Source of the DNA: Candidatus Poribacteria bacterium
Lineage (GTDB): Bacteria > Poribacteria > WGA-4E > WGA-3G
DNA: 64,000 nt
NCBI GenBank assembly: GCA_028824125.1
Contig: JAPPES010000036.1
Location: 15,476-79,475, forward strand
Direction: 5' to 3'
In this document: piece by piece, positions 1 to 64,000 of the stretch
How positions within the stretch are numbered: position 1 is the first letter of the stretch
How the letters are laid out: every line of letters starts with the position of its first letter
The notes under the pieces: generated by a model
What the model was told of the DNA's origin: nothing
Database searches by the model: none
Seen by the model: the letters and a program-made list of their open reading frames with translations, nothing else
Position numbers and translations under genes: made by a program

Positions 1-391
1 TTGGGATTTGCACGTAAGCGATACCTCGCATGTAGACCGCAGCCGCAAAACCCGCTAAATCGCCGATAACACCGCCGCCCAGGGCAATTAACGTTGAACC
101 TCTATCCAGTTGATTTTCAACTAAGCTATCCTGTATCCGAGCAAACTGTTCTAACGATTTGCTTTCTTCTCCGACAGGAATATCAACTATAGCAACATCA
201 AACCCTGAACTCTTTAAACTTTCCATGACCAACGGAGCATAACGATGATTGACAAAGACATCCGTAACAAGCAGTGCTTTTGTTGATTTTGCACAAGATT
301 TAAGATATTCGCCAATCCGATTGAGAATCCCCGACCCAACGAATAGTGGATACCTGTTTTCATTGAGTTCAACGTGTAAGGTTTTTATCAT
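1..391 (-). CDS. aroB: 3-dehydroquinate synthase, N-terminal part (gene continues beyond the window start)
   Basis: The reverse-strand translation starts MIKTLHVELNENRYPLF. Further on it reads GSTLIALGGGVIGDLAGFAAAVYMRGIAYVQIP, the AroB Gly-rich NAD-binding motif. Its start codon overlaps the aroK stop as ATGA. Confidence 0.8.
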   Translation of the reverse strand, partial: MIKTLHVELNENRYPLFVGSGILNRIGEYLKSCAKSTKALLVTDVFVNHRYAPLVMESLKSSGFDVAIVDIPVGEESKSLEQFARIQDSLVENQLDRGSTLIALGGGVIGDLAGFAAAVYMRGIAYVQIP

Positions 392-936
392 TTTGCTTTT
401 GGTGTTCTCACTGTTCTAAAATAGATTCTTTTTATATCTGCAGTGATTTCTTCAAACGATCTGTCGGTTGTTTGCACGGTATGATCCGCTTGCGCATAAT
501 AGGGCGCGCGTTCTGCAAACATTGATCGAATTGTTTCCATTGCATCAGGGGTTTGCAGCAGGGGACGGTGCGTTTGATGACTAACGCGGCGATAGATTTC
601 TTCCGGTGTAGCCGTTAGGCAGAAAATAATTCCGTTTTCTTTTAGCTGAGCGACGTTTGTTTCTTTTAAAACAACGCCGCCTCCGGTAGAAATAACATGA
701 TTGTCCAATTTAGAGACTTTACTAACCGCTTCACTTTCAAGTTCGCGGAAAAAGGTTTCGCCATCTTGTTCAAAAATATCACTGATGTGTCGTTGGCTGT
801 CCTTTTCAATGACATTGTCAGTATCAACATATCGCATCCGAAGTTGCGAAGCAAGCCTTTTAGCGATTGAAGTTTTTCCAGTACCCATAAAACCGACAAG
901 GACGATATTCGGGTTTCTTTTGAGCGGTCGATCCAC
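388..936 (-). CDS. aroK: shikimate kinase
   Basis: The 182 aa ORF carries the Walker A motif IVLVGFMGTGKTS. Its size and aroK-aroB operon order are classic. Confidence 0.9.
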   Translation of the reverse strand: MDRPLKRNPNIVLVGFMGTGKTSIAKRLASQLRMRYVDTDNVIEKDSQRHISDIFEQDGETFFRELESEAVSKVSKLDNHVISTGGGVVLKETNVAQLKENGIIFCLTATPEEIYRRVSHQTHRPLLQTPDAMETIRSMFAERAPYYAQADHTVQTTDRSFEEITADIKRIYFRTVRTPKAK

Positions 937-1132
937 TTGTTTTCGCCTTCCTACAATTGCGAGCGAATTTATCTACTTTCTCACGTGCATTACATACTGT
1001 TGCTCCAATTATAGCATTTTTCAAAAATTATGTAAAGGTTTTGCAGGTTGTCAAAAACGAAAAACTTGCAATTTTCAAAAAAATTTGGTAGAATTAGAAT
1101 GAATCCCTTTCAATTAGGAGGATGTATACTAA

Positions 1133-1363
1133 ATGGACATTAGAATTGAGTACTGCACATCTTGAAACTATAAACCACGGGCAGCCAGTTTGGCAAAAGC
1201 CTTAGAAGAACAATATAGTGGTCAGGTTAAAGAAGTGAAGCTTGTTGAAAGTAGTGGTGGTGCTTTTGAAGTATATCTAAATGAAGAATTGCTCTACTCC
1301 AAATTAGAGTCACGACAATTTCCGACAACGGAACAGATCACCACAGCGATTGACAAAGTATAA
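1133..1363 (+). CDS. selW: SelW/Rdx-family selenoprotein, 76 aa, with an in-frame UGA (Sec) at 1163..1165
   Basis: An AGGAGG RBS lies 11 nt upstream of the ATG at 1133. The translation is MDIRIEYCTS-U-NYKPRAASLAKALEEQYSGQVKEVKLVESSGGAFEVYLNEELLYSKLESRQFPTTEQITTAIDKV. It shows the CxxU redox motif, the GGAFEV motif and the conserved SK...RFP motif of the Rdx/SelW family. The ORF track stops at the TGA, but the frame continues in family-typical sequence to the TAA at 1361. Confidence 0.75.
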
Positions 1364-1372
1364 CAAATAGTT

Positions 1373-1409
1373 ATGGGCATGGTAGTACTACCATGCCCAT
1401 TCTTTTTTT
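1373..1409 (+). terminator. Rho-independent terminator downstream of the SelW-like gene
   Basis: A perfect 12 bp stem (atgggcatggta / taccatgcccat) is followed by a ttcttttttt run, immediately after the TAA. Confidence 0.8.
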
Positions 1410-1442
1410 ATAATTAACGTTGGCTCGGTATAAGAAGCAGTT

Positions 1443-1615
1443 TTTTGTAGCGCAAACTTTTAGTTTGCGTTCCACGTATGCACAAACTAATGAAGATTAA
1501 GAAAATAAATCGGTAATTTGGCGAGGTTAGGAAACCTCGCCAGCAGCGGGGTACGCGCGTCTCGTACGGGCAGAAAAGTTACCGAATTAATAAATTAATC
1601 TTCATAAGTTTGTGC
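1443..1615. repeat. MITE/REP-like intergenic element (family B)
   Basis: A long inverted repeat (gcacaaactaatgaagattaag ... ttaatcttcataagtttgtgc) flanks nested hairpins (cggtaat...attaccg and ggcgaggttaggaaacctcgcc). The same core hairpin recurs at ~10788 and ~50830. A related gtagcgNaaact / tgcacaaactaat module recurs at 35198..35340. Confidence 0.6.
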
Positions 1616-1665
1616 TACAAGCAGAGGACGCCAAATCTTCGTATTTATAGATTTTACGAGATTCC

Positions 1666-2727
1666 CTATACAAAAAGCACCCACATTGGATTTTTACCGA
1701 CCTCATAAGTTTCAATATTCTTGAGTAAACCACTCTCCCGATTGATACGGTAAGTAGCAAGTTTGCCGGATCCTTGCCCACCCGCAAATAGGAAATTACC
1801 AGTTTCGTCAATGTTGAAAACACGTGGCGTTGGTTCTGTCCGTTGGTGTCCCAAGGCGGTTAATTCTCCACTCTCTTCATCAATTGAAAACATTGCAATA
1901 CTGTCATGCCCGCGATTTGAAACATAAAGAAATTTCGCGTGTGGATCAATATGAATTTGTGCGCAGCTATTATGTTCATCAAAATCCGCGGGAAGTGTGG
2001 AAAGCGTTTGGAATCCCCACAATAAACCTGGGGCATCGTGAACAGTGTAGTCAGGAACACCTGACTTTGGAATTGAGACCTCTGGAGCTCCTTTTTGGAG
2101 ATTGTAAGCAGATACGCTTGATCCCTGTTCATTTGAGAAGTAGAAGATCGGTTTGTTAGGATGTTCGCAGTAATGGCGAGGTCCAACCGGATCATCGGGA
2201 TTTAAATTTCCGAAGAAGTTTTCAGTTAGCATGCCTGTATTCGGATCAAAGTGGAATTGATATATTGCGTTCCGAGGCACGGTGTGCGGGACAAAAGCAA
2301 AACGGTTGGAGGCATCTGTCTCAATATAATGAGCATGCGGTGCCGTTTCAACGGTTTGAATTAATTTATCTTGGACAGTTTTATCTTCTCCTATAGCATG
2401 CACGGTAACTTTGCCAGCACCGTAGTACGCTGCAAGCAAATAACTACCTGTCTTGTCTGTTGCGATGTAGCATGTATCTGCATCAAGTTGAACTGTTCGC
2501 AAAAGTGTCAACTGCTTACTTTGTTCATCAATACGGAAAGTTGAGATTTCTCGACTGGAGCGGAGTCCAGCATAAAGATAGTTACCACATGGAGATAGGG
2601 TTAATGGGCCAGGAGAACCAGTTACATTAACATCTTCCTGAAATGCAATCGCGCCGTCTGAAACATCAAACGTATAAATAGCGATTCTGTTTTCTCCTGC
2701 AATGGAGAGATATAAATGAGATTGCAT
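1666..2727 (-). CDS. 6-phosphogluconolactonase / 3-carboxymuconate cyclase-like 7-bladed beta-propeller lactonase
   Basis: The 353 aa ORF has the typical Pgl-lactonase-family N-terminus (LYLSIAGENRIAIYTFD) and repeated propeller blades. Confidence 0.65.
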   Translation of the reverse strand: MQSHLYLSIAGENRIAIYTFDVSDGAIAFQEDVNVTGSPGPLTLSPCGNYLYAGLRSSREISTFRIDEQSKQLTLLRTVQLDADTCYIATDKTGSYLLAAYYGAGKVTVHAIGEDKTVQDKLIQTVETAPHAHYIETDASNRFAFVPHTVPRNAIYQFHFDPNTGMLTENFFGNLNPDDPVGPRHYCEHPNKPIFYFSNEQGSSVSAYNLQKGAPEVSIPKSGVPDYTVHDAPGLLWGFQTLSTLPADFDEHNSCAQIHIDPHAKFLYVSNRGHDSIAMFSIDEESGELTALGHQRTEPTPRVFNIDETGNFLFAGGQGSGKLATYRINRESGLLKNIETYEVGKNPMWVLFV

Positions 2728-2785
2728 ACTTTTCCCTCAATTATTAGTTTTAATCTAAATGTTCAACATTTACGCTAATTGGGTT

Positions 2786-3775
2786 TCATTTTTTGCCTTT
2801 TTTGAGAGTAGATTCAATCATCGCATGAGTCTTCGGTTCGCTACAGAGACTGAGGAATACCTCATGTTCAAGGTCAAGCAGGACCTGTTCGGCAACATAC
2901 TGTGGTGCTGAAAGCATGCCTCCACAGAACACATAAGCCAGTTTTTCAGCAAGAAATTGTTCATAATCGTTGACAGTACCAGCTTGCTTCAATTCTTGAA
3001 TGTGTTGTTTTAGGCGGTTATGCCCCTCTTCTCCTAACACAAATATCTCACGAGGTTGAGGTGATTGATAACCGCTTTCCCAAAGTGAAAGCGCCAATTG
3101 TTTGGCATCATAGAGATGGTTAATTCTTTGATGAGAAATAAGGTCGGTTTTGCGAAGATAACCCAGCTCTACTGCATCTGCAGCATTTTGCGAAACCTTC
3201 GCTTGACGAATAGTCTCAAATGCCATCAGGATAAGTGAAAACAGCTGCTGAATTGGCAGCGATGTCTGTTGACCTTCTAAACAGCGAAACGCCATCTCAG
3301 TAGTTCCACCACCGCCCGGGATGAGTCCCACGCGAAGTTCAACAAGTCCAAGTTTGCTGTTAGTGAAAGCCTGCACAGCATCAGCACCAAACGCGAGTTC
3401 GCATCCACCGCCAAGTGCCATGCCAACCGTTGCTGCCACGACAGGTTTTGTTGAAAGACGTAAGCGAGTGCAAACCTTTTGTAGATTTCTAAGCGTTTTT
3501 GAAATAGAGTCCCAATCTTTATTTTGGGCACGTTCAAGTAAAAGAATAAGGTTGAGCCCTACCGAAAAATTGTCCGCTTCCGTACCAATAACCATACCAG
3601 AATAATTCGTTGCAACCTCGTCCAGTGCAGAGTCGAGAATTGCTAATGTGCTATCCTCTATAATGTTCAATTTGCCGTGTAGTTCAAAATAGGTGATACC
3701 ATCGCCTATGTCAAAGAGACTTGCTTCTGCGTTAGAAATGATCTGTTTAGAATCTGATATTTTAGACGTTGACAT
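2786..3775 (-). CDS. enoyl-CoA hydratase/isomerase (crotonase) family protein with a C-terminal extension
   Basis: The crotonase-fold oxyanion motif GMALGGGCELAF and the VAATVG segment are present. Overall length is 329 aa. Confidence 0.65.
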   Translation of the reverse strand: MSTSKISDSKQIISNAEASLFDIGDGITYFELHGKLNIIEDSTLAILDSALDEVATNYSGMVIGTEADNFSVGLNLILLLERAQNKDWDSISKTLRNLQKVCTRLRLSTKPVVAATVGMALGGGCELAFGADAVQAFTNSKLGLVELRVGLIPGGGGTTEMAFRCLEGQQTSLPIQQLFSLILMAFETIRQAKVSQNAADAVELGYLRKTDLISHQRINHLYDAKQLALSLWESGYQSPQPREIFVLGEEGHNRLKQHIQELKQAGTVNDYEQFLAEKLAYVFCGGMLSAPQYVAEQVLLDLEHEVFLSLCSEPKTHAMIESTLKKGKK

Positions 3776-3825
3776 TTCAATTGTTACCTCAAAAATGAAA
3801 ACTCAAGATGCTTATGAACGAATGA

Positions 3826-4224
3826 TTATTCATCAAAATTGTAGATGATTTGGTCGAAAGAATCACGAGCAAAAGTGAATATGAAAACCAGCGGTTCGGT
3901 ACCAATGCAACGGACGGTGTGCTTGGCATTAGGCGGAATGTAGACTGCAGAACCCGGACCGAGTTCTGCCTCACAATCGTCAATCTGCATGTGTCCATTA
4001 CCGCTGATGATGTAATACGTTTCCTCAGGTTCGTGGTGATGGAGCAAAAGTGAAGCACCAGGCGGCACCTCTGCTATACCCATGACAAGTCCCTTGCTCG
4101 GACCGCGTTCAGCTGTGATAAGCAGTTTCCAACGAATTGGACTTTTGGCAGCGATGTCCGGGTCATCCCAACTTTCCCACTCAAGTTCTGCTTGATTGAT
4201 AAAAATCGGTTTTTGGATGTCCAT
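3826..4224 (-). CDS. cupin domain protein
   Basis: The His-rich cupin motifs LLLHHHEPEETYYIISG and PPNAKHTV are present. The start was chosen at MDIQK, which has an upstream AGAGGT RBS. Confidence 0.6.
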   Translation of the reverse strand: MDIQKPIFINQAELEWESWDDPDIAAKSPIRWKLLITAERGPSKGLVMGIAEVPPGASLLLHHHEPEETYYIISGNGHMQIDDCEAELGPGSAVYIPPNAKHTVRCIGTEPLVFIFTFARDSFDQIIYNFDE

Positions 4225-4370
4225 AAGTTTACCTCTGTGCGGACTTAGCATTCTCCTAATCGAAAATTCAGAGCAACCCTACAGTAATAATCATTAGCTG
4301 ATTTGGAGCTGCTATTTTTAGTAATTGATTATCTCGGATAACTATGCTATTATACAGAAAAAGGAGTATT

Positions 4371-4655
4371 ATGACAATCCAAAAATTTCAGAAGCAAATT
4401 GAGGCTATCTATTACACACGTGATGCTGATCGTGGGATTCCATTAACCTTCGTATGGTTCGTTGAAGAGGTAGGGGAGTTAGCAAAAGAAATCCGCAAAC
4501 AACCACAGAATAAGCAAAGACTACGCGAGGAATTTGCCGATGTATTCGCATGGCTATCCACTTTAGCGAGTTTGCTTGATATTTCTCTTGAAGATGCCGC
4601 GCAAATTTATGCAGAGGGGTGCCCGAAGTGTAATGCTATACCGTGCGATTGTTAA
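4371..4655 (+). CDS. MazG-like nucleotide pyrophosphohydrolase domain protein with a C-terminal Cys cluster
   Basis: An AAGGAG RBS precedes the start. The EEVGELAKEI...EEFADVFAWL pattern is typical of the MazG/NTP-PPase EExxE...ExxD helix pair. The C-terminus is CPKCNAIPCDC. Confidence 0.5.
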   Translation: MTIQKFQKQIEAIYYTRDADRGIPLTFVWFVEEVGELAKEIRKQPQNKQRLREEFADVFAWLSTLASLLDISLEDAAQIYAEGCPKCNAIPCDC

Positions 4656-6407
4656 TCAATTAGTTCCATTCAAAAAACGCTCAAAGTTACCACCGAATAG
4701 ATTGTTGACATCTCGTTCAATTTCTGATGTGGTAAGTGTCCATCCGACATCTAAAATGGATTGATATTTTTCTACTAAAACGTCAGCAATGATCTGACGC
4801 GAGTGTTTCCACTTGTAGATAAGTTGGTCTAAGATTCGCGCGTCGGAATGTTGTGGAATGACGCTCAAACCGAGCAGCTCAATCCGTTCACGGGTAATCT
4901 CCTCAATCACACTCGGATTGTTCATAAACCACCAACACCCGAATATCATCAAGTTTTTGAATTTGCGTCCAATAACACACAATTCATGCTGGTTTTCACG
5001 TGAGAGCAATGTCACAAGGAATTTATTATCAGGATTTTCACGGAGAAGCGTCTCCAGGCTTGTCAAATCTGCCTTTCCGGTGCCATCACCTGCCATTTTG
5101 AGTTGTGGGTTCACTGCCCGTTTAACACCAATCATTAACGCGAATGGAACGTTGAATTCACGTGAAATAGGTAAAATGCAATTATCAAATAACCTTCCGA
5201 GGACACCATCATTAGGATATTGAAAATCAGGCGGTAGGGAAACAGCCATATATTTTGGGTTCATCCGCTGTATCCATGTTTCCAAAAAACGTCGGACCTC
5301 TTTGTAGCCTTTCTCAGATGAGAGCGTTGGATCAACTTCATAACCGAGTCCGCGCAGGTGTTCATAAGCTGTGTCTTCGTAGCTGTTTATGAGAACATCC
5401 ATCCGAAGTGCTGCCTCAAAACGAGTGTCACCCGTATCACCTGATTCCCACACTGGCGCCTCAGCAGGATCAAACGGGTCGTTTGTCATAACAACTTTGG
5501 AGACGTTTGCGCTTTCAAAAACAGTATCAATAAAATCTTCTACAGTGGTATCTGCAAAATAGTCACGATAATCTTGTAGATTGCGAGAACTCACATCCAA
5601 TCCTAATTCGTCCAGTGTGGTAACGACGCCACGGCACGCTTCACTAATCGGAGAATTTTCAATGAAAAGTGTCTGCCAAATCAGTTCTGCTTGCTGCGCT
5701 TTTGTCATACTCCAAAATTGTTGATAGGAAACATCGGCTTTGCGGAATACTTCAGCGATGAGATAGTGATAGGTGAGCAGCTCATCAATTCCCCAGAGCA
5801 AAAGTTCACCAAAAGGTGGACTAAAAAGATGCGTGTGGATATCAGTGATTTTTTGGGAGTGAATAGCCTCAGAAATGGCGGTACTCAATTGATCAGTCGT
5901 TTTAATTTCTGTGTTTCTATTTGTATTAGGATGGTTCATATTGGGCTCCGGGTTGACTTTGTGACGGATATAGTTAACAACCTCCTCAGGCGGATGTTTT
6001 CCAAACCGGACATAAACGCCACGGAAGTTTTCAAGACGTGTAGGTTTCGCGAAAGGACTGAGCAGCACCCCGTTTTTGTCAACGTAATAACTGCGGAACA
6101 TTGTCCAAGGACGCTCAAGTTTGTAACAACATGCTGTGACGATGAGGCTTTCTATTCCGCAGCTGTAATGAAAAGGTAAAAAGTATTTGTAAAGTGGGCC
6201 AACCAGAAGAATAGTTGATAACAGCAGAACAACAATTGACTGAAATCCAAAATAGACGGTAAGAAGAATCAGAGAGAGGAACAGTAATAACAGCACTGAC
6301 CGTCTCCAATTCTCAACAAGTGGGTGCACAGACCAAGAGATTTCTCTTGTATGTGTCTGTTCGGATAGGGAATCAGCCTCTTCAACGGGCCGGTGTTCTT
6401 CCTGCAC
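4656..6407 (-). CDS. uxaC: glucuronate (uronate) isomerase UxaC-family domain preceded in-frame by a ~156 aa two-TM membrane/PH-like N-terminal region
   Basis: The C-terminal 428 aa aligns with UxaC landmarks: DIHTHL (compare DYHCHL), FGCWWFMN (compare GSGWWFND) and SD.R. The N-terminal 156 aa contains two hydrophobic helices and is in frame with no stop codon. An internal MNHPNT start at 5939 is an alternative. Confidence 0.6.
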   Translation of the reverse strand: MQEEHRPVEEADSLSEQTHTREISWSVHPLVENWRRSVLLLLFLSLILLTVYFGFQSIVVLLLSTILLVGPLYKYFLPFHYSCGIESLIVTACCYKLERPWTMFRSYYVDKNGVLLSPFAKPTRLENFRGVYVRFGKHPPEEVVNYIRHKVNPEPNMNHPNTNRNTEIKTTDQLSTAISEAIHSQKITDIHTHLFSPPFGELLLWGIDELLTYHYLIAEVFRKADVSYQQFWSMTKAQQAELIWQTLFIENSPISEACRGVVTTLDELGLDVSSRNLQDYRDYFADTTVEDFIDTVFESANVSKVVMTNDPFDPAEAPVWESGDTGDTRFEAALRMDVLINSYEDTAYEHLRGLGYEVDPTLSSEKGYKEVRRFLETWIQRMNPKYMAVSLPPDFQYPNDGVLGRLFDNCILPISREFNVPFALMIGVKRAVNPQLKMAGDGTGKADLTSLETLLRENPDNKFLVTLLSRENQHELCVIGRKFKNLMIFGCWWFMNNPSVIEEITRERIELLGLSVIPQHSDARILDQLIYKWKHSRQIIADVLVEKYQSILDVGWTLTTSEIERDVNNLFGGNFERFLNGTN

Positions 6408-6410
6408 GGG

Positions 6411-6866
6411 CTACTCTGTTTCTTCTTTAGGGGTGATAGTACCTTTTGGATCTTCCTCAGGTGTTTCTGCTGGTGTTTCATCACCGTTTTCTTTTTTAGT
6501 AGTGATAGCACCTTTCGGATCTTCTTCAGTAGCGTCCTCTTCTACTTTCGCTCCATCTTCAGCGCCAGTAGCTTCTTGTGATTGTTCTGTATCTTCATTT
6601 AATGGCGTAAGGGTATTCTCTCCTGTTTCACCATAAAATCGCATCAATAAGAGCGAAATGACCATAAATCCGATAGCAATCCAAGTGGTAAGCTTGCTAA
6701 GGAACGTTGCGGCACCGTGGCCTCCGAGTACTGATTGCATGCCAGAACCTCCAAAGGCACTCGATGAAAGTCCTTCACCCTTACTGTCCTGTAAAAGAAT
6801 GATCAGTGTTAAGACAACACAAACTGGAACAAAAATTATGATTGCTATTGTTACGAAAACTCCCAT
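6411..6866 (-). CDS. secG: preprotein translocase subunit SecG with an acidic repeat-containing C-terminal tail
   Basis: The sequence has two TM helices and the conserved LLQ.SKGEGL...FGGSG signature. The tail contains the EEDPKG(A/T)IT repeat twice. Confidence 0.8.
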   Translation of the reverse strand: MGVFVTIAIIIFVPVCVVLTLIILLQDSKGEGLSSSAFGGSGMQSVLGGHGAATFLSKLTTWIAIGFMVISLLLMRFYGETGENTLTPLNEDTEQSQEATGAEDGAKVEEDATEEDPKGAITTKKENGDETPAETPEEDPKGTITPKEETE

Positions 6867-6907
6867 AAGATAATCCTCTTTAAAATTGCCTGAAAGGCTA
6901 TTTAATA

Positions 6908-7663
6908 TTATAATGCACTTTTCACGATTTCAGCGAAGGATTCGGCTTGAAGGCTTGCGCCGCCGACCAAGGCACCATCTACATCGGGTTGTGCCATTAA
7001 TTCTGCTGCGTTTTCTGGTTTTACGCTGCCACCGTATTGAATACGTGTTTGAGATGCAACTTCATCCGAATATGCATCTGTCAATAATTTCCGAATAAGA
7101 CTGTGTACTTCTTGTGCTTGTGCTGGCGTTGCGGTTTTACCTGTTCCGATTGCCCAGACAGGTTCATAAGCTACAACGCTGGACAACAATTGCGCATCTG
7201 ATAAATCAGCAATGCCTCCTGTGATATGATCTTCAATAACCGTTTCGGTACGACCTGCTTCACGGTCTTCAAGTTGTTCACCCACACAGATAATAGGTTT
7301 CAAATCGTGAGATAATGCGGCTTTCACTTTTTGATTGACACTCTCGTTTGTCTCACCGAAGTATTGCCGCCGTTCTGAATGCCCGATAATAACGTAGTCA
7401 CACCCTACATCTTTCAACATCGGTGCTGATACTTCACCTGTAAATGCGCCGCTATCTTCCCAATAAACATCTTGTGCAGCGAGATGAATGTTGCTGCCTT
7501 TTAGGACACCACTTACAGCATGAAGCGCAGTAAAAGTTGGCGCTACAATTATTTCTACTCCAGTGCAGTCAGTAACTAAACCTTTTAGCTCTGTTGTCAG
7601 GGCAACTGCTTCTGAAATTGTGTTATTTAGTTTCCAATTTCCTGCTATGATAGGTGTTCGCAT
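6908..7663 (-). CDS. tpiA: triosephosphate isomerase
   Basis: The N-terminus is [14 protein letters not shown], and IGHSERR and [11 protein letters not shown] are present. The start was chosen at an internal Met with an AGGAAGG RBS. Confidence 0.9.
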
Positions 7664-7676
7664 AGTCCTTCCTATT

Positions 7677-8768
<1,092 letters not shown>

Positions 8769-9093
8769 TTACCAACTCACAATATAGATTCTCATACTAA
8801 GTCATTGAATAATTTGCAATTAAGTGATTTATCTATAAAAACTTTAATAATTATACCTCAAAATGTAATAAATTGCAAATGTGTTATTGGGTTATAGATT
8901 TGGCTTGACCTTTTTAGATAAGATATGCTATTATCTTCGTAAAGGTAGGCGTAAGAAGTGATCTTATGAACCCAAAGAGACCAGAACATTCGTTCTTCAA
9001 GAAAAAGCAGGTAAAAGGCGCAATTTATTGCGCGATCACAAACAGAAAATAAAATTTGTAACAAATATCAATTTTAGAGGAGAAATCACAGAC

Positions 9094-10473
9094 ATGTCCT
9101 ATTTAAATCCGTTACGGCAAACGTCAAAAACAACACATCTCGCAACATTAGGGATGGGCCTGCTCTGCTTAATGTTCTTGTGGAGTTGCCAGTCGCCGGA
9201 TAAGCAACAGGATCAACTCATTATAATATCACCACATCCGGAAAGTATTGAGACAGAATTCGGCAGTAATTTTGAAAAATGGTATGAAGCAGAGACAGGC
9301 AGACCTGTCAAAACGGATTGGCGAGATGTCGGTGGTACTTCAGACAATTATCGGTTCATTGAATCTGAGTTTAAACGTGTGCCTGATGGTATCGGGATTG
9401 ATATTTTCTTTGGCGGTGGTACCGACAATTATCTCCGTTTGGCTGAAATGGATTTGTTGACTTCATACAAACTGCCCGATGCCCAATTAGCACAGATTCC
9501 GCAGTCGTATCATGGGATTCCTGTCTACGATTCTAAACAACGGTGGTATGGTGCGGCGTTATCAAGTTTCGGTATTATGTATAATGATCAGCTGCGTGAG
9601 CTGAAAAACTTACCGAAAGCTACAAAATGGGAGGATTTGGGAGACATCGCGTTGATCAATCAAATTGGTGCTGCTGATCCGAGAAATAGCGGTAGTGCAC
9701 ACATGATGTATGAGATTATCCTTCAGACACACGGATGGGAAAAAGGGTTTGCGCTCCTCACGAAATTGGGCGGAAACGTGAAGAAGTTCTCTGCTGGTGC
9801 CAATGTTATTCCAAGAGATGTTGGAAATGGTCAAGTGATTTACGGGTTAGCGATTGATTTTTATGCTTATAGCCAGATTGCAGCACTTGGTCATGAAAAA
9901 ATCAAATATGTTCTACCAACCGATGGCATTGTTGTCAATCCTGACTCCATCGCAATTCTGAAAGGTGCACCGAACATGGCGGTAGCGAAAAAATTTGTTG
10001 AGTTCGTTTTGTCTGAACAGGCGCAAAAACTGTGGATGCTGCGCGACACCGATGCGGAGGGACCTAAATGGAAAGGGGGATTGAACCGTGCCAGTGTACT
10101 ACCCGTGTTGTATGACGAATTGGGAGATCGGTGTGTTGTAAATAACCCGTTTGCCTTGGAATTGTCGCCATTTCCTTATGATGCTGATAAAGGTAGCGCA
10201 CGGTGGGATATTGTCAACGATCTCTTCGGAATTCTCATTATTGATTCACATATAGACCTTGTTGATGCGTGGAAAGCGATCGCGGCATGTAAAGACGATG
10301 CGAAGCGCGAGGCGGCAATCACAGCCATGGTGGAAATGCCGATTACTGAGGACGAGGCGATGCAAGTTGCCGCTGATAAATGGAAAGACCCTATCTATCG
10401 CAACGAGCAGATTAAAGAGTGGGGTCAATTCGCTAAGCAGAAGTTCAAAAAAGCAAAAGATTTGGCGCAGTGA
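9094..10473 (+). CDS. extracellular solute-binding protein (ABC-transporter SBP family 1-like), lipoprotein
   Basis: A GAGGAG RBS precedes the start. A signal peptide with a lipobox-like LWSC is present. The fold is periplasmic-binding, with the DIFFGGGTDNY motif. Confidence 0.6.
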   Translation: MSYLNPLRQTSKTTHLATLGMGLLCLMFLWSCQSPDKQQDQLIIISPHPESIETEFGSNFEKWYEAETGRPVKTDWRDVGGTSDNYRFIESEFKRVPDGIGIDIFFGGGTDNYLRLAEMDLLTSYKLPDAQLAQIPQSYHGIPVYDSKQRWYGAALSSFGIMYNDQLRELKNLPKATKWEDLGDIALINQIGAADPRNSGSAHMMYEIILQTHGWEKGFALLTKLGGNVKKFSAGANVIPRDVGNGQVIYGLAIDFYAYSQIAALGHEKIKYVLPTDGIVVNPDSIAILKGAPNMAVAKKFVEFVLSEQAQKLWMLRDTDAEGPKWKGGLNRASVLPVLYDELGDRCVVNNPFALELSPFPYDADKGSARWDIVNDLFGILIIDSHIDLVDAWKAIAACKDDAKREAAITAMVEMPITEDEAMQVAADKWKDPIYRNEQIKEWGQFAKQKFKKAKDLAQ

Positions 10474-10481
10474 TTGCAAAG

Positions 10482-10507
10482 TAGTAGGCACACGCCGTGT
10501 GCCGTCC
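10482..10507. repeat. palindromic hairpin element gtaggcacacgccgtgtgccgtcca (likely bidirectional terminator / REP)
   Basis: A perfect 17 bp palindrome ggcacacgccgtgtgcc lies 8 nt after the SBP stop codon. The same element recurs inverted at 20430..20455. Confidence 0.6.
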
Positions 10508-10595
10508 ATCATATTTTCCCTAACGAATTATATAGCAGATTTGCGGTTAAGATACACTGTATAACCTAATGCTTTGTCAACATATTATTATTATA

Positions 10596-10676
10596 GGTCG
10601 CGATTCGGAGATCGCTCCTACCGATGGGCTTGAAAGTAGGCGGGAACTTCGATTCCCGCCTACTTTCAAGCCCATC
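10596..10676. repeat. intergenic repeat (family C) with a 23 bp-stem palindrome
   Basis: A gtcgcgattcggagatcgctcctac module is followed by the perfect palindrome gatgggcttgaaagtaggcgggaacttcgattcccgcctactttcaagcccatc. The module recurs at 43881..43905. Confidence 0.55.
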
Positions 10677-10728
10677 AATAGCATTTGACACAGCACTAAG
10701 TTGTCACACATAGTAACAAAATCTGTCC

Positions 10729-10810
10729 GAAGATTAATTTATTAATTCGGTAATTTTTGTCCGCACGAGGCGCGGATACCCTACTGCTGGCGAGGTTTCC
10801 GAACCTCGCC
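10729..10810. repeat. family B repeat copy (inverted orientation)
   Basis: The gaagattaatttattaattcggtaattt segment and the ggcgaggtttccgaacctcgcc hairpin are shared with 1443..1615. Confidence 0.5.
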
Positions 10811-10879
10811 ACATTTCTGATTCATTCTTCCAAACGAAAAATCGTTCTTTCCTCCAAAAATTCCAAATTTTTCTGAAAA

Positions 10880-10912
10880 TATGCAATTTTGCACCACAAA
10901 ATCGCGTCTATA
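10880..10912 (+). promoter_or_regulatory. candidate ECF-type promoter (TGCAA-N16-CGCGTCTA) upstream of the sigma-fusion gene
   Basis: A CGCGTC element lies 40 nt upstream of the ATG. The same element is conserved upstream of all four paralogous sigma-fusion genes. Confidence 0.4.
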
Positions 10913-10947
10913 CTAATCAAAAGACCAATTTGCTATTGAGGTATCAG

Positions 10948-13920
10948 ATGATATACGATGATGCGAACTTGATTCAACGAACCTTAGAAGGGGATCAACA
11001 AGCGTTTGCAGAACTTGTGGAAAAATACCAAAAACAGGTCCACGCATTAGCGTGGCAGAAGATCGGTGATTTTCACATTGCCCAAGAGATTACACAGGAT
11101 ACGTTCCTTACGGCATATCACAAGCTCACGACGCTCAAAGACCCTAATCGTTTTGCGGGATGGCTCTATGTGATTGCGAACCGCAAATGCATCGCGTGGC
11201 ACCGAAAGAAGTCCCCACAACCACAATCTTTAGAAGCGATGAACCCGATTGAATTAGAGGAGGTATATTATTCAGTGTATATGACTCAAAAACGCGAAGA
11301 AGCAGCAAATCAAAAACGACGTGAAGTGGTGCAGAAGTTGCTCAGTAAGCTGCAAGAGAGTGAACGCACAGTTGTCAATCTGTATTACATCGCAGAAATG
11401 ACATGTGAAGATATTGGCAAATTTTTAGGCGTATCTCCAAATACCGTCCGCAGCCGACTTCACCGCGCACGCAACCGTTTAAGGAAGGAAGAAACGATGA
11501 TTAAGGAAAACTTAAGTAGCTTCCAACTGCCGACACAATTGACGGAAAACATCATGAAAGAGATTTCACACATCAACCCTGCTGCACCGTCCGGTAGCAA
11601 ACCTTTACTACCATGGGCAATTGCTGCTTCCACGTTAGCAGTTGTGTTGCTTATGCTCGGTTTTGGAAACCACCAGTACCTAACGCGTTTTCAGAAACCT
11701 TATAGTTTTGACGCTGCCACTGAAATGACGGTTGACATCATTGACGCACCAATAGTCGTGAACCTTGAGTCCAAACCTGATGTGCAGACGCAAATCGGAA
11801 GTTTTATTGCATTAGACGAACTCAATAATTCTGAACAACAACCTAATAATGCTTCTGCAGCGATTGCAGAAGCACAAGGAGACGAAATAGTGGAAGATTA
11901 CACAAAATGGGAATTGCCGAAAGAAGCGAAAGCGCGTTTTGGCAAAGGTGGGATTAATGTGCTTCGATTTTCACCAGATGGTAGACAACTCGCGGTAGGT
12001 AGTAGTATAGGTACTTGGCTTTATGATGTGAAAACGGGGAAAGAACTGTCTATGTTCCCCGGTAAATGCAAATTCATCACATTCTCTCCAGATGGCCGCT
12101 TCCTTGCGAATATTGTTACCGGGAAGGTAACCCAGTTGTGGGAAGTAGCTACCGGGCAGAAAGTATTATTCAATGATAGTTTACCGAAAGCCTCAGTATT
12201 GCGATTCTCTGAAGACGGTAAAACACTTTATGCTTTGAGTGCCGAGGGAGATTCAATCAGTCAGTTAGATGTTAAAACAGGAAAAGGGAGTGTAAAGCAT
12301 ACTGAAGAGCAAACAAGCGGGGAGTCTTTAGTTCTTTTTGCGCTCACACATGATAAATTTGCAGTCGGAACAGAAACTAAGATTGAATTGTGGGACACAA
12401 CGACCGGCAAAATACTGTCTACACTCAAGGGAAATATGTCTCTTTTAACCTTGGAATTTTCACCTGATGGCACACGTGTCGCGAGTGCAGGTAAGAGTAG
12501 CGATAACACAGTCACATTACAATTATGGGATACCGAAAGTAAGGAGTCAACTCTCCTCCATAAACACAAAAGGTGGGTCAACGCGTTAGCATTCTCTCCT
12601 GACGGAAAAATGCTGGCAAGCGGCGGGACTGATAAGACAGTGCAGTTGTGGGATTCCGCCACCGGTGAGCCTCTTACCACTTTCACAGGTCATAGCAGCG
12701 GCATCAATGCTTTAACATTTTCACCAGATAATCGCACACTTGCCAGTGGGAGTGCAGATGGCACAGTCCGGTTTTGGAATATTAAGACGGGAGATCCATT
12801 ACCCACCCGCATCTACCAACACACAATGGAGGTGGAAGCAGTGACTTTCTTTAAAGATAACGCCACGCTTGCAAGTGTCGCGTATGATGGGGTCGTTAGC
12901 TTGTGGGATGTGAAAACATTACAAAAAATCGATACCAAAACATTACGAAAAACTGATTTCTACCATAAAGAAGATCAAGATAGAGAATACCAAGATTGGT
13001 TATCGGCTGCAGCGTTTTCACCTGATGGGACAAAGATCGTCAGTGCTGGTGTAAAAGGTAACAGACTCTTCTCAGATTACGCTATGGCTGAGTATACAGA
13101 GGATCAATTGGTTCGTCTGAGTGATGTTAGGACAGGCCATGAATTGCAGACTTTAGCTAAGGAAGGAGGTTCCTCATTCGTGACTTTTTCACCTGATGGA
13201 AAAACGGTGGCATTCGCCAATTTTGGTAAGATTCGCGTATGGAATACGGAGACAGATGAGACTTTTGATATATCTCTCGATATGTTATCTCTCGATATAT
13301 CTCACTTAGATCAAAATGATATTGACAAGTTATCTGACCAACGTAAGTCAGAAATCAGTGCACTTAAGCCTGGTATCAGTGCTTTGGTTTTTTCACCGGA
13401 CGGTGAAAAACTTATCAGTGGAACCCATGGCGGAAAGGCCCAGATGTGGGATGTGAAAACGGGAGTTCCGTTAGCACGCCTTTTTGAAGGGAAGGAACCG
13501 ATAGTAGAAGGCATTCCCCCTAATATTCATATCACCTATCAGGAACATATTCGAACATTGGCATTCTCACCAAATGGGAATTTGATTGCTATAGCAAATA
13601 ACAAACGAACCCATTTGCTACGTTTGTTGGCAGGCCATAAACATTCCCTTCTTAAGGAAATTCCGCATAGTGCCTATGCGTTAGTGTTTTCACCAAATAA
13701 TACTTTGCTTGTTATTGGACTTAGAAACGGTGCAATTGAGCTATGGGATGTTGAAACTTGGGACAAACTTACCACACTCGATGGGCATTCAGGAGCAGTA
13801 GGAACGTTGGTGTTCTCACCCGATGGCAAAACACTCGTGAGTACAGGGCAAGATGGCACAATTCTTTTGTGGGATTGGGATGAGGTTCTAAAGGGTTCCA
13901 ACCGAGAGAAAAATAAGTAA
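10948..13920 (+). CDS. ECF sigma factor domain - single TM helix - WD40 beta-propeller fusion protein
   Basis: The N-terminus has sigma-70 region 2 (HALAWQKIGDFHIAQEITQDTFL...FAGWLYVIANRKC) and region 4 (ERTVVNLYYIAEMTCEDIGKFLGVSPNTVRSRLHRARNRL). A hydrophobic helix (LLPWAIAASTLAVVLLMLGF) follows. After that come many WD repeats (LWDTTTGK, LWDSATGE, LWDVKT...). The ATG at 10948 was chosen by alignment to the paralog N-termini (MIYDDANLIQRTLEGD), with GAGGT as RBS. Confidence 0.8.
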   Translation: MIYDDANLIQRTLEGDQQAFAELVEKYQKQVHALAWQKIGDFHIAQEITQDTFLTAYHKLTTLKDPNRFAGWLYVIANRKCIAWHRKKSPQPQSLEAMNPIELEEVYYSVYMTQKREEAANQKRREVVQKLLSKLQESERTVVNLYYIAEMTCEDIGKFLGVSPNTVRSRLHRARNRLRKEETMIKENLSSFQLPTQLTENIMKEISHINPAAPSGSKPLLPWAIAASTLAVVLLMLGFGNHQYLTRFQKPYSFDAATEMTVDIIDAPIVVNLESKPDVQTQIGSFIALDELNNSEQQPNNASAAIAEAQGDEIVEDYTKWELPKEAKARFGKGGINVLRFSPDGRQLAVGSSIGTWLYDVKTGKELSMFPGKCKFITFSPDGRFLANIVTGKVTQLWEVATGQKVLFNDSLPKASVLRFSEDGKTLYALSAEGDSISQLDVKTGKGSVKHTEEQTSGESLVLFALTHDKFAVGTETKIELWDTTTGKILSTLKGNMSLLTLEFSPDGTRVASAGKSSDNTVTLQLWDTESKESTLLHKHKRWVNALAFSPDGKMLASGGTDKTVQLWDSATGEPLTTFTGHSSGINALTFSPDNRTLASGSADGTVRFWNIKTGDPLPTRIYQHTMEVEAVTFFKDNATLASVAYDGVVSLWDVKTLQKIDTKTLRKTDFYHKEDQDREYQDWLSAAAFSPDGTKIVSAGVKGNRLFSDYAMAEYTEDQLVRLSDVRTGHELQTLAKEGGSSFVTFSPDGKTVAFANFGKIRVWNTETDETFDISLDMLSLDISHLDQNDIDKLSDQRKSEISALKPGISALVFSPDGEKLISGTHGGKAQMWDVKTGVPLARLFEGKEPIVEGIPPNIHITYQEHIRTLAFSPNGNLIAIANNKRTHLLRLLAGHKHSLLKEIPHSAYALVFSPNNTLLVIGLRNGAIELWDVETWDKLTTLDGHSGAVGTLVFSPDGKTLVSTGQDGTILLWDWDEVLKGSNREKNK

Positions 13921-14280
13921 ATACGTGAGTTCGGAAAAAGATTTAGGGTTATAGAGAAAGTCATGCGTCCTTGATTGCTGGCGTTGTGTGAATGGTTTTA
14001 TTGACGGGATACAAGAAGCGTGTTATAATAGTCCTGCAAACAATTAGTGTTCAACACGTGTTTGTACTTGCATTATCCTGAAGGCAGGTTCGCCTCCTGT
14101 CATCGGCGGGTGGCCGGGGATAATACACGTCCTGCGTGGAGACGAAAACCTTGCACTTAAAATTATTGTAAACCCGCTCAAAATTAGCGGAGGCTTTGAA
14201 AATTCAATCTGTTTTTGGAATAATGGGTAAAGGTTAAGGCAGAAAAAGTAAAATATAACACCAATAGGAGATATATTTCA

Positions 14281-16473
14281 ATGCCACACTCAAAATTCTC
14301 TTTCTTTTTATTCATTTTCCTATTAATCACAGTGGTTACTTTCATTGCACAACTTGAGGCAGAAGAGGTGAGCAACGAACAGGAGCGCGCGATAACACAA
14401 GAATTCATCACAGCGGCACAAAAATTCGTAGAACTTGGTGAAATAGATAAAGCAATAGAAATCTACGAACGAATTGTGAAGGGTACCCCCGATGATTTAG
14501 AATCTCGCGCACAACTCGCAACGCTTTACACCCGCACAAAACAATATGAAAAAGCTGCGCAAACATGGGAAAAATTGCTTGAAACTGACCCAGAAAACAC
14601 AAAATATCAAGATGGTCTTGTTTATAGTTTACGAGCTGTTGGTGAAGTGGACGAGGCATTTGAAATTGCGCAGGCATACATCCAAACGGAGCCAGAAGTG
14701 GGTGCCCATTATGCACGCCTCGCAAGGTTGTATGAGGCAGAAGGTAAGGTAGGTGAGGCCATTACCAACTACGAAAAAGCAATTGAATTGGCACCCGGTG
14801 ATGTACAAGTACAAACTTATCTCAAACTCGCAAACCATTATTTTTTAAATGAGGACATAGCGGCTGCTGAAAAAATATTGAAGAATGCCATGCTATACAC
14901 ACGATCAGAATTCGATAGGCGAGATATCGAACTGCAATTGATCAAACTCTATCTTTATCAGGGGAATTTGGGAGAAGTATTACAAAAGGTTGAAGCTGAA
15001 GGCATCCCACTCTCTTATGAAATATCAAATGCGAAAGAACGTGCACAGCACTTTCTCAACACTGGTGAATTGGAAAAATCTGCGGCTTATTTTAAGATAG
15101 CACTTGTAACAGCCAAGAGTTCTTATGATCGAGGTAGTATTTCTAATGAATTGCTCAAGGTCTACTTAGAACAAGACAGGACAGACTTGGCATTAGAACT
15201 CTACGAAGCAGAAGCATCAGAGCAGTCCAGATCAACACTTGTCGCAACAACTTTCGGCCCATTTGATATTAACGTCAAATTCGGTAGTGATGACGCACGC
15301 GAAATCCTGGTTAATACCTATAAAAATCGAGGGGAACTTGATGTGTTAAGAACGCTTTTAGAAGATAAACTTGAGAAAAACGCTGATAATCCTGCTGTTA
15401 TTGAAATGCTTGCTGAAATTTATTGGAATGTCAACGATTATCAGAAAGCTGCTGAAGCGTATCACGTCCTTAGCAAAGCAGAGTCGAACAATATCCGCAG
15501 CTTTTACTATGCAGCTGCTGCCTTCCAGAAAAGTAACCAGCCTGATATGGCAAAAGAGTTACTGAACCGAGCCGAAACCGCGCTTACATCTGTCAACTAT
15601 AGACAGGACGGATCATTCCTCGGCGCACTTGCTACCATCTGTCTTAAGAATGAAATGTATGAGCCGGCTATAAAACTCGCTGGTAACGCTATCATTGAAG
15701 CACAGAATTTCGTTGATCCGGATATAGAATTCATTTTGAATATCCGTAAAGATATCATTGAAGCACAGAATTCCGTTGATCCGGATATAGAACGCGTTGG
15801 TAACGCTATCATTGAAACACAGAATTCCGGTAACACTTTGGTTGTGAATGCATGTTTGAGGACCATTTGTAAAAGCCGCCTCGGCCTAGCTAAATACTAC
15901 AGTCAAAACAACATACCCGATAAAGCAATGGAACAGATGCAACAAACCGGCATTATTCATGAAAATGCGTGGTTGGTTCTCGGACCATTTGACAATACCA
16001 CAGGAATCGGATATGATACGGAGTACATTTTTGAAAACATGACACAGATTGATCTCACCGCAAAGTATGGGGGTGTCAACAAACAGATAAGTTGGAAAAA
16101 GTTTACGGATGCTGCTTTTGACGGTTTTATCGATCTCGGTAGGAATATCAATTGGCGTGTTGCTTATGCATGGGCAACTGTAACCTCACCTGATAAACGA
16201 GAAGTGTTTTTTAGATTTGGTAGTGATGACCAATCAAAAATATGGCTAAATGGCACAGAGGTATTCGCGGATACCAACGCTCAAACTGCAATACTTGACA
16301 GACACGCTATTCCTGTAACCCTCAAGGCAGGTAAAAACACTATCCTCGTCAAGGTTTGCAATGAGGAAATAGATTGGGGATTCTATCTACGGGTTACGGA
16401 TGCTGATGGAAAACCTTTCAAAGACTTGAAAATTAACAATATGCATGATAAATTGAAGAGTATGCATGAATAA
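14281..16473 (+). CDS. secreted TPR-repeat protein with a C-terminal ~180 aa beta-sandwich-like domain
   Basis: A signal peptide (MPHSKFSFFLFIFLLITVVTFIAQLEA) is followed by TPR-like helices. The C-terminal module is LGPFDN...WRVAYAWATVTSPDKREVFFRFGSDDQSKIWLNGTEVF...LVKVCNEEIDWGFYLRVTDADGKPF. Confidence 0.65.
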   Translation: MPHSKFSFFLFIFLLITVVTFIAQLEAEEVSNEQERAITQEFITAAQKFVELGEIDKAIEIYERIVKGTPDDLESRAQLATLYTRTKQYEKAAQTWEKLLETDPENTKYQDGLVYSLRAVGEVDEAFEIAQAYIQTEPEVGAHYARLARLYEAEGKVGEAITNYEKAIELAPGDVQVQTYLKLANHYFLNEDIAAAEKILKNAMLYTRSEFDRRDIELQLIKLYLYQGNLGEVLQKVEAEGIPLSYEISNAKERAQHFLNTGELEKSAAYFKIALVTAKSSYDRGSISNELLKVYLEQDRTDLALELYEAEASEQSRSTLVATTFGPFDINVKFGSDDAREILVNTYKNRGELDVLRTLLEDKLEKNADNPAVIEMLAEIYWNVNDYQKAAEAYHVLSKAESNNIRSFYYAAAAFQKSNQPDMAKELLNRAETALTSVNYRQDGSFLGALATICLKNEMYEPAIKLAGNAIIEAQNFVDPDIEFILNIRKDIIEAQNSVDPDIERVGNAIIETQNSGNTLVVNACLRTICKSRLGLAKYYSQNNIPDKAMEQMQQTGIIHENAWLVLGPFDNTTGIGYDTEYIFENMTQIDLTAKYGGVNKQISWKKFTDAAFDGFIDLGRNINWRVAYAWATVTSPDKREVFFRFGSDDQSKIWLNGTEVFADTNAQTAILDRHAIPVTLKAGKNTILVKVCNEEIDWGFYLRVTDADGKPFKDLKINNMHDKLKSMHE
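15683..15835 (+). repeat. in-frame tandem repeat (about 3 copies of ~48 nt) inside the TPR gene
   Basis: The unit atcattgaagcacagaattccgttgatccggatatagaa is repeated. It encodes AIIEAQNxVDPDIE. Confidence 0.7.
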
Positions 16474-16519
16474 TTCTAAAGTCTATCATAGTTATAACCT
16501 TAGGAGGGGATATATTTCA

Positions 16520-19500
16520 ATGCCACACTCAAAATTCTCTTTCTTTTTAATCATTTTCCTATTAATCACAGTGGTTACTTTCGTTGCAGAACTTGAGGCA
16601 GAAGAGGTGAGCAACGAACAGGAACGCGCGATAACACAAGAATTTATCGCAGCGGCGCAAAAATTCGTAGAACTTGGTGAAATAGATAAAGCAATAGAAA
16701 TCTATGAACGAATTGTGAAAGGCACACCTGAAGACTTGGAATCTCGCGCACAACTCGCAACACTTTACACACGCACAAATCAGCACGAAAAAGCTGCGCA
16801 AACCTACAGCAAACTGCTTGAAGCTGACCCAGAAAACATAAAATATCAAGATGCGCTTGTGAATAGCTTACAAACTGCTGGCAAACACAACGAGGCCCTT
16901 GAAATCGCGCAGACTTATGTTCAAATGCAGCCGGAAGTAGGTGTCCATTACGCACGACTCGCAAGACTTTATGAGGCAGAAGGTAATGAAGCTGCAGCCC
17001 TCGCAAACTATAAAAAAGCTACTGTATTCGAATACGGTGACGAAAAAATCTATCTCAGACTCGCAGAACATTATTTTCTTAATGATGACATAGATGCTTC
17101 TGAAAAAGCATTGAAAAACGCCATGATATACACTACATCAAAATGGGATCAAGAAAGGATTGAACGGCAATTGGTCAACCTCTATCGTTATCAGGGAAAT
17201 TTAGAAGAGATGCTACAGAAGGCTGAAGCGGAAGGCACACTCACATTCGAGATGCAAAAACAACGGGCACGACACTTTTACAATATTGGTGAATTGGAAA
17301 AAGCTGCTGTTCACCTTAAGAAAGCTTTGGAAATGACTAATAGTTCTTATGAGCAAAATAAAATTTCTAATGAGTTGCTCAATGTCCATTTAAAACAAGA
17401 TAGTTTAGACTTGGCATTAGAACTCTACGAGACAGAAGCATCAAAGCAGACCGACTCAACATACATCTCAACATCTTTCAGTGTATCCGGTATTATAAGG
17501 ACATTAGGTGGTGATGATGCACGCAAAACTTTGATAAATGCCTATAAAAACCGAGGGAAACTTGATGTATTGAGAACCCTTTTTGAAGGTAAACTTGAAA
17601 AGGATGCTGCCAACCCTGCTATTATTGAAATGCTCGCTGAACTTTACTGGGATACCAATGATTATCAGAAAGCTGCTGAAGCATATCACATGCTTAGCAA
17701 AACTAAACCGATGAAGCGTAGGAATATTCGCAGCTTTTATCATGCAGCTGCTGCCTTTCACAAAAGCAACCAGCCTGATATGGTGAAAGCGATATTGAAC
17801 CAAGCCGATACTGAGCTTGCAGCCAGCAGCAACTTTAAGGAGGACACGTCATTCCTCGGGGCACTTGCCACTATCTGCATTAATAGTAAAATGTATGCCC
17901 CGGCTATAAAACTCGCCGATGCCGCTGTCACTGAAGCAGAGGCTTCCGGCGACAATTGGGAACTGGAGTATCTGTATGGGATTCTGGCGAAGAGTTACCT
18001 CGGCGCAAAACGTTATAAAGAGGCTTTTGAGGCATGTCAGCAGGTAGCAGATGTTGATGAGAATAGCTACGTGCGAGGAAGAGCAGAAATGGAAATGAAT
18101 AAAATTGCCAAAGAAGGAAAACTTTATGAAAAATGGATACCGGAACAACTGAAGAAGACTGCGGAGAATCCTAACGATCCGAAACCCATCTTGAAACTCG
18201 CCCAAAGTTACGAAGCCACTGATGAAATTGAAGAAGCGATTGCACAATATGAAAAACTCACTGAACTTGAACCAGAAAAATCACAGTGGCACAAAAAACT
18301 TGGAGAACTTTACCAAAATCTACCGCAAGAGAGCCGTGAAATAGGCACTGCGTCTGATGAGTTAAGCCCCGAACAATTGGCGAAATCAATAGCTGCTTAT
18401 GAAAAAGCAGTTGAACTTGAACCGACTTCATACCAACTTTACGACCTATTGGCGAAATCCCATATCAAATCTGATCGCACTTCTGATGCCGAAAAGATAT
18501 ATCGTCGGGCATTGGATGCCTCTCTAAAACAAAGTGAACATGATTCTGCAATTCGCGCTATTATCCAACTTTACGCTGATGAAGGGCAAGAAAACAAACA
18601 GATCGCTTTCCTTGAAGAGATACGTCAAAAATTGGCGAAAATGGATGATAGTGCTGTCCTGCACGAACTTTTAGGGGATCTCTACAAAAAAGTAGGTGAT
18701 TCCGAAAAAGCGGAACTCGCCTATGCCAAATGGTTGCAAATTCGGCAGAAAGCACTCAACAGCGCACAGAGTGCATGGAGTTATCATGTTTTTGCTAATA
18801 AACTTCTTGACAAAGGACTTTATCCAGAAATAGCACTAAATTTCGCGAAACGTGCGTTCCAAAAAAGTACAGATGCAAATTATATATATCCGACAACACT
18901 TGGACGTGCATGTGTTGCCAATGGACTTTATGATGAGGCACTAAAACATTTCAAACATGCGTTAAGTGTCATATCCGACGAGCATTATTCGGATATGTTT
19001 TGGGAGGAAATCGCTGAAGCAATCAAGAATGCCAATGACAAGGAACGTTACGTCCAAATGTTGGAAGCATTGACGAATGCCATTCCAGTGGAAAATTCAA
19101 GTTCTCGTGCAAATGTCTACCGGACTTTAGCGCAATTTTATAGTGAAAATAATATGCCTGAAAAAGCGGAAAACTACCTTTTAAAAACCGGTTTTGTTCC
19201 AGAAACTGCCTGGATTACCTTAGGCACATTCGACAATAAGGATAATATGGGTCCCTATATCGCTTACATCCCAGAGGAAGCCACACAGATTGACACAACT
19301 GCAAAGTATTATGGAAAAGATAAACTCATTCGTTGGCAAAAAGTGGATGACAACAAAATAGACGGAATGATCTGGCTCGGTAGTGACATTGATTGGACTG
19401 CAACTTATACATGGGCAATTGTCTCTTCACCTGATGAACGCGATATTACAATCCGATTTGATAGCGATGACCAAGGAATAGTCTGGTTAAACGGAAAAGA

Positions 19501-20317
19501 GGTTTTTAGGCATGATAGAATGAGTGGGGCACAAGTTGACCGCTACATCGTTCCTGTTACCCTGAAGCAAGGAGAAAACACTGTTCTCCTCAAGGTCTGC
19601 AATGCAGAAATATATACGTATTTTTTTATGCGGCTTACGGACGTGGACGGTAATCCGTTTAAAGATTTGAAGTTCAAAAACGCTGATGAGTTGCTGAACG
19701 CGCCGCCTCCTACCAAACCGATCTTCCACGTAAACGTAAACCTCGGCCTAGCTGAATACTATAGTAAAAACAACATGCCCGATAAGGCGATGGAACAGAT
19801 TCGACAAACCGGTGTCATTCATGAAAATGCATGGCTGGTTCTTGGACCATTTGATAACACGGTGGGAATCGGATACAATACGAAATACATTCCCGAAGGC
19901 ACAACGCAGATTGATCTCACCGCAAAGTATGAAGGTGTCAACGAGCAGATAAGTTGGAAAAAGTTTACGGATGCTGCTTTAAACGGCTTTATTGATTTCG
20001 GTGAGGATGTCAATTGGCGTGTTTCCTACGCAATGGCAACCTTAACCTCTCCTGATGAACGAGAAGTGCTATTCCGATTTAGTAGTGATGACCAATCAAA
20101 AATATGGCTAAATGGTACAGAGGTATTCGCGGATGCCAACGCTCAATCAGCAATACTTGACAAAAACACTATTCCCGTAACGCTCAAGACAGGTAAAAAT
20201 ACCATCCTCGTCAAGGTTTGCAATGAGGAGATGAGTTGGGGATTCTATCTGCGGGTTACGGATGTTGATGGAAAACCTTTCAAAGACTTGAAAATTAACA
20301 ATGTGCAAGATAATTGA
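16520..20317 (+). CDS. secreted TPR-repeat protein, tandem paralog with two copies of the C-terminal beta-sandwich-like domain
   Basis: The first ~450 nt, including the RBS region (TAGGAGG) and signal peptide, are ~95% identical to 14260..14700. The LGxFDN...WLNG...KVCN...DGxPFKDLK module occurs twice (~19.15-19.69 kb and 19.74-20.31 kb). Confidence 0.7.
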   Translation: MPHSKFSFFLIIFLLITVVTFVAELEAEEVSNEQERAITQEFIAAAQKFVELGEIDKAIEIYERIVKGTPEDLESRAQLATLYTRTNQHEKAAQTYSKLLEADPENIKYQDALVNSLQTAGKHNEALEIAQTYVQMQPEVGVHYARLARLYEAEGNEAAALANYKKATVFEYGDEKIYLRLAEHYFLNDDIDASEKALKNAMIYTTSKWDQERIERQLVNLYRYQGNLEEMLQKAEAEGTLTFEMQKQRARHFYNIGELEKAAVHLKKALEMTNSSYEQNKISNELLNVHLKQDSLDLALELYETEASKQTDSTYISTSFSVSGIIRTLGGDDARKTLINAYKNRGKLDVLRTLFEGKLEKDAANPAIIEMLAELYWDTNDYQKAAEAYHMLSKTKPMKRRNIRSFYHAAAAFHKSNQPDMVKAILNQADTELAASSNFKEDTSFLGALATICINSKMYAPAIKLADAAVTEAEASGDNWELEYLYGILAKSYLGAKRYKEAFEACQQVADVDENSYVRGRAEMEMNKIAKEGKLYEKWIPEQLKKTAENPNDPKPILKLAQSYEATDEIEEAIAQYEKLTELEPEKSQWHKKLGELYQNLPQESREIGTASDELSPEQLAKSIAAYEKAVELEPTSYQLYDLLAKSHIKSDRTSDAEKIYRRALDASLKQSEHDSAIRAIIQLYADEGQENKQIAFLEEIRQKLAKMDDSAVLHELLGDLYKKVGDSEKAELAYAKWLQIRQKALNSAQSAWSYHVFANKLLDKGLYPEIALNFAKRAFQKSTDANYIYPTTLGRACVANGLYDEALKHFKHALSVISDEHYSDMFWEEIAEAIKNANDKERYVQMLEALTNAIPVENSSSRANVYRTLAQFYSENNMPEKAENYLLKTGFVPETAWITLGTFDNKDNMGPYIAYIPEEATQIDTTAKYYGKDKLIRWQKVDDNKIDGMIWLGSDIDWTATYTWAIVSSPDERDITIRFDSDDQGIVWLNGKEVFRHDRMSGAQVDRYIVPVTLKQGENTVLLKVCNAEIYTYFFMRLTDVDGNPFKDLKFKNADELLNAPPPTKPIFHVNVNLGLAEYYSKNNMPDKAMEQIRQTGVIHENAWLVLGPFDNTVGIGYNTKYIPEGTTQIDLTAKYEGVNEQISWKKFTDAALNGFIDFGEDVNWRVSYAMATLTSPDEREVLFRFSSDDQSKIWLNGTEVFADANAQSAILDKNTIPVTLKTGKNTILVKVCNEEMSWGFYLRVTDVDGKPFKDLKINNVQDN

Positions 20318-20326
20318 GGGGTGTGC

Positions 20327-20499
20327 ATAATTATTTTGCACATCAACACAGACAGGGACAGGCGCCATGTGCCGCTTGATTCATAGAAATGCTGTTTAAT
20401 CGCAATTCATTGCGCCTCTTTGAACTTGTGGACGGCACACGGCGTGTGCCTACTACCTTTAAGCGCATATTTAAATCGGAATTATTTATGCACACCCCT
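20327..20499. repeat. MITE-like element between convergent genes
   Basis: 19 bp terminal inverted repeats (gggtgtgcataattatttt / aattatttatgcacacccc) flank a segment containing the ggcacacggcgtgtgcc palindrome, the same palindrome as at 10482. The right arm overlaps the stop codon of the minus-strand sigma-fusion gene. Confidence 0.55.
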
Positions 20500-23400
20500 C
20501 ACTTAAGTTGGGTTGCGTCAAGCGTAATTTCCCATAACAGCAACGTGTCATCTCTACTTCCGCTTACGAGCGTTTTTCCATCCGGACTAAACGCGACATT
20601 CGTAACCTTGTCTGTATGCCCCACAAGGACAAGGATTTGTTGGATTGGACTTGTCTGCGTATTATACAGATAGATGGTGTTATCCGCGTTTCCACTTGCC
20701 AGTATTTTTCCATCTGGACTGAACGCCACGCTTAAAACTTCATTCAGATGCTCTACGGTTTTGAGGAGTTCCGCTGTTTGCACATCCCACACACGGATAG
20801 TGCCATCATGGCTCCCGCTTGTGAGTGTTTTTCCATCCGGACTGAACGCCACACTAAAGACAACACCCGTATGTCCTGTAAAGGTTTTCAGAAGTTCACT
20901 TGTCTGCACATCCCATAAACGGACGGTCGTATCTTTACTCCCACTTGCGAGCGTTTTTCCATCCGGACTGAACGCCACGCTCATAATCCAGTCGGTATGC
21001 CCTGAGAAAGTTTCGCGGAGTTCACCTGTCTGCACATCATACAAATGGAGGGTTTTATCCCAACTTGCACTTGCCAGGGTGTTACCATCTGGACTGAACG
21101 CTAAACTTGTGACAGTGTCTTTATGTCCTGTGAGTGTTTTGCGGGGTTTGCCAGTCTGGGCATCCCATAGACGGATAGCGCGAGCATAACCGCTGCTTGC
21201 CAGTGTTTTATTGTCGAAACTGAACGCTAAGCACGTGATCCCCGATTCACGTTGATCTTTAAGTGTCCGGTGAAGTGCGCCTGTCTGTGCATCCCATACA
21301 CGGATGATGTCATCATCAATAGAATTTACCAACATTTTTCCATCCGGGCTGAACACCACGCTTAAAACTTCGTTCATATACCCTTTAAGCGTTTTTTGAC
21401 GTTTGCCAGTTTGCGTATCCCACACGCGAATAGTCGTATCATAACTCCCAGTAGCGAGTGTTTTTCCATCCGGACTGAATACCACGTTAAGGACATCGTG
21501 CGTATGTCCTATAAGGATTCGGCGGCGTTCACCTGTTTGTGCATCCCATAAACGGACAGTGCCTTCATTCATTGCACTTGCCAGCGTTTTTCCATCCGGA
21601 CTGAACGCCATTTCATAGACAACGTCCCTTTCTTGTCCTTTGAGCGTTTTTTGGAGTTTTCCTGTCTGTACGTTCCACAAACGGATGGGGGTATCCCAAC
21701 CCCAAGCCCAAGTAGCGAGTGTTTTTCCATCCGGACTGAACGCCATTTCCAAAATCTCCTCCGTATGCTCAAGGTCAAAGGTTTTTCGGACTTCGCCTGT
21801 CTGCGTATCCCACAATCGGATAGAATTATCTCTACTTGCACTTGCCAACGTAGTGCCATCCCCACTGAGCCAAATACTAAAAATCCTATCTGTATGCCCC
21901 TCAAGAGTTGTATGGCTTTTGCCTGTCTGCGTAGCCCACAGTCGTATTGTGTTATTTCTACTGGCACTTGCCAGCATTTTGCCATCCCCACTAAAGACCA
22001 CGTTCGTGATCAGGGACATATTGTCTGTCATCGTCCGAAGATGTGTGCTGGTGCGCGTATCCCACAAGCGTATGCTGCCATCATCACTCCCACTTGCCAA
22101 TATGTTTCCATTTGGATTGAATGCTATGCTCTGGACCCAGTCCGTATGTTCTGTTAGCAGGTCAAGTTCTTTTCCGCTGTCTGAATCATAGATCCACACG
22201 CCAATTGAACTTGCAACAGCGAGCTGCTTACCATTCGGGGAATACGCAATTTTATTTATCCCTCCTTTACCAAGACGGACTTTAGCACCTTCGGGTAAGT
22301 GCCATTGCTGTGAATCTGGAGCATCTTTATCCGAGACCTCCTGCACAGCCACATTGTTCTTATTCTGCACATGAGAACTTGCAGGCTGCGTCTGGAAATT
22401 CGGTTGAGTTTCGAGGTCACCCACTGTGCGCGAGTGACCGACACTGTAATCTAAAACTAATGTATCAGCAGATAAATCTAAACGAAGCAACTTACTCACA
22501 TCGGTATTTAGCTGACACTGTTTCGTGAGAAATACGTCTTTGAATAGGACATTCTCTCCATTCTGTTTTTCCGAAGATTCTTTTGGAACAATAGACTTCT
22601 CAATTCTCTTAGGAAACCAGACATCTGGCAAGTATTCGTGATACTCAATTTTTCGGGTATTGATATAGGTTACACCCGCTTTGAAGGGACTCCATCCCAG
22701 CGGATCATCTGGTTCAATGTACTCTCTTTCTGATTTAACCAAACGGAAACCTTTGTCATGTGAAATCCAAAGTTTATAGTGCTGAGGAGATATTTCGTGA
22801 TCTCCAATGGTCCGAGCAGGTTTTGTTAGACGAATAACGGTTGTCTTTTCGCCATCCAATACCTCGCTTCCGATAATTTCACTTTCATGTTTTTCAAGCA
22901 ATTGCCAAAGCGGTTGCGATAGATAGGTATTGTCTGATACATTATTTGGAAAGGTGAGCCATAACCTCGGATCTTGGTCAACAGGCATGATCGCCCAATG
23001 CGGTCGAACAGCATATCCAACATTGTGTTTATAAACTTCCACCATTGTCTCTCCTACAAAAAGGACAAAGTAGGTTTTATCTTTCTCAATGACTCTGTAG
23101 CTGTTCTGTAACTCGCCTTTGACAATGCGCGCATCGTCAGCAATTTCAATGCCTACCTGTTTGAACGCTTGTTGGATCTTCTTTAGGACTGTAATCTCCT
23201 TGTTCAGTTTAATCTCAGCTTTGAAAAGAAGATTATCTGGTGAAGATACCTCCCAGTGTTGTTTTCCATCCCAATACTGAATTAGACCGAAACCTCCTGC
23301 TCCTCCATCTACCCGAACTTTCTCACCTTCAAATGTCAATTTATATTCATTTTTTTTGATCTTCGGCTCTATATTACGTTCAATGCTCAAATTACCTGGT

Positions 23401-24428
23401 GGAATTGGATTTCCACTAATCTTATAATTTCTATGACGTTCAATGATGAAATCACCAGTTACGGAGGTAACAGCATTATCGTAGTGCTTTATCTTAGCGA
23501 TAATCGTGTCTAAGTCAAGCGAAGCGGCGTCATCGGTTTGTTTGCCAGCTCCATTGTTCTTACCCGATGCATCGGGACTTTCAAGCTGCGTTCGTACATC
23601 CGGTTTTACATTAAGATTCTCCACAATAGGTACATCAATGAGTTCAACTACCATCTCAGCTTGTGCATCCAAACTATACGGTTTCTGGAAACGTACCAAG
23701 TATTGACTACTGATACCAAGCATCAATACAATCAATATTAAACTTGATGCCCCAATGACCCATGGTACCAAGGGTTTACCACCAGAAGGCGCGGCAGGTT
23801 TAAGTCGTGCGACTTCTCGCATAATATTATCGGTTAGGTTCGGTGAGATTTGGTAATTCTCTAAAGCTTCTCTTATCATTGTTTCCTCCTTTTGTAAACG
23901 TTGTCTGGCACGGTAAAGCCGATTCTTAATCGCACTTACCGATACACCTAAAAACTTGCTTATCTCTTCATACGTCATTCCCCCGAGGTAGTAGAGCGTG
24001 ATGACCGTGCGGTCACTCTCTTGTAGTTTTGCAAGCAACTTTTTAACGACTTCACGCTGTGCTTCTACTGATGCTCGTTCGTTTTCCGCAATGACATAAT
24101 TGGAATAAGTTGCCTTTTCCAACTCTGCATCGCAGGTGTGTTCCAAGGACTGTGTTCGCATACGTTTCTGACGAAGCCATGCCTTGCAACGGTTCGACGC
24201 TATCACATAGAGCCAACTTGCAAAAGACTGTGATTCCTTCAGCGTTGATAGTTTCTGATGCGCTTTCAGGAATGTTTCCTGTGTGATGTCCTCAGCAATG
24301 TGGAAATCTCCAATTTTCCGCCACGCTAACGCGTGAACCGACTTCTGATATTTTCTTACAAGCGCGGAGAACGCAGTATCATCACCATCAAGGATACGTT
24401 GGATGAGTTCAACATCAGCATTTTTCAT
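20499..24428 (-). CDS. ECF sigma factor domain - TM helix - ~400 aa middle domain - double WD40 propeller fusion protein (1309 aa)
   Basis: The N-terminus is MKNADVELIQRILDGDDTAF, with sigma region 2 (HALAWRKIGDFHIAEDITQETFL) and region 4 (DRTVITLYYLGGMTYEEISKFLGVSVSAIKNRLYRARQRL). The TM helix is LVPWVIGASSLILIVLMLGI. The C-terminus carries about 14 WD repeats. Confidence 0.8.
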   Translation of the reverse strand: MKNADVELIQRILDGDDTAFSALVRKYQKSVHALAWRKIGDFHIAEDITQETFLKAHQKLSTLKESQSFASWLYVIASNRCKAWLRQKRMRTQSLEHTCDAELEKATYSNYVIAENERASVEAQREVVKKLLAKLQESDRTVITLYYLGGMTYEEISKFLGVSVSAIKNRLYRARQRLQKEETMIREALENYQISPNLTDNIMREVARLKPAAPSGGKPLVPWVIGASSLILIVLMLGISSQYLVRFQKPYSLDAQAEMVVELIDVPIVENLNVKPDVRTQLESPDASGKNNGAGKQTDDAASLDLDTIIAKIKHYDNAVTSVTGDFIIERHRNYKISGNPIPPGNLSIERNIEPKIKKNEYKLTFEGEKVRVDGGAGGFGLIQYWDGKQHWEVSSPDNLLFKAEIKLNKEITVLKKIQQAFKQVGIEIADDARIVKGELQNSYRVIEKDKTYFVLFVGETMVEVYKHNVGYAVRPHWAIMPVDQDPRLWLTFPNNVSDNTYLSQPLWQLLEKHESEIIGSEVLDGEKTTVIRLTKPARTIGDHEISPQHYKLWISHDKGFRLVKSEREYIEPDDPLGWSPFKAGVTYINTRKIEYHEYLPDVWFPKRIEKSIVPKESSEKQNGENVLFKDVFLTKQCQLNTDVSKLLRLDLSADTLVLDYSVGHSRTVGDLETQPNFQTQPASSHVQNKNNVAVQEVSDKDAPDSQQWHLPEGAKVRLGKGGINKIAYSPNGKQLAVASSIGVWIYDSDSGKELDLLTEHTDWVQSIAFNPNGNILASGSDDGSIRLWDTRTSTHLRTMTDNMSLITNVVFSGDGKMLASASRNNTIRLWATQTGKSHTTLEGHTDRIFSIWLSGDGTTLASASRDNSIRLWDTQTGEVRKTFDLEHTEEILEMAFSPDGKTLATWAWGWDTPIRLWNVQTGKLQKTLKGQERDVVYEMAFSPDGKTLASAMNEGTVRLWDAQTGERRRILIGHTHDVLNVVFSPDGKTLATGSYDTTIRVWDTQTGKRQKTLKGYMNEVLSVVFSPDGKMLVNSIDDDIIRVWDAQTGALHRTLKDQRESGITCLAFSFDNKTLASSGYARAIRLWDAQTGKPRKTLTGHKDTVTSLAFSPDGNTLASASWDKTLHLYDVQTGELRETFSGHTDWIMSVAFSPDGKTLASGSKDTTVRLWDVQTSELLKTFTGHTGVVFSVAFSPDGKTLTSGSHDGTIRVWDVQTAELLKTVEHLNEVLSVAFSPDGKILASGNADNTIYLYNTQTSPIQQILVLVGHTDKVTNVAFSPDGKTLVSGSRDDTLLLWEITLDATQLK

Positions 24429-24469
24429 TGGTCACCTCTGGAAATGAAAAGTTCATCATTTCACATCAA

Positions 24470-24520
24470 CATATAGTGACGCGACTTGAAGCGAAAAAGT
24501 CTCAAGTTTTTTCAAAAAAG
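24470..24520 (-). promoter_or_regulatory. candidate ECF-type promoter element (CGCGTCACTAT) upstream of 20499..24428
   Basis: The rc sequence aagtCGCGTCACtatatg lies about 45 nt upstream of the ATG. The motif is shared with the other three paralog upstream regions. Confidence 0.4.
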
Positions 24521-24624
24521 AGGAAAGAGGGGATAATGTTCAATTATTATACCATTATCCTCTCTTTTTTCATATTTGTATAAATACTACGTTGTTAGTG
24601 TCTTCAACATTTAGGATAGAGTGT

Positions 24625-24762
24625 TATAGTGAAATCTGTAATTATTTACACACGACGGTAGGTTCGGTTTCCTAACCGAACCTGTGTTTATCCAGCCTCA
24701 TAGATGCGGTTAGAAACCGCATCTACCAGGGAGTGTGCATATATTTTTAGATACCACTATAA
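24625..24762. repeat. MITE family A copy (terminal inverted repeat TATAGTGAAATC ... GATACCACTATA)
   Basis: Terminal inverted repeats flank internal hairpins (ggtaggttcggtttcctaaccgaacc and gcggttagaaaccgc). Paralogous copies are at 47121..47248, 50795..50908 and 52745..52889. Confidence 0.65.
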
Positions 24763-24812
24763 AGGAGATAGGAAGGGATTGGTTGCATTGGATACCTATT
24801 AGATAAGGTAGA

Positions 24813-27800
24813 TTATTGTTCAAGATTATAATGAAGCATACCGTTGTTTTGTGTACCTACGTATAACGTGCTCCCATCAACCACAAGAGAAGTTACACCA
24901 TCCGGAATCTCTGAAATAATCTTTTCCCATACACCGCTTTCCAAACGATAGATACCTGTCCCTTTGGTAACACCATAAACCGTTGTGCCATCAGCAGCCA
25001 AGCGTTCCATAATGAGATTCGTTCCCTCTGCATCGGTGATTGCACGCCATTTTATTCCATTATCTGACACAGTTACACCAGCGTCTGTTGCTACATACAC
25101 CGTGGAACCCGCAAACATAATCTCTTTGAAAGTTTCAACAGGAAATGGCAGCGCTGAGGTAAGATCGATCCAACTCCGATTATTTCCTCTATCATAAGAT
25201 ACAACGAGATGACCGTCCCGTTTGCCGACGTAGACGGTGTCCCCTGAAACAGCAAGTTTGAGCTCTTTTTCTATTATTTTCCGAGACAATCTAACGGTTT
25301 CTTCTTGTCCGGTGTCGTACCATTCAGTATCACCAGGTTCCCATCGGAGGAGTTTAAAGTTGTATTCTAAATAAAACGTATCGCCACTGACTGCAAACGG
25401 TCCCTTTAACCCAGATTCGTAAAGAGGGTCTTGGTATAATCGGCGAAAGTTTTTGTGTATGGAACCCATTTGAGCCAACTGTTTAAAGAACTGGTTTGCA
25501 CCTACAGAACTTTCTTGCAACTGTTCAAAGTAGGGCTTATCTGATCCTTTAGCAGGTTGTCGATAATGCAGTAAGTTGTATAGTGACGATGATCTAAAGA
25601 CTGGCATGCCTTTAATTGGTACTAACGTATTGCGATCCTCAGAAATCCGATACAGACTCATGAGGGCATCACTGGTAGGTCCTCGACTTTTCGCATATAG
25701 CACGCCATCAGACTCTGCTATCCGAGTAAAAGAAGGTATATGTTCTTGAATTTGTATTTCTGGGTTCACCACACGCCAAGATTGTCCCTTATCACTGGAT
25801 TTAAATACCCATTTACTTCCCATACTTCCAGAGAACATTGCATAGATGTAGTTAGATATGTTTTGTTCTTTATTCGTCTTGACACAGATTAGGTCGATAA
25901 TACTGCTTTCCAACCCTGTATAAAACCTTGTCCACGATAAACCTCCATCAATTGAGCGATATATTCCGGATTCCCCTTGTAAATATAATGTGTTTTCGTT
26001 TAACACTACTGCATTGTGAACACTATAAGGCATCAGTGAAATATCGCTGGTTTTTTCAAGTGTCCATGTGTTACCGTTGTCAATAGAGCGAATCACCGCA
26101 GCACCACGCCACCCTATTAATAATAATGTGTTTTTCACTGCGACCAGAGTTGCATGAGGTTCTTTGTCAAACGGTTCAGGCCCCATAATGGGCAATGCGT
26201 TTGTTGGTGTAATATTCGTCCATGACTGTCCTTTATCAGTTGATCGAAAAAGCCACCAGGTCCGCTCCTGCGGCCCAACATTTTTCCAATCCCATTCTCC
26301 CAATACATAAAGATGGTTTTCAGTTCCCACAAACGAAACGATTTTTTTAGCTTCATTTACCGGAAATTGCAAACGTTGCCAACTACCACCGTCAAGGTGA
26401 TATAGACCTGTGCTTGTTGCAGCAAATAGCGTGTTTTGAATTACCTTCAATGTGCTCACTTCCCCTGTCAATCCCTCGCCAACAACATTCCAGGTTTTTC
26501 CAATATTCTCAGATACGAAAATCTCATGTTCAAGGGCAAGATAAAACCTATCGTCCAACACCTCAAATCCGTTAACCCATCCTGCTGGACATTTACCAAA
26601 TGAAACCCAGGTTTCTCCATCATCCAATGAACCATATAGTTCATTGGAGTATTGACGACCATCAAGAGTGAGAACAATATAGATCATATCGTTTGACTTC
26701 ACCATAGAGACTGCATCATACAGAGTATCTGGTAGTAGTGAACTAATATCACATACAGGTTGCCATTCAGTTCCATCAACTGGTAGTTTATACAGTATAT
26801 CTTCCCAGCCTTCATCATATACAATATAGATTTCTCCCTCGGGTGTAGGGAGTAACGTCATCAATTCTCCTGAACCTACTGGACTGTTTTCCTGAATCCA
26901 CTGCTGTTTCGGGGCAGAAACGCCTTTTTCATCCGACTGCACCGCAGCCAGTAATACCTCATCCGGTTTCTGACCATCATTATTGTTTTTGCCAAGTGTA
27001 TTTGCACTCCCAAGTTGATTTTGGATATCTGGTTCTACCTCAAGATTTTGTACAATAGGAGCATTAATAAGCTCAACTTTCATCTCAGTTTGCGCATCCA
27101 AACTATAGGGTTGTTGAAAACGGACTAAGTATTGACTCCCTATACCAAGCATTAACACAATCAAAACTACACTGGATGCAGCGGCTATCCACGGCACAAG
27201 CGGTTTGCTGACGGAAGGCGTAGGTTTAAGTCGTGCGACTTCTCGCATAATGTTATCAGTTAGGTTCGGTGAAATTTGGAAATGGTCGAGTGCTTCTCTA
27301 ATCATCGTTTCCTCCTTTTGTAAACGTTGTCTGGCACGTCTCAGACGACTTTTTATTGTGCTTCCCGATACGCCTAAAAATCGGCTAATCTCCTCAACCG
27401 TCATCTCACCGAGATAATGGAGCGTCATTACCGTACGTTCGCTTTCTTTTAATTTCGCGAGCAGCGTTTTGACCACTTCACGTTGTGTCTCCGCAGCAGT
27501 TGTTGCGCGATCTGCTGTGACATGTTGTGAATAAGCATCTTTCGGTGTCATCGTTGTTTCTGCGTCCTCCAACGGTTGTGTCCGTATCCGTTTTTTGCGG
27601 ATCCATGTGTTGCATAGGTTTGTCGTAATCACGTAGAGCCACCCAGAAAACTGATTCGGATCTTTCAGCGTATGGAGTCTCTGATACACTTTCAGGAAAG
27701 TGTCTTGGGTAATGTCCTCGGCGATGTGGAAATCCCCAACTTTTCGCCATGCCAGCGCGTGAACCGGCTTCTGATACTTTTTTACCAACTCAGTGAAAGC

Positions 27801-27854
27801 GGTTTCATCGTCTGCAAGAATTCGGTGAATAAGTGCAACATCGTCTTTTTTCAT
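24813..27854 (-). CDS. ECF sigma factor domain - TM helix - BNR/Asp-box repeat beta-propeller fusion protein (1013 aa)
   Basis: Sigma regions 2 and 4 are present (HALAWRKVGDFHIAEDITQDTFL; ERTVMTLHYLGEMTVEEISRFLGVSGSTIKSRLRRARQRL). The TM helix is LVPWIAAASSVVLIVLMLGI. The C-terminus carries multiple SxDxGxTW motifs (SLDDGETW, STDKGQSW, SIDNGNTW, SIDGGLSW, SSDKGQSW). Confidence 0.8.
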   Translation of the reverse strand: MKKDDVALIHRILADDETAFTELVKKYQKPVHALAWRKVGDFHIAEDITQDTFLKVYQRLHTLKDPNQFSGWLYVITTNLCNTWIRKKRIRTQPLEDAETTMTPKDAYSQHVTADRATTAAETQREVVKTLLAKLKESERTVMTLHYLGEMTVEEISRFLGVSGSTIKSRLRRARQRLQKEETMIREALDHFQISPNLTDNIMREVARLKPTPSVSKPLVPWIAAASSVVLIVLMLGIGSQYLVRFQQPYSLDAQTEMKVELINAPIVQNLEVEPDIQNQLGSANTLGKNNNDGQKPDEVLLAAVQSDEKGVSAPKQQWIQENSPVGSGELMTLLPTPEGEIYIVYDEGWEDILYKLPVDGTEWQPVCDISSLLPDTLYDAVSMVKSNDMIYIVLTLDGRQYSNELYGSLDDGETWVSFGKCPAGWVNGFEVLDDRFYLALEHEIFVSENIGKTWNVVGEGLTGEVSTLKVIQNTLFAATSTGLYHLDGGSWQRLQFPVNEAKKIVSFVGTENHLYVLGEWDWKNVGPQERTWWLFRSTDKGQSWTNITPTNALPIMGPEPFDKEPHATLVAVKNTLLLIGWRGAAVIRSIDNGNTWTLEKTSDISLMPYSVHNAVVLNENTLYLQGESGIYRSIDGGLSWTRFYTGLESSIIDLICVKTNKEQNISNYIYAMFSGSMGSKWVFKSSDKGQSWRVVNPEIQIQEHIPSFTRIAESDGVLYAKSRGPTSDALMSLYRISEDRNTLVPIKGMPVFRSSSLYNLLHYRQPAKGSDKPYFEQLQESSVGANQFFKQLAQMGSIHKNFRRLYQDPLYESGLKGPFAVSGDTFYLEYNFKLLRWEPGDTEWYDTGQEETVRLSRKIIEKELKLAVSGDTVYVGKRDGHLVVSYDRGNNRSWIDLTSALPFPVETFKEIMFAGSTVYVATDAGVTVSDNGIKWRAITDAEGTNLIMERLAADGTTVYGVTKGTGIYRLESGVWEKIISEIPDGVTSLVVDGSTLYVGTQNNGMLHYNLEQ

Positions 27855-27894
27855 CAGGCGTCTCCAAAAAGTGATTACTTGATTAATAACATAT

Positions 27895-27945
27895 CAACCT
27901 ATAGTGACGCAAGTTAGGGACAAAACGGTTGCTTAATTCTGCAAA
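27895..27945 (-). promoter_or_regulatory. candidate ECF-type promoter element upstream of 24813..27854
   Basis: The rc sequence tgcagaattaaGCAACCgttttgtccctaacttGCGTCACtatagg is nearly identical to the element at 31050..31100. Confidence 0.45.
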
Positions 27946-27974
27946 AAAGAGAATTTGGAAGGGAAGAGAAAAAA

Positions 27975-28012
27975 AGAAAAAGGGCGGTATTTAGCACCGC
28001 CCAGGCAAAATA
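27975..28012 (-). terminator. Rho-independent terminator after the 28025..31012 gene
   Basis: On the minus strand, the hairpin gggcggtgctaaataccgccc is followed by ttttttcttttttt. Confidence 0.7.
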
Positions 28013-28024
28013 TAAAAACGAAAT

Positions 28025-31012
28025 TTATTCTTTTTCAAGATTATAATGAAGCATACCGTTGTTTTCTGTGCCTACGTACAAAGTGCTCCCATCAACAGCA
28101 AGAGAAGTTACGCTATCAGGTATCTCTGAGACAATCTGCTCCCAAGTGCCGCTTTCCAAGCGATGGATACCTGTCTTCTCGGTAACGCCATAAACCGTTG
28201 TGCCGTCAATAGCCAAATGTTCCATGATGAGGTGTGATCCTACTGTGTCTGTTATAGCATGCCAATGTTTTCCATTATCTGATGTAGCAACACCTACGTC
28301 TGTTGCTACATACACCGTGGAACCAGCAAACAAGATCTCTTTGAAATTTTTAAGGGGTGTGGGAAACATAAAGTCCACGGGAATATCTTTCCAATTATTT
28401 CCGGCATCAAGTGATTGAACAAACCGCCCATCCCGTTTGCCAACGTAGACAGTGTTGCCTGATACCGCAAGTTTGAGGTCTTTCCGCGCTATGTCCGAAG
28501 CCAACTCAACAGTTTCTTCCACACCGGTGTCGGACCACTCAGTGTCACCGTGTTTCCATTTAAAGAGTTTAAAGTTGTACTCCATATAGAACGTGTCGCC
28601 ACTAACAGAAAAGGGCCCGCGGAGTCCAGCTTGGATAAGTTGAGGTAGCCATCTTAGATTGCCTACCTCAAACTGTTTGAAAAATTGGATTGCCCCTGAC
28701 GAATTTACTTGCAACTGTGCAAGAGTTAGTTTATCTTGTAATTCGAATGGCAATACTCTTTTTTGAGATAATAGTTGATACAACTCACTGGAGTTAAAAA
28801 TAGGTATACTTTCAATCGGCTTTAGTGTATTATCACTTTCAGATACACTATAGATAAGTGTTTTTTCATCAGAATCATCTATACCTTTGGCATGAAGAAC
28901 ACTACCAGATTTAACTATATGGGTGATGTGCGGTGGCTCGTTACCATGGGGTGTTGTTATTGGTTTTCCCATTTGAACGAAATCCCAAGACTTGCCTCTG
29001 TCAATAGTTTTTACAATTTTGCCATCAACTATTCCGTAGAGGGCTGCTGAAGTGTTTAGTCTTTTATCGAATTCTTGATAGAGAATTAGGCTATCCGCTT
29101 GATTTCCTCGGCTGAAATTCACTATGTGCCATGACTTGCCACTATCAGTGGAACGATGGAGACCATCGTCACTACCGACATAAATAGTATTTGTGTTAAT
29201 TACCACAGCAGGATTTTTACTATCCATTTGCGGTGAGGTTCCTGCTAATTGTGGCGGCATCCATGTATTTCCGCCATTGGTGGAGCGTACCATACCTTTT
29301 TCCATTACTAAGAGAGTATCACCGGCAGCAATCAGTTTAGCCCCAGCGATGAAATCTTTTACTGCCCAAGCGTTTGTTGGAGTTATATCTTCCCACGAAT
29401 TCCCAAGGTCACTTGATCGAAATATTCCCCAACTACGCTGCAGTCCACGGGACACTTTTCGAGGGTCAAGAACATCCCAGCTGAATCCAGCTAAAACATA
29501 AAACTTATCTTCAGTTGCTGCAACTGATTGAATTCCTTCAACAGACATTGGAAATTCCAAGCGTTTCCAACCGTCATCGCTGTAACGGTAAAGACCATTA
29601 CTTGTTCCAGCAAAAAGGGTGTTTTGGATATTGACTAAAGCATTAATTCCTGTCAATCCATCATTAATACTCTTCCAAGTTTTGCCTATATCTTCCGAAC
29701 GAAAAATATCGTTTTCAAAAGCCATGTAAAACGCTTGTTCTGTTAGAATTAATTCTATGGAATTCCAATATTTTTCGCTATCCCATGAGTAAAGTAAGTT
29801 CCATGATTTGCCATCATCTTTTGAAGCGAAAAGTTCACTTGATTGTGTATAATACAGTGTATCTTCCCACTTCACGATAAGGAGTTGGACTCCTATGCTG
29901 GAATGTGGCAATGTCCAAATGTCAAAGATGTGTTGCCACGTTTCCGTTTTTGCAGGCAATTTGTATATCTCTCCCTTAGTATAAGTATAGAGATCGCCTT
30001 CGGGTGTTGCAAGGAAACTATTCACAGTGCTCCCTGTAAGAGGAGTAGACTGAATCCACTCCTGTTTGGGAACAGAAACATCTTCTCCTTCCGCCTGTGC
30101 GGTGGCTAATAATATTTCATCGGGTTTCTGTCCATTGTTATCGCTTTCACCAAGTACGTTTGAATTCCCAAGTTCACGACGTACATCCGGTTTCACTTCA
30201 AGATTTTGCACAATAGGGGCGTCAACGAGTTCAACGGTCATTTCAGTCTGTGCATCTAAACTATAAGGTTGCTGAAAACGCGCGAAGTATTTGCTGCCTA
30301 ACCCAAGCATTAACACAATCAAAACAACACTGGATGCAGCGGCTATCCATGGCACAAGCGGTTTGCTGACGGAAGGCGTAGGTTTAAGTCGTGCGATTTC
30401 CCGCATGATGTTATCAGTCAAGTTAGGTGAAATTTGGAAATGGTCGAGTGCCTCTCTAATCATTGTTTCCTCCTTTTGTAAGCGGTGCCGCGCACGTTGT
30501 AGTCGGCTCTTAATTGTTCCTGCAGAAACCCCTAAAAACTTGCTAATCTCTTCGACTGTCATCTCACCGAGGTAGTGGAGTGTCATCACCGTGCGTTCGC
30601 TCTCCTTCAACTTTGCGAGGAGTCTCTTAACCACTTCGCGTTGTGCTTCAACAGCGGTTTGAGCACGTTGTTCTACGACATGTCGGGAATAAGCATCTCT
30701 TTGTCCCATAGTTGTCTCTGCGTCCTCCAACGGTTGTGTCCGTATCCGTTTTTTGCGGAGCCAAGCGTAGCATCGGCGCGTCGCAATCACATAGAGCCAC
30801 CCAGAAAACTGGTTTGGATCTTTCAGGGTGTGAAGTCTCTGATATACTTTCAGGAAGGTATCCTGTGTAATCTCTTCGGCGATGTGGAAATCCCCAACTT
30901 TTCGCCAAGCCAGCGCGTGAACCGGCTTTTGATATTTTGTCACAAGTTCAACGAAAGCGTTTTCATCACCAGCAAGAATCTGTTGGATCAGTTCAACATC
31001 GTTGTTTTTCAT
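28025..31012 (-). CDS. ECF sigma factor domain - TM helix - BNR/Asp-box repeat beta-propeller fusion protein (995 aa)
   Basis: This is a paralog of 24813..27854 with the same N-terminal sigma and TM architecture. Its BNR motifs include SKDDGKSW, SEDIGKTW, SSDLGNSW, STNGGNTW, STDSGKSW and TIDRGKSW. Confidence 0.8.
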   Translation of the reverse strand: MKNNDVELIQQILAGDENAFVELVTKYQKPVHALAWRKVGDFHIAEEITQDTFLKVYQRLHTLKDPNQFSGWLYVIATRRCYAWLRKKRIRTQPLEDAETTMGQRDAYSRHVVEQRAQTAVEAQREVVKRLLAKLKESERTVMTLHYLGEMTVEEISKFLGVSAGTIKSRLQRARHRLQKEETMIREALDHFQISPNLTDNIMREIARLKPTPSVSKPLVPWIAAASSVVLIVLMLGLGSKYFARFQQPYSLDAQTEMTVELVDAPIVQNLEVKPDVRRELGNSNVLGESDNNGQKPDEILLATAQAEGEDVSVPKQEWIQSTPLTGSTVNSFLATPEGDLYTYTKGEIYKLPAKTETWQHIFDIWTLPHSSIGVQLLIVKWEDTLYYTQSSELFASKDDGKSWNLLYSWDSEKYWNSIELILTEQAFYMAFENDIFRSEDIGKTWKSINDGLTGINALVNIQNTLFAGTSNGLYRYSDDGWKRLEFPMSVEGIQSVAATEDKFYVLAGFSWDVLDPRKVSRGLQRSWGIFRSSDLGNSWEDITPTNAWAVKDFIAGAKLIAAGDTLLVMEKGMVRSTNGGNTWMPPQLAGTSPQMDSKNPAVVINTNTIYVGSDDGLHRSTDSGKSWHIVNFSRGNQADSLILYQEFDKRLNTSAALYGIVDGKIVKTIDRGKSWDFVQMGKPITTPHGNEPPHITHIVKSGSVLHAKGIDDSDEKTLIYSVSESDNTLKPIESIPIFNSSELYQLLSQKRVLPFELQDKLTLAQLQVNSSGAIQFFKQFEVGNLRWLPQLIQAGLRGPFSVSGDTFYMEYNFKLFKWKHGDTEWSDTGVEETVELASDIARKDLKLAVSGNTVYVGKRDGRFVQSLDAGNNWKDIPVDFMFPTPLKNFKEILFAGSTVYVATDVGVATSDNGKHWHAITDTVGSHLIMEHLAIDGTTVYGVTEKTGIHRLESGTWEQIVSEIPDSVTSLAVDGSTLYVGTENNGMLHYNLEKE

Positions 31013-31049
31013 CAGGTGCCTCCCGAAAGGATAGGTTCAATTTGTCATA

Positions 31050-31100
31050 CTGAACCCTTGTGACGCGACTTAGGAGGAAAACGGTTGCATAATTCTGCAT
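31050..31100 (-). promoter_or_regulatory. candidate ECF-type promoter element upstream of 28025..31012
   Basis: The rc sequence tgcagaattatGCAACCgttttcctcctaagtCGCGTCACaagg is conserved with the other sigma-fusion upstream regions. Confidence 0.45.
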
Positions 31101-31675
31101 GTTTATGAATTGGATGGTTGGAAACAGTGAATACTATTTTACCAAATCAGGTGGGTTTGTCAAGATGTGAGGGTTGAAAGGCAGGGTTATTTAGTTTTAA
31201 AAACCCTCAGTTATCAAGTTAACTGCAAGTAAGGGTTTTGAAGCATAATATTTTATCTTATCCGCTATGATGGCGTGGCAGAAAGTTTTCTGTGTCAAAA
31301 GTGCGTCCGGGGAATGCCATACGCGCATTCATACCGTTGATTTGGTTGTGATGACTTTCCCACTCACATCAAAGTTCTTGAGGATCTCAGTTGAGATCGG
31401 TATTTCGTTGGTTTTGCCACTGACACCTTGTTGTGTCCGTGTAACCTCTAACTCATGAGAAACAACGGAGAGTAAATGGCTTATTGTCGCATCACATTTT
31501 CGGGACAAGGTGATGTCTTGTGTGTACAACCGAGTGCTTGGACCAGGTCGGGTTGAGATCGTGCCCACTTTGCAGTGGAGGTATATCTTTATGTCCGGAC
31601 ATAAAACCAATGATGACAAGTCCGAGGATTGAGTGCAACGGGTGTCGTTTTCCTTATGTCCTGATTATACAATCT

Positions 31676-33130
31676 TTATCCCTTCACAACCCCAATCGGG
31701 CGGAGGCGCGCCACGCGGCGTGAAAGCCCTGCTTCGTCAACGACACGGACGACTTCATCAACATCTTTGTAAGCCTCTGAAACCTCTTCCTGTAGCGTTC
31801 GCTTACCTTCCGCACGGACGAAAATACCTCTTTCTTCAAGGTCTTTCTGGATAGAACGCCCCTCGGTTAAAGCGATCGCTTTTCGCCGTGAAAGCATCCT
31901 ACCCGCACCGTGGCAGGTTGTGCCCCATGTCTCTGCCATAGCACCCGGATCTCCGACAAGTACATAAGAGGCAGTCCCCATATCGCCTGGAATAAGAACC
32001 GGTTGCCCTACCTTCTGATATTTTTCGGGGATTTCCGGATGCCCAGCAGGAAAAGCGCGTGTTGCGCCTTTGCGATGGATAAAAAGTTCGCGTTCCTCTC
32101 CATCAACTTCGTGTTTTTCAAACTTTCCGATGTTATGTGAAACATCATATACCAGTTCCAATCCGAGTTCATCCTCAGTTGTATCAAAATACTTCATAAA
32201 GGTCTGCCGAACAAGGTGCATTATACATTGCCGATTATTCCATGCATAATTTGCACTGCACGCCATAGCAGTGATGTAATCTTGTCCTTCGGGTGAGCTA
32301 ATTGGCGCGGAAGCAAGTTGCCTATCAGGCAGGTTAATTCCATATCTTTCTGCGACTTGAACCCAGCTTTTGACATGCTCATCACAAATCTGATAACCGA
32401 AACCACGTGAACCTGTATGAATCATGACACAGACATTACCTTCACTTAAACCCATCGCATCAGCTGCTTCCCTGTAAAAGATACGATCAACGATTTGTAC
32501 CTCAAGAAAATGATTGCCAGAACCGAGTGTGCCGAGTTGATTTTTTCCGCGTTCTAAAGCACGTTGGCTTGCAGCGTCAGCGTTGGCATTTTGAAGATAC
32601 CCGGTGGCTTCAGTGAATTGTAGGTCATGTGGATGTCCGTATTCACGTTCGATTGCCCAACGCGCGCCCTGTTCCAACATGTAGCGCTCTTCATTGAGTG
32701 AGAGGCGTATCTTGCCTTTGGACCCAACACCGCAAGGAACATTATCAAAGAGTTCGCCAATGAGTCCTTTGGTCTTGCCTTCCAATTGTTTGACATCAAG
32801 GTTAGTACGGATCAACCGCACACCGCAATTAATATCGTATCCGATGCCACCAGGAGAAACGACTCCATCTGCTTTCGGATCCGTAGCAGCGACACCACCG
32901 ATGACGAAACCGTAACCCCAATGCAAATCGGGCATTGCAAGCGAGTGTTTAACAATGCCAGGAAGATGTGCAACGTTTGCTACTTGCTGTAACGCCTCAT
33001 CGCTTTTCGCTTGGTTTAAGAGTTTTTCGTTAGCGTAGACAATTCCGTCAACACGCATCCCTTTCATGTAACTCTTCGGGATCCGCCAACGGTATTCATC
33101 AATTTTTTGGAGTGTTATGTTTTGTGCCAT
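31676..33130 (-). CDS. rtcB: RNA-splicing ligase RtcB (3'-phosphate/5'-hydroxyl RNA ligase)
   Basis: The 484 aa ORF contains MPDLHWGYGFVIGGV, IGYDINCGVRL and the NHAG...GSRG metal/GTP-site motifs typical of RtcB. Confidence 0.85.
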   Translation of the reverse strand: MAQNITLQKIDEYRWRIPKSYMKGMRVDGIVYANEKLLNQAKSDEALQQVANVAHLPGIVKHSLAMPDLHWGYGFVIGGVAATDPKADGVVSPGGIGYDINCGVRLIRTNLDVKQLEGKTKGLIGELFDNVPCGVGSKGKIRLSLNEERYMLEQGARWAIEREYGHPHDLQFTEATGYLQNANADAASQRALERGKNQLGTLGSGNHFLEVQIVDRIFYREAADAMGLSEGNVCVMIHTGSRGFGYQICDEHVKSWVQVAERYGINLPDRQLASAPISSPEGQDYITAMACSANYAWNNRQCIMHLVRQTFMKYFDTTEDELGLELVYDVSHNIGKFEKHEVDGEERELFIHRKGATRAFPAGHPEIPEKYQKVGQPVLIPGDMGTASYVLVGDPGAMAETWGTTCHGAGRMLSRRKAIALTEGRSIQKDLEERGIFVRAEGKRTLQEEVSEAYKDVDEVVRVVDEAGLSRRVARLRPIGVVKG

Positions 33131-33170
33131 GATAATCCTTTCCGATGTGTTTCTTTATTTTTCATTCTTT

Positions 33171-33776
33171 TTACGCTTTTTGTGCCACCATACTTGTGAG
33201 AATCCCCAGGATCGTATCGCACTGTGAGATTTGATAAGCATTCATGTCAATGTAGAGTTTCTTTTCCACCAATTTGAGGAAAAGCCAATCTATCCCGGAT
33301 GTGATGGTTCCATAAATGCAAGCGATGTCATTCCCTTCTTCTGCGTTAAAACGTTGTGCAGCTACCATTTCCGCAACGCACTGCCCTAGCCCAACCAGCA
33401 AGTCATCCTTTTTTGCCTCAACAAGGAGGATGATAGGTGCCTTTAAAGTAAATTGACGTGGCGAGAGGCTTATCACAAAATCACACACACCAGCTAGGCT
33501 GGCATCGGCATCAACGTTGAACTCAATTCCTGAAAAAAAACTAATACGGTGCTCTAATTGTTCACGGAGTTCAACGAGGACATTAGCGATAATTAACTCT
33601 GATTTGACTTTTTCTGTGCCGACAGCAAGAGCTAGGGGGATGTTCCGCGCTAACACTGCGGTGAGCAGTTCACTCGGCTGCACCGGTTCACTGGCAGCGA
33701 AGATACCGGCGGCATCAACTTCTTCTAAATCAAACGTTTCCAGCACTGTGTCTAAAGTAAAATTGCTATACGCCAT
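33171..33776 (-). CDS. hypothetical protein with a PD-(D/E)xK nuclease-like motif, located immediately upstream of rtcB
   Basis: The sequence GIEFNVD...CDFVISL...PIILLVEAKKDD matches the D...D-x(n)-ExK restriction-endonuclease-fold signature. The start was chosen at MAYSNF. Confidence 0.4.
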   Translation of the reverse strand: MAYSNFTLDTVLETFDLEEVDAAGIFAASEPVQPSELLTAVLARNIPLALAVGTEKVKSELIIANVLVELREQLEHRISFFSGIEFNVDADASLAGVCDFVISLSPRQFTLKAPIILLVEAKKDDLLVGLGQCVAEMVAAQRFNAEEGNDIACIYGTITSGIDWLFLKLVEKKLYIDMNAYQISQCDTILGILTSMVAQKA

Positions 33777-33987
33777 CTGGGAGAATCTCCTTGTAACAAT
33801 TTTGCCGGTACGGGCGGTGTTGCAACCCCGATGCACATCCCGTCTATGACAGAATGTTAGATTAGATTTCTATTATACAGCATTTTTCTGGAGAACGCAA
33901 TATTGTCTGAATCGCGGAGGGCACAGAGGACGCGGATTTTTGTAAATGGAAGCGTGAAAGATGGACGAAAATCTTCACAACCTTCAT

Positions 33988-35157
33988 TTAGAGTGCTGAG
34001 AGTTTTGGTAATTCCACCCATTTTCGAGCCTGCCAAGATTCCATTCCCTTTTCTGCTAATTGCACGCCCTTCGCTCCTTCAAGCAGTGTCCACGGAAACG
34101 GTTCATCAGTTACGACATGTCGGAGGAACGACTCCCATTGCGCTCTAAAAGCGTTCTCGTAGGTCTCCTGTTCAGGTATTTTAAGCCATCCATCAAAAAA
34201 TTTGATCGGTTGTTCAATATCAGGATTCCAAACAGGGCGCGGCGTACCAGAGAGCGGTTGAATCCAACAATCTCTCAATCCAGCAACAGCGGATCCGTTC
34301 AAACCGTCTACATGTATTGTCAACAGATCGTCACGGCGGACACGAACTGCCCAAGATGAGTTAAAGTGAGCGATAATCCCATCTTCTAATTCAAAGGTCG
34401 CATACGCAGCATCTTCAGCTGTACATTGATACGGTTTGTTCTCCTCATCCCATCGTTGCGGAAGATGCGTGGTGGCAATACAGGATACACCCTTGACAGC
34501 GCCGAAAAGGTTGTCTAAAACATATCGCCAGTGACTAAACATATCGAGGATAATGCCGCCACCATCTTCAGATCGGTAGTTCCATGACGGACGTTGCGTT
34601 GGGATAGCATCACCTTGAAAAACCCAATAACCAAATTCACCGCGCACAGCGATAATTTTTCCGAAAAAGTCCGCGTCAATCAGGCGTTTCAGTTTTCGGA
34701 TCCCGGGCAACCAGAGTTTATCCTGAACAACTCCGTTTTTGAGTCCTGCTTTTGCTGCCTGTTCATAGAGACTATACGCATCTGCAGTTGTAGTTGCAGT
34801 AGGTTTTTCACAGTAAATATGTTTTCCTGCTGAGATTGCCGCTTGAACCGCGTCAACTCTACGTGATGTAACTTGCGCGTCAAAATAGACTGTGTATGCG
34901 TCATCGGTGAGGGCAGCGTCAAGGTCTGTACTCCATTTTTCAACGCCGGTAGATTCAGATAACCTCTCTAATTTCGTAGGATTTCTACCGATGAGAAATG
35001 GGTCAGGCATAATCACTTCGCCTTCACCGATTGGAATACCGCCATCTTCAGCGATTGCTAAGAGCGAACGAATGAGGTGCTGATTTGTCCCCATCCTGCC
35101 GGTAACACCGTTCATGATGATTCCGACACGATGTGTTTTTTGGGTGCGATTGGTCAT
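33988..35157 (-). CDS. Gfo/Idh/MocA family oxidoreductase
   Basis: The N-terminal Rossmann motif is RVGIIMNGVTGRMG, and the characteristic EKP motif (HIYCEKP) is present. Length is 389 aa. Confidence 0.75.
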   Translation of the reverse strand: MTNRTQKTHRVGIIMNGVTGRMGTNQHLIRSLLAIAEDGGIPIGEGEVIMPDPFLIGRNPTKLERLSESTGVEKWSTDLDAALTDDAYTVYFDAQVTSRRVDAVQAAISAGKHIYCEKPTATTTADAYSLYEQAAKAGLKNGVVQDKLWLPGIRKLKRLIDADFFGKIIAVRGEFGYWVFQGDAIPTQRPSWNYRSEDGGGIILDMFSHWRYVLDNLFGAVKGVSCIATTHLPQRWDEENKPYQCTAEDAAYATFELEDGIIAHFNSSWAVRVRRDDLLTIHVDGLNGSAVAGLRDCWIQPLSGTPRPVWNPDIEQPIKFFDGWLKIPEQETYENAFRAQWESFLRHVVTDEPFPWTLLEGAKGVQLAEKGMESWQARKWVELPKLSAL

Positions 35158-35197
35158 TTACAATCCTTATTTATAACGTGAGTTCGTAAAAGTCTTT

Positions 35198-35340
35198 GTA
35201 GCGTAAACTGTTAGTAAATCAAAGGTATGAATCATGGCGAATACGCGAAATCAAAGGTATGAATGCCATTTAGGCATTCCCCGGGTATTCGCCATGATTC
35301 CCCGTGTACTACAGATGCACAAACTAATAGTTTACGCTAC
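35198..35340. repeat. intergenic repeat related to family B
   Basis: Inverted termini gtagcgtaaactgttagt / actaatagtttacgctac flank internal direct repeats (atcaaaggtatgaat, twice) and the palindrome atcatggcgaatac / gtattcgccatgat. Confidence 0.5.
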
Positions 35341-35440
35341 AGGAGTGAGGTTGCTTCCGTATCAACTTCTTGCGCGGGACTGAGAAATCGCCTGCGGTGA
35401 GTGCATAGAAATACACGTCACTTGGCATGGTTTCTCCATC

Positions 35441-36379
35441 TCAATTTTCAAGGTTCAAGAGGGCCTGTGTAAACGCATCTACATCTGATACTTGGGCAGC
35501 GACTCGGTGTAAATGATCCAGGCGTTGCAGATCGTCAATTGCCCTGAGAAAAGGTTTTAGTTTCTCTGCGACATCGGTCTGAAACCTGACCTCTAATACT
35601 GTGAGGATTGCTTCAACGGCGTGTTCTTTTTTACCTTGTTCAATCCCTTGTTCAATCCCTTGTTCAATCCCTTGTTCAATCCCTTGCTGTATACCGCGTT
35701 GTATCACGCTTTCGTAAACGGGTGATTCTCTCATAAGTGCCTCCAATATACCATCCTGAAAAAGTTCAGGTGGATGAATTAAACCCCCAAATACAGAGAG
35801 GGCATATAATAACGTACCCCGGGTGCGGCTGTCTACTGGTGCCGTCTTCGTCGTTTCTATACACCTCTCAACCCATGCTTCTGGTGCGATCCCTGTAGGG
35901 GGTCTCATCAAAGGTGTAAATGGTAACAAACCAACAGTACCCGGATCCAAATATGACTCGCCTTCTAACTCGTAGACTCTAATCACATTATACGTAAACC
36001 GCAATCCTCCGATGACTTCATCTCCATACGTATAATGTCCGGGGTCGTTTTGTCCCGCAGGTGGTCGGAGATAGAAGACCGTGGAATAGACGTTCATCTC
36101 ATGCTGGTGGACAAGAAAACTCACATACGCCAGCATCCGTAACGGCATCGGTTTATCCTGACTCTCCTCGGTTTGTGCCTCTATATGCAGGATTGCCTCT
36201 TCACCTCTATCAGGCAGCGAGACCCGAAACGTCAAATCACTGTGATGTAACTTCACCGTGGGTTGCTCGGTGTTCAGAGAGTCTCTCACTCTCACCTGCT
36301 CTGTATTTAGAGCCAACGCTGCGAGTTGGTCGGGGGAGTATTCTCCTAAATGTTTGAATAGTTCATCATAATGTGCCAT
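35441..36379 (-). CDS. Rpn/YhgA-like family recombination-promoting nuclease / putative transposase (PD-(D/E)xK)
   Basis: The N-terminus HYDELFK and the C-terminal GIQQGIEQGIEQGIEQGIEQG repeat are hallmarks of YhgA-like proteins. The repeat is encoded by a 15 nt tandem repeat with five copies at 35632..35700. Confidence 0.7.
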   Translation of the reverse strand: MAHYDELFKHLGEYSPDQLAALALNTEQVRVRDSLNTEQPTVKLHHSDLTFRVSLPDRGEEAILHIEAQTEESQDKPMPLRMLAYVSFLVHQHEMNVYSTVFYLRPPAGQNDPGHYTYGDEVIGGLRFTYNVIRVYELEGESYLDPGTVGLLPFTPLMRPPTGIAPEAWVERCIETTKTAPVDSRTRGTLLYALSVFGGLIHPPELFQDGILEALMRESPVYESVIQRGIQQGIEQGIEQGIEQGIEQGKKEHAVEAILTVLEVRFQTDVAEKLKPFLRAIDDLQRLDHLHRVAAQVSDVDAFTQALLNLEN

Positions 36380-36517
36380 GATGCGTATTATACACACCGC
36401 TAAGGAAAATATCAAGGAGATGCTTTGCGAATGCGCGGTTGGCGTTGTCTGAGTCGCCAGAAAACAGAAACCCGTGTCCTCCGCGATCATAACAACACCC
36501 CTTATCAAGGGGACGAA

Positions 36518-36967
36518 CTACGTCTTAGGTTTGTCAGTGCATTGCGGGGCTGCACCTTCAGGGAGTGGAGGCACATCTATACCGGCTTTTGGCAATGTGC
36601 CAGCAAGTTCCTGTTTCCAATGGTCAACATCGCCTGCTGGACCGTAGCAGTATACCATCTTCATCGGTGTGTCACTGGTATTTGTCAACTGATGGAAAAC
36701 CCATGATGGAATAAAAACAGTCTGTCCTGTGGAGATCGTTTGCCGTTCTTCACCGAGACACATTTCGCCTTCGCCCTCAACGATAAAGTATATCTCTTCC
36801 TGTTCGTGATTGTGCCACGGCACCTGTCCACCGTTTGGCTCTAAAACGACGAACCCCATGCAAAACTCATTTATCTGTATCGGGGATGCACCGCCAACAA
36901 GATTTCTGGTTAGTCTACGTGCAGGATATGTTCTACCTTCCATTTCATTTACATCTGCGATTAACAT
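36518..36967 (-). CDS. cupin domain protein
   Basis: The motif WHNHEQEEIYFIVEGEG is present, in a 149 aa ORF. Confidence 0.6.
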   Translation of the reverse strand: MLIADVNEMEGRTYPARRLTRNLVGGASPIQINEFCMGFVVLEPNGGQVPWHNHEQEEIYFIVEGEGEMCLGEERQTISTGQTVFIPSWVFHQLTNTSDTPMKMVYCYGPAGDVDHWKQELAGTLPKAGIDVPPLPEGAAPQCTDKPKT

Positions 36968-36999
36968 TGCGTTATCCTTTCCAAGAATTTAATGAGTCT

Positions 37000-37566
37000 T
37001 TATTCAAAAAGTTCTGCCACCTGACAAGAAAATCCTTTGACAACCTCTTCTCCGCTGAGCGTGTCATTTCGTGTAAGGGTTGTGATTTCCGTTTCCGAAC
37101 GATAGACGGTTACCGTTTTGGCTCGTGGTGCAAGCACCCATACCAACTGTGTGCCTGCATCAAGGTAAGCAAACACCTTTTCTTGAATTCGGTGTAAAGT
37201 GTCTGAAGGAGAAGCAACTTCAACAGCAAGGCCTGGTGGAACTGGAGATGCTTTACTCGGATCAATTGGGATACGATCTGTTGAAATAAAGGCAATATCT
37301 GGTATCAACACGCGTTCACCAACCCGGAAACCTGTTTCTGAAAGAACACGTCCCAGTTGATTTTCACGAACGTACAAGTGTAGCAACGAGCTTAGGTTCA
37401 CACTAATGTAGCCGTGTTCTACTGACGTAGGCGGCATCGGAATTAATTCTCCTTTAATATATTCATACCCTTCTAAATCGCTTTCAAGGAATTCCTCCAA
37501 CGTCATCTTTGTCACTTCAGGTGGTAGGTTTTCTTGTGGGAATGCATGAACTTCTTGTGCATCCAT
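37000..37566 (-). CDS. Uma2-family (DUF820) putative restriction endonuclease-like protein
   Basis: The pattern YEYIKGELIPMPPTS...VEVASPSD...KVFAYLDAGTQLVWVL is typical of Uma2. Confidence 0.6.
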   Translation of the reverse strand: MDAQEVHAFPQENLPPEVTKMTLEEFLESDLEGYEYIKGELIPMPPTSVEHGYISVNLSSLLHLYVRENQLGRVLSETGFRVGERVLIPDIAFISTDRIPIDPSKASPVPPGLAVEVASPSDTLHRIQEKVFAYLDAGTQLVWVLAPRAKTVTVYRSETEITTLTRNDTLSGEEVVKGFSCQVAELFE

Positions 37567-37743
37567 TGTTTCTCCTCCTACTATCGTTTGTCTTGTGATT
37601 TTCTACATGCTATAGACAATTTACCACAATTCGCTTACGGAATTCAACTGCTTTTTGTATTTTGGAAGTTACACAAATAGTATAGGCGTGCGCGCTTTAC
37701 AATGCACACACGCCTATACTATCTAAAGATATTTTACTTTACA

Positions 37744-40377
37744 CTAAGCCTTATCCTCAATGACGGCTTGCGCTGCCGCAAGACGAGCGATTGGCACACG
37801 GAACGGAGAACACGATACATAATCGAACCCTAATCCGTAGCAGAACTTCACAGAATTCGGTTCGCCGCCGTGCTCACCGCAGATACCGACTTTCAAGTCA
37901 GGACGTGCAGAACGCCCTTTTTCACACCCGATTTGCAGTAGGCTACCAACACCTTCTTGGTCAAGCACCTGGAACGGATCGTATTCGAGGACACCGTTTC
38001 TAACATAGTCGTCAAGGAATTTTACGGCATCATCCCGACTCATGCCAAACGTTGTTTGGGTGAGGTCGTTTGTCCCATAAGAGAAAAATTCTGCTTCTGC
38101 GGCGATTTTATCAGCAGTAAGCGCTGCACGGGGCAGCTCAATCATCGTGCCAACAAGATATTCAACGCGAGTCCCTGTTTCTTTAAAAACCTCTTCTGCT
38201 GTATCTACAACAACCTTGCGTTGTAATGAAAGTTCATTGATATGTCCAACGAGTGGGATCATAATCTCAGGTAAAACCTTAATACCACGTTTTACCACAT
38301 CAACAGCGGCTTCAAAAATAGCACGTGCTTGCATCTCAGTAATCTCTGGATAAACAATACCAAGTCTACACCCACGATGCCCCAGCATCGGATTGAATTC
38401 ATGCAATTCTTCAACACGTTCACGGAGTTTTTGCGGGTCAACGTTAATCCTATCAGCAAGATCAGTGATTTCAGACTCGTTTTTCGGCAGGAATTCGTGC
38501 AGAGGCGGATCAAGCGTGCGAATAGTTACGGGATAGCCAGCCATCGCCTCAAAAATTCCGATGAAATCTGAACGTTGGTGCGAAAGCAGTTTCGCCAATG
38601 CCTGCTTACGTTCTAACGTTTCATCTGCAAGGATCATCTCCCGAACAGCATCAATCCCTGTCCCGAAGAACATGTGCTCAGTCCTACAAAGTCCGATACC
38701 TTCAGCGCCAAACCCTCTTGCATTTTTGGCATCTTCTGGCGTATCCGCGTTGGTGCGAACGTCAAGTGTGCGAACCTCATCCGCCCATTCCATAAGCGTT
38801 CCGAATTGTCCGCTTAGTTCAGGTTGGATAAGGGAAACTTGCCCGTTTAGCACATCACCTGTGGAGCCGTTGAGTGTGATGTAATCGCCTTCAGCGTAAC
38901 GTTTGCCACCAGCATAGAATTCCAATGCTTCTTCATTGATAAACAGATCCGAACACCCAGCAACACAGCTTTTTCCCATACCGCGTGCAACAACAGCGGC
39001 GTGGCTTGTCATGCCACCACGCGCAGTAAGAATACCTTCAGCAGCATCCATCCCACCAATATCTTCTGGCGATGTTTCTGTCCGGACAAGAATAACTTTC
39101 TCACCTTCGGCTGCGAGTTCCTCTGCGCGTAGTGCCGTGAAGACTACCTTACCGACAGCGGCACCTGGAGAAGCTGGCAAACCTTGTGTGATGACTTCAA
39201 CAGAAGCATCTGGGTCTACACTCGGATGCAACAATTGGTCAAGATCATTGGCAGGAACACGCGTCAAAGCGGTTTCTTTATCAATCAAACCTTCCTCAAC
39301 CATCTCTACGGCAATTCGCACAGCAGCTTGCCCCGTGCGTTTTCCATTACGGGTTTGGAGCATATAGAGCTTACTATCCTGAATTGTGAACTCTACGTCC
39401 TGCATGTCACTGTAATGCTTTTCAAGTCTCAATCCAATGTCAACCAATTCCTTATACGCATCGGGCAAAATGTTTCTCAATTCGGCGACAGGAAGAGGCG
39501 TGCGGATACCAGCGACCACGTCTTCACCCTGCGCGTTAATAAGGAATTCCCCGTAAAATTGGTTCGCGCCGGTCGAAGGGTTACGAGTGAAGGCGACTCC
39601 TGATCCGGAGGTTCCACCCATATTTCCGAATACCATGGCTTGCACGTTAACAGCTGTGCGCCCGAGTTCTTCAGAAATATCGTTGAGACGACGGTAGGTA
39701 ATCGCACGTTGATTGCCAGAAGATTCAAACACAGCATCGCGCGCCATGTCTAACTGGCGGCGAGGTTCATCAGGAAAATCGTTTCCTGTGTGCTGTTTTA
39801 CGGCGTTCTTGAATTCATGGACAAGAGCAACTAAATCGTCTGCTTCTAACTCGGTGTCTAATGTAACACCTTTCGCCTTTTTCTTTTCTTCAAGTAAATG
39901 TTCAAATTCATCGTGATCGACATTGAGCACAACGCTTCCGAACATTTGGACGAAACGCCTATATGAATCGTAAGCAAAACGTTCATTTTCAGATCTGGCG
40001 ATAAGTCCTTTAACGGCATCATCATTTAAACCGAGGTTGAGAATGGTATCCATCATCCCTGGCATTGAAACCGCTGCACCTGAGCGAACCGCAAGAAGAA
40101 GCGGGTTTTCAGTATCTCCAAATTTGGCGCCAAGTGCGTCTTCTAATTTCTGCAGGTTTTCGGTAATCTGTTGGTCAAGACCGCTGGGGTACTTCTCATC
40201 GTTATCGTAGTAGAATTTGCATACTTCCGTGGAGATTGTGAAGCCTGGGGGTACTGGCACGCCGAGATTGGTCATCTCAGCAAGATTTGCGCCTTTCCCA
40301 CCGAGTAGCGTCCGCATTGTTGCGTCGCCTTCGCCTTCACCGGCTCCAAAGAAGTAAACATACTTCGGTTGTGTCAT
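37744..40377 (-). CDS. ppdK: pyruvate, phosphate dikinase
   Basis: The 877 aa ORF starts with FGAGEGEGDATMRTLLGGKGANLAEM. It contains the phospho-His domain GGMTSHAAVVARGMGK and a C-terminal PEP-utilizing TIM barrel. Confidence 0.9.
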   Translation of the reverse strand: MTQPKYVYFFGAGEGEGDATMRTLLGGKGANLAEMTNLGVPVPPGFTISTEVCKFYYDNDEKYPSGLDQQITENLQKLEDALGAKFGDTENPLLLAVRSGAAVSMPGMMDTILNLGLNDDAVKGLIARSENERFAYDSYRRFVQMFGSVVLNVDHDEFEHLLEEKKKAKGVTLDTELEADDLVALVHEFKNAVKQHTGNDFPDEPRRQLDMARDAVFESSGNQRAITYRRLNDISEELGRTAVNVQAMVFGNMGGTSGSGVAFTRNPSTGANQFYGEFLINAQGEDVVAGIRTPLPVAELRNILPDAYKELVDIGLRLEKHYSDMQDVEFTIQDSKLYMLQTRNGKRTGQAAVRIAVEMVEEGLIDKETALTRVPANDLDQLLHPSVDPDASVEVITQGLPASPGAAVGKVVFTALRAEELAAEGEKVILVRTETSPEDIGGMDAAEGILTARGGMTSHAAVVARGMGKSCVAGCSDLFINEEALEFYAGGKRYAEGDYITLNGSTGDVLNGQVSLIQPELSGQFGTLMEWADEVRTLDVRTNADTPEDAKNARGFGAEGIGLCRTEHMFFGTGIDAVREMILADETLERKQALAKLLSHQRSDFIGIFEAMAGYPVTIRTLDPPLHEFLPKNESEITDLADRINVDPQKLRERVEELHEFNPMLGHRGCRLGIVYPEITEMQARAIFEAAVDVVKRGIKVLPEIMIPLVGHINELSLQRKVVVDTAEEVFKETGTRVEYLVGTMIELPRAALTADKIAAEAEFFSYGTNDLTQTTFGMSRDDAVKFLDDYVRNGVLEYDPFQVLDQEGVGSLLQIGCEKGRSARPDLKVGICGEHGGEPNSVKFCYGLGFDYVSCSPFRVPIARLAAAQAVIEDKA

Positions 40378-40485
40378 TAAAATTCTCCTGTTATTGTCCT
40401 TATCATATTGTTGTCTTCTATAGAAAATGTATAGGTATTTTCGATTTTACTATAAATGGAATTATATAGCACTCTCCCAAAAAAG

Positions 40486-41011
40486 TCAAAGAAAATCGGT
40501 TGTGGTTAGAGAGAGGAATTCAATTGTCATATCGGTGTGGAGCTGCTGAATAGTTGTAAAACAGATATTGATGTCGTTTTCACTGACACCGTCAAAATTG
40601 TCTACCTCTGTGCCCACGACTTTTCCCGTCAATATGGATATTCCCACTAAAGAGATATTTTGTGGCACGTGGGTTGAGGAAATTGTCCCTTGTCTTTTCA
40701 ATTATGTTGGTAGAATTGGCAAAAAATAGGAAGTTGCGGTAGCCATTTTCATAGAGGTAGAGGATTAAGCCTGCCATGATAAGCGTTTTGCCGCTGCCGA
40801 TTGCCATGTTGAAAAGTAGATGTAGGGGGTTTTCTTTACCGGGAAAATTGTTGTTAAAGCAGTGGATGAATCTTGCAAATGCGTCTGTTTGGTATTCGCG
40901 GAGTTCAAAAACGGGACTCAGGTTTTGCGTAATGCTATTGGGCATTTCCTTTTTCAGCATTCCAAAATTGGAGAGCGTATCAAGTTGTTCATATAGAAAT
41001 TGTTCAGGCAT
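40486..41011 (-). pseudogene. remnant of a type III (or type I) restriction enzyme Res / DEAD-like helicase subunit, truncated and frameshifted
   Basis: The 40592..41011 ORF has a Walker A motif (NMAIGSGKTLIMAGL) and a YQ...A motif. The downstream frame 40486..40701 continues with FTTIQQLHTDM. Together they cover only about 200 aa of a ~900 aa protein. Confidence 0.5.
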
Positions 41012-41278
41012 TGTTATTCCTTAATACCTCGTGCGTTATTTCGGAGAGGTCTACGTAGAATTGACTTTTACGCAATTTTTGTAGTATAATATAATTAATA
41101 GCCAGGGACGAAAATGGCTCCATGCCTGGTGATTGTCGGGCTGCGGTTCGCACAATTCTATATCCCCGGCTTTTTTATTTTCTCCACTGTAAAACCTTTG
41201 CTGTCACCGCCTTCGTCTACAAAATAGTGCCGAATTGAAGTAGGTGTTCCAGGGATTTGTCTATTCTCCATATTTGCG

Positions 41279-42667
41279 CTACGAAGACTCTTCACCGAGT
41301 ATCAAACTGTCCCAATAGTCATTTTTAGGGAATTTCCTTTCTGTAGAACATTGCTTCATAATTTTTTCTATTGAATCCCGACATAAGTCTTGCGCTCTTG
41401 TAATAAACTTATTTATAGGAACAGGCTCTCCTTCAATTATAACATTTTCCTTTAACTCTCCGCCATGCACTACCTTTGAACGACACTTATATAGTTCCTT
41501 AAACACTTCAAACAACTTTGTTCGATCTTCTTGATCTTTTCCCAAGTGCCAAGAGGCGCGAACAGCGAATTTAAAAGTTGATTCATGCGCGTCTGGTAAA
41601 TAGAGTGCTTCAAAGGCTATTACCAAGTCAATTATTTTATCTTGAAAATTCTGATATGTCTTTGACTTTATCCATCTATTAATCACTATATCCAATTTTT
41701 TCCTGACGTCTGAATTTAATTTTTCCAAAAGTTCGTACAGACGTTTGGCTTCATCTATTTGAGCTTTTCCAGCCGTAGTGAAACTTCCAAATGGATCAGC
41801 ATCATAACTTCGGGTAATTCCTCCTTGCCCGGGGGCATTCAGATTGAAGAGTTCATCCTCTGCCAAAAATAGCCACTTGAGAGAAATTTGAACTGCAGAA
41901 TTACAAGCCAAAGACATGGCTTGGCAAAATTTCTCATAGAAATCATCTGCCTTGAATTTCGGAAATTTTCCACCAATTGCTTCGATTTGAAATGGAATAT
42001 CGTCCCTTTGCAACTGTTTTAGAGAAGGTTTGTGAAATATAGGAGACATGAAAGCGTCAATGATAAGCAGTGTTTTTCCGAGGAAGGAATGTGCTGCCAT
42101 CTGAGTAATTGCCATAACAGGCAAATAGTTTGAAAGTTCTGATGTTGAAAGAGGAAGAGGGACCAGCCTTACTCCTTCAAAACCTTGTATTTCCGCCTCT
42201 ACTCTTATTCCTTCAAGTAATGCAAAGTATTGAAAAGGTGCGTATGTATTTTTTGTGCATTTATCAAAATCCGCTACTGCTCTCCCTATTCCGTGTACAA
42301 TAGCAATTTTCAAGAGTTGATCCAGTAGACTATCCAGGGTATATCCACCTGGAGAACCAATTCCTACTATAAAAAAACTTGCGGATTGGATCTTGTCCTC
42401 ATGGATAAATGAAGTAAACTCCTCCCTGATGAAATCAAGAAGTTTTGATTTCGTAGTCGTATTTACGATGTGCGATTCATAACGTGTTGCGGGCGATAAG
42501 AAATTTATTGAATGAAATATCCAGTATTGCTGTAGGATCGATCTATATTCATTGACATCAATAATAGGCGGCAATTGATGTCTATTTGCTGAATCTATTC
42601 GTATTTCCAAATTCTCTATCGCTTCATTTAGCAACTGTCTTAATTCCTGTTTTCTTACATCATTCAT
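41279..42667 (-). CDS. hypothetical protein with a C-terminal HEPN (Apea-like) Rx4H motif
   Basis: The 462 aa ORF has a C-terminal ...FEALYLPDAH...KELYKCRSKVVHGGEL segment (Rx4H). It overlaps the upstream ORF by 8 nt, which suggests an operon. Confidence 0.4.
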   Translation of the reverse strand: MNDVRKQELRQLLNEAIENLEIRIDSANRHQLPPIIDVNEYRSILQQYWIFHSINFLSPATRYESHIVNTTTKSKLLDFIREEFTSFIHEDKIQSASFFIVGIGSPGGYTLDSLLDQLLKIAIVHGIGRAVADFDKCTKNTYAPFQYFALLEGIRVEAEIQGFEGVRLVPLPLSTSELSNYLPVMAITQMAAHSFLGKTLLIIDAFMSPIFHKPSLKQLQRDDIPFQIEAIGGKFPKFKADDFYEKFCQAMSLACNSAVQISLKWLFLAEDELFNLNAPGQGGITRSYDADPFGSFTTAGKAQIDEAKRLYELLEKLNSDVRKKLDIVINRWIKSKTYQNFQDKIIDLVIAFEALYLPDAHESTFKFAVRASWHLGKDQEDRTKLFEVFKELYKCRSKVVHGGELKENVIIEGEPVPINKFITRAQDLCRDSIEKIMKQCSTERKFPKNDYWDSLILGEESS

Positions 42668-43307
42668 CGCTTTTCACCTTTTTATAAGAATTTCCATAAA
42701 ACATCTTATTCAACGCCTTATCTTCCACACTCACCCCAAAATCCGCATCCTCTATTTCGGAAAGGTTGACATAGAGTTGATTTTTATCCAGCAGTTTTGC
42801 TAATAGGTGTTTTTGTGCGTCAAGGCTGTCTATAGACATGAAATAAGCTTCTGCTTCTTCCGCACTGCCTTTTGCTTCTTCCGATTTTTCTGGGTTCTCG
42901 GCGTTAACATACCAATTGCGTTTTTCCTCTTCTTTTATCTGTCCGCCTTCAAGCACACAATCTTTGTAGGGCCAAACGAGCGAGACTTCGCCGCGTTCAC
43001 GCAGATATTTTCCATCAATGTTCAAGCCGATTTTGTTGCGAAACTGGGTGTAAGAATTGGCAAGGAAGTTTTTAGCGGTGATGTAGTCAATGAAGGTATT
43101 GTGATTGAAAACCCAATGCCCATCAATTTCGTCAAAAAAGGTTGTTTTTATTTCTGGGTCGGACAGCAACAATTTAATGAGGTTGTGGTCAAGTTGCCAT
43201 GCGTGGTCTTTAACTGCGGCGGGGAGGAGTTCGTCTGATTCGTCTACAAAGTCAGGATCGGTTTTGAGGAGAGCAATAAGTTTTTCGTTGAAGTTTTGTT
43301 TTGACAT
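42660..43307 (-). CDS. hypothetical protein resembling the N-terminal domain of type III R-M Mod methyltransferases (no catalytic domain present)
   Basis: The pattern LIKLLLSDPEIKTTFFDEIDGHWVFNHNTFIDYI...FLANSYTQFRNKIGL resembles Mod N-termini as I recall them. No DPPY or FxGxG motifs occur downstream. Confidence 0.3.
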   Translation of the reverse strand: MSKQNFNEKLIALLKTDPDFVDESDELLPAAVKDHAWQLDHNLIKLLLSDPEIKTTFFDEIDGHWVFNHNTFIDYITAKNFLANSYTQFRNKIGLNIDGKYLRERGEVSLVWPYKDCVLEGGQIKEEEKRNWYVNAENPEKSEEAKGSAEEAEAYFMSIDSLDAQKHLLAKLLDKNQLYVNLSEIEDADFGVSVEDKALNKMFYGNSYKKVKSDE

Positions 43308-43315
43308 AGAGATTA

Positions 43316-43615
43316 TTAACCATTACCGATCAATTTTAACGCGATACTCACTGAGAATATAATACCGCCTGTTAGGATTGCACCTAAAAACAATTGAATC
43401 ACTGTCATTTTGCCATTAAGTCCTGATATGCTTGTTTCAAGATCGGATATATTTTTTGATAGTTCTTTATGTTCTTTCCTGTTTTCTTCATCCATTTTTT
43501 TTACATCAGACTTTAATTCATTTACATCAGACTTTAATTCATTTACATCAGACTTTAATTCGTTTATATTATCTTCAAGTCTTTTCAGAATTTCAGTATT
43601 AAGTTCATTTGCCAT
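43316..43615 (-). CDS. small coiled-coil, tail-anchored membrane protein with a 3x NELKSDV repeat
   Basis: A 21 nt tandem repeat occurs three times at ~43505..43567. The C-terminal TM helix is VIQLFLGAILTGGIIFSVSIALKLI. Confidence 0.45.
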   Translation of the reverse strand: MANELNTEILKRLEDNINELKSDVNELKSDVNELKSDVKKMDEENRKEHKELSKNISDLETSISGLNGKMTVIQLFLGAILTGGIIFSVSIALKLIGNG

Positions 43616-43846
43616 TGTTTCTCACCTCCTATAAAATCGTTTGTGTTACCTGCCATCTGAAATCAGCTGTTGCTAAAGCAGCTATACATGTTAACGCAAT
43701 AGAAAATAGAAAGATTGCAAAATTAAATTGCAGTGTTCCTACTGTTCCCTTTTCCAATAACTCTAATTCGTACTTTTTGGCTTCATACTATATCTGAATT
43801 GCGATTATATAGTGGATTCTACAATTAACTGGACATCTGATCTATA

Positions 43847-43905
43847 GGAGGGAACTCCGATTCCCGACTATTAATGGTTTCGTCGCGATTCGGAGATCGC
43901 TCCTA
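43847..43905. repeat. family C repeat copy
   Basis: The segment ggagggaactccgattcccgac ... gtcgcgattcggagatcgctcctac matches 10596..10640. Confidence 0.5.
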
Positions 43906-43975
43906 CAGAATATATGTAAACTTATTTATATAATTTATTATAACTCAAAGTTATTTTATATTTGGATGTTTAGGA

Positions 43976-45337
43976 TTAAATCGAATAAATCATTCGACTC
44001 GCCTCTTCAAATTCAGGTTCGAGTGGGTCAGTAGACAAGTACAGTTTTTGGTAAGGTTCATACAGTTGGATATAACTCCAATTCACACCACACAGAACTT
44101 TTCCATTATTGACAAGTTTGATAAATCTTCCTCGAAACTTTGCGCGGGTACGCTGAGGGGGTGCATGCATCGCGTGTCGAATCTGGGCATCATCTAAAAT
44201 CCGTTCTGTCAAACCTCGTTTTTCGGCTTTGTAGAAAATGCCTTCATCCTGTCGAATGTTGTGATATTCTAAATCTAAGCGTTTCACTTCCGCGGAATCC
44301 CAGCTTAGGGAGCGGTGATTGACATAAGTCTCAATCCATTTTCGTTTAATGACCCAGTCCAGCTCACGTTCCAATTGCATTGGATCATCTTCCAGACAAG
44401 TCATAACGTATTCCCAACGCGCCATTACCTCGTCAGTCGTTGGATCAGATTCTGCTTGTTCAAGATACCGTTTTGCACATTCAAAGTATTGCCATTGAAG
44501 TTCGACAGCAGAAAGTCGTTTTCCGTTTTCAAGTTCAATAAGTCGCTTGCAGGCGATGTCCTCAGAGATTTCGTGTATCGCTTGCACAGAATTGCGCAGG
44601 GCAAAACGTTCATTGATAAAATGATCTTCAATCATGCGTAGAATGATTCCAGTTGTGCCGACTTTCAAAAACGTTGAAAATTCGGACATATTGGAATCAC
44701 CGACGATAACATGTAACCGTCTATATTTTTCTCGGTCAGCGTGAGGTTCGTCGCGGGTGTTGATAATGCCGCGTGCTGTTGTTGTAGCGATAGAAATTTC
44801 TTCTCGGATGTGTTGGGCACGTTGTGAAATCTCATAGAAGCCTTGGTCGCTTCGTTTAACTTTACCCGCGCCTGAGTATATTTGTCGGGTGACAAAAAAA
44901 GGTATGAGTTGTGATGCTAACTGCCGAAAACTAACTTTTTCGCGCTCCATAAGATAGTTTTCATGACAGCCGTAAGTATTTCCGACTGTATCCAAGTTAT
45001 TCTTAAAAATGGTGATCTTGCCACGAAAACCGTCCGCGCGCATTCTTCGCTCAGCAGTTGTGGCAAGCCGAGTTACGATTCGTTCACCTGCCTTATCATG
45101 CGCGACTAATTCGATGACATCATCGCATTCTGGCGTTGCGTATTCAGGATGACATCCAATATCTTGGTAAAACCGCGCGCCGTTTTCTAAAAACACATCG
45201 GGATACATCCGCCCAGAAATAATTTCGCGAAACAGATACATAACGACATTCTGGACCGTTAGTTTTTTGCTTCTGTTTTTCTCTGGGGTACAGATTATCC
45301 CGTACTCGGTTTCCAATCCGTATATTCTACGATGCAT
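43976..45337 (-). CDS. pafA: Pup--protein ligase PafA
   Basis: The 453 aa ORF starts MHRRIYGLETEYGI. It belongs to the Dop/PafA carboxylate-amine ligase family and lacks the Dop-specific insertion. It sits downstream of prcA, as in Mycobacterium. Confidence 0.8.
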   Translation of the reverse strand: MHRRIYGLETEYGIICTPEKNRSKKLTVQNVVMYLFREIISGRMYPDVFLENGARFYQDIGCHPEYATPECDDVIELVAHDKAGERIVTRLATTAERRMRADGFRGKITIFKNNLDTVGNTYGCHENYLMEREKVSFRQLASQLIPFFVTRQIYSGAGKVKRSDQGFYEISQRAQHIREEISIATTTARGIINTRDEPHADREKYRRLHVIVGDSNMSEFSTFLKVGTTGIILRMIEDHFINERFALRNSVQAIHEISEDIACKRLIELENGKRLSAVELQWQYFECAKRYLEQAESDPTTDEVMARWEYVMTCLEDDPMQLERELDWVIKRKWIETYVNHRSLSWDSAEVKRLDLEYHNIRQDEGIFYKAEKRGLTERILDDAQIRHAMHAPPQRTRAKFRGRFIKLVNNGKVLCGVNWSYIQLYEPYQKLYLSTDPLEPEFEEASRMIYSI

Positions 45338-46037
45338 GGTTAAAAATCTCGGTTATCTCTTCAACGGAAAACCGGCGAAATTTACGACGTCCAGCAGTTG
45401 CATCAAGACACGCAACTTCTATGGTATGTGGCGTTATCTGATATGGTTCCGACTCTTCCGCTTCAATGTTTTCAAAAGTTCGTGATGCAAGTTGCAACGC
45501 TTCGGCTAATTCCAAACCCTCTGTAAAAGTATCATTTAATATTTGCGTGATAGCATTTGCTCTGCCGCCTATAACCGCAAATCTTTCTTCTTCCTGATAG
45601 GTCCCGTCAAAGTCAATGTAATAAATCTGGTTACCGACAGCAGGATTTCCATCCACCTCACATACAAGCAGTTCAATCTCTAACGGTTTTGCGTCCCATG
45701 CTTGAGCGATCGCCCCCATGTGTTGTGAATATAGATTTGTCAACCATTTTGCGGTAACATCTTCCCTGTAGTAGGTATAACCTTTCACTTCAGATTCACG
45801 GATACCAGCTACCCGAAGTGCCTCATATTCAGCAACTCGGCCAGTTGAAACAAGTGCTATTTTGTCATAAATTTCTGAAATTTTAAAGGTAGTTCTGCGC
45901 GGGTTTTCGGCAACCATTAAGAGTCCATCCTTATATGCTAAGGCAATTACCTCTTTCGCTTGCTCAATCCCGCGACGGACAAAATCCTTTTTATCTTCCC
46001 AAATCTGTTCAGGCGACACGTAATAAGGCGTCGACAT
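45327..46037 (-). CDS. prcA: proteasome alpha subunit
   Basis: The 236 aa ORF has an N-terminus (MSTPYYVSPEQIWEDKKDFVRRGIEQAKE) typical of bacterial PrcA. Confidence 0.8.
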   Translation of the reverse strand: MSTPYYVSPEQIWEDKKDFVRRGIEQAKEVIALAYKDGLLMVAENPRRTTFKISEIYDKIALVSTGRVAEYEALRVAGIRESEVKGYTYYREDVTAKWLTNLYSQHMGAIAQAWDAKPLEIELLVCEVDGNPAVGNQIYYIDFDGTYQEEERFAVIGGRANAITQILNDTFTEGLELAEALQLASRTFENIEAEESEPYQITPHTIEVACLDATAGRRKFRRFSVEEITEIFNHAS

Positions 46038-46067
46038 TCATAACTCCTCTACTGGACGAAAAAGAAA

Positions 46068-46859
46068 CTACGGTTGTTCCAAGCGAGCGACTAACTCCCG
46101 GTACAACTCAGCAACAGTCTCATCTGGAACTTCGGACACACCTGCTTCTGTAATTAATGTCAAGGTCGGAAAGATTCTCCGAATCAAATCAGGACCGCCA
46201 GTCGCAATATCCTCATCTGCCGCATCCCAGAGTGCTTCTACCACAGCTTTTAGTGCCGATTCTGTGGACATATCCGATTGATACAACTTTTTTAGAGTTG
46301 AACGCGCATCTTTCCCACCGGAACCGATAGCATAATAAGAATCTTCCTCGTAACGTCCGCCAAGCGCATCGTATTTAAAAATCCGCCCACTCCCACGTTT
46401 TAAATCAAAACCAGCAAAAAGCGGCAAAACAATGAGTCCTTGCATAGCTAAACTTAAATTCGCTCTCACAAGACTGGACAAATAATTTGCTTGCCCATCT
46501 AAACTTAAGGGTGAACCTTCTATCTTTTCATAAAATTCGACTTGAACTTGAAAAAGTTTAGCTGTTTCAATACAGGGGCCCGCAACTCCGGCAACTGCTA
46601 TTGCAGAGTGTCTATCAATTTTATAGACTTTCTGAATCCGCCGTTCACCGACTTGGTACCCCTCTGTTGCTTGACGATCACCTGCGATAATCACACCTTC
46701 ATTATATACAAGCGCGAGCACTGTAGTCCCTTCCAAAAAATTTTGCGGGAGGGCACCTTGCAATCCGTTAGGTTGGTTCCAGTTACCAACTTGATCGGGG
46801 TATTTGTTCTTTAGAATTTGTAAAAAATCGGAAGTTCCATAATCATGGCGTTTGAGCAA
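46068..46859 (-). CDS. prcB: proteasome beta subunit (with propeptide)
   Basis: A GTTVLAL active-site Thr follows the propeptide, giving an Ntn-hydrolase. It is located after pup. Confidence 0.8.
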   Translation of the reverse strand: MLKRHDYGTSDFLQILKNKYPDQVGNWNQPNGLQGALPQNFLEGTTVLALVYNEGVIIAGDRQATEGYQVGERRIQKVYKIDRHSAIAVAGVAGPCIETAKLFQVQVEFYEKIEGSPLSLDGQANYLSSLVRANLSLAMQGLIVLPLFAGFDLKRGSGRIFKYDALGGRYEEDSYYAIGSGGKDARSTLKKLYQSDMSTESALKAVVEALWDAADEDIATGGPDLIRRIFPTLTLITEAGVSEVPDETVAELYRELVARLEQP

Positions 46860-46861
46860 CC

Positions 46862-47077
46862 CTACTGCCCTCCCCGCTGGATGTAGTTTTCGACGAATTC
46901 CTCGGAGTCTTCTTCCAGAATTTCGTCGATTTCATCAAGGAGCGCATCTAAATCTTCAGTCAACTCGTTTACGTCTTCATTGAATTCAGAATTGGGTTGT
47001 ATCTCCGCAGTTTCATTCGCGGGATGCTCTCTGTATTCTTGCTGTTTTTCGCTTGGCATGTTGTACTCCTTTTTCAA
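46862..47077 (-). CDS. pup: prokaryotic ubiquitin-like protein Pup (C-terminal GGQ)
   Basis: The 71 aa ORF is acidic and disordered. Its C-terminal helix region is DLDALLDEIDEILEEDSEEFVENYIQRGGQ. The terminal Gln implies a requirement for Dop deamidation. Confidence 0.85.
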   Translation of the reverse strand: MKKEYNMPSEKQQEYREHPANETAEIQPNSEFNEDVNELTEDLDALLDEIDEILEEDSEEFVENYIQRGGQ

Positions 47078-47120
47078 AATTACGGGTAACGGAAACTCCG
47101 TATACCTATGTTATTAGACA

Positions 47121-47248
47121 TTATAGTAAAATCCATAATTACTTGGACACGACGGTAGGTTCGGTTTCCTAACCGAACTTGTGTCCAATCGTGCGGTTAG
47201 AAACCGCACCTACCAGGGAGTGTGAACATATTTTTGGATTTCACTATA
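47121..47248. repeat. MITE family A copy
   Basis: The terminal inverted repeats are ttatagtaaaatcc ... ggatttcactata. The internal hairpins are the same as in 24625..24762. Confidence 0.65.
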
Positions 47249-47278
47249 TTCTATCAGGGGAAACCCTAATCAACAAGA

Positions 47279-48784
47279 TTATTTGCAGTCAACTCGGATT
47301 TGGTTCACAAGTTCAGCGACTGTACAAGTGTTCAGCAGTTCACCAACAATTTCTTGTGTGCCAAAATGTGGACGTTCCATCATAATTTTATCAAAACCGG
47401 TTGGACCGTTGAAAATAATTGAATTCCAACTCACACTATGAATGTCATTAGGAAATTTTCGTAAACATGTTCCTCGAAAATATGCACGGGTATCTAAAGG
47501 TGGATGCTGAATTGCATGAACAATTTCTTCATGAGTCAATATCCGTTCAACATGTCCATTTTTCAGTAAACGTGCATAAAGCCCTTTATCAGGTCGCAGG
47601 TCATGATACTGAAGATCCATCATCCGAACACGCGGATCAGTCCATTTGAAATCGTGACGTGCGACATAAGCACCAATTAGCCGTTTTTTGATGATCCAAT
47701 CTAAATGCTGTCCCAAAGACATCGGATCAGTTTGTAAACCCCTTAAGACAAAATCCCACTTTTCCAAAACATCTTCAACGATAGGCGTTCGATCTTCATC
47801 CGAAAGATGTTGATGTGCAAGTTCGAGATACGCCCGTTGAACCTCTATTGCTGTCCATTTGCGACCATCTTTCAGCTCAATCTTGTTTTTGCAGGATAGA
47901 TCACGCGAGATTGATTTTACCACCGCAACAGGTTCTTGTAAAGCAAATTGTTTACCGATAACACCTTTTTCAATTAATTGCAAGACGATAGCCGTAATGC
48001 CGACTTTGAGATAGATAGCGAATTCGGACATGTTTGAATCGCCCACAATCACATGCAATCGCCGATAAAGTTTAGAATCAGCGTGCGGTTCATCACGGGT
48101 GTTTATCAGCGGCCGTTCAACCATTGTGCTGAGCCCGACCTCTTTTTCAAAGAAATCTGCCCGTTGTGAGATTTGGAAATCGGTATCGTCCGCGCCGTTT
48201 TCAGCGCCTACCTTACCACTTCCTGTAATAATTTGGCGTGTTACGAGAAAAGGCGTTAATCCGTCAACAATATCCGAAAATGGCACTTTACGCGACATCA
48301 AGTAATTTTCATGTGCTCCGTAACTATGTCCTTTATAATCAGTGTTGTTTTTATAGATAATAATTTCTTGATTATCCAGTAGCAACTGCTCTGCAGCGAG
48401 TCGGCTTAAATCTAAAATGAGTTCGCCAGCTTTTTCGTATTTAACCAGATCACGAGCGTTTGAACATTCCGGTGTGCAGTATTCCGGGTGTGCGTGGTCA
48501 ACATAATACCTGCCACCGTTTATCAAAATATCGTTAATAACATTGTGGTTCTCATCCTCAACAGATAGATTTTGACTCTCCTCCATAAATCCACGGGCAT
48601 CCATCAACGGGTTTTCTTGCGCATAATCCCACGAAATCGTTGGAATGTTACGACTTTTATAGGCGTTTACGACTAACGTTGAAGCCGCTATCGGGTCTTG
48701 CTCTCGCGCATTTTTGACAGAGATACCGAACTCTGTTTCGGTTCCGATAATTGTTGGTATTGACATATTCTTTTTTGTTATCAA
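47279..48784 (-). CDS. dop: Pup deamidase/depupylase Dop
   Basis: The 501 aa ORF starts PTIIGTETEFGI and is a PafA/Dop-family member. It is about 48 aa longer than the PafA paralog and lies immediately upstream of pup. The start may be the MSIPTI Met at 48766. Confidence 0.75.
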   Translation of the reverse strand: MITKKNMSIPTIIGTETEFGISVKNAREQDPIAASTLVVNAYKSRNIPTISWDYAQENPLMDARGFMEESQNLSVEDENHNVINDILINGGRYYVDHAHPEYCTPECSNARDLVKYEKAGELILDLSRLAAEQLLLDNQEIIIYKNNTDYKGHSYGAHENYLMSRKVPFSDIVDGLTPFLVTRQIITGSGKVGAENGADDTDFQISQRADFFEKEVGLSTMVERPLINTRDEPHADSKLYRRLHVIVGDSNMSEFAIYLKVGITAIVLQLIEKGVIGKQFALQEPVAVVKSISRDLSCKNKIELKDGRKWTAIEVQRAYLELAHQHLSDEDRTPIVEDVLEKWDFVLRGLQTDPMSLGQHLDWIIKKRLIGAYVARHDFKWTDPRVRMMDLQYHDLRPDKGLYARLLKNGHVERILTHEEIVHAIQHPPLDTRAYFRGTCLRKFPNDIHSVSWNSIIFNGPTGFDKIMMERPHFGTQEIVGELLNTCTVAELVNQIRVDCK

Positions 48785-48871
48785 ATAGACACTGCAGATA
48801 TAAAAGCAATATTAGACTACATACGTGGAAAACCTAAATGTTGAGTTTCGCTACGTTCCCGACATTTGCTG

Positions 48872-50671
48872 CTACAGGTACGTTCCACCTTTACTGACTC
48901 GGACTTCTGGTTTCCTACGCGGCTCCGGTTGATTAATCAATGCCCGAATGTTGACGATTTTTTCACCTTTTCTACCGGAAATCTTTGCCCAATCATCTGG
49001 ATTCGTGGTATTTGGTAGGTCTTCGTTTTCGCGATATTCCTCTCGGATAGCGGTTTTCAAGTCGTCAAGCGAAATTCCCTTTTCCTTCCCTTCCGAATCA
49101 ATCAAGCGTTTAATTGCCGTCTTCTTAGCGCGTGAGACAATGTTTCTAATCATCGCTCCGCTCACAAAATCCTTAAAGAAAAGAGTTTCGCGTTCGCCAC
49201 GGGTGTATGTTACCTCAATAAACCTATTTTCATCTGTGGTAGCGTACATTTCGTCTACAGCCGCGGAGATAAGATGTTCCGAAATGCTATCAGTATTACC
49301 ATCAAATTTATCTATTTCTCCTTTTGCGAACGGAAGGTCCGGTGTTAAATAGATAGCAAAAATATCCCTGGCACCGTCAATATTGGGACGATCAATCTTT
49401 ATTTTAATGTCAAGTCTACCCGGTCTCAAAACAGCAGGGTCAAGGAGGTCTTGTCGATTACTTGCCCCGATAACAATTACATCGCGCAAATTTTCTACGC
49501 CATCTATTTCTGCCAGGAACTGTGGCACCAGTGTAGATTCCATGTCTGATGAAATTCCCATGCCACGCGAGCGGAACAAAGAATCCATTTCGTCAAAGAA
49601 GATAACAACAGGATATCCCTCTTTCGACTTGTCACGTGCTTTTTGGAAGACTTCTCGTATCTTTCTTTCGGTTTCACCAACATATTTATTGAGCAGCTCA
49701 GGGCCTTTAATATTTATAAAATAGCCTCTGACGTCATCTCTGCCGGTTTTTTGTCGGATACTTTCAGCGAGGTTATTCGCTACCGCACGGGCTATCAATG
49801 TTTTTCCACATCCTGGAGGTCCATAGAGTAACACGCCTTTCGGGGGAGTCAGATCAAATTCGCGGTACTCATTCGGGTAAAGGTAGGGCATTTCAATGGC
49901 ATCCCGAATCGCCTCTATCTGTGTATCCAACCCACCGATGTCAGCATAACTTATGTCTGGCACTTCCTCAAGAAGTAGGTCATCAAGTTCACGTTTGGGA
50001 AGTTTTTCAAGGAGCATGCCGCTGGTATGATTCAGCAAGACACTATCCCCTGTCTTCAAAGTTTCGTCTTTTAAAGCTGAGGAAACACGGACAACCTGTT
50101 CCTCATCAGTGCGAAGACTGACAACAGCGCGGTCAGATTCAAGCACCTCTTTTATCTTAACAACATCCCCGTGCTTCTCAGGTGGTTTGATAGCGACGAC
50201 ATTTAAGCCACTATTAACAATGACCTCTTGCCCCACCTGTATTTGATCTGCTTTGAGGGCAGGATCAAGATTCACACGCCATTTTTTCCCGCTGATGTCA
50301 ACATCAATCGTGTTATCATCATTTGTGCCGAGAAAAATACCGTAGTTATTTGGAGGCGCGCTGAGCTGCTTGACTTTCTCTTTTAGGAGTTCAAGTTTTT
50401 CCTTTGCCTCTTGGAGCGTAGTCGTCAGTTTGCGGTTGCGTCTGTGTGCCTGCATCAGCTCTCGCGTCATTTCATACAAGCGCGCGTCCACATCTTCATC
50501 CGGGGCAGTGCTGAGTTGTCTTCGCAGATCACTGACTTCGTTTTCAAGCATTTCTATCTGCCAGTTTAACTCACGAATCCGCTGTGGATAGTCAACCGTG
50601 TTATCTGATTCGATCCCTTCAATATCAGAACCTTTGAATAATTCAGATGAAGTCTCTCTTTTACCAGCCAT
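48872..50671 (-). CDS. arc: proteasome-associated AAA ATPase ARC/Mpa
   Basis: An N-terminal coiled coil (LENEVSDLRRQL...KLELLKEKVKQL) is followed by an OB region and an AAA module (LLYGPPGCGKTLIARAVAN). The ORF could extend to 50734. Confidence 0.75.
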   Translation of the reverse strand: MAGKRETSSELFKGSDIEGIESDNTVDYPQRIRELNWQIEMLENEVSDLRRQLSTAPDEDVDARLYEMTRELMQAHRRNRKLTTTLQEAKEKLELLKEKVKQLSAPPNNYGIFLGTNDDNTIDVDISGKKWRVNLDPALKADQIQVGQEVIVNSGLNVVAIKPPEKHGDVVKIKEVLESDRAVVSLRTDEEQVVRVSSALKDETLKTGDSVLLNHTSGMLLEKLPKRELDDLLLEEVPDISYADIGGLDTQIEAIRDAIEMPYLYPNEYREFDLTPPKGVLLYGPPGCGKTLIARAVANNLAESIRQKTGRDDVRGYFINIKGPELLNKYVGETERKIREVFQKARDKSKEGYPVVIFFDEMDSLFRSRGMGISSDMESTLVPQFLAEIDGVENLRDVIVIGASNRQDLLDPAVLRPGRLDIKIKIDRPNIDGARDIFAIYLTPDLPFAKGEIDKFDGNTDSISEHLISAAVDEMYATTDENRFIEVTYTRGERETLFFKDFVSGAMIRNIVSRAKKTAIKRLIDSEGKEKGISLDDLKTAIREEYRENEDLPNTTNPDDWAKISGRKGEKIVNIRALINQPEPRRKPEVRVSKGGTYL

Positions 50672-50794
50672 ACAAGAAGTTCTCACTTTCCATTGAAAAG
50701 ATTGTGGTATAGTAGACAAAAGTCGGTTTATCATAACCGACTCTTACGCATAGAAGTATAACATGTTGTAATTTTTACATCAAGAAAAAACAAT

Positions 50795-50908
50795 TTATAG
50801 TAAAACTCACAATTACCTGGACATTGGCGAGGTTCGGAAACCTCGCCAGCGCGAACGTGTGGGGATTTTTATTTATTGAAATGTGAACATATTTTTCGAT
50901 TTACTATA
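50795..50908. repeat. MITE family A copy with a family B core hairpin
   Basis: The terminal inverted repeats are tttatagtaaaactc ... cgatttactataaa. The core is ggcgaggttcggaaacctcgcc. Confidence 0.6.
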
Positions 50909-50977
50909 AAAGTTGAACATCGCTTATGATCTCTGTCCCATTTGGAAACAAACGATTTATTGCGATTATCCAAAATC

Positions 50978-52120
50978 TTAAATTTCATCATCGTCATCAG
51001 ACGTGTCCTCAAATTCAGTATCAACTTCATCATCAACAAAATCAACACTTGGAATTTCACCTATTGCTTCTTGAGACAGGGAGCCGAGGTTTTCCCGAAT
51101 CTTTTTATCAAGTTCATCTGCGACTTCCGGATTTTGTTCTAAATAGGTTTTCACATTATTACGTCCTTGACCTATCCGTTCGTTGTTATATGAGAACCAT
51201 GAACCTCTTTTATCAATTAACCCCGCATCCACAGCAATGTCTAACAGGTTGCCCTCTTTTGATATGCCTTTCCCGAAAGTTACATCAAATTCCGCTTCTT
51301 TGAATGGGGGTGCCACTTTGTTTTTTACCACCTTGACCGTGACGCGATTTCCAAGTACCTCTGTGCCCTCTTTGATCTGTTGAGGACGGCGGATTTCCAA
51401 TCGGACAGAGGCATGAAATTTCAGTGCAAGTCCGCCAGGGGTAGTATCTGGATTACCAAACATTAAACCGATCTTTTGGCGAATCTGGTTAGTGAAGATG
51501 ACGCACGTTTTGGATTTGTTTGTCACCCCCGATAGTTTTCTCAATGCCTTAGACATCAAGCGCGGAAGCAATCCGACATGTGCATCTCCCATTTCACCTT
51601 CAACTTCTGCTTGCGGTGTTAAGGCAGCCACCGAATCTATAATCACAACATCAATGGCGCCGCTTCTAATAAGCGTTTCCACAATTTCTAACGCTTGTTC
51701 TCCAGCATCCGGCTGCGAAATCAACAAATTTTCGAGGTTGACACCAATGCTGCGAGCGTAAGTGGTATCCAATGCATGTTCAACGTCAATAAACGCTGCG
51801 ATTCCGCCCATTTTCTGCGCTTCAGCAACAACATGGAGTGCCAACGTGGTTTTCCCTGTGCCCTCATGCCCAAAAATTTCTATAATTCTGCCTCGCGGGA
51901 CACCGCCAACACCTAATGCTATATCAAGCGAAAGGGCTCCAGTCGGAATTACTTCTACCGGGACAACTTCGTTATCAGTAAAACGCATAATTGCCCCTTT
52001 TCCATAGGCACGTTCTACTTGAGAAATAGCTTGGTCCACTGCCTTCTTTTTCTCATCAGAGGCTTTTTTATCTTCTGGATTTTCTCCATTTTCCTTTTTT
52101 TTCTGATCGTCATTTGCCAT
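50978..52120 (-). CDS. recA: recombinase RecA with an acidic C-terminal tail
   Basis: Walker A ([13 protein letters not shown]), the L2 loop and an overall RecA match are present. Length is 380 aa. Confidence 0.9.
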
Positions 52121-52703
52121 TATCGGCTTTCTCCTTATTGAATTCGCAGATTTTTAACGGGGTATAGACTGCACCACTGGGATGCAACTCACTTTTGACA
52201 AGCGTAACTTTTTCGACTATCAGCGATGACATGTCAAGAACTTCAAATTTCGTAAATAGATTGATAAGAGGTTTCAAATTCACTCGGTTTTTGAACCTTG
52301 CGAGTGTAAAATGCGGGTGAAAACGGGTGTCTTTCGGATAACCCAACTCGGCCAGTTCAAGGTTTATTGCATTCGCTAATTTTTTTGTTGGCACAGTCCC
52401 CTGTTTTAAACCCACCCATAAAACACGCGGACGCTCCAAATTTGGAAACGCTCCTATTCCACCAATCTCGATTGAAAACGGGTTTTGACTTATCGCTATC
52501 CTTTGTAAGGCTACACTAATCTCATCTACATTTCGGTTCTCTACCTCACCCAAAAACTTCAAGGTCAGATGGAAATTCCCGTGCTTTGTCCACGATGCCC
52601 TCTCAATCTTTGGGCGAAACGCTTTTTGAACATCTACCAATAAAGCCTGAATTTTTTCTGGTATTTCAATAGCAGCAAAACACCGGATTGCATCAGATTT
52701 CAT
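52110..52703 (-). CDS. thpR: RNA 2',3'-cyclic phosphodiesterase (2'-5' RNA ligase family) ThpR/LigT
   Basis: Two H-x-T/S-x motifs (HLTLKFLGE and HFTLARF) are present. It overlaps the recA start by 11 nt. Confidence 0.75.
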
Positions 52704-52744
52704 TATGACCACCCAAATAACAAACTACTCCGTATTTTCGTAAG

Positions 52745-52889
52745 TTATAGTGAAACCCATAATTATTTTTACATTCTGTTCTTATGTGGATTTCAAACAC
52801 ACCATAAATGTAAGAGGCGCAATGAATTGCGCGACTACAAACGCTGCTAATCTTAAGAAAATGTAAAGTATTTTTTGACTTTACTATAA
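52745..52889. repeat. MITE family A copy
   Basis: The terminal inverted repeats are ttatagtgaaaccc ... gactttactataag. Confidence 0.55.
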
Positions 52890-53468
52890 GAACACTTTTC
52901 GGTTGCCATATAAAATTTCCAAGCCAGAGGCAACTGTCAACAACATGGGCAGGTACATCATAAAATAAATCGGTCCGTGCCGTTGAATGACATTTTGAGA
53001 ATCCTCAAAAAAGATAAGTAAAACCAAACTTATCAATATCACAACGACTTGGGTGAGGGTTTTGTATTTTCCCCATCGATTAGCCGATATCACCTCACCC
53101 TGTTTTACGACACACAGGCTTCGGAACACAGTGATAATAACTTCACGGCCTATTATAACCAACACCATCCAAATCGGAATTAGAGCGATCTTATTGTCAA
53201 GATGTTCAGGTTGAAAAAGATAAAAACTAATTAAAGCAGCGCCAACTAAAATTTTATCTACGATAGAATCCATGAAACTGCCTAATTGAGTCACTCCTTG
53301 TTTCCTTGCGATCTTCCCGTCCAAGTAGTCAGTCAAAGCTGCCAATGCGAAAAAGACTGTTGCAAGCTCTATGTCGTTCGCGCGAAAAAAGAGGATAAAG
53401 GGCAGTGTCAGCAATAACCGTGAAAGCGTAAGGATATTTGCCAACCGAAAAAAAGGGCGAAAATTCAT
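52884..53468 (-). CDS. pgsA: CDP-diacylglycerol--glycerol-3-phosphate 3-phosphatidyltransferase (CDP-alcohol phosphatidyltransferase family)
   Basis: The motif DYLDGKIARKQGVTQLGSFMDSIVDK (D-x2-DG-x2-AR...G-x3-D-x3-D) is present. It is a multi-TM protein of 194 aa. Confidence 0.8.
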   Translation of the reverse strand: MNFRPFFRLANILTLSRLLLTLPFILFFRANDIELATVFFALAALTDYLDGKIARKQGVTQLGSFMDSIVDKILVGAALISFYLFQPEHLDNKIALIPIWMVLVIIGREVIITVFRSLCVVKQGEVISANRWGKYKTLTQVVVILISLVLLIFFEDSQNVIQRHGPIYFMMYLPMLLTVASGLEILYGNRKVFL

Positions 53469-53478
53469 AAGTCCTTAT

Positions 53479-54180
53479 TTAATCAGAAAGATCAATCACC
53501 TCTGCGCCTTTGGGAATAACGAATTTGAACACGTTTTTGGGTAACTTTTTATCTCGTTGTATTTTAGATAATTTTACAATTACGTTTCGGCGACTTCCAT
53601 CTTCATACTGAATCACATGGCCAAATTGGACGGGAAGCCATTCACCTTCTTTAACCCAAATTTCGAGTATTTCCTTTACATTACCATCAGTTCTATTCAT
53701 CAAACGGTCTTTTGGGGTTAAGTGAATTTGATACACACCTTTGGAGTTTGCAGCTTCATCAGGAACTAATTTCATATCCCAATTCTCTGATAATCCCTCG
53801 AGAGATTTTCCAATTCCAGGTAAGAGCTCACGCCGCTGTGTTTCATCTAACTTCTGTTTATTGACCTGATTAATTACTTGTGCATAAGACCATGCGTAAG
53901 CACCATCTAAAACAATGGATTTTACAATTTTTTGGGAGTCTTTGGAGTCTAAATATTCTTTACGGAGGAGGTTGGGTTTGCCAAAAGTAAATCGTCCGTG
54001 AGCAACACTTTTTCTCGTTTTGTATAACGTTATCTCCTCAAATTCTGCGCTAAAGTTTTTCGACTTTTCATAAGCCGTTTTAAAATTCGCGTAAATTTTA
54101 TCAACTGTATAGGTATACCCGCTGGCAACAAAACATAACGAAAAGCAGAGTAGAGTAAAACTCCAACACAAGCGTTTCAT
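53479..54180 (-). CDS. LolA-like outer-membrane lipoprotein carrier/sorting family protein
   Basis: A signal peptide (MKRLCWSFTLLCFSLCFVA) is present. Size and pattern fit LolA-like proteins. A GGAGA RBS precedes the start. Confidence 0.5.
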   Translation of the reverse strand: MKRLCWSFTLLCFSLCFVASGYTYTVDKIYANFKTAYEKSKNFSAEFEEITLYKTRKSVAHGRFTFGKPNLLRKEYLDSKDSQKIVKSIVLDGAYAWSYAQVINQVNKQKLDETQRRELLPGIGKSLEGLSENWDMKLVPDEAANSKGVYQIHLTPKDRLMNRTDGNVKEILEIWVKEGEWLPVQFGHVIQYEDGSRRNVIVKLSKIQRDKKLPKNVFKFVIPKGAEVIDLSD

Positions 54181-54769
54181 GGCGATTCTCCTATTTTCCA
54201 AAATGAATTGTATCTATTTTGAATAAATAGTATAGCATAGCCTATTTTACCTGTCAATGTATTTTTCCCTTTTTCGGCTACAACATTTCAAATTAGAATA
54301 TGATGTTATGCACAGAAAAGCAGTTACAAACCCATTCTACAAGGAAATTTCGGAAAACTGAATTATTCTGTAAAAAGGTATATTTTGTTGCCGAAGTCTC
54401 AGATAAAAGAGAACCTACTAACATCTTGTAATCTATCAGTTGCTGTAGGTAGGCTCGCGACATCCAAATCAACGCTAAATGCACGGACGGTATTTTGCCC
54501 TATTTTGCCACTTTTTGCCATGTTTTTCGGTTTTTGGAATTACCATAATCATTTTACTGTCTATGTTTAGAGGCTTTTTTCGGCCACATGTGACTTGGAT
54601 TCGGGCAATTGCAATCTTACACTTTATCTTTGAGGTGTTTTATCAATATATCCATCAAATTTATGAGTTTTTGCGTTAACCAATCGTCTTTGTTGAGCGT
54701 GTGACTTCTCTCTGATATGAACTTAATTAGACTAATTAGTGCGTCTATTGTTGACGACTGCTCTGAATA

Positions 54770-55285
54770 TCAATCATCTGCTTTTGTTATATCTGGGATG
54801 GAGACTTCTATTTGTTGGGATATATCGGCGATGTTTTTTAGGATATCGCTTTGTGTATTCTGTAGACGTATGCACTCTCGTAGCACTTGCAAAAAATCGG
54901 CTGTTGTGGATATTTCTAACGTCTCACAATTCTCAAGGGTTGTGAGTAACTTATCGTCAAGAAGGTTGAGTCTCTCAAATCGTTCTGTTGTCTTTTTTAA
55001 CGTTGTTTTCAGTGTATCGCGAATTTTCTGTCTGTAAACTGCAATATATTCTTCACGCGCCAAGTCATATATAAGACCATATCTGCTTTTTGAGAAGCGT
55101 TTACTGCTTGGGTTGAGGGATCGCAGGTGCTGACGGATTGCCTCGCGGTTTTCTTTGGTGTTATCCAGTTTTTTTGATTCTAATAGAAAATTAACGATTT
55201 GTTTTGTTTCTGTTCCGCATGCGTATCGTTGTAACACCCCGATCACTTCTTCATCTGATAGGGTAATCGCTTTTTCTTTTCCCAT
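54770..55285 (-). CDS. hypothetical protein
   Basis: The 171 aa ORF, with a GGAGACA RBS-like sequence upstream, has no recognisable motif. Confidence 0.35.
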   Translation of the reverse strand: MGKEKAITLSDEEVIGVLQRYACGTETKQIVNFLLESKKLDNTKENREAIRQHLRSLNPSSKRFSKSRYGLIYDLAREEYIAVYRQKIRDTLKTTLKKTTERFERLNLLDDKLLTTLENCETLEISTTADFLQVLRECIRLQNTQSDILKNIADISQQIEVSIPDITKADD

Positions 55286-55439
55286 GGAATTATGTCTCCT
55301 TATATTTTCGTTCAGTTTGTTTGATGTCTCTTTTTCTGATATAAAAAAATGGCTCGCCTGTTTCCAAGCGCGCCACCGCGTAATTTTAGTAGTGTGAATT
55401 TCATATATATACGACTTGTGCTAATTGACTGTGTGTAAT

Positions 55440-56530
55440 ATATTTCATCCTATATTGTATACTTATGCATAGACAACATCTTTTAATGCCATTAACGGAC
55501 GACCTAAACATTTATTCATGAAAACACCGAGTGCGAAACCACCAAACTTATTGTTCATCCGTGTCAGTAATCCCCAATGAGTTCGGGCACGTATCCGTGA
55601 TATACTGAATTGGTCGCACAGTTGACTTATCGTTGTCTCAACCCGTCGTCTTATTTTTTGATGCAGTTTACGAAACTTTGGTGGATATTGTGCTTTTTGG
55701 TTCTCACGCCGCGTCGGTAATAGACAGACATTATAGGTTTTTAGCATTTGTGCTTCAAGTGCCTCACAAATATATCCTTTGTCTCCAATGATAATAGGGT
55801 AAGTGCCACGCTCACAAAGTAACGGAAGCACTTCTCTGTCATCCATGTCTGCGGGTGTGATGGCAAAATCAACAGGTAATCCATAAGAAGTCGTTATTAT
55901 ACTACACCGAAATCCTAAGAAAGTGCCCAGTGCCTTTGTCACACACTTTCCATAAGCAGCCAAAGTGCCTGTTCCATTCGCACATTTGAGGGGAGTATGA
56001 GAGGCATAGGCTCGCTTGAAATCACATACCGGCACCGGTAAACTATCTACAATATACACCGCATCGTCCGGTAAAAACTATGTCAAGAGTTGCCTGAGTT
56101 TATCACTCATATAGCACAGGTTTCTCCGTCTCCTATTAAAGCGAGACCGTTCGGGTAAATGTGGGAATAGATCGCTGAGTTCTGCTTTGATCATTTTGTA
56201 TCCGGCGAGTTCACTGTCCTTGCCGATAAGCTCTAATAACCAAGCGATGCAAATAATATCACTATCTGGACAACGGCTTTTCGGTCCCGGACGAAGTGCT
56301 TCGGCACCCGGGAAGTAGGTATCGTAAAGCGTTGCGGTGATATTTTGGACGACTGAGGCTGCGTTTCGTAGCGTGCGAGGTTTATTTTTTAGTTGCATTA
56401 CATGCTTTTCTAATGTATCCTGTAAATCCATCCTTATGTTTCCTTTTATAGAGGGTTTACTATAAGGTAGCATAAGGATGCACTTAAAAAACAGAAAATC
56501 CTAAATGTGTAAAACATAATATTACATAAA
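55440..56530 (-). mobile_element. IS982-family insertion sequence with its transposase split into two frames (56078..56473 and 55463..56059)
   Basis: The C-terminal ORF has DDE-region motifs including IIGDKGY and a downstream ...R...E. The N-terminal ORF (131 aa) is in a different frame, and together they reach ~330 aa. The ends of the element were not resolved. Confidence 0.55.
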
Positions 56531-56843
56531 AAGAACTAACTAACACAAGTCGTTATATATGTTAAATTATACCATAGATACGTCCGTTTAGCAATATTAA
56601 TTTTACAGATACATTTGAAGGGGTGGAGTGTTATTTGTGTTTGTCTGAATCTCGGATTATTTCTAAATCAAGGTTGAATGCGCGTCCAGTATTTTGCGTC
56701 GATTTGCCCAATTTTATTTGCGTCCAGCGTAGGTATTCGAGATTTTAGCAAAGACTCAGTTCAGTCTTTCCAGTTTACCTTTGATATTATAACCTGTTGT
56801 CTTGCATGGGTATTTTGATTATAGCACGGTTTGTATTGTAATT

Positions 56844-56910
56844 TAGTGCAATTTTACTGCAATAAAGTGCAATAAAATTGCAATTAGTGCAATGAAAATA
56901 TGTTTGCACT
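56844..56910. promoter_or_regulatory. array of 5 TGCAAT direct repeats at ~10-11 bp phasing
   Basis: The sequence is tagTGCAATtttacTGCAATaaagTGCAATaaaaTTGCAATtagTGCAATgaaaa. The phasing is helical. Confidence 0.35.
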
Positions 56911-56941
56911 TTTTGCGATAGTGTTATAAGTGGTGTTCTGT

Positions 56942-57376
56942 TTACCAGTCATCAGTTGGTAGCAATCCAACCTTTATCAGACTTTGATGAGCATCTACTA
57001 CCAACTTATTATCATCAGTAGAACCCCACATTACAGAGGATCGATTAATCTTCCAAAAACCACGCATCGCTTTTATGAGTGTTTCTGCTTGCTCTTGGGT
57101 TAACTTATTGATTTTGTCCAAGAAATCTGGTGAATTAATTCCCCATCGGTGTTCAGCGTTTGAATGGTGAATCATACCTGCAACCGCTTCAATGAGATAC
57201 CAGATTCTACAAACACGTCTTGGAATATTGATGCCGATATGTAAAAGTGCTTCCGCAATCAGACAATACTCTGGCACTGTGAAACCAATATTTCGGATTG
57301 CTTCTAAATTAGTAGCTACAGCCGCAGCTTTTTCTTGGATTTTTGCTTGTTCTCGGTTTTTTATTTCTGTATTCAT
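56942..57376 (-). CDS. hypothetical protein
   Basis: The 144 aa ORF is mostly helical and has no recognisable motif. Confidence 0.35.
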   Translation of the reverse strand: MNTEIKNREQAKIQEKAAAVATNLEAIRNIGFTVPEYCLIAEALLHIGINIPRRVCRIWYLIEAVAGMIHHSNAEHRWGINSPDFLDKINKLTQEQAETLIKAMRGFWKINRSSVMWGSTDDNKLVVDAHQSLIKVGLLPTDDW

Positions 57377-57406
57377 AACCGTGAGCCTTAACGGTTTTTT
57401 ATCGTT

Positions 57407-59023
57407 TCAGGGTCTTGGTATATCTTTCATCTGTGTATCCAACCATCTTATAATTTCTGCATTCATTCTATGTGGATATACACAGAAAAAAAGAAGCAGT
57501 AAAATAGGATGATCTTTTATAGATGGCGGAATGCATGCACCTTCAGATTCAGAAGAAATAATTTTTAATTCTTCCCAATTTTGCGTATGTTTTGGATGTG
57601 TATATTTGTTTTTTCCTTCTTCACTCCTCCATCTAAAAAAATCGCAAAAATTTTCGGGTTTAAAGGATACAGACGCTAATCTTGTAATGCCGGGCCAAAG
57701 GCCTTTCATAGTTTGCTTCCAGTTTCTACGTGTATACAAATGAACAAGGCCCTCTAATGCATAAGATTCGCCCTTGAAGGAATCCGTAAGGGGTTCTTCA
57801 TTGATCCGAAGAATATAAGGAAGAATATCCTCTACTTCATAATAGGGACTAGCAAGCAAACCGCCTCCCTGCGGTCCGTTGTACCTACATATTAATGAAA
57901 TCAAATCGCGAAGAAAATCGTCGGGTTTCCTCGTTGCATCAATCTTCCGGAAATACCAAAAAAAGGCGAGAATTTGAGGTATTGCCGCTTCTCCCCATAA
58001 CTTCAATTGGATTCTTTTCTCTTTGCAAAATTCACAAAGAAAATCGTCAATTTCATCTTTAGGTACTTCGTCTTTGCATCTCCAAAGAGCATAGATACTC
58101 ATTAAACCCAATAACCATGTTAAGCGCACCCTATAAACATAAGAATCTGCCAAGGGGTTACCCTCTATAAGATCCGTTCGATCTTTAATCTCATCGCAAA
58201 GATTTGCTAAAGAATCATAGAGGAATTGCGTTGCAATTTCAAATTCGCTTTTATAGACATTTTCGGGAAGGTTCCATCTTTCTGCCAGTGCCAGCATATA
58301 AGCGATGTACATAATCCATGCCTCAATTTCGGCTACATGGTTATTCTGGTTGGAAAAACTTGATATCGCAATGGCACACAAAAGTCCTGCACTTGCTATA
58401 GAACGGGTGCAGCGTTTTTGGGAAGGAGCTTTTCCATTCTTAAAAGGCTTAAGTGGTATTGTAGATTCAAACAGTGAAGCAAGTTTTTGCTTTGGAAGAA
58501 TTTCCTTTCCACATTCAAGAAACATTTCAAGTAACGTTTTTATGTCCGTTAATTCCGAAGGCCACAGTTTTGTTCCTAATTTCTTGGCTTTCTCAAACAG
58601 TTCTCCGCGATCTATGGTTCTCAACCGAAGGTATGATTGATTTTGATTCGTCCATGTTTCGTTTCTGCCTTTTATGTCAAAACTGACTTCCTCTGCAATA
58701 TTTCCATTCGTGACAAGATAAGACTTGTGATGTTGTGAAGTTTCAATTGAAGAATGAACTATTTTCCCTACGACTAAACTATCTATCTGTCTACTTACCT
58801 CGTTTTGCCATTTTTTTAAAGTGATGTTGCCTGTTTTCAACTGAAAAGCACAAGGTATCCCATCGCGATCGATAGTTATAATGTCTTTCCCTAGTTCACT
58901 TGCAGAATGCCTCGTAGAATGAATTATCGTATGTCCTTCTGCGGATAACATATAACAGAAAGGCTGCTGGAATGCGCGTTCAGTTGTTTTATCCAACCAA
59001 TTTTCGATCACTCTCTCTAACAC
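57407..59023 (-). CDS. Mrr-catalytic-domain-like (PD-(D/E)xK, D...QxK variant) nuclease fused to a ~430 aa helical domain
   Basis: The N-terminal GKDIITIDRDGIPCAFQLKTG matches the Mrr_cat pattern (D-x-hh-h-D...h-Q-h-K). The rest is unknown. Length is 538 aa. Confidence 0.4.
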   Translation of the reverse strand: MLERVIENWLDKTTERAFQQPFCYMLSAEGHTIIHSTRHSASELGKDIITIDRDGIPCAFQLKTGNITLKKWQNEVSRQIDSLVVGKIVHSSIETSQHHKSYLVTNGNIAEEVSFDIKGRNETWTNQNQSYLRLRTIDRGELFEKAKKLGTKLWPSELTDIKTLLEMFLECGKEILPKQKLASLFESTIPLKPFKNGKAPSQKRCTRSIASAGLLCAIAISSFSNQNNHVAEIEAWIMYIAYMLALAERWNLPENVYKSEFEIATQFLYDSLANLCDEIKDRTDLIEGNPLADSYVYRVRLTWLLGLMSIYALWRCKDEVPKDEIDDFLCEFCKEKRIQLKLWGEAAIPQILAFFWYFRKIDATRKPDDFLRDLISLICRYNGPQGGGLLASPYYEVEDILPYILRINEEPLTDSFKGESYALEGLVHLYTRRNWKQTMKGLWPGITRLASVSFKPENFCDFFRWRSEEGKNKYTHPKHTQNWEELKIISSESEGACIPPSIKDHPILLLLFFCVYPHRMNAEIIRWLDTQMKDIPRP

Positions 59024-59585
59024 GCCATTCCTCCTTTTTTCGTTCCATTAACTCTTTAAAACGTTTATCTATTTCAGGATCAGACTTTGCATCCTCAATA
59101 ACTCTTTTTACTGAAGGAAAAAGCTTAGGGTTTACAGGACACATTAACTCGCTTGGGTTGCCTTCTTCATCAAAATCTATATCAATTTTTTCTAATCCTT
59201 CAAAAAACAAGTCCATTGAGAATGGTTGTCCATCAGCAGAAACCACATTGCCAACTTCTTCAGTTGCTTTGTCAATTACTTCATAGAATGATTTTGCTTG
59301 TTGTCCCGCCATTTCTTCAGCAGCACTATCAATTTTATTAAAAACTGCGGCTTCATTCATTTTCTCAAATTCTTTCGTATTGACCTGAAGTTCAGCTGTA
59401 GCTTGTTTAGGATTCATTTCTTCAACCGAACCATCTGCTCTGATGAGAATGGTTTTGTTTCCCTCAAAATAAAGTGAAACAGGAACATAAGCAATGGGGC
59501 CTAAATGTGATAAATGAGATTGTCTAAATGCTAAATCCAGCATTATTTCCAATTTTTCTTTTGTTTTGAGAAAATCTGGTAACAT
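58989..59585 (-). CDS. hypothetical acidic protein
   Basis: The 198 aa ORF overlaps the downstream gene by 35 nt. Confidence 0.35.
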   Translation of the reverse strand: MLPDFLKTKEKLEIMLDLAFRQSHLSHLGPIAYVPVSLYFEGNKTILIRADGSVEEMNPKQATAELQVNTKEFEKMNEAAVFNKIDSAAEEMAGQQAKSFYEVIDKATEEVGNVVSADGQPFSMDLFFEGLEKIDIDFDEEGNPSELMCPVNPKLFPSVKRVIEDAKSDPEIDKRFKELMERKKEEWRVRESDRKLVG

Positions 59586-59634
59586 AATTCCATCCTTCCT
59601 ATTCTTATGTTTTGTATCAAGTTTTACTAATCAA

Positions 59635-59973
59635 TTACTCCGTAGTAATCTCAGCAGGGAGGTTATCAATAATCCGAGCAGATTCCACACTCACATAAAC
59701 AATACGCTTGATAGCCGCAACCAAATCACGCGGAATAGTCTCGATCTCTACATAGGTTGGATTGTGTTGCAGTTTTGCAAAATGGGACTGAATTGTCTGC
59801 ATCTCGTTCAGGTTTAGAGACAAAGTGCCTTCTTGGCAGATACGCATTAATTCGGCATCATCTGCATTTAGAATCTCTATTTCGTTAACCGTACTGGACA
59901 TCACTTCCTCCGTCGTTACTGTCTTAACTATGATAGGACTTACGCAAATTGGGGACTTTAAGAGGGGGTGCAT
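59635..59973 (-). CDS. hypothetical small protein (112 aa) with a paralogous fragment at 60758..60905
   Basis: The C-terminus ...VYVSVESARIIDNLPAEITTE is duplicated as ...WLMSVVESTCIIDNLPAEITGE on the same strand further along, in a Met-less fragment. Confidence 0.35.
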   Translation of the reverse strand: MHPLLKSPICVSPIIVKTVTTEEVMSSTVNEIEILNADDAELMRICQEGTLSLNLNEMQTIQSHFAKLQHNPTYVEIETIPRDLVAAIKRIVYVSVESARIIDNLPAEITTE

Positions 59974-60031
59974 ATGTCCTATTTTAAAAACTTCTCAAGT
60001 CCAAAACGCCTAATTCCGTTTTTACATGTAA

Positions 60032-60616
60032 TCACGAAGGTAGTTTACTCCCAAATGAAAGTCTACGTGAATGAAGATGGCTACCTAGAGAAAAAATATT
60101 TGACCCGGTTGGATAGATATCGGTTGATCTATATACGCTTAATGTTGCATTATAGAGCAGAGCTGGACATATACCAACTATACGATCAGGATCACGTGGG
60201 CCTTCATGTGTCGCAAAATCATATCTCCATTCATTAAAAGCATTTTGATGATCTATGAAAATAGATTTTACATCAGTCAATCCAGGACGTAAGATGTCTT
60301 GAGGGGTTTCATTCTTAAATATTTTCTCTATTTCTGATATGGATTTTGCTTCTAATATATCGAAATATCTGTATAAATTATGCCCCTTTTTTACAACTTT
60401 ACCCTCCGATTGAATTTTGTATTTCAATAATAATTCGGCTGAGTGGCATACAATCATTGCTATAGATATCGCAGATCCAGCATGATACGTATGCTGGTTT
60501 GCTTTAGAATTATTGTCATCTAAAATGATAAGACTCTTAGCAGAAATAAGCATGCCAGGTATTGTACCTGATAATAATATTTCGTCAATAACGATAGGAT
60601 CGTTATGTTTTTTCAT
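60032..60616 (-). CDS. hypothetical protein
   Basis: The 194 aa ORF has no confident motif. Confidence 0.35.
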   Translation of the reverse strand: MKKHNDPIVIDEILLSGTIPGMLISAKSLIILDDNNSKANQHTYHAGSAISIAMIVCHSAELLLKYKIQSEGKVVKKGHNLYRYFDILEAKSISEIEKIFKNETPQDILRPGLTDVKSIFIDHQNAFNEWRYDFATHEGPRDPDRIVGICPALLYNATLSVYRSTDIYPTGSNIFSLGSHLHSRRLSFGSKLPS

Positions 60617-60757
60617 CTTGGTTCCTCCTTATAGAATTACGAATTTTGGCGTGTTCCCAAGTGGAAAAACTCGGTAGCCTTAGAGAATACCTCCTAAGAG
60701 GTTTTGGTTATAGTGACGATTAGAATTAAAGAGACAATCTAACAAGTTTTACCAATC

Positions 60758-60905
60758 AACTACTCCCCAGTTATCTCAGCAGGCAGATTGTCAATGATGC
60801 AAGTGGATTCTACCACTGACATTAACCAAGCGTTTACGTCGTTGAGGATACCGTTGTTCTTTTCCGGATGTACAATGGTAACTTTACGTTTCAGGCTGAG
60901 ATATT
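60758..60905 (-). pseudogene. truncated paralog fragment of the 59635..59973 gene
   Basis: The translation EYLSLKRKVTIVHPEKNNGILNDVNAWLMSVVESTCIIDNLPAEITGE is preceded by an in-frame stop and has no start codon. The flanking nucleotide similarity (60690..60780 vs 59590..59650) points to a cassette duplication. Confidence 0.45.
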
Positions 60906-61323
60906 CCTAAATACCCGATCTCTTCTTGGGACTCAGCAGCATAAGAACCTCATTTTGCTTTTGCAGGTTATTTGCTAAATTGAGCAGTTGCGCTTTCTCT
61001 ATGTCTGCCTTTGCGCGTTTCTCTTTCAAATCCTGCACTTGTCCCTCCAGTAATTCGATGACTTTCTGGCTGTTATTATGGTGACATTTAGAATTAAAGG
61101 GACATTTTGTAGCATAATCTGTTAGGTGTGCAGAAACGGAACACAACCTAACAGGTTATGCTACAGCGTCTGCGTTAGTTTCGGTTTTCTGACCGAACTG
61201 CTCATAATGTTCAATTAATTCTAAAGTTCACTATATCTGTCATTGATAGGTGTCATTATGGATAGGTGTCATTATGCATTATTTGTTTTGGAAATCGAAT
61301 TCAGAAAGAGTGGACAACCGAAA

Positions 61324-61737
61324 TTACTGATCGTCTGTTAGTTCATCATGTAATTCATAAACATACCTTTTTATACGCATGCAAACTTCTTCTCTGCCCG
61401 GCATAGCGTTTGGATTTGCCCCGCTCCCAGGATGACCATATATACGCTTATCTTTGAGAGTGCTTTCTATTCTCAAAAGCACCTCACTTAAGAAACCTGT
61501 TGCAGGTCTGAGCGTCTGAAAGTCACTGCTGGATTCTTCCACTATGCGCATAGTTTTATATCGGTTCACATCTATATTTTCAACCCCACTTTTTAGAAAT
61601 TTAAGTGCCTCTATAGCACCTAAATTAGCATGATGTTTCGCTTCATCGTATGGAGCAGCTTGAATGCCATCTTTTTTCTCTTGGTATTCAGACAACAAGG
61701 TGCTAATTTCTGTAATAACTTGCGATTTTACGTCCAT
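61324..61737 (-). CDS. hypothetical protein
   Basis: The 137 aa ORF has no confident motif. Confidence 0.35.
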   Translation of the reverse strand: MDVKSQVITEISTLLSEYQEKKDGIQAAPYDEAKHHANLGAIEALKFLKSGVENIDVNRYKTMRIVEESSSDFQTLRPATGFLSEVLLRIESTLKDKRIYGHPGSGANPNAMPGREEVCMRIKRYVYELHDELTDDQ

Positions 61738-61776
61738 TAATTTTTCCTCCGTAAGTATCCTTAATGTAAATAGGAT

Positions 61777-62550
61777 TTATGAGAGTGAGTTAATAACCGG
61801 AAGCACGTCTTCTTCTGGCATTGATCTTAGATTCATGTGTTCATACATCATTGTTCCAGTAGGTAGAGATTCCATTGTATTGGGAATAAGGTATCTCAAG
61901 ACCTCTAATTCTATTCCGGGTGTACTTGAAAAACTAAACATAATATATCCTTTATCGCGGAGTGCGACACACTCAGCTAATGTAGCAAATTGTTCTGTTG
62001 TAGTATTACGACGGATTTCTCTAATCGTAATAAAATTCTTAAAGGATTCGCTCCTTAATGGATATTTCCTTTCCCGCATTTCATTCACTATTTTTATAAT
62101 ACAAAGTTGCCGAAATGTTAGGTTTTCAGATTCCTTACATAGGAAATGTAATGTACCACTATCAACGGTTGAATCAAAACATCCGTTCTCAAATAGTCTG
62201 CCGATGTAAGGTATTTTCTTTTCTTGAGGCTCATCGCGTGCTTTCAATAAAACTTCTTCTAAGACTTCTTCTGCATCCGATCTGTCGGTTATATTATTAA
62301 AGAAACCATCACTTCGAAGCCTTTCACCATTTTCTAATCTACATTGTATTTCATTGAGCGCAAATTGTGTAACATCCAAGATTCGTTTAGCTTGCCTTTC
62401 GCTTGAAAATAGATTTACTATATTATGAAGACGATCCTTTACAAAATTAGCGACAGCATAACCCGCTGACGGGTCCCCAGCCTGATAAGCGGCACTTGTC
62501 CCTACAATCGTGCTAGTTGCTTCAATCGCAATATCTGGTATTTTTGGCAT
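61777..62550 (-). CDS. hypothetical protein
   Basis: The 257 aa ORF has no confident motif. Confidence 0.35.
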   Translation of the reverse strand: MPKIPDIAIEATSTIVGTSAAYQAGDPSAGYAVANFVKDRLHNIVNLFSSERQAKRILDVTQFALNEIQCRLENGERLRSDGFFNNITDRSDAEEVLEEVLLKARDEPQEKKIPYIGRLFENGCFDSTVDSGTLHFLCKESENLTFRQLCIIKIVNEMRERKYPLRSESFKNFITIREIRRNTTTEQFATLAECVALRDKGYIMFSFSSTPGIELEVLRYLIPNTMESLPTGTMMYEHMNLRSMPEEDVLPVINSLS

Positions 62551-62822
62551 TCTAATGAACTCTATCCTTTTTATGGATTCTTACACCATTACGAAGACTT
62601 TAGGTCAGGTATCCATTGGAACAGATTATGTAGATGGTAGTTAAACAACGGAACCTACTTTCTTAGCATCCGAAACAGAACGTTTAATAGTATACAGCAG
62701 AAAAGATGGAAACACAAATCTATTCTGAATCGTTGCGGTACAACGCTTATAACGGGTGTCATTCCTAATTCACTATGGTCGTTAACCACTACACCTATGA
62801 TTAAAATGATCCTTTAAAAAAA

Positions 62823-63971
62823 TCAGTTCACTACCTCTAAATCGAGTATGTGAATATGGTGGCTGTTCGTAAGCCGTTTAACGTTGGGCTTAACAGCACT
62901 ATAGTTTGAGTGTCCCATGTTAGATAGTAACATATCAACTAAACCGATTAAAACTGACTCAGTAGCATTATCATTAATATCATTCTCATCATAATCAATT
63001 GCTCCAAGATTTTGAAGTAATTGAATGTTGGAATTGTCCACAAGTTGAAGGTCAACAGTATCATAACGGCTAAGACGAATCACGATCTTAGTCGACTTTG
63101 AAGGTATCACCCAAGGATAAACTGCACGGTCAGTTATTATTGTATTACCTTCTTTGTCTTTGAATGATACCGAGTAAACAACATTTTTTACATCTTTACT
63201 GGAACGGTTTTGCAAAGGAAATGTAAATGAGGCTGATCCAACCCATTTCAGATTGTCTATGTATGTTATCCGTTCCAATTTTGCCTTCGACAATGGAGTT
63301 GTTATGTTCAATTTTTTACGTTGCTTAATAAGTAGTGCTAGGCAATTGGAAGGAATGGCGAAATTAAGATTCTGAGCAACATTAATATATTGTTCATCTT
63401 CGGGATTTTGCGAAGCAACAGACCTGAGTGAAGGTAATAAGGACACCGAGACACCGATAACCTCACCTTTGGTATTTAGGACAGCCCCTCCACTGTTCCC
63501 TGGGGAAATTGGAGCGGTAAACTGAATACTTGTATAGAAGATGTTTTGCGATGGATCATGATTTCTAATTCCACTTACGATACCGTCTGAGATTGTGCCT
63601 TCCAAACCTGCAGGATTACCAAGTGCGTAAATAACTTCTCCGATATCAACTATATCACTATCGCCAAGAGAAAGTGCAGTTGTGCTAACAATTTTCTGAT
63701 CCGGATCTTTGATCTTCAATATAATTAAATCGTTGTCCACATCAAGGGCTGTGTATTCTTCAATGGTATACCGTTCACTTTGTCCAAACAGCTTTACTGA
63801 GCATTTGTGTGCACCTTCAACAACATGAAAGTTGGTTGCAACTTCATTCTCTTGGACGAAGAATCCGCTACCAAACCCAAGTGGTTGTCCATTAGAATCT
63901 TCAGTTTCTAAAAGCACTGTAGATGGTAAAGCCTTATTGGCAATTTCCTGAGTGCTTTTTATATTTTCCAT
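62823..63971 (-). CDS. trypsin-like (S1/chymotrypsin-fold) serine protease domain fused to a C-terminal ~180 aa domain of unknown function, with no PDZ domain
   Basis: The catalytic triad context is TNFHVV (His), DNDLIIL (Asp) and GNSGGAV (Ser). No signal peptide is evident. Confidence 0.55.
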   Translation of the reverse strand: MENIKSTQEIANKALPSTVLLETEDSNGQPLGFGSGFFVQENEVATNFHVVEGAHKCSVKLFGQSERYTIEEYTALDVDNDLIILKIKDPDQKIVSTTALSLGDSDIVDIGEVIYALGNPAGLEGTISDGIVSGIRNHDPSQNIFYTSIQFTAPISPGNSGGAVLNTKGEVIGVSVSLLPSLRSVASQNPEDEQYINVAQNLNFAIPSNCLALLIKQRKKLNITTPLSKAKLERITYIDNLKWVGSASFTFPLQNRSSKDVKNVVYSVSFKDKEGNTIITDRAVYPWVIPSKSTKIVIRLSRYDTVDLQLVDNSNIQLLQNLGAIDYDENDINDNATESVLIGLVDMLLSNMGHSNYSAVKPNVKRLTNSHHIHILDLEVVN

Positions 63972-64000
63972 AGAAATAATCCCCTGTCTATTATATAATC

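What the first reader, a model, noticed from the sequence alone, without database searches (positions are those of the whole stretch)
40400..43620. Decayed type III R-M remnant flanking an intact HEPN(Rx4H)-like two-gene operon, a possible defence islet
A ~200 aa Res/helicase fragment lies at 40486..41011. It carries a Walker A motif and a frame switch. An ORF resembling only the N-terminal domain of type III Mod methylases lies at 42660..43307. Between them is an intact 462 aa protein whose C-terminus carries KCRSKVVHGG, an Rx4H HEPN-type RNase motif as in Apea-like or Abi proteins. It is translationally coupled by an ATGA overlap to the Mod-N-like ORF. Either an R-M system was disrupted by insertion of a HEPN toxin-like gene, or the Mod-like N-domain has been recruited as the partner of a HEPN effector. 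A small 3x NELKSDV-repeat tail-anchored membrane protein follows at 43316..43615.
Basis: partly seen in the sequence, partly recalled or inferred. Interest (0 to 1): 0.5.

Follow-up and report, generated by a model that had tools for sequence, protein, structure and literature searches.

The report
Decayed type III R-M keeping HEPN gene
A sponge-symbiont (Poribacteria) genome holds the wreck of a type III restriction-modification operon whose only intact passenger is an uncharacterised protein with a predicted RNA-cutting HEPN domain, a likely stand-alone anti-phage effector that relatives carry between working mod and res genes.

The parts
43316..43615 (-). 99-aa coiled-coil protein with 3x NELKSDV and a C-terminal transmembrane segment. 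It is adjacent to the R-M remnant but not part of it, and is a lineage-specific insertion.
   Evidence: ORF. 21-nt x3 repeat D1. Only sub-threshold coiled-coil hits. Window 43969..43309 has no counterpart in sister loci L088 and L091, where the Pup ligase gene is followed 30 nt later by the mini-Mod.
42660..43307 (-). Mini-Mod. It joins the type III Mod N-terminal domain (PF12564 region, residues 1-130, 43307..42918) in frame to the Mod C-terminal tail (residues ~131-215, 42917..42660). The methyltransferase core and target-recognition domain (about residues 131-503 of a full Mod) are deleted.
   Evidence: PF12564 E 1.1e-21 and PADLOC MTase_III positions 33-145 of 708. BLASTP to L003 Mod matches residues 3-129 (70%) and 497-575 (54%). 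The same junction EEEKR|NWYVNAE occurs in P0288 (L088) and P0289 (L091). dN/dS is 0.13-0.18.
41279..42667 (-). X, an intact 462-aa protein of an uncharacterised family. It has an N-terminal alpha/beta domain (residues 1-295, 42667..41783) and a C-terminal HEPN domain (residues 296-462, 41782..41279).
41465..41482 (-). Codons for R396-S-K-V-V-H401, the predicted HEPN catalytic R-x4-H motif of X.
   Evidence: R396 and H401 are invariant in alignment A1. S397 and H401 are invariant and R396 at least 90% conserved in the divergent set A2. The motif aligns with the Ec2ApeA stretch IYRTRNLIVHTG, which holds catalytic R502 (bioRxiv 10.64898/2026.01.26.701840).
41115..41295 (-). Remnant of a DUF3800 cargo gene. 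The first ~28-36 codons lie at 41295..41188. The last codons plus conserved downstream sequence lie at about 41213..41115. The body of the gene is deleted.
   Evidence: tblastn gives 86% identity over 36 residues to the 292-aa DUF3800 ORF of L013, plus weaker matches to the C-terminal and downstream region of the L031 and L039 ORFs. PF12686 is assigned to the cluster representative.
41037..41070 (-). Degenerate second copy of the Mod 3' tail, just upstream of the Res start.
   Evidence: Direct repeat D2 matches 42753-42786 at 82% over 34 nt. The translated match is 45% over 22 residues (KSQFYVDLSEI versus KNQLYVNLSEI), E 2e-4. Extra tail copies precede cargo genes in relatives.
40492..41011 (-). 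Res (type III restriction/helicase subunit) stub. Residues 1-131 are in one frame (41011..40619, Walker A GSGKT at 40798..40784). A frameshift follows, then residues ~127-176 (40632..40492). About 690 codons are missing.
   Evidence: PF04851 and REase_III hits. tblastn. Sister contig L084 has 2152 nt (L084 3140..5291) where the window has 134 nt (40523..40390), then identical ppdK sequence.
40461..40489 (-). Promoter-like site (TTGACT-17-TATAAT, 11 of 12 matches) inside the Res deletion scar, 84 nt upstream of the ppdK start at 40377. This is a consensus match only.
   Evidence: The number of such sites in the region is not above the shuffle expectation.

Best explanation
The region is the remains of a type III restriction-modification operon. 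In Poribacteria and other sponge and coral symbionts, operons of this type carry extra 'cargo' defence genes between mod and res.

In this genome the R-M part is dead:
- mod lost its methyltransferase core and target-recognition domain through an in-frame deletion.
- A DUF3800 cargo gene is reduced to its two ends.
- res is frameshifted and lost its 3' ~2.1 kb.

The only intact cargo is X, a two-domain protein. It has an N-terminal ~295-residue alpha/beta domain with no known relatives and a C-terminal HEPN domain with an invariant R-x4-H.

Inferred mechanism. X is a latent HEPN ribonuclease of the abortive-infection type. It probably dimerises through the HEPN domain to form the composite active site. 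Its N-terminal domain keeps it off until an infection cue arrives. It then cuts tRNA or other RNA and stops growth of the infected cell. X does not need the R-M enzyme, because it is also found without one.

Shown: the gene anatomy, the HEPN fold and motif, the ancestral Mod-X-Res order, and the independence of X from R-M.
Inferred: RNase activity, latency, sensing by the N-domain, and the anti-phage role.
For: Anatomy:
-.

HEPN domain:
- Domain-only model has pLDDT 89.7.
- R396 and H401 are invariant.
- The best, though not significant, sequence match among solved structures is Ec2ApeA at its catalytic motif. ApeA is an experimentally shown tRNA-cleaving Abi protein (bioRxiv 10.64898/2026.01.26.701840).

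Ancestral state:
- L084 has Mod-X(77% identical)-Res(868 aa), followed by 55 nt identical to the window's ppdK start.
- Mod lies upstream of X on the same strand in 33 of 78 loci. Res lies downstream in 28.
- 15 of 66 well-flanked loci have X with full-length Mod and Res.
- The link is also seen outside Poribacteria (L063, L082).

Autonomy of X:
- X is intact with no Mod or Res within 5 kb in 19 of 66 loci.
- X is intact beside decayed R-M in L013, L025, L032 and L088.

Defence context:
- Neighbours include HTH+Peptidase_M78 (ImmA/IrrE) with DUF4411, and DUF3800.
- Three sister loci carry X alleles only 36-77% identical at one chromosomal site.
- The N-domain is 90.5% identical to P0002 while the HEPN domain is 52% identical. 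This modular shuffling is typical of defence genes.

General precedent:
- At least 16 HEPN clades are linked to R-M loci, and PrrC-EcoprrI is the paradigm (PMC3710099, read).
Against: - No experiment exists on any member of the family.
- No sequence or profile homology to any characterised HEPN nuclease goes beyond the catalytic motif (hhalign probability 1.3-1.6% against ApeA).
- The N-domain has no detectable relative, so 'sensor' is an analogy only.
- The tight mod-X junction (8-nt overlap here and in L084) and the purifying selection on the mini-Mod could mean that X is not fully autonomous.
- 'No R-M nearby' was scored with Poribacteria Mod and Res queries within 5 kb, so distant or remote partners could be missed.
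- The 80 genome loci were retrieved with two peptide patterns taken from a Poribacteria-rich alignment, so the taxonomic picture is biased.
Confidence: 0.55

Rival explanations
1. PrrC-like guard with a domesticated partner. X is normally held inactive by the type III enzyme and fires when a phage neutralises restriction. After the R-M decayed, the in-frame mini-Mod (N-domain plus C-tail) was kept as the piece that binds and silences or regulates X. In effect it acts as an antitoxin or scaffold.
For: - The same mini-Mod junction persists in three diverged lineages. Pairwise dN/dS is 0.13-0.18 overall and 0.065-0.13 in the N-domain (binomial p 1e-7 to 1e-13). dS (0.23-0.33) is close to that of the flanking pafA (0.12-0.21).
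- At least six further in-frame N+C mini-Mods have different junctions (P0290, P0291, P0292, P0297, P0299, P0303). One of them sits in a mini-Mod - DUF3800 - X - Res-stub locus (L089).
- mod and X are translationally coupled.
- The N-terminal ~170 residues are an extra domain absent from EcoP15I Mod.
- PrrC gives a precedent (PMC3710099).
Against: - Mini-Mods occur without X: L091 has a different downstream gene, and L092 has DUF3800 only.
- X occurs with no Mod at all (19 of 66 loci), or with only the last ~35 Mod codons upstream (L025, L043).
- X also lies next to Mods that lack a detectable N-domain match (L063, L082).
- The selection signal could be imported by gene conversion from intact mod paralogs in this recombining region. 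N-domain dS between the window and L091 is 0.50 against 0.21 for the flank.
- About one third of random deletions are in frame anyway.
Confidence: 0.2
2. Neutral debris around a recombination slot. The Mod and Res ends have no protein function. They survive because their conserved sequences flank a cargo slot where homologous recombination swaps defence genes, and because translation through the Mod tail drives the coupled downstream gene. The apparent selection on the mini-Mod reflects donor sequences. X is still the HEPN effector, as in the best explanation.
For: - Extra partial copies of the Mod 3' tail sit directly in front of cargo genes in L024, L025, L029, L033, L043 and L052, and in degenerate form before Res in the window.
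- At one chromosomal site three strains carry different cargo: X allele A, X allele B plus ImmA/DUF4411, or an unrelated gene. All lie between the same mini-Mod and Res stub.
- The X domains are mosaic.
- The Res stubs of the window and L088 are only 66% identical at protein level despite 94-96% identical flanks.
Against: - The shared deletion junction shows that recombination has not restored or replaced the mini-Mod as a whole.
- Translational coupling alone needs an open frame, not amino-acid conservation, yet the N-domain dN/dS is 0.065-0.13.
Confidence: 0.15
3. X is not a nuclease effector. It would be a non-catalytic HEPN protein, for example a nucleotide or RNA binder or a regulator or accessory subunit of the type III enzyme, left stranded and on its way to decay.
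For: - Some HEPN families are non-catalytic (PMC3710099).
- X is broken or truncated in about 19 of 66 loci, so loss is common.
Against: - R396 and H401, plus E353, S397 and G403, are invariant or nearly so over sequences down to 26% identity.
- X is intact in many loci that lack R-M.
- All 33 invariant columns of A1 are kept in the window copy.
Confidence: 0.07
4. One reading: a HEPN toxin gene inserted into and thereby broke a mod-res operon.
For: - The gene order alone (Mod fragment, X, Res fragment) is compatible with it.
- GC content falls to 35-39% over 41-44 kb.
Against: - The same order with full-length Mod and Res is common, and occurs at this very chromosomal site in L084.
- The Mod remnant keeps its own 3' end abutting X exactly as intact Mods do (8-nt overlap in both).
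- The lesions are internal deletions away from the X borders.
Confidence: 0.03

Closest known systems
ApeA (Apea-like HEPN, single-protein abortive-infection tRNA anticodon nuclease; Ec1-Ec4ApeA structures 9hxb-9hxn)
   Same: - C-terminal HEPN domain with R-x4-H in the shared local motif IY-x-x-R-[SN]-x-x-V-H-x-G.
- A large N-terminal region without known homologs.
- A single-gene unit that can occur alone or embedded in R-M operons (PMC3710099; bioRxiv 10.64898/2026.01.26.701840).
   Different: - No Pfam HEPN_Apea or ApeA_NTD1 hit.
- Profile-profile comparison aligns only the catalytic motif (probability 1.3-1.6%).
- X is 462 residues against about 590.
- The X N-region is mixed alpha/beta, whereas ApeA is described as predominantly alpha-helical.
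- The X HEPN domain is compact with a beta-hairpin insert, not a split HEPN with large insertions.
PrrC-EcoprrI (HEPN anticodon nuclease encoded inside a type Ic R-M locus)
   Same: A HEPN gene sits between R-M genes in the same orientation. This suggests a second line of defence coupled to restriction (PMC3710099 and PMC3632139).
   Different: - PrrC has an ABC-ATPase N-domain. X has no P-loop or ATPase match.
- The host system here is type III (mod-res), not type I (hsdMSR).
- X is often found without any R-M.
Type III restriction-modification systems (EcoP15I-like Mod2Res)
   Same: - The Mod remnant matches PF12564 and the PADLOC MTase_III profile. The Res stub matches PF04851 and the REase_III profile.
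- Full-length relatives align with EcoP15I Mod from residue 177 on.
   Different: - Here the catalytic and recognition parts of Mod and about 80% of Res are gone.
- This Mod clade has an extra ~170-residue N-terminal domain not alignable with EcoP15I.
- Cargo genes lie between mod and res.
Phase-variable type III mod genes (phasevarions of Haemophilus, Neisseria, Helicobacter; from my own knowledge)
   Same: Relatives carry a G7-G18 (or C9) homopolymer inside the mod ORF, right after codon ~167-170.
   Different: - The tract is deleted in the window's mini-Mod.
- Switching is not shown.
- Some frameshifts could be homopolymer errors of long-read assemblies.

Membership tests
HEPN superfamily | Four-helix up-and-down bundle HEPN fold | tested here: met
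HEPN superfamily | Conserved R-x4-6-H motif | tested here: met
   RSKVVH at residues 396-401. R and H are invariant in 38 sequences. H is invariant and R at least 90% conserved in 41 divergent sequences.
HEPN superfamily | Dimer with composite active site and RNase activity | not testable with these tools
   No multimer prediction or experiment was available.
ApeA family | Match to HEPN_Apea / ApeA_NTD1 models, or significant profile similarity to ApeA proteins | tested here: not met
   No Pfam hit at E<=1 in 79 members. hhalign of A1 and A2 against ApeA alignment A4 gives probability 1.3-1.6%. The profile search of solved-structure sequences gives Ec2ApeA at E 0.16, covering the motif only.
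ApeA family | N-terminal plus Mid domains of ApeA (ligand pocket formed with the HEPN domain) | tested here: inconclusive
PrrC/RloC anticodon nucleases | N-terminal ABC-type ATPase fused to the HEPN domain | tested here: not met
   No ATPase family hit in Pfam, NCBIfam or PADLOC.
HEPN-MNT toxin-antitoxin | Adjacent minimal nucleotidyltransferase antitoxin | tested here: not met
   None of the recurrent neighbour clusters I scanned against Pfam is a nucleotidyltransferase. The scanned clusters are Mod, Res, ImmA/M78, DUF4411, DUF3800, a Y1-transposase-like gene, and a 967-aa + 212-aa pair.
Type III R-M Mod subunit (functional) | N6/N4 methyltransferase core (DPPY and AdoMet motifs) and target-recognition domain | tested here: not met
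   Only Mod residues 3-129 and 497-575 are represented. There is no PF01555 hit.
Type III R-M Mod subunit (functional) | PF12564 N-terminal region | tested here: met
   E 1.1e-21, 77.3 bits against a cut-off of 25.
Type III R-M Res subunit (functional) | Complete SF2 helicase motifs and C-terminal endonuclease domain | tested here: not met
   Only residues 1-176 of about 870 remain, with a frameshift. Walker A is present and the rest is absent.
Known defence systems in PADLOC-DB v2.0.0 | HMM match of X to any system component | tested here: not met
   No family at E<=1.

The most novel reading that the evidence does not exclude
Type III mod-res operons of sponge and coral symbionts act as a cargo platform for defence genes. 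Genes such as X, DUF3800, ImmA/DUF4411 and a 967-aa + 212-aa pair would move as cassettes of [Mod 3' tail + gene] by recombination within the tail. After the R-M decays, an in-frame 'mini-Mod' (extra N-domain plus C-tail) would be retained under purifying selection as a functional scaffold or regulator of the cargo, for instance a silencer of the HEPN nuclease X. The poly-G tract at the linker between the N-domain and the methyltransferase core would let phase-OFF cells make the same N-domain-only product.
Probability: 0.2. Interest if true: 0.75.

Novelty: new variant of a known kind. Interest (0 to 1): 0.52.

Why it matters
HEPN RNases embedded in R-M loci are a known theme, with PrrC as the paradigm and comparative genomics from 2013. 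Very few have been tested, and none is known for type III systems.

X defines a sizeable family that is absent from Pfam, NCBIfam and PADLOC. It has 526 representative clusters at E<=1e-30 and about 10,000 more distant relatives. Its N-terminal domain has an unknown fold. The family is so far seen mostly in sponge and coral symbionts, whose phage defence is hard to study.

If X is an autonomous Abi nuclease, it adds a candidate system and a new sensor domain. If the mini-Mod proves functional, it would be a case of an R-M subunit domesticated after loss of its enzymatic core. It would also offer a concrete model for how R-M operons serve as exchange slots for defence genes.

Tried and rejected
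1. Direct family assignment of X with Pfam, NCBIfam, PADLOC and solved-structure sequences found nothing, for the window protein and for 79 homologs. Two members gave weak HEPN_RiboL-PSP hits (E 0.013), which I treat as noise.
3. ApeA membership. I found a genuine ApeA homolog on a B. thuringiensis plasmid (L087; E 1e-27 to Ec3ApeA) and built an ApeA alignment. hhalign then showed no relationship beyond the catalytic motif, so I rejected membership.
4. The 242-aa gene next to X in some loci is Y1-transposase-like and sporadic (6 loci). I do not count it as part of the system.
5. WD40 and TPR neighbour clusters are repeat-protein artefacts of the clustering.
6. A pattern scan of IMG/VR viral contigs for X found no relative. 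PHROGs gave one family of unknown function (phrog_28161) over the HEPN core.
7. Promoter and terminator scans over the region were no better than shuffles.
8. Literature searches found no description of this family or of a HEPN gene inside type III R-M.
9. A 35-aa ApeA fragment was too short for the homolog search.
Full report
**Source and layout.** The 462-aa protein is identical to an NCBI entry from a Candidatus Poribacteria MAG, where it is named 'HEPN domain-containing protein'. The finding lies on the minus strand between a Pup-ligase gene (45337..43976) at the end of a proteasome cluster and pyruvate phosphate dikinase (ppdK; 40377..37744). GC content falls to 35-39% over 41-44 kb, against 42-48% around it.

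**Check of the observation.** All ORFs exist as described, with these results:
- **Res stub.** ORF 41011..40592 matches PF04851 and positions 10-139 of an 873-position type III restriction-enzyme profile. It carries GSGKT at residues 72-76. Intact Res proteins align to residues 1-131, then in another frame to residues ~127-176, and then to nothing.
- **Mod remnant.** The 215-aa ORF matches PF12564 (E 1e-21) and the type III methyltransferase profile. Comparison with a full-length relative shows it is not an N-domain alone. Residues 4-130 correspond to Mod 3-129 (70% identical), and residues 124-208 correspond to Mod 497-575 (54%). The methyltransferase core, including the DPPY region, and the recognition domain were removed by an in-frame deletion.
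- **Overlap.** The mod stop and the X start overlap by 8 nt (ATGAATGA), with a GGTGA ribosome-binding site upstream.
- **99-aa protein.** It is real (three 21-nt repeats) but lies 5' of mod. It is missing from two sister loci, so it is a lineage-specific 660-nt insertion.
- **Missed features.** Two features lie between X and res. One is the two ends of a DUF3800 gene. The other is a degenerate second copy of the Mod 3' tail.

**What X is.** X matches no model in Pfam, NCBIfam, PADLOC or solved-structure sequences, for the window copy or for 79 homologs.
- **Family size.** It belongs to a large family: 706 hits in the clustered database. With a profile there are 526 representative clusters at E<=1e-30 and 10,132 at E<=1e-3.
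- **Whole-protein model.** The AlphaFold2 model is confident (pLDDT 87, pTM 0.85). It shows an alpha/beta N-terminal region (residues 1-295) and a helical C-terminal domain. Whole-protein fold searches were uninformative.
- **Conserved residues.** R396 and H401 of RSKVVH are invariant, together with E353 and G403. They hold in a set only 26-37% identical to the window protein.
- **N-terminal domain.** It has no detectable structural or sequence relative.

**Relation to ApeA.**
- **Best match.** The best match of the HEPN-domain profile among solved structures is Ec2ApeA, though it is not significant (E 0.16). It aligns X 'IYxxRSxaVHxG' with ApeA 'IYRTRNLIVHTG', which contains catalytic R502 (bioRxiv 10.64898/2026.01.26.701840).
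- **Membership test.** I recovered a true ApeA homolog from a B. thuringiensis plasmid (E 1e-27 to Ec3ApeA), collected its relatives, and added the Ec2 and Ec3 sequences. Profile-profile comparison aligned only the catalytic motif, at probability 1.3-1.6%.
- **Verdict.** X works like an ApeA-type protein on paper, with an unknown N-region plus a HEPN domain, but it is not a member of that family. It also lacks the ATPase domain of PrrC and any MNT partner.

**Context in relatives.** A scan of one genome per species returned 80 loci. Nearly all come from Poribacteria and other lineages that the record titles place in sponge or coral MAG sets. These include Chloroflexota, Acidimicrobiia, Nitrospirales, Binatia, Latescibacteria and Gammaproteobacteria. 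The retrieval patterns came from a Poribacteria-rich alignment, so this picture is biased.
- A Mod gene lies upstream of X on the same strand in 33 of 78 loci, and a Res gene downstream in 28.
- Among 66 loci with enough flank:
  - 15 have intact X with full-length Mod and Res;
  - 19 have intact X and no Mod or Res within 5 kb;
  - several have intact X amid Mod and Res remnants (L013, L025, L032).
- Other recurrent neighbours are typical of defence islands:
  - HTH+Peptidase_M78 (ImmA/IrrE), 13 loci, with DUF4411, 11 loci;
  - DUF3800, 9 loci;
  - a 967-aa + 212-aa pair with no Pfam hit, 6 loci.

**Reconstruction at this chromosomal site.** Three other contigs carry the same locus.
- **L084:** Mod (at least 402 aa, cut by the contig end) - X (77% identical, same 8-nt overlap) - Res (868 aa). 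This is followed by 55 nt identical to the window's ppdK start. Where L084 has 2152 nt of res, the window has 134 nt.
- **L088:** Pup ligase - mini-Mod (208 aa, 92% identical, same junction EEEKR|NWYVNAE) - a very different X allele (36% identical) - ImmA/M78 - DUF4411 - Res stub (134 aa) - ppdK.
- **L091:** the same mini-Mod followed by an unrelated gene.

The ancestor was therefore an intact Mod-X(-DUF3800)-Res operon. X did not break it. The lesions are internal deletions and a frameshift. The space between the Mod tail and the Res start behaves as a slot whose content is exchanged. The window's X is itself mosaic. Its N-domain is 90.5% identical to the L084 allele, but its HEPN domain is only 52% identical and is closest (67%) to another allele.

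**The mini-Mod.** A homolog search with the 215-aa ORF returned mostly short proteins. I see two explanations for the short proteins.
1. **Homopolymer tracts.** Several relatives carry a homopolymer just after codon ~167-170 of mod, at the linker between the extra N-domain and the methyltransferase core. The tracts are G18 in L090; G10, G9, G9 and G7 in L053, L027, L018 and L042; and C9 in L019. A frameshift there yields ~175-aa N-only ORFs. This is the hallmark of phase-variable type III mod genes (my own knowledge). Long-read homopolymer errors cannot be excluded. EcoP15I Mod aligns only from residue 177 onward, so the N-domain is an addition.
2. **Repeated in-frame fusions.** In-frame N+C fusions with at least six other junctions exist, for example in L089 (mini-Mod - DUF3800 - X - ... 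- Res stub) and L092 (mini-Mod - DUF3800 - internally deleted Res, no X).

For the three alleles that share the window's junction, pairwise dN/dS is 0.13-0.18. It is 0.065-0.13 in the N-domain (p 1e-7 to 1e-13) and 0.2-0.64 in the tail. dS is similar to that of the flanking pafA gene. This suggests the mini-Mod is still constrained as a protein. Gene conversion from intact mods in this recombining region is a serious alternative, because N-domain dS reaches 0.50 in one pair.

**Mod-tail copies.** An HMM of the last 55 Mod residues finds extra partial copies directly upstream of cargo genes:
- before X in L024, L025, L029, L033 and L043;
- before DUF3800 in L025;
- before the 212-aa gene in L052.

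The window has a degenerate copy before res. This fits cargo moving together with a piece of the upstream Mod tail. It also helps explain why deletions spare that tail.

**Mechanism.** I commit to the following reading. X is a latent HEPN ribonuclease of the abortive-infection type. Its N-domain acts as sensor or regulator, and it can work without the R-M enzyme. The type III operon is its usual vehicle and possibly its first-line partner. Here the vehicle has decayed.
- **Shown:** the anatomy, the HEPN fold and motif, the ancestral gene order, and the independence of X from R-M.
- **Inferred:** RNase activity, latency, sensing by the N-domain, and the anti-phage role.

The main rival (0.2) is a PrrC-like dependence in which the mini-Mod survives as the silencer of X. 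A second rival (0.15) treats the remnants as functionless recombination anchors. The concept of HEPN genes in R-M loci is established (PMC3710099, PMC3632139). I found no description of this family or of a HEPN gene inside type III R-M.

**Verdict.** This is a real feature, correctly spotted, with one interpretation refuted (insertional disruption) and one left open (Mod fragment as partner). It is a new variant of a known kind and of moderate interest. The interest would rise if the mini-Mod or the cargo-slot model proves right.

Noticed in passing
L090 6505-6522; also L053 ~7115, L027 ~8314, L018 ~8478, L042 ~7033, L019 ~8425 (locus coordinates): Homopolymer tracts (G18, G10, G9, G9, G7, C9) lie inside type III mod ORFs at a fixed position just after codon ~167-170, at the linker between the PF12564 N-domain and the methyltransferase core. 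They split the ORF in those records. They could be phase-variable mod genes in sponge symbionts, or homopolymer assembly errors.
   Followed up: partly
window 41279-42667 compared with L084 1202-2608: X is mosaic. Its N-domain is 90.5% identical to the sister allele, but its HEPN domain is only 52% identical, with the break at the domain boundary (about residue 300). The HEPN domain is closest (67%) to P0034. This points to domain-level recombination between alleles.
   Followed up: yes
L024 9912-9998, L025 8353-8427 and 9874-10008, L029 9838-9990, L033 9817-10005, L043 9856-10011, L052 11675-11827; window 41037-41070: Extra partial copies of the Mod C-terminal tail (...LLDKNQLYVNLSEIED...) lie directly upstream of cargo genes (X, DUF3800, a 212-aa gene), and in degenerate form upstream of res in the window. 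They look like cassette junctions.
   Followed up: partly
window 43309-43969: The 99-aa coiled-coil and transmembrane protein (3x NELKSDV), together with its upstream region, is a 660-nt insertion absent from sister loci L088 and L091. Its function is unknown, and its family hits are only sub-threshold coiled-coil matches.
   Followed up: partly
L023, L024, L033, L041, L052, L053 (e.g. L033 6891-9794 and L052 11838-12476): A conserved pair of genes, about 967 aa and 212 aa, with no Pfam match sits between X and res in six type III operons. It is another uncharacterised cargo module.
   Followed up: no
window 24813-27854 and 28025-31012 (minus strand): Two tandem ~1000-aa proteins have an ECF-type sigma factor N-terminus (regions 2 and 4) fused to long BNR/Sortilin/PQQ-like beta-propeller regions. 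Large WD40 (10930-13920, 20499-24428) and TPR (14281-20317) proteins lie nearby.
   Followed up: no
window 40461-40489 (minus strand): A near-consensus sigma-70-like site (TTGACT-17-TATAAT) lies in the scar of the res deletion, 84 nt upstream of the ppdK start. It may now serve ppdK.
   Followed up: no
L001/L004 6691-7522: In one Poribacteria genome an IS630-family transposase (HTH_Tnp_IS630 + DDE_3) is inserted into the 3' part of mod. The Mod tail is left as a separate 130-aa ORF just before X. This is another route of mod inactivation.
   Followed up: partly
L087 1540-3318 (B. thuringiensis plasmid pBMB267): A 592-aa 'hypothetical protein' next to xerS and a cry gene is a clear ApeA homolog (E 1e-27 to Ec3ApeA), yet it gets no Pfam hit. 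The Pfam HEPN_Apea model therefore misses this Bacillus clade.
   Followed up: partly

Follow-up and report, generated by a model that had tools for sequence, protein, structure and literature searches.

A probable composite anti-phage defence island with a Type ISP restriction-modification anchor in Candidatus Poribacteria

What kind of locus is formed by a run of minus-strand ORFs that have no housekeeping assignment, in which a nuclease and a protease can be recognised? Such a run spans positions 54770-63971 of a 64,000-nt stretch (the window) of the chromosome of a sponge symbiont, Candidatus Poribacteria. A preliminary description of the window had proposed either an anti-phage defence island or an integrated mobile element, and we found the run and all features named there at or near the positions given. 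In our reading, the region is probably the downstream part (tail) of a composite anti-phage defence island whose anchor is a Type ISP restriction-modification gene, with a two-gene nuclease module, the 198/538 pair, among its components. The features are listed below (strand in brackets; a dot denotes no strand).

62823..63971 (-) cassette 1 gene 1, S1C (HtrA-type) serine protease of 382 aa, from Trypsin_2, catalytic triad and HtrA/DegP structures
61777..62550 (-) cassette 1 gene 2, 257-aa protein, no family
61324..61737 (-) cassette 1 gene 3, 137-aa protein, no family
61077..61236 (.) MITE-like repeat, terminal inverted repeats plus 20-bp hairpin, from repeat analysis
60740..60836 (-) Type ISP 3'-end copy 2, degenerate remnant upstream of the 194-aa gene, from nhmmer (1.4e-10) and alignment
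60032..60616 (-) cassette 2, 194-aa protein, weakly HEPN-like (sub-threshold Pfam HEPN and motif)
59735..59913 (-) purL 5'-end fragment (first ~56 codons and leader), FGAR-AT_linker 7.5e-8
59629..59734 (-) Type ISP 3'-end copy 3 (last 32 codons and 3' flank), immediately before the 198-aa gene, from nhmmer/alignment
58989..59585 (-) cassette 3 gene 1, 198-aa acidic protein, 285 relatives, conserved pairing
57407..59023 (-) cassette 3 gene 2, 538-aa protein, Mrr/FokI-type PD-(D/E)xK nuclease and helical domain
56942..57376 (-) 144-aa ORF without family, starting 30 nt beyond the 538-aa gene
56847..56893 (.) six TGCAAT/ATTGCA hexamers in a phased array, spacing 9-11 bp, from motif count
55411..56553 (-) IS982-family insertion sequence with broken transposase frame, from NF033520 and inverted repeats
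54770..55285 (-) 171-aa ORF, last non-housekeeping gene before LolA, faint sigma-70/HTH-like matches

The Type ISP anchor and the extent of the island

The suspicion that the island may pass the window end was borne out on the source contig. The Type ISP gene (1607 aa) ends at 64001, one base outside the window, and its stop is separated from the protease gene by 30 nt. Precomputed Pfam annotation assigns it Mrr_cat_2, ResIII, Helicase_C, ISP_coupler, N6_Mtase and Type_ISP_C, and its score with a PADLOC REase_MTase model is 1902 bits. Upstream of it lie a CapH-like and a CapP-like regulator gene (PADLOC, 9e-14 and 8.6e-27, respectively) and an LmuA-like fragment. The contig itself stops 2.5 kb upstream of this anchor, so the far island boundary is out of view. 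On the other side, the housekeeping block begins at 54201 with LolA, followed by pgsA, LigT, recA and the Pup-proteasome operon. Downstream of the anchor there are three cassettes, each with a copy of the last ~75-140 nt of the anchor in front of it; the segment 57407..60616, earlier proposed as an operon, is not a single unit.

Two of the checks suggested in the preliminary description concern GC content and presence or absence in relatives. Cassette genes have a GC content of 0.34-0.40, below most neighbouring housekeeping genes (0.40-0.48), with LolA itself at 0.375. The block is also variable: another Poribacteria chromosome (L042) carries Type ISP, 198-aa and 539-aa genes at the same LolA-pgsA-LigT-recA site and lacks the 4.26-kb protease/257/137/194 block, the 144-aa ORF, IS982 and the 171-aa ORF. 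The anchor and the variable content between relatives support the defence-island part of the initial proposal. The statement that no system could be named also stands, with no PADLOC v2.0.0 system model matching any of the six unclassified ORFs at E <= 0.001; up to E = 0.1, the only matches among the six are those of the 171-aa ORF (0.024) and of ORF 59635-59973 (0.0044). Among the minus-strand ORFs, the protease domain is the sole part that resembles a PADLOC v2.0.0 entry.

Cassettes, anchor copies and mobile-element debris

The protease of cassette 1 matches Pfam Trypsin_2 at 3e-26, with His49, Asp81 and Ser160 invariant in 20 relatives, and its matches to HtrA/DegP structures are limited to residues ~10-218. 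As first described, neither a PDZ domain nor a signal peptide or hydrophobic N-terminus was detected, and the sequence suggests a cytoplasmic protein. The C-terminal ~165 aa form a conserved domain without family assignment. The 257-aa protein has no match in Pfam, NCBIfam, PHROGs, PADLOC or PDB, and the 137-aa protein no family in the first four of these. Together with the ISP 3' end, the three genes constitute a discrete 2.8-kb unit that is 96-99% identical to a copy (L036) at the purL hotspot of another genome, where the 257-aa protein after the protease is 98.8% identical; the block of identity terminates at 61326. The protease also directly follows the Type ISP gene in L038, and in L036 it follows an ISP 3' remnant with a Type IIG enzyme gene upstream. 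The 194-aa protein of cassette 2 scores 18.5 bits against Pfam HEPN (E = 0.0024), under the 22-bit cut-off, has an R-x5-H motif (RYDFATH, read from the translation) and has no homologue among the other related loci compared. Both the protease cassette and the HEPN-like gene may act as further effectors.

A search with nhmmer, followed by alignment, gave three copies of the Type ISP 3' end on the contig. The preliminary description had seen a duplicated fragment within a small gene. The duplication holds (59615-59688 and 60740-60813 are 80% identical), but the duplicated piece is a remnant of the neighbouring Type ISP gene's 3' end and no part of a small gene. The small gene itself, ORF 59635-59973, was rejected: it is a recombination scar in which a purL fragment continues in frame into the Type ISP 3' end, residues 21-80 being the purL N-terminus and residues 81-112 the last 32 residues of the Type ISP protein. 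The fragment is 80-87% identical to genuine purL starts of other Poribacteria, and the window has no other purL sequence. L006 has the same junction, as does L009 by protein match, and at least three species share it. In L044 and L009, both without a Type ISP gene, the ISP 3' element stands before a DUF4268/PDC-S11 gene and before the 198-aa gene. In other Poribacteria a second hotspot lies between the PEP_hydrolase and purL genes, and the purL-5'::ISP-3' junction shows that part of the array came from there. We propose that the conserved ISP 3' end and purL 5' end would act as homology anchors at which recombination would swap and stack cassettes. The ISP 3' copies could instead be passive deletion leftovers, and copy 2 and the short remnants of L009 and L044 may go back to one ancestral remnant, not to independent events, since they look similar by eye upstream of the core.

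The split IS982-family transposase was reported correctly. For its C part (55463-56059) the NF033520 score is 147 bits (cut-off 130), its N part (56078-56473) matches the IS982 model weakly, and the two form one 336-codon frame with a single in-frame stop. The element has imperfect 16-nt terminal inverted repeats (55411-55426 and 56538-56553) and is present once in the window. The MITE-like repeat has a solo terminal repeat at 60709-60736 and related copies in L044, and Rfam returned nothing on it except spurious miRNA-shaped matches. A listed 79-aa ORF (60907-61146) starts within this repeat, is uncalled on the source contig and is probably not a gene. The IS982 pseudogene and the MITE-like element would be debris of island turnover. 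The hexamer array contains 6 of the 55 TGCAAT matches of the window, where by our estimate ~0.04 are expected in 47 bp, and is followed on the minus strand by TGcTATAAT (56826-56818). It has no further copy in the window or in the related loci compared; the array is real, and the label "iteron-like" found no support. The 144-aa ORF has no family in Pfam, NCBIfam, PHROGs or PADLOC and the 171-aa ORF matches TIGR02989 (0.0074) and phrog_351 (0.037); neither has a counterpart in related loci.

Could the whole block be an integrated mobile element, such as a prophage remnant, an ICE or a transposon, and not a chromosomal hotspot built by recombination? The low GC relative to most neighbouring housekeeping genes, the IS982 and MITE-like elements, the near-identical cassette 1 at a different locus in another genome and the contig end that hides the far boundary are all compatible with it. 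However, the 18.5 kb examined yielded no integrase, recombinase, tRNA gene or phage structural gene, the 198/538 pair has no relatives in the phage record collection or, by a pattern-based scan, in IMG/VR, and the Type ISP-198-538 core is at the identical chromosomal site in a second species. We consider integration of the whole block very unlikely. An integrated mobile element, as named in the original proposal, describes the locus less well than a chromosomal hotspot.

The 198/538 nuclease pair and its neighbourhoods

The two genes of cassette 3 overlap by 35 nt, and this overlap is kept in all six loci whose called or annotated coordinates were read. The 198-aa protein is acidic (pI 4.75) with a basic C-terminal tail; none of its 285 relatives has a Pfam domain, and their alignment has invariant residues. 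The N-terminal ~150 aa of the 538-aa protein are predicted to adopt the restriction-endonuclease-like fold of an Mrr/FokI-type PD-(D/E)xK nuclease. E15, E43, D47, Q61 and K63 are invariant in the family, which upholds the earlier assignment of an Mrr_cat-like D...QxK nuclease, although the window protein stays under the Pfam Mrr_cat threshold. The other ~390 aa are an all-helical domain in the predicted structure, with no specific or informative match in structure comparison. The family comprises ~1100 clusters at 50% identity, all ~540 aa long, has no Pfam or PADLOC model, and is paired with the 198-aa family in all full loci checked. One distant member, on a Rhodococcus plasmid, exceeds the Mrr_cat cut-off of Pfam and carries the annotation "restriction endonuclease"; its 198-aa counterpart is matched by hhalign with 96% probability.

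In the mechanism that we favour, the translationally coupled proteins would form a complex in which the 538-aa protein would be an Mg2+-dependent Mrr-type DNA endonuclease, kept inactive by the helical domain and the small acidic partner until an infection cue. To call the helical domain a sensor is a guess. The pair would then work autonomously, as a second line of nuclease defence alongside methylation-based restriction systems.

An alternative is that the 538-aa protein is a Type IV (modification-dependent) endonuclease whose helical domain reads modified phage DNA, with the 198-aa protein as specificity or control subunit. Its closest folds include the modification-dependent MspJI and AspBHI, with the same D...QxK, and Mrr-type endonucleases, and the conserved polar residues of the helical domain (N228, E278, R300, E345, Y394 and R519) would suit a binding pocket. 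Type IV enzymes commonly adjoin restriction-modification systems. We nevertheless regard this as quite unlikely: no SRA, winged helix, DUF3578 or other DNA-reading domain was detected in the 538-aa protein, its domains come in the opposite order to those of MspJI and Mrr, and Type IV enzymes do not usually have an obligatory partner gene.

The defence role that we suggest for the pair is drawn from its neighbourhood and the predicted nuclease fold. Defence genes adjoin the 538-aa family in several phyla, among them Type ISP, Hma, CBASS and SLFN-ATPase genes, an AAA_5/EVE ATPase (McrB-like in our reading), a CHAT-AAA_16-TPR protein (STAND in our reading) and TPR-GreAB-C-PIN; the Rhodococcus plasmid member has a Hachiman-like helicase and an OLD-like nuclease as neighbours. 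This reading is supported by the finding that genes lying within Hma and restriction-modification loci are in many cases defence systems (Payne et al. 2024, bioRxiv 10.1101/2024.01.29.577857).

The same neighbourhoods suggest that the pair may not be autonomous and that it guards or assists an adjacent helicase-methylase system (Type ISP or Hma), either as a PrrC-like backup nuclease triggered once an anti-restriction protein has blocked the neighbour, or as an extra nuclease module recruited by the translocase. The pair lies directly beside the Type ISP gene, following it, in 8 distinct Poribacteria loci and at a distance in more; Hma helicase and methylase genes lie beside or around it in L004, L017 and L028, and in L035 they adjoin only a 39-residue remnant of the 538-aa gene. 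The acidity of the small partner and the precedent of PrrC in EcoprrI (Payne et al. 2024) point the same way. Outside Poribacteria, however, none of the loci compared has a Type ISP gene near the pair. Neighbours are unrelated or absent in L025, L026, L030, L033 and L034 (in L026 the pair is flanked by methylmalonyl-CoA mutase and an efflux gene and has no defence gene nearby), L044 keeps the pair after loss of the Type ISP gene, and the Type ISP link may merely reflect a shared hotspot. Dependence on the neighbour is, in our judgement, unlikely.

A small acidic protein translationally coupled to a nuclease also recalls a toxin-antitoxin-like addiction module or a hitch-hiking selfish element with no role in phage defence, and the patchy distribution across phyla, the nearby integrases and transposases and the plasmid member would agree with it. 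Yet both proteins are far larger than typical type II toxin-antitoxin partners, the conserved 390-aa helical domain implies more than a simple toxin, and the neighbours are overwhelmingly defence genes, all of which makes an addiction module improbable to a high degree. We return to the autonomous pair as the preferred reading: a widespread, unnamed two-gene nuclease module that is worth testing as a new defence system.

Comparison with known systems

The anchor carries the full domain set of Type ISP enzymes (LlaGI, LlaBIII). The 538-aa family differs from Mrr/MspJI/FokI-type enzymes in that its nuclease is N-terminal and fused to the ~390-aa helical domain, in its constant pairing with the 198-aa protein and, for the window protein, in its score under the Pfam threshold. 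The protease shares catalytic domain and triad with HtrA/DegP (S1C), and its protease domain aligns to PADLOC RT-Protease_XI at 5e-16; unlike these, it is free of PDZ, signal peptide and reverse transcriptase, carries the conserved unassigned C-terminal domain and directly follows a restriction gene.

The "embedded defence" pattern has been described for Hma and other restriction-modification loci (PrrC in EcoprrI; Hma candidates; Payne et al. 2024). The likeness is that defence-type genes stand directly beside the anchor, and the 198/538 pair is itself found inside Hma loci. In contrast to these systems, the genes appended here match no HEC or PDC model of PADLOC v2.0.0, follow the anchor and do not lie between its subunits, and come in cassettes that each carry a copy of the anchor's 3' end, an arrangement for which we found no published description. 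With variable defence hotspots the locus shares variable content between fixed flanks, at the LolA side and at PEP_hydrolase/purL. It differs from them in that cassette boundaries are marked by repeated pieces of flanking genes (ISP 3' end, purL 5' end), one such ISP-3'/purL-5' junction being common to at least three species.

The anchor gene and the edges of the island

The block at the end of the window had been described as an unclassified stretch resembling a defence island, which might extend past position 64000. The contig runs 7.4 kb past the window and then ends. An identical copy of the protease sequence (62823-63971) was found on a metagenomic scaffold of 94 kb, ROBB21-1_SAMN13943213_METAG-scaffold_541 (ENA ERZ23495471), for which NCBI gives the organism as Candidatus Poribacteria bacterium. 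The minus strand of the window is the plus strand of L001, the source contig locus, and a window coordinate equals 71355 minus the L001 coordinate. The features at this edge are as follows.

Features at the open edge of the island
3' end at 64001, minus strand: Type ISP restriction-modification gene, 1607 aa; the protease gene starts 30 nt later
Within L001 19-2195, upstream of the Type ISP gene and outside the window: CapH-like HTH gene and CapP-like M78 peptidase gene
Within L001 19-2195, further upstream, opposite strand: LmuA-like fragment, 193 aa, by profile match
62823-63971, minus strand: protease, HtrA-type S1C domain with invariant triad, plus a C-terminal domain that is conserved but unknown

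The Type ISP product matches the PADLOC REase_MTase model PDLC03597 over the full model length with 1902 bits. Its precomputed Pfam domains (Mrr_cat_2, ResIII, Helicase_C, ISP_coupler, a weak N6_Mtase and Type_ISP_C) predict a Type ISP enzyme, in which an Mrr-type nuclease, an SF2 helicase-like motor, a coupler, an N6-adenine methyltransferase and a domain for target recognition are combined on a single chain. Such an enzyme would translocate in an ATP-dependent manner and cleave where two enzymes collide. Matches to the profiles of capH and capP are at 9.3e-14 and 8.6e-27, respectively, and Pfam finds HTH_3-type and Peptidase_M78 domains, as in a putative CapH/CapP-type regulator pair. The position of this pair ahead of the Type ISP gene suggests that the island may be under damage- or infection-responsive control. 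Since the Type ISP gene and the genes upstream of it lie beyond position 64000, the guess that the island continues was right, and its anchor gene can be recognised. Towards the housekeeping genes, the block is bordered by LolA, pgsA, a LigT-type phosphoesterase gene and recA, followed by the Pup-proteasome operon. The defence-island reading is both supported and sharpened, and the features listed for it are present. The island as such is of a known, ordinary type; its new parts, on computational evidence, are the module of two overlapping genes at 58989-59585 (198 aa) and 57407-59023 (538 aa), referred to as the 198/538 pair, and the repeats at the cassette boundaries.

The protease contains a trypsin-fold domain with the His-Asp-Ser triad of S1C enzymes. 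Structure matches end at about residue 218, and neither a PDZ domain nor a hydrophobic N-terminal segment or signal peptide was found in it, just as the preliminary description had held for an S1 protease with an unknown C-terminal domain. HtrA/DegP enzymes (S1C), in contrast, have C-terminal PDZ domain(s) and are exported to the periplasm. Matches to the protease on viral contigs were of the generic protease-domain kind only. The protease cassette, which also contains a 257-aa and a 137-aa gene, travels as a unit and directly follows restriction genes in three genomes. The JGI metagenome scan gave no relative of the 257-aa protein, and no assignment was found for the 257-, 137-, 144- and 171-aa ORFs; homology of the last two to genes of 143 and 172 aa that follow purQ in two related Poribacteria loci (L005 and L036) was rejected, there being no tblastn match at 1e-3. 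The 194-aa protein is weakly HEPN-like (Pfam HEPN 18.5 bits against a cut-off of 22), and an R-x5-H motif (RYDFATH) is present in its translation.

The IS982-family transposase, noted earlier as split, is one frame of 336 codons broken by a single in-frame stop, and it is therefore a probable pseudogene. Its C part scores 147.3 bits against NF033520 (cut-off 130), and the terminal inverted repeats are 16 nt long and imperfect (88%). A promoter-like site on the minus strand (56566-56594; TTGCTA and TATAAT separated by 17 nt, with a TG upstream) is located just beyond the IS982 inverted repeat and points into the element. The TGCAAT array is real and far from chance, with six hexamers in 47 bp at a spacing of 9-11 bp, followed on the minus strand by TGcTATAAT; the iteron label, however, is without support. 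We rejected the iteron or replication-origin reading, as there is no rep-type gene in the block (Pfam, NCBIfam, PHROGs) and no change of GC skew at the site. No other copy of the array was found. It may instead be a phased regulator-binding array ahead of a promoter.

Several smaller repeats were also observed. A MITE-like element at 61077-61236 has the terminal inverted repeats TATAGTGAC.TTTAGAATTAA and, at 61108-61165, a hairpin of 20 bp with 95% complementarity, with a solo end at 60709-60736 and related copies in another Poribacteria locus (L044 2890-2975 and 15695-15824). Upstream of LolA, within 54463-54526, there is a 10-bp periodic repeat (TATTTTGCCA x3.6), and 54 nt of this region have a counterpart upstream of IS982 (56662-56715) with about 70% identity, so that the two copies bracket IS982 and the 171-aa ORF. 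An Rfam search of 52-64 kb gave only chance miRNA-shaped matches on hairpins.

Outside the island, the Pup-proteasome set at 43976-50734 consists of a proteasomal ATPase gene, two genes of the Pup-ligase family and two for proteasome subunits, presumably alpha and beta, and its arrangement is the same in the complete Poribacteria chromosome L042. Next to this operon lies a second low-GC patch (41279-43307; GC 0.37-0.39) with a 215-aa fragment containing the methylase domain of a Type III restriction-modification system, and an ORF of 462 aa lacking a Pfam family at E <= 1e-5. This patch may be another small defence islet.

Cassette boundaries and the purL scar

In L042 the LolA-pgsA-LigT-recA-proteasome flank is the same as on the contig, and the Type ISP gene is directly followed by 198-aa and 539-aa genes and then by an SLFN/ATPase gene. 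Compared to L042, the contig carries a 4.26-kb insertion (63995-59735) whose borders are directly repeated copies of the ISP 3' end, the last ~75-140 nt of the Type ISP gene. The second copy on the contig is the following.

Second copy of the ISP 3' end
60740-60836: degenerate, upstream of the 194-aa gene

The real Type ISP end at 64001 and two copies make three ISP 3' elements on the contig, and each of them stands just upstream of a cassette, namely those that begin with the protease gene, the 194-aa gene and the 198-aa gene. The small gene with a duplicated fragment reported in the preliminary description, ORF 59635-59973, was rejected as a gene. It is a chimera of purL and ISP sequence, of which residues 21-80 correspond to the N-terminus of purL and residues 81-112 to the last 32 residues of a Type ISP enzyme; the duplicate is the degenerate copy of this Type ISP 3' end. 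The range 57407..60616, once proposed as an operon for cloning, covers two cassettes and a scar and was discarded as a single unit.

No purL sequence was found elsewhere in the window. The interval between PEP_hydrolase and purL is a variable defence hotspot in three of the related loci, with content that differs per genome.

Content of the PEP_hydrolase-purL interval
L005: Type ISP gene, 198-aa gene, 535-aa gene
L036: Type IIG enzyme, ISP 3' remnant, protease, IS3, then 257-, 137- and 132-aa genes
L044: ISP remnant, DUF4268 (PADLOC candidate PDC-S11), second ISP remnant, 198-539 pair

The stretch 64138-61326 is 96-99% identical to L036, and the identity ends exactly inside the ISP 3' end on one side and where the 137-aa gene stops on the other. 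Within the L036 copy of this cassette, an IS3-family element (9370-10499) lies between the protease and the 257-aa gene. The purL::ISP junction also occurs in L006 and, by protein match, in L009, and it is therefore old and inherited. Compared by eye, the short ISP remnants resemble one another upstream of the core, and instead of marking independent breakpoints they may all derive from a single ancestral remnant.

By inference from these comparisons, cassettes are swapped and stacked with two homology anchors, the 3' end of ISP and the 5' end of purL. The array on this contig was assembled in part from the purL hotspot. An integron-type or site-specific cassette array was considered and rejected, as neither an integrase nor a recombinase was found in the 18.5 kb of contig examined and the element that is repeated consists of coding sequence. 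The ISP 3' repeats and the shared purL::ISP junction provide a readable record of cassette exchange and stacking at a defence hotspot.

The 198/538 pair and its nuclease domain

Full-length relatives of the 538-aa protein, with 68-90% identity, number in the hundreds. When 1.84 billion cluster representatives were searched exhaustively, 1118 clusters matched at E <= 0.001, 488 of them at E <= 1e-30, with full-length matches listed at about 540 aa. The family, of about 1100 clusters at 50% identity, is spread over at least seven phyla and also occurs on a plasmid. Genome matches are mainly from Poribacteria, and also from Bryobacterales, Neomoorella, Desulfovirgula, Dadabacteria, Victivallales and Thermodesulfobacteriota. 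The small gene lies 5' of the large gene in every full locus, and the two overlap by 35 nt in all six loci for which gene coordinates were read; the module is conserved and its genes are translationally coupled. A coupled pair of this kind might also be an addiction module. The family gave no match in IMG/VR or in phage records, and the plasmid search returned a distant Rhodococcus member as its sole match. In that plasmid pair the large gene is annotated 'restriction endonuclease' and the small protein is recovered by hhalign at a probability of 96%.

Neither protein gave a match of note among Pfam, NCBIfam, PHROG, PADLOC or PDB sequences. PADLOC-DB v2.0.0 profiles gave no match at E <= 0.1 for the window proteins, the members from Neomoorella and Rhodococcus had none at E <= 0.01, and PDB searches with profiles of both proteins returned nothing significant. 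No paper naming the pair was found in literature searches by accession and description.

The large protein had been described as an Mrr_cat-like nuclease joined to a helical region. Motif and fold bear this out, but the Pfam Mrr_cat model fails on the window protein, which has no match at the gathering score. Only one of 64 diverse members matches it (E = 0.0068), and the Rhodococcus member passes with 22.8 bits against a cut-off of 21. Across the 64 members, which reach down to 29% identity, W9, E15, L26, E43, G45, D47, Q61, K63, N228, E345 and R519 are invariant, and among these E15, E43, D47, Q61 and K63 give the conserved acidic...(D/E/Q)xK catalytic motif. The AlphaFold2 model based on the 64-sequence alignment (pLDDT 92.2, pTM 0.87) replaced one that rested on only 22 sequences, about 70% identical, and that was discarded (pLDDT 47.7). 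In the retained model the N-terminal domain is predicted to adopt a restriction-endonuclease-like alpha/beta fold. Foldseek against the PDB gave no global match, and the remaining ~390 residues have only generic helical repeats as structural matches. The family lacks Pfam, PADLOC or structural annotation, yet its restriction-type active site is intact. A rival reading of the protein is that of a modification-dependent restriction enzyme.

Genomic neighbours and comparison with known systems

Eight (8) distinct Poribacteria loci have the Type ISP gene directly upstream of the pair; in others it is further upstream or present as remnants. In L004, an Hma helicase (642 bits) and methylase (430 bits) adjoin the pair, with homologues in L017 and in the Neomoorella locus L028. 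A HEC-01A-like ABC ATPase stands just upstream of the pair in both L004 (6157-7371) and L017 (7148-8317), and a fragment annotated 'AAA family ATPase' is directly 5' of the Rhodococcus pair (L041 3909-4337); because an ABC-type ATPase gene directly precedes the pair in these three loci, some versions of the module may have three genes. In L035, only the last 39 residues of a 538-aa homologue (10001-10117) are left, directly upstream of an HmaA helicase gene, and this remnant is a deletion scar at the junction that is intact in L004 and L017.

Other neighbours are defence genes as well: a CBASS cyclase and 2TM effector between the Type ISP gene and the pair (L043), PIN_12 and HNH genes (L030), a TPR-GreAB-C-PIN protein (L034), and a Hachiman-like helicase with an OLD-type nuclease on the Rhodococcus plasmid. 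L033 has an AAA_5/EVE ATPase, McrB-like, and a CHAT-AAA_16-TPR protein, which we interpret as McrB and STAND, respectively. The neighbours are an integrase and an IS91-type transposase in L025, and housekeeping genes only in L026.

A rival explanation takes the pair to guard or assist the restriction system next to it, in keeping with its frequent position behind the Type ISP gene. Since the module is found without Type ISP in other phyla, it would rather work on its own. The 198-aa protein is acidic (pI 4.75). In the mechanism that we propose, the two proteins would form a complex, the 538-aa protein would cut DNA, and the helical domain together with the acidic partner would keep the nuclease off until infection. 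Tentatively, and with more doubt than conviction, we read the pair as an unnamed, widely distributed anti-phage system, in which a new helical domain and the small acidic protein gate an Mrr-type nuclease, and which would stand preferentially beside Type ISP and Hma systems as a second line; the final ~100 nt of the Type ISP gene would, in Poribacteria, be a portable anchor of homology by which different defence cassettes are swapped and stacked behind one restriction gene. With a length of 2.3 kb, the pair is a clonable candidate for a new defence system.

Genes embedded in loci of Hma and restriction-modification systems are often defence systems (Payne et al. 2024, bioRxiv 10.1101/2024.01.29.577857). 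The pair matches none of the models of that work in PADLOC v2.0.0, and the pattern of its neighbours fits the embedded-defence argument.
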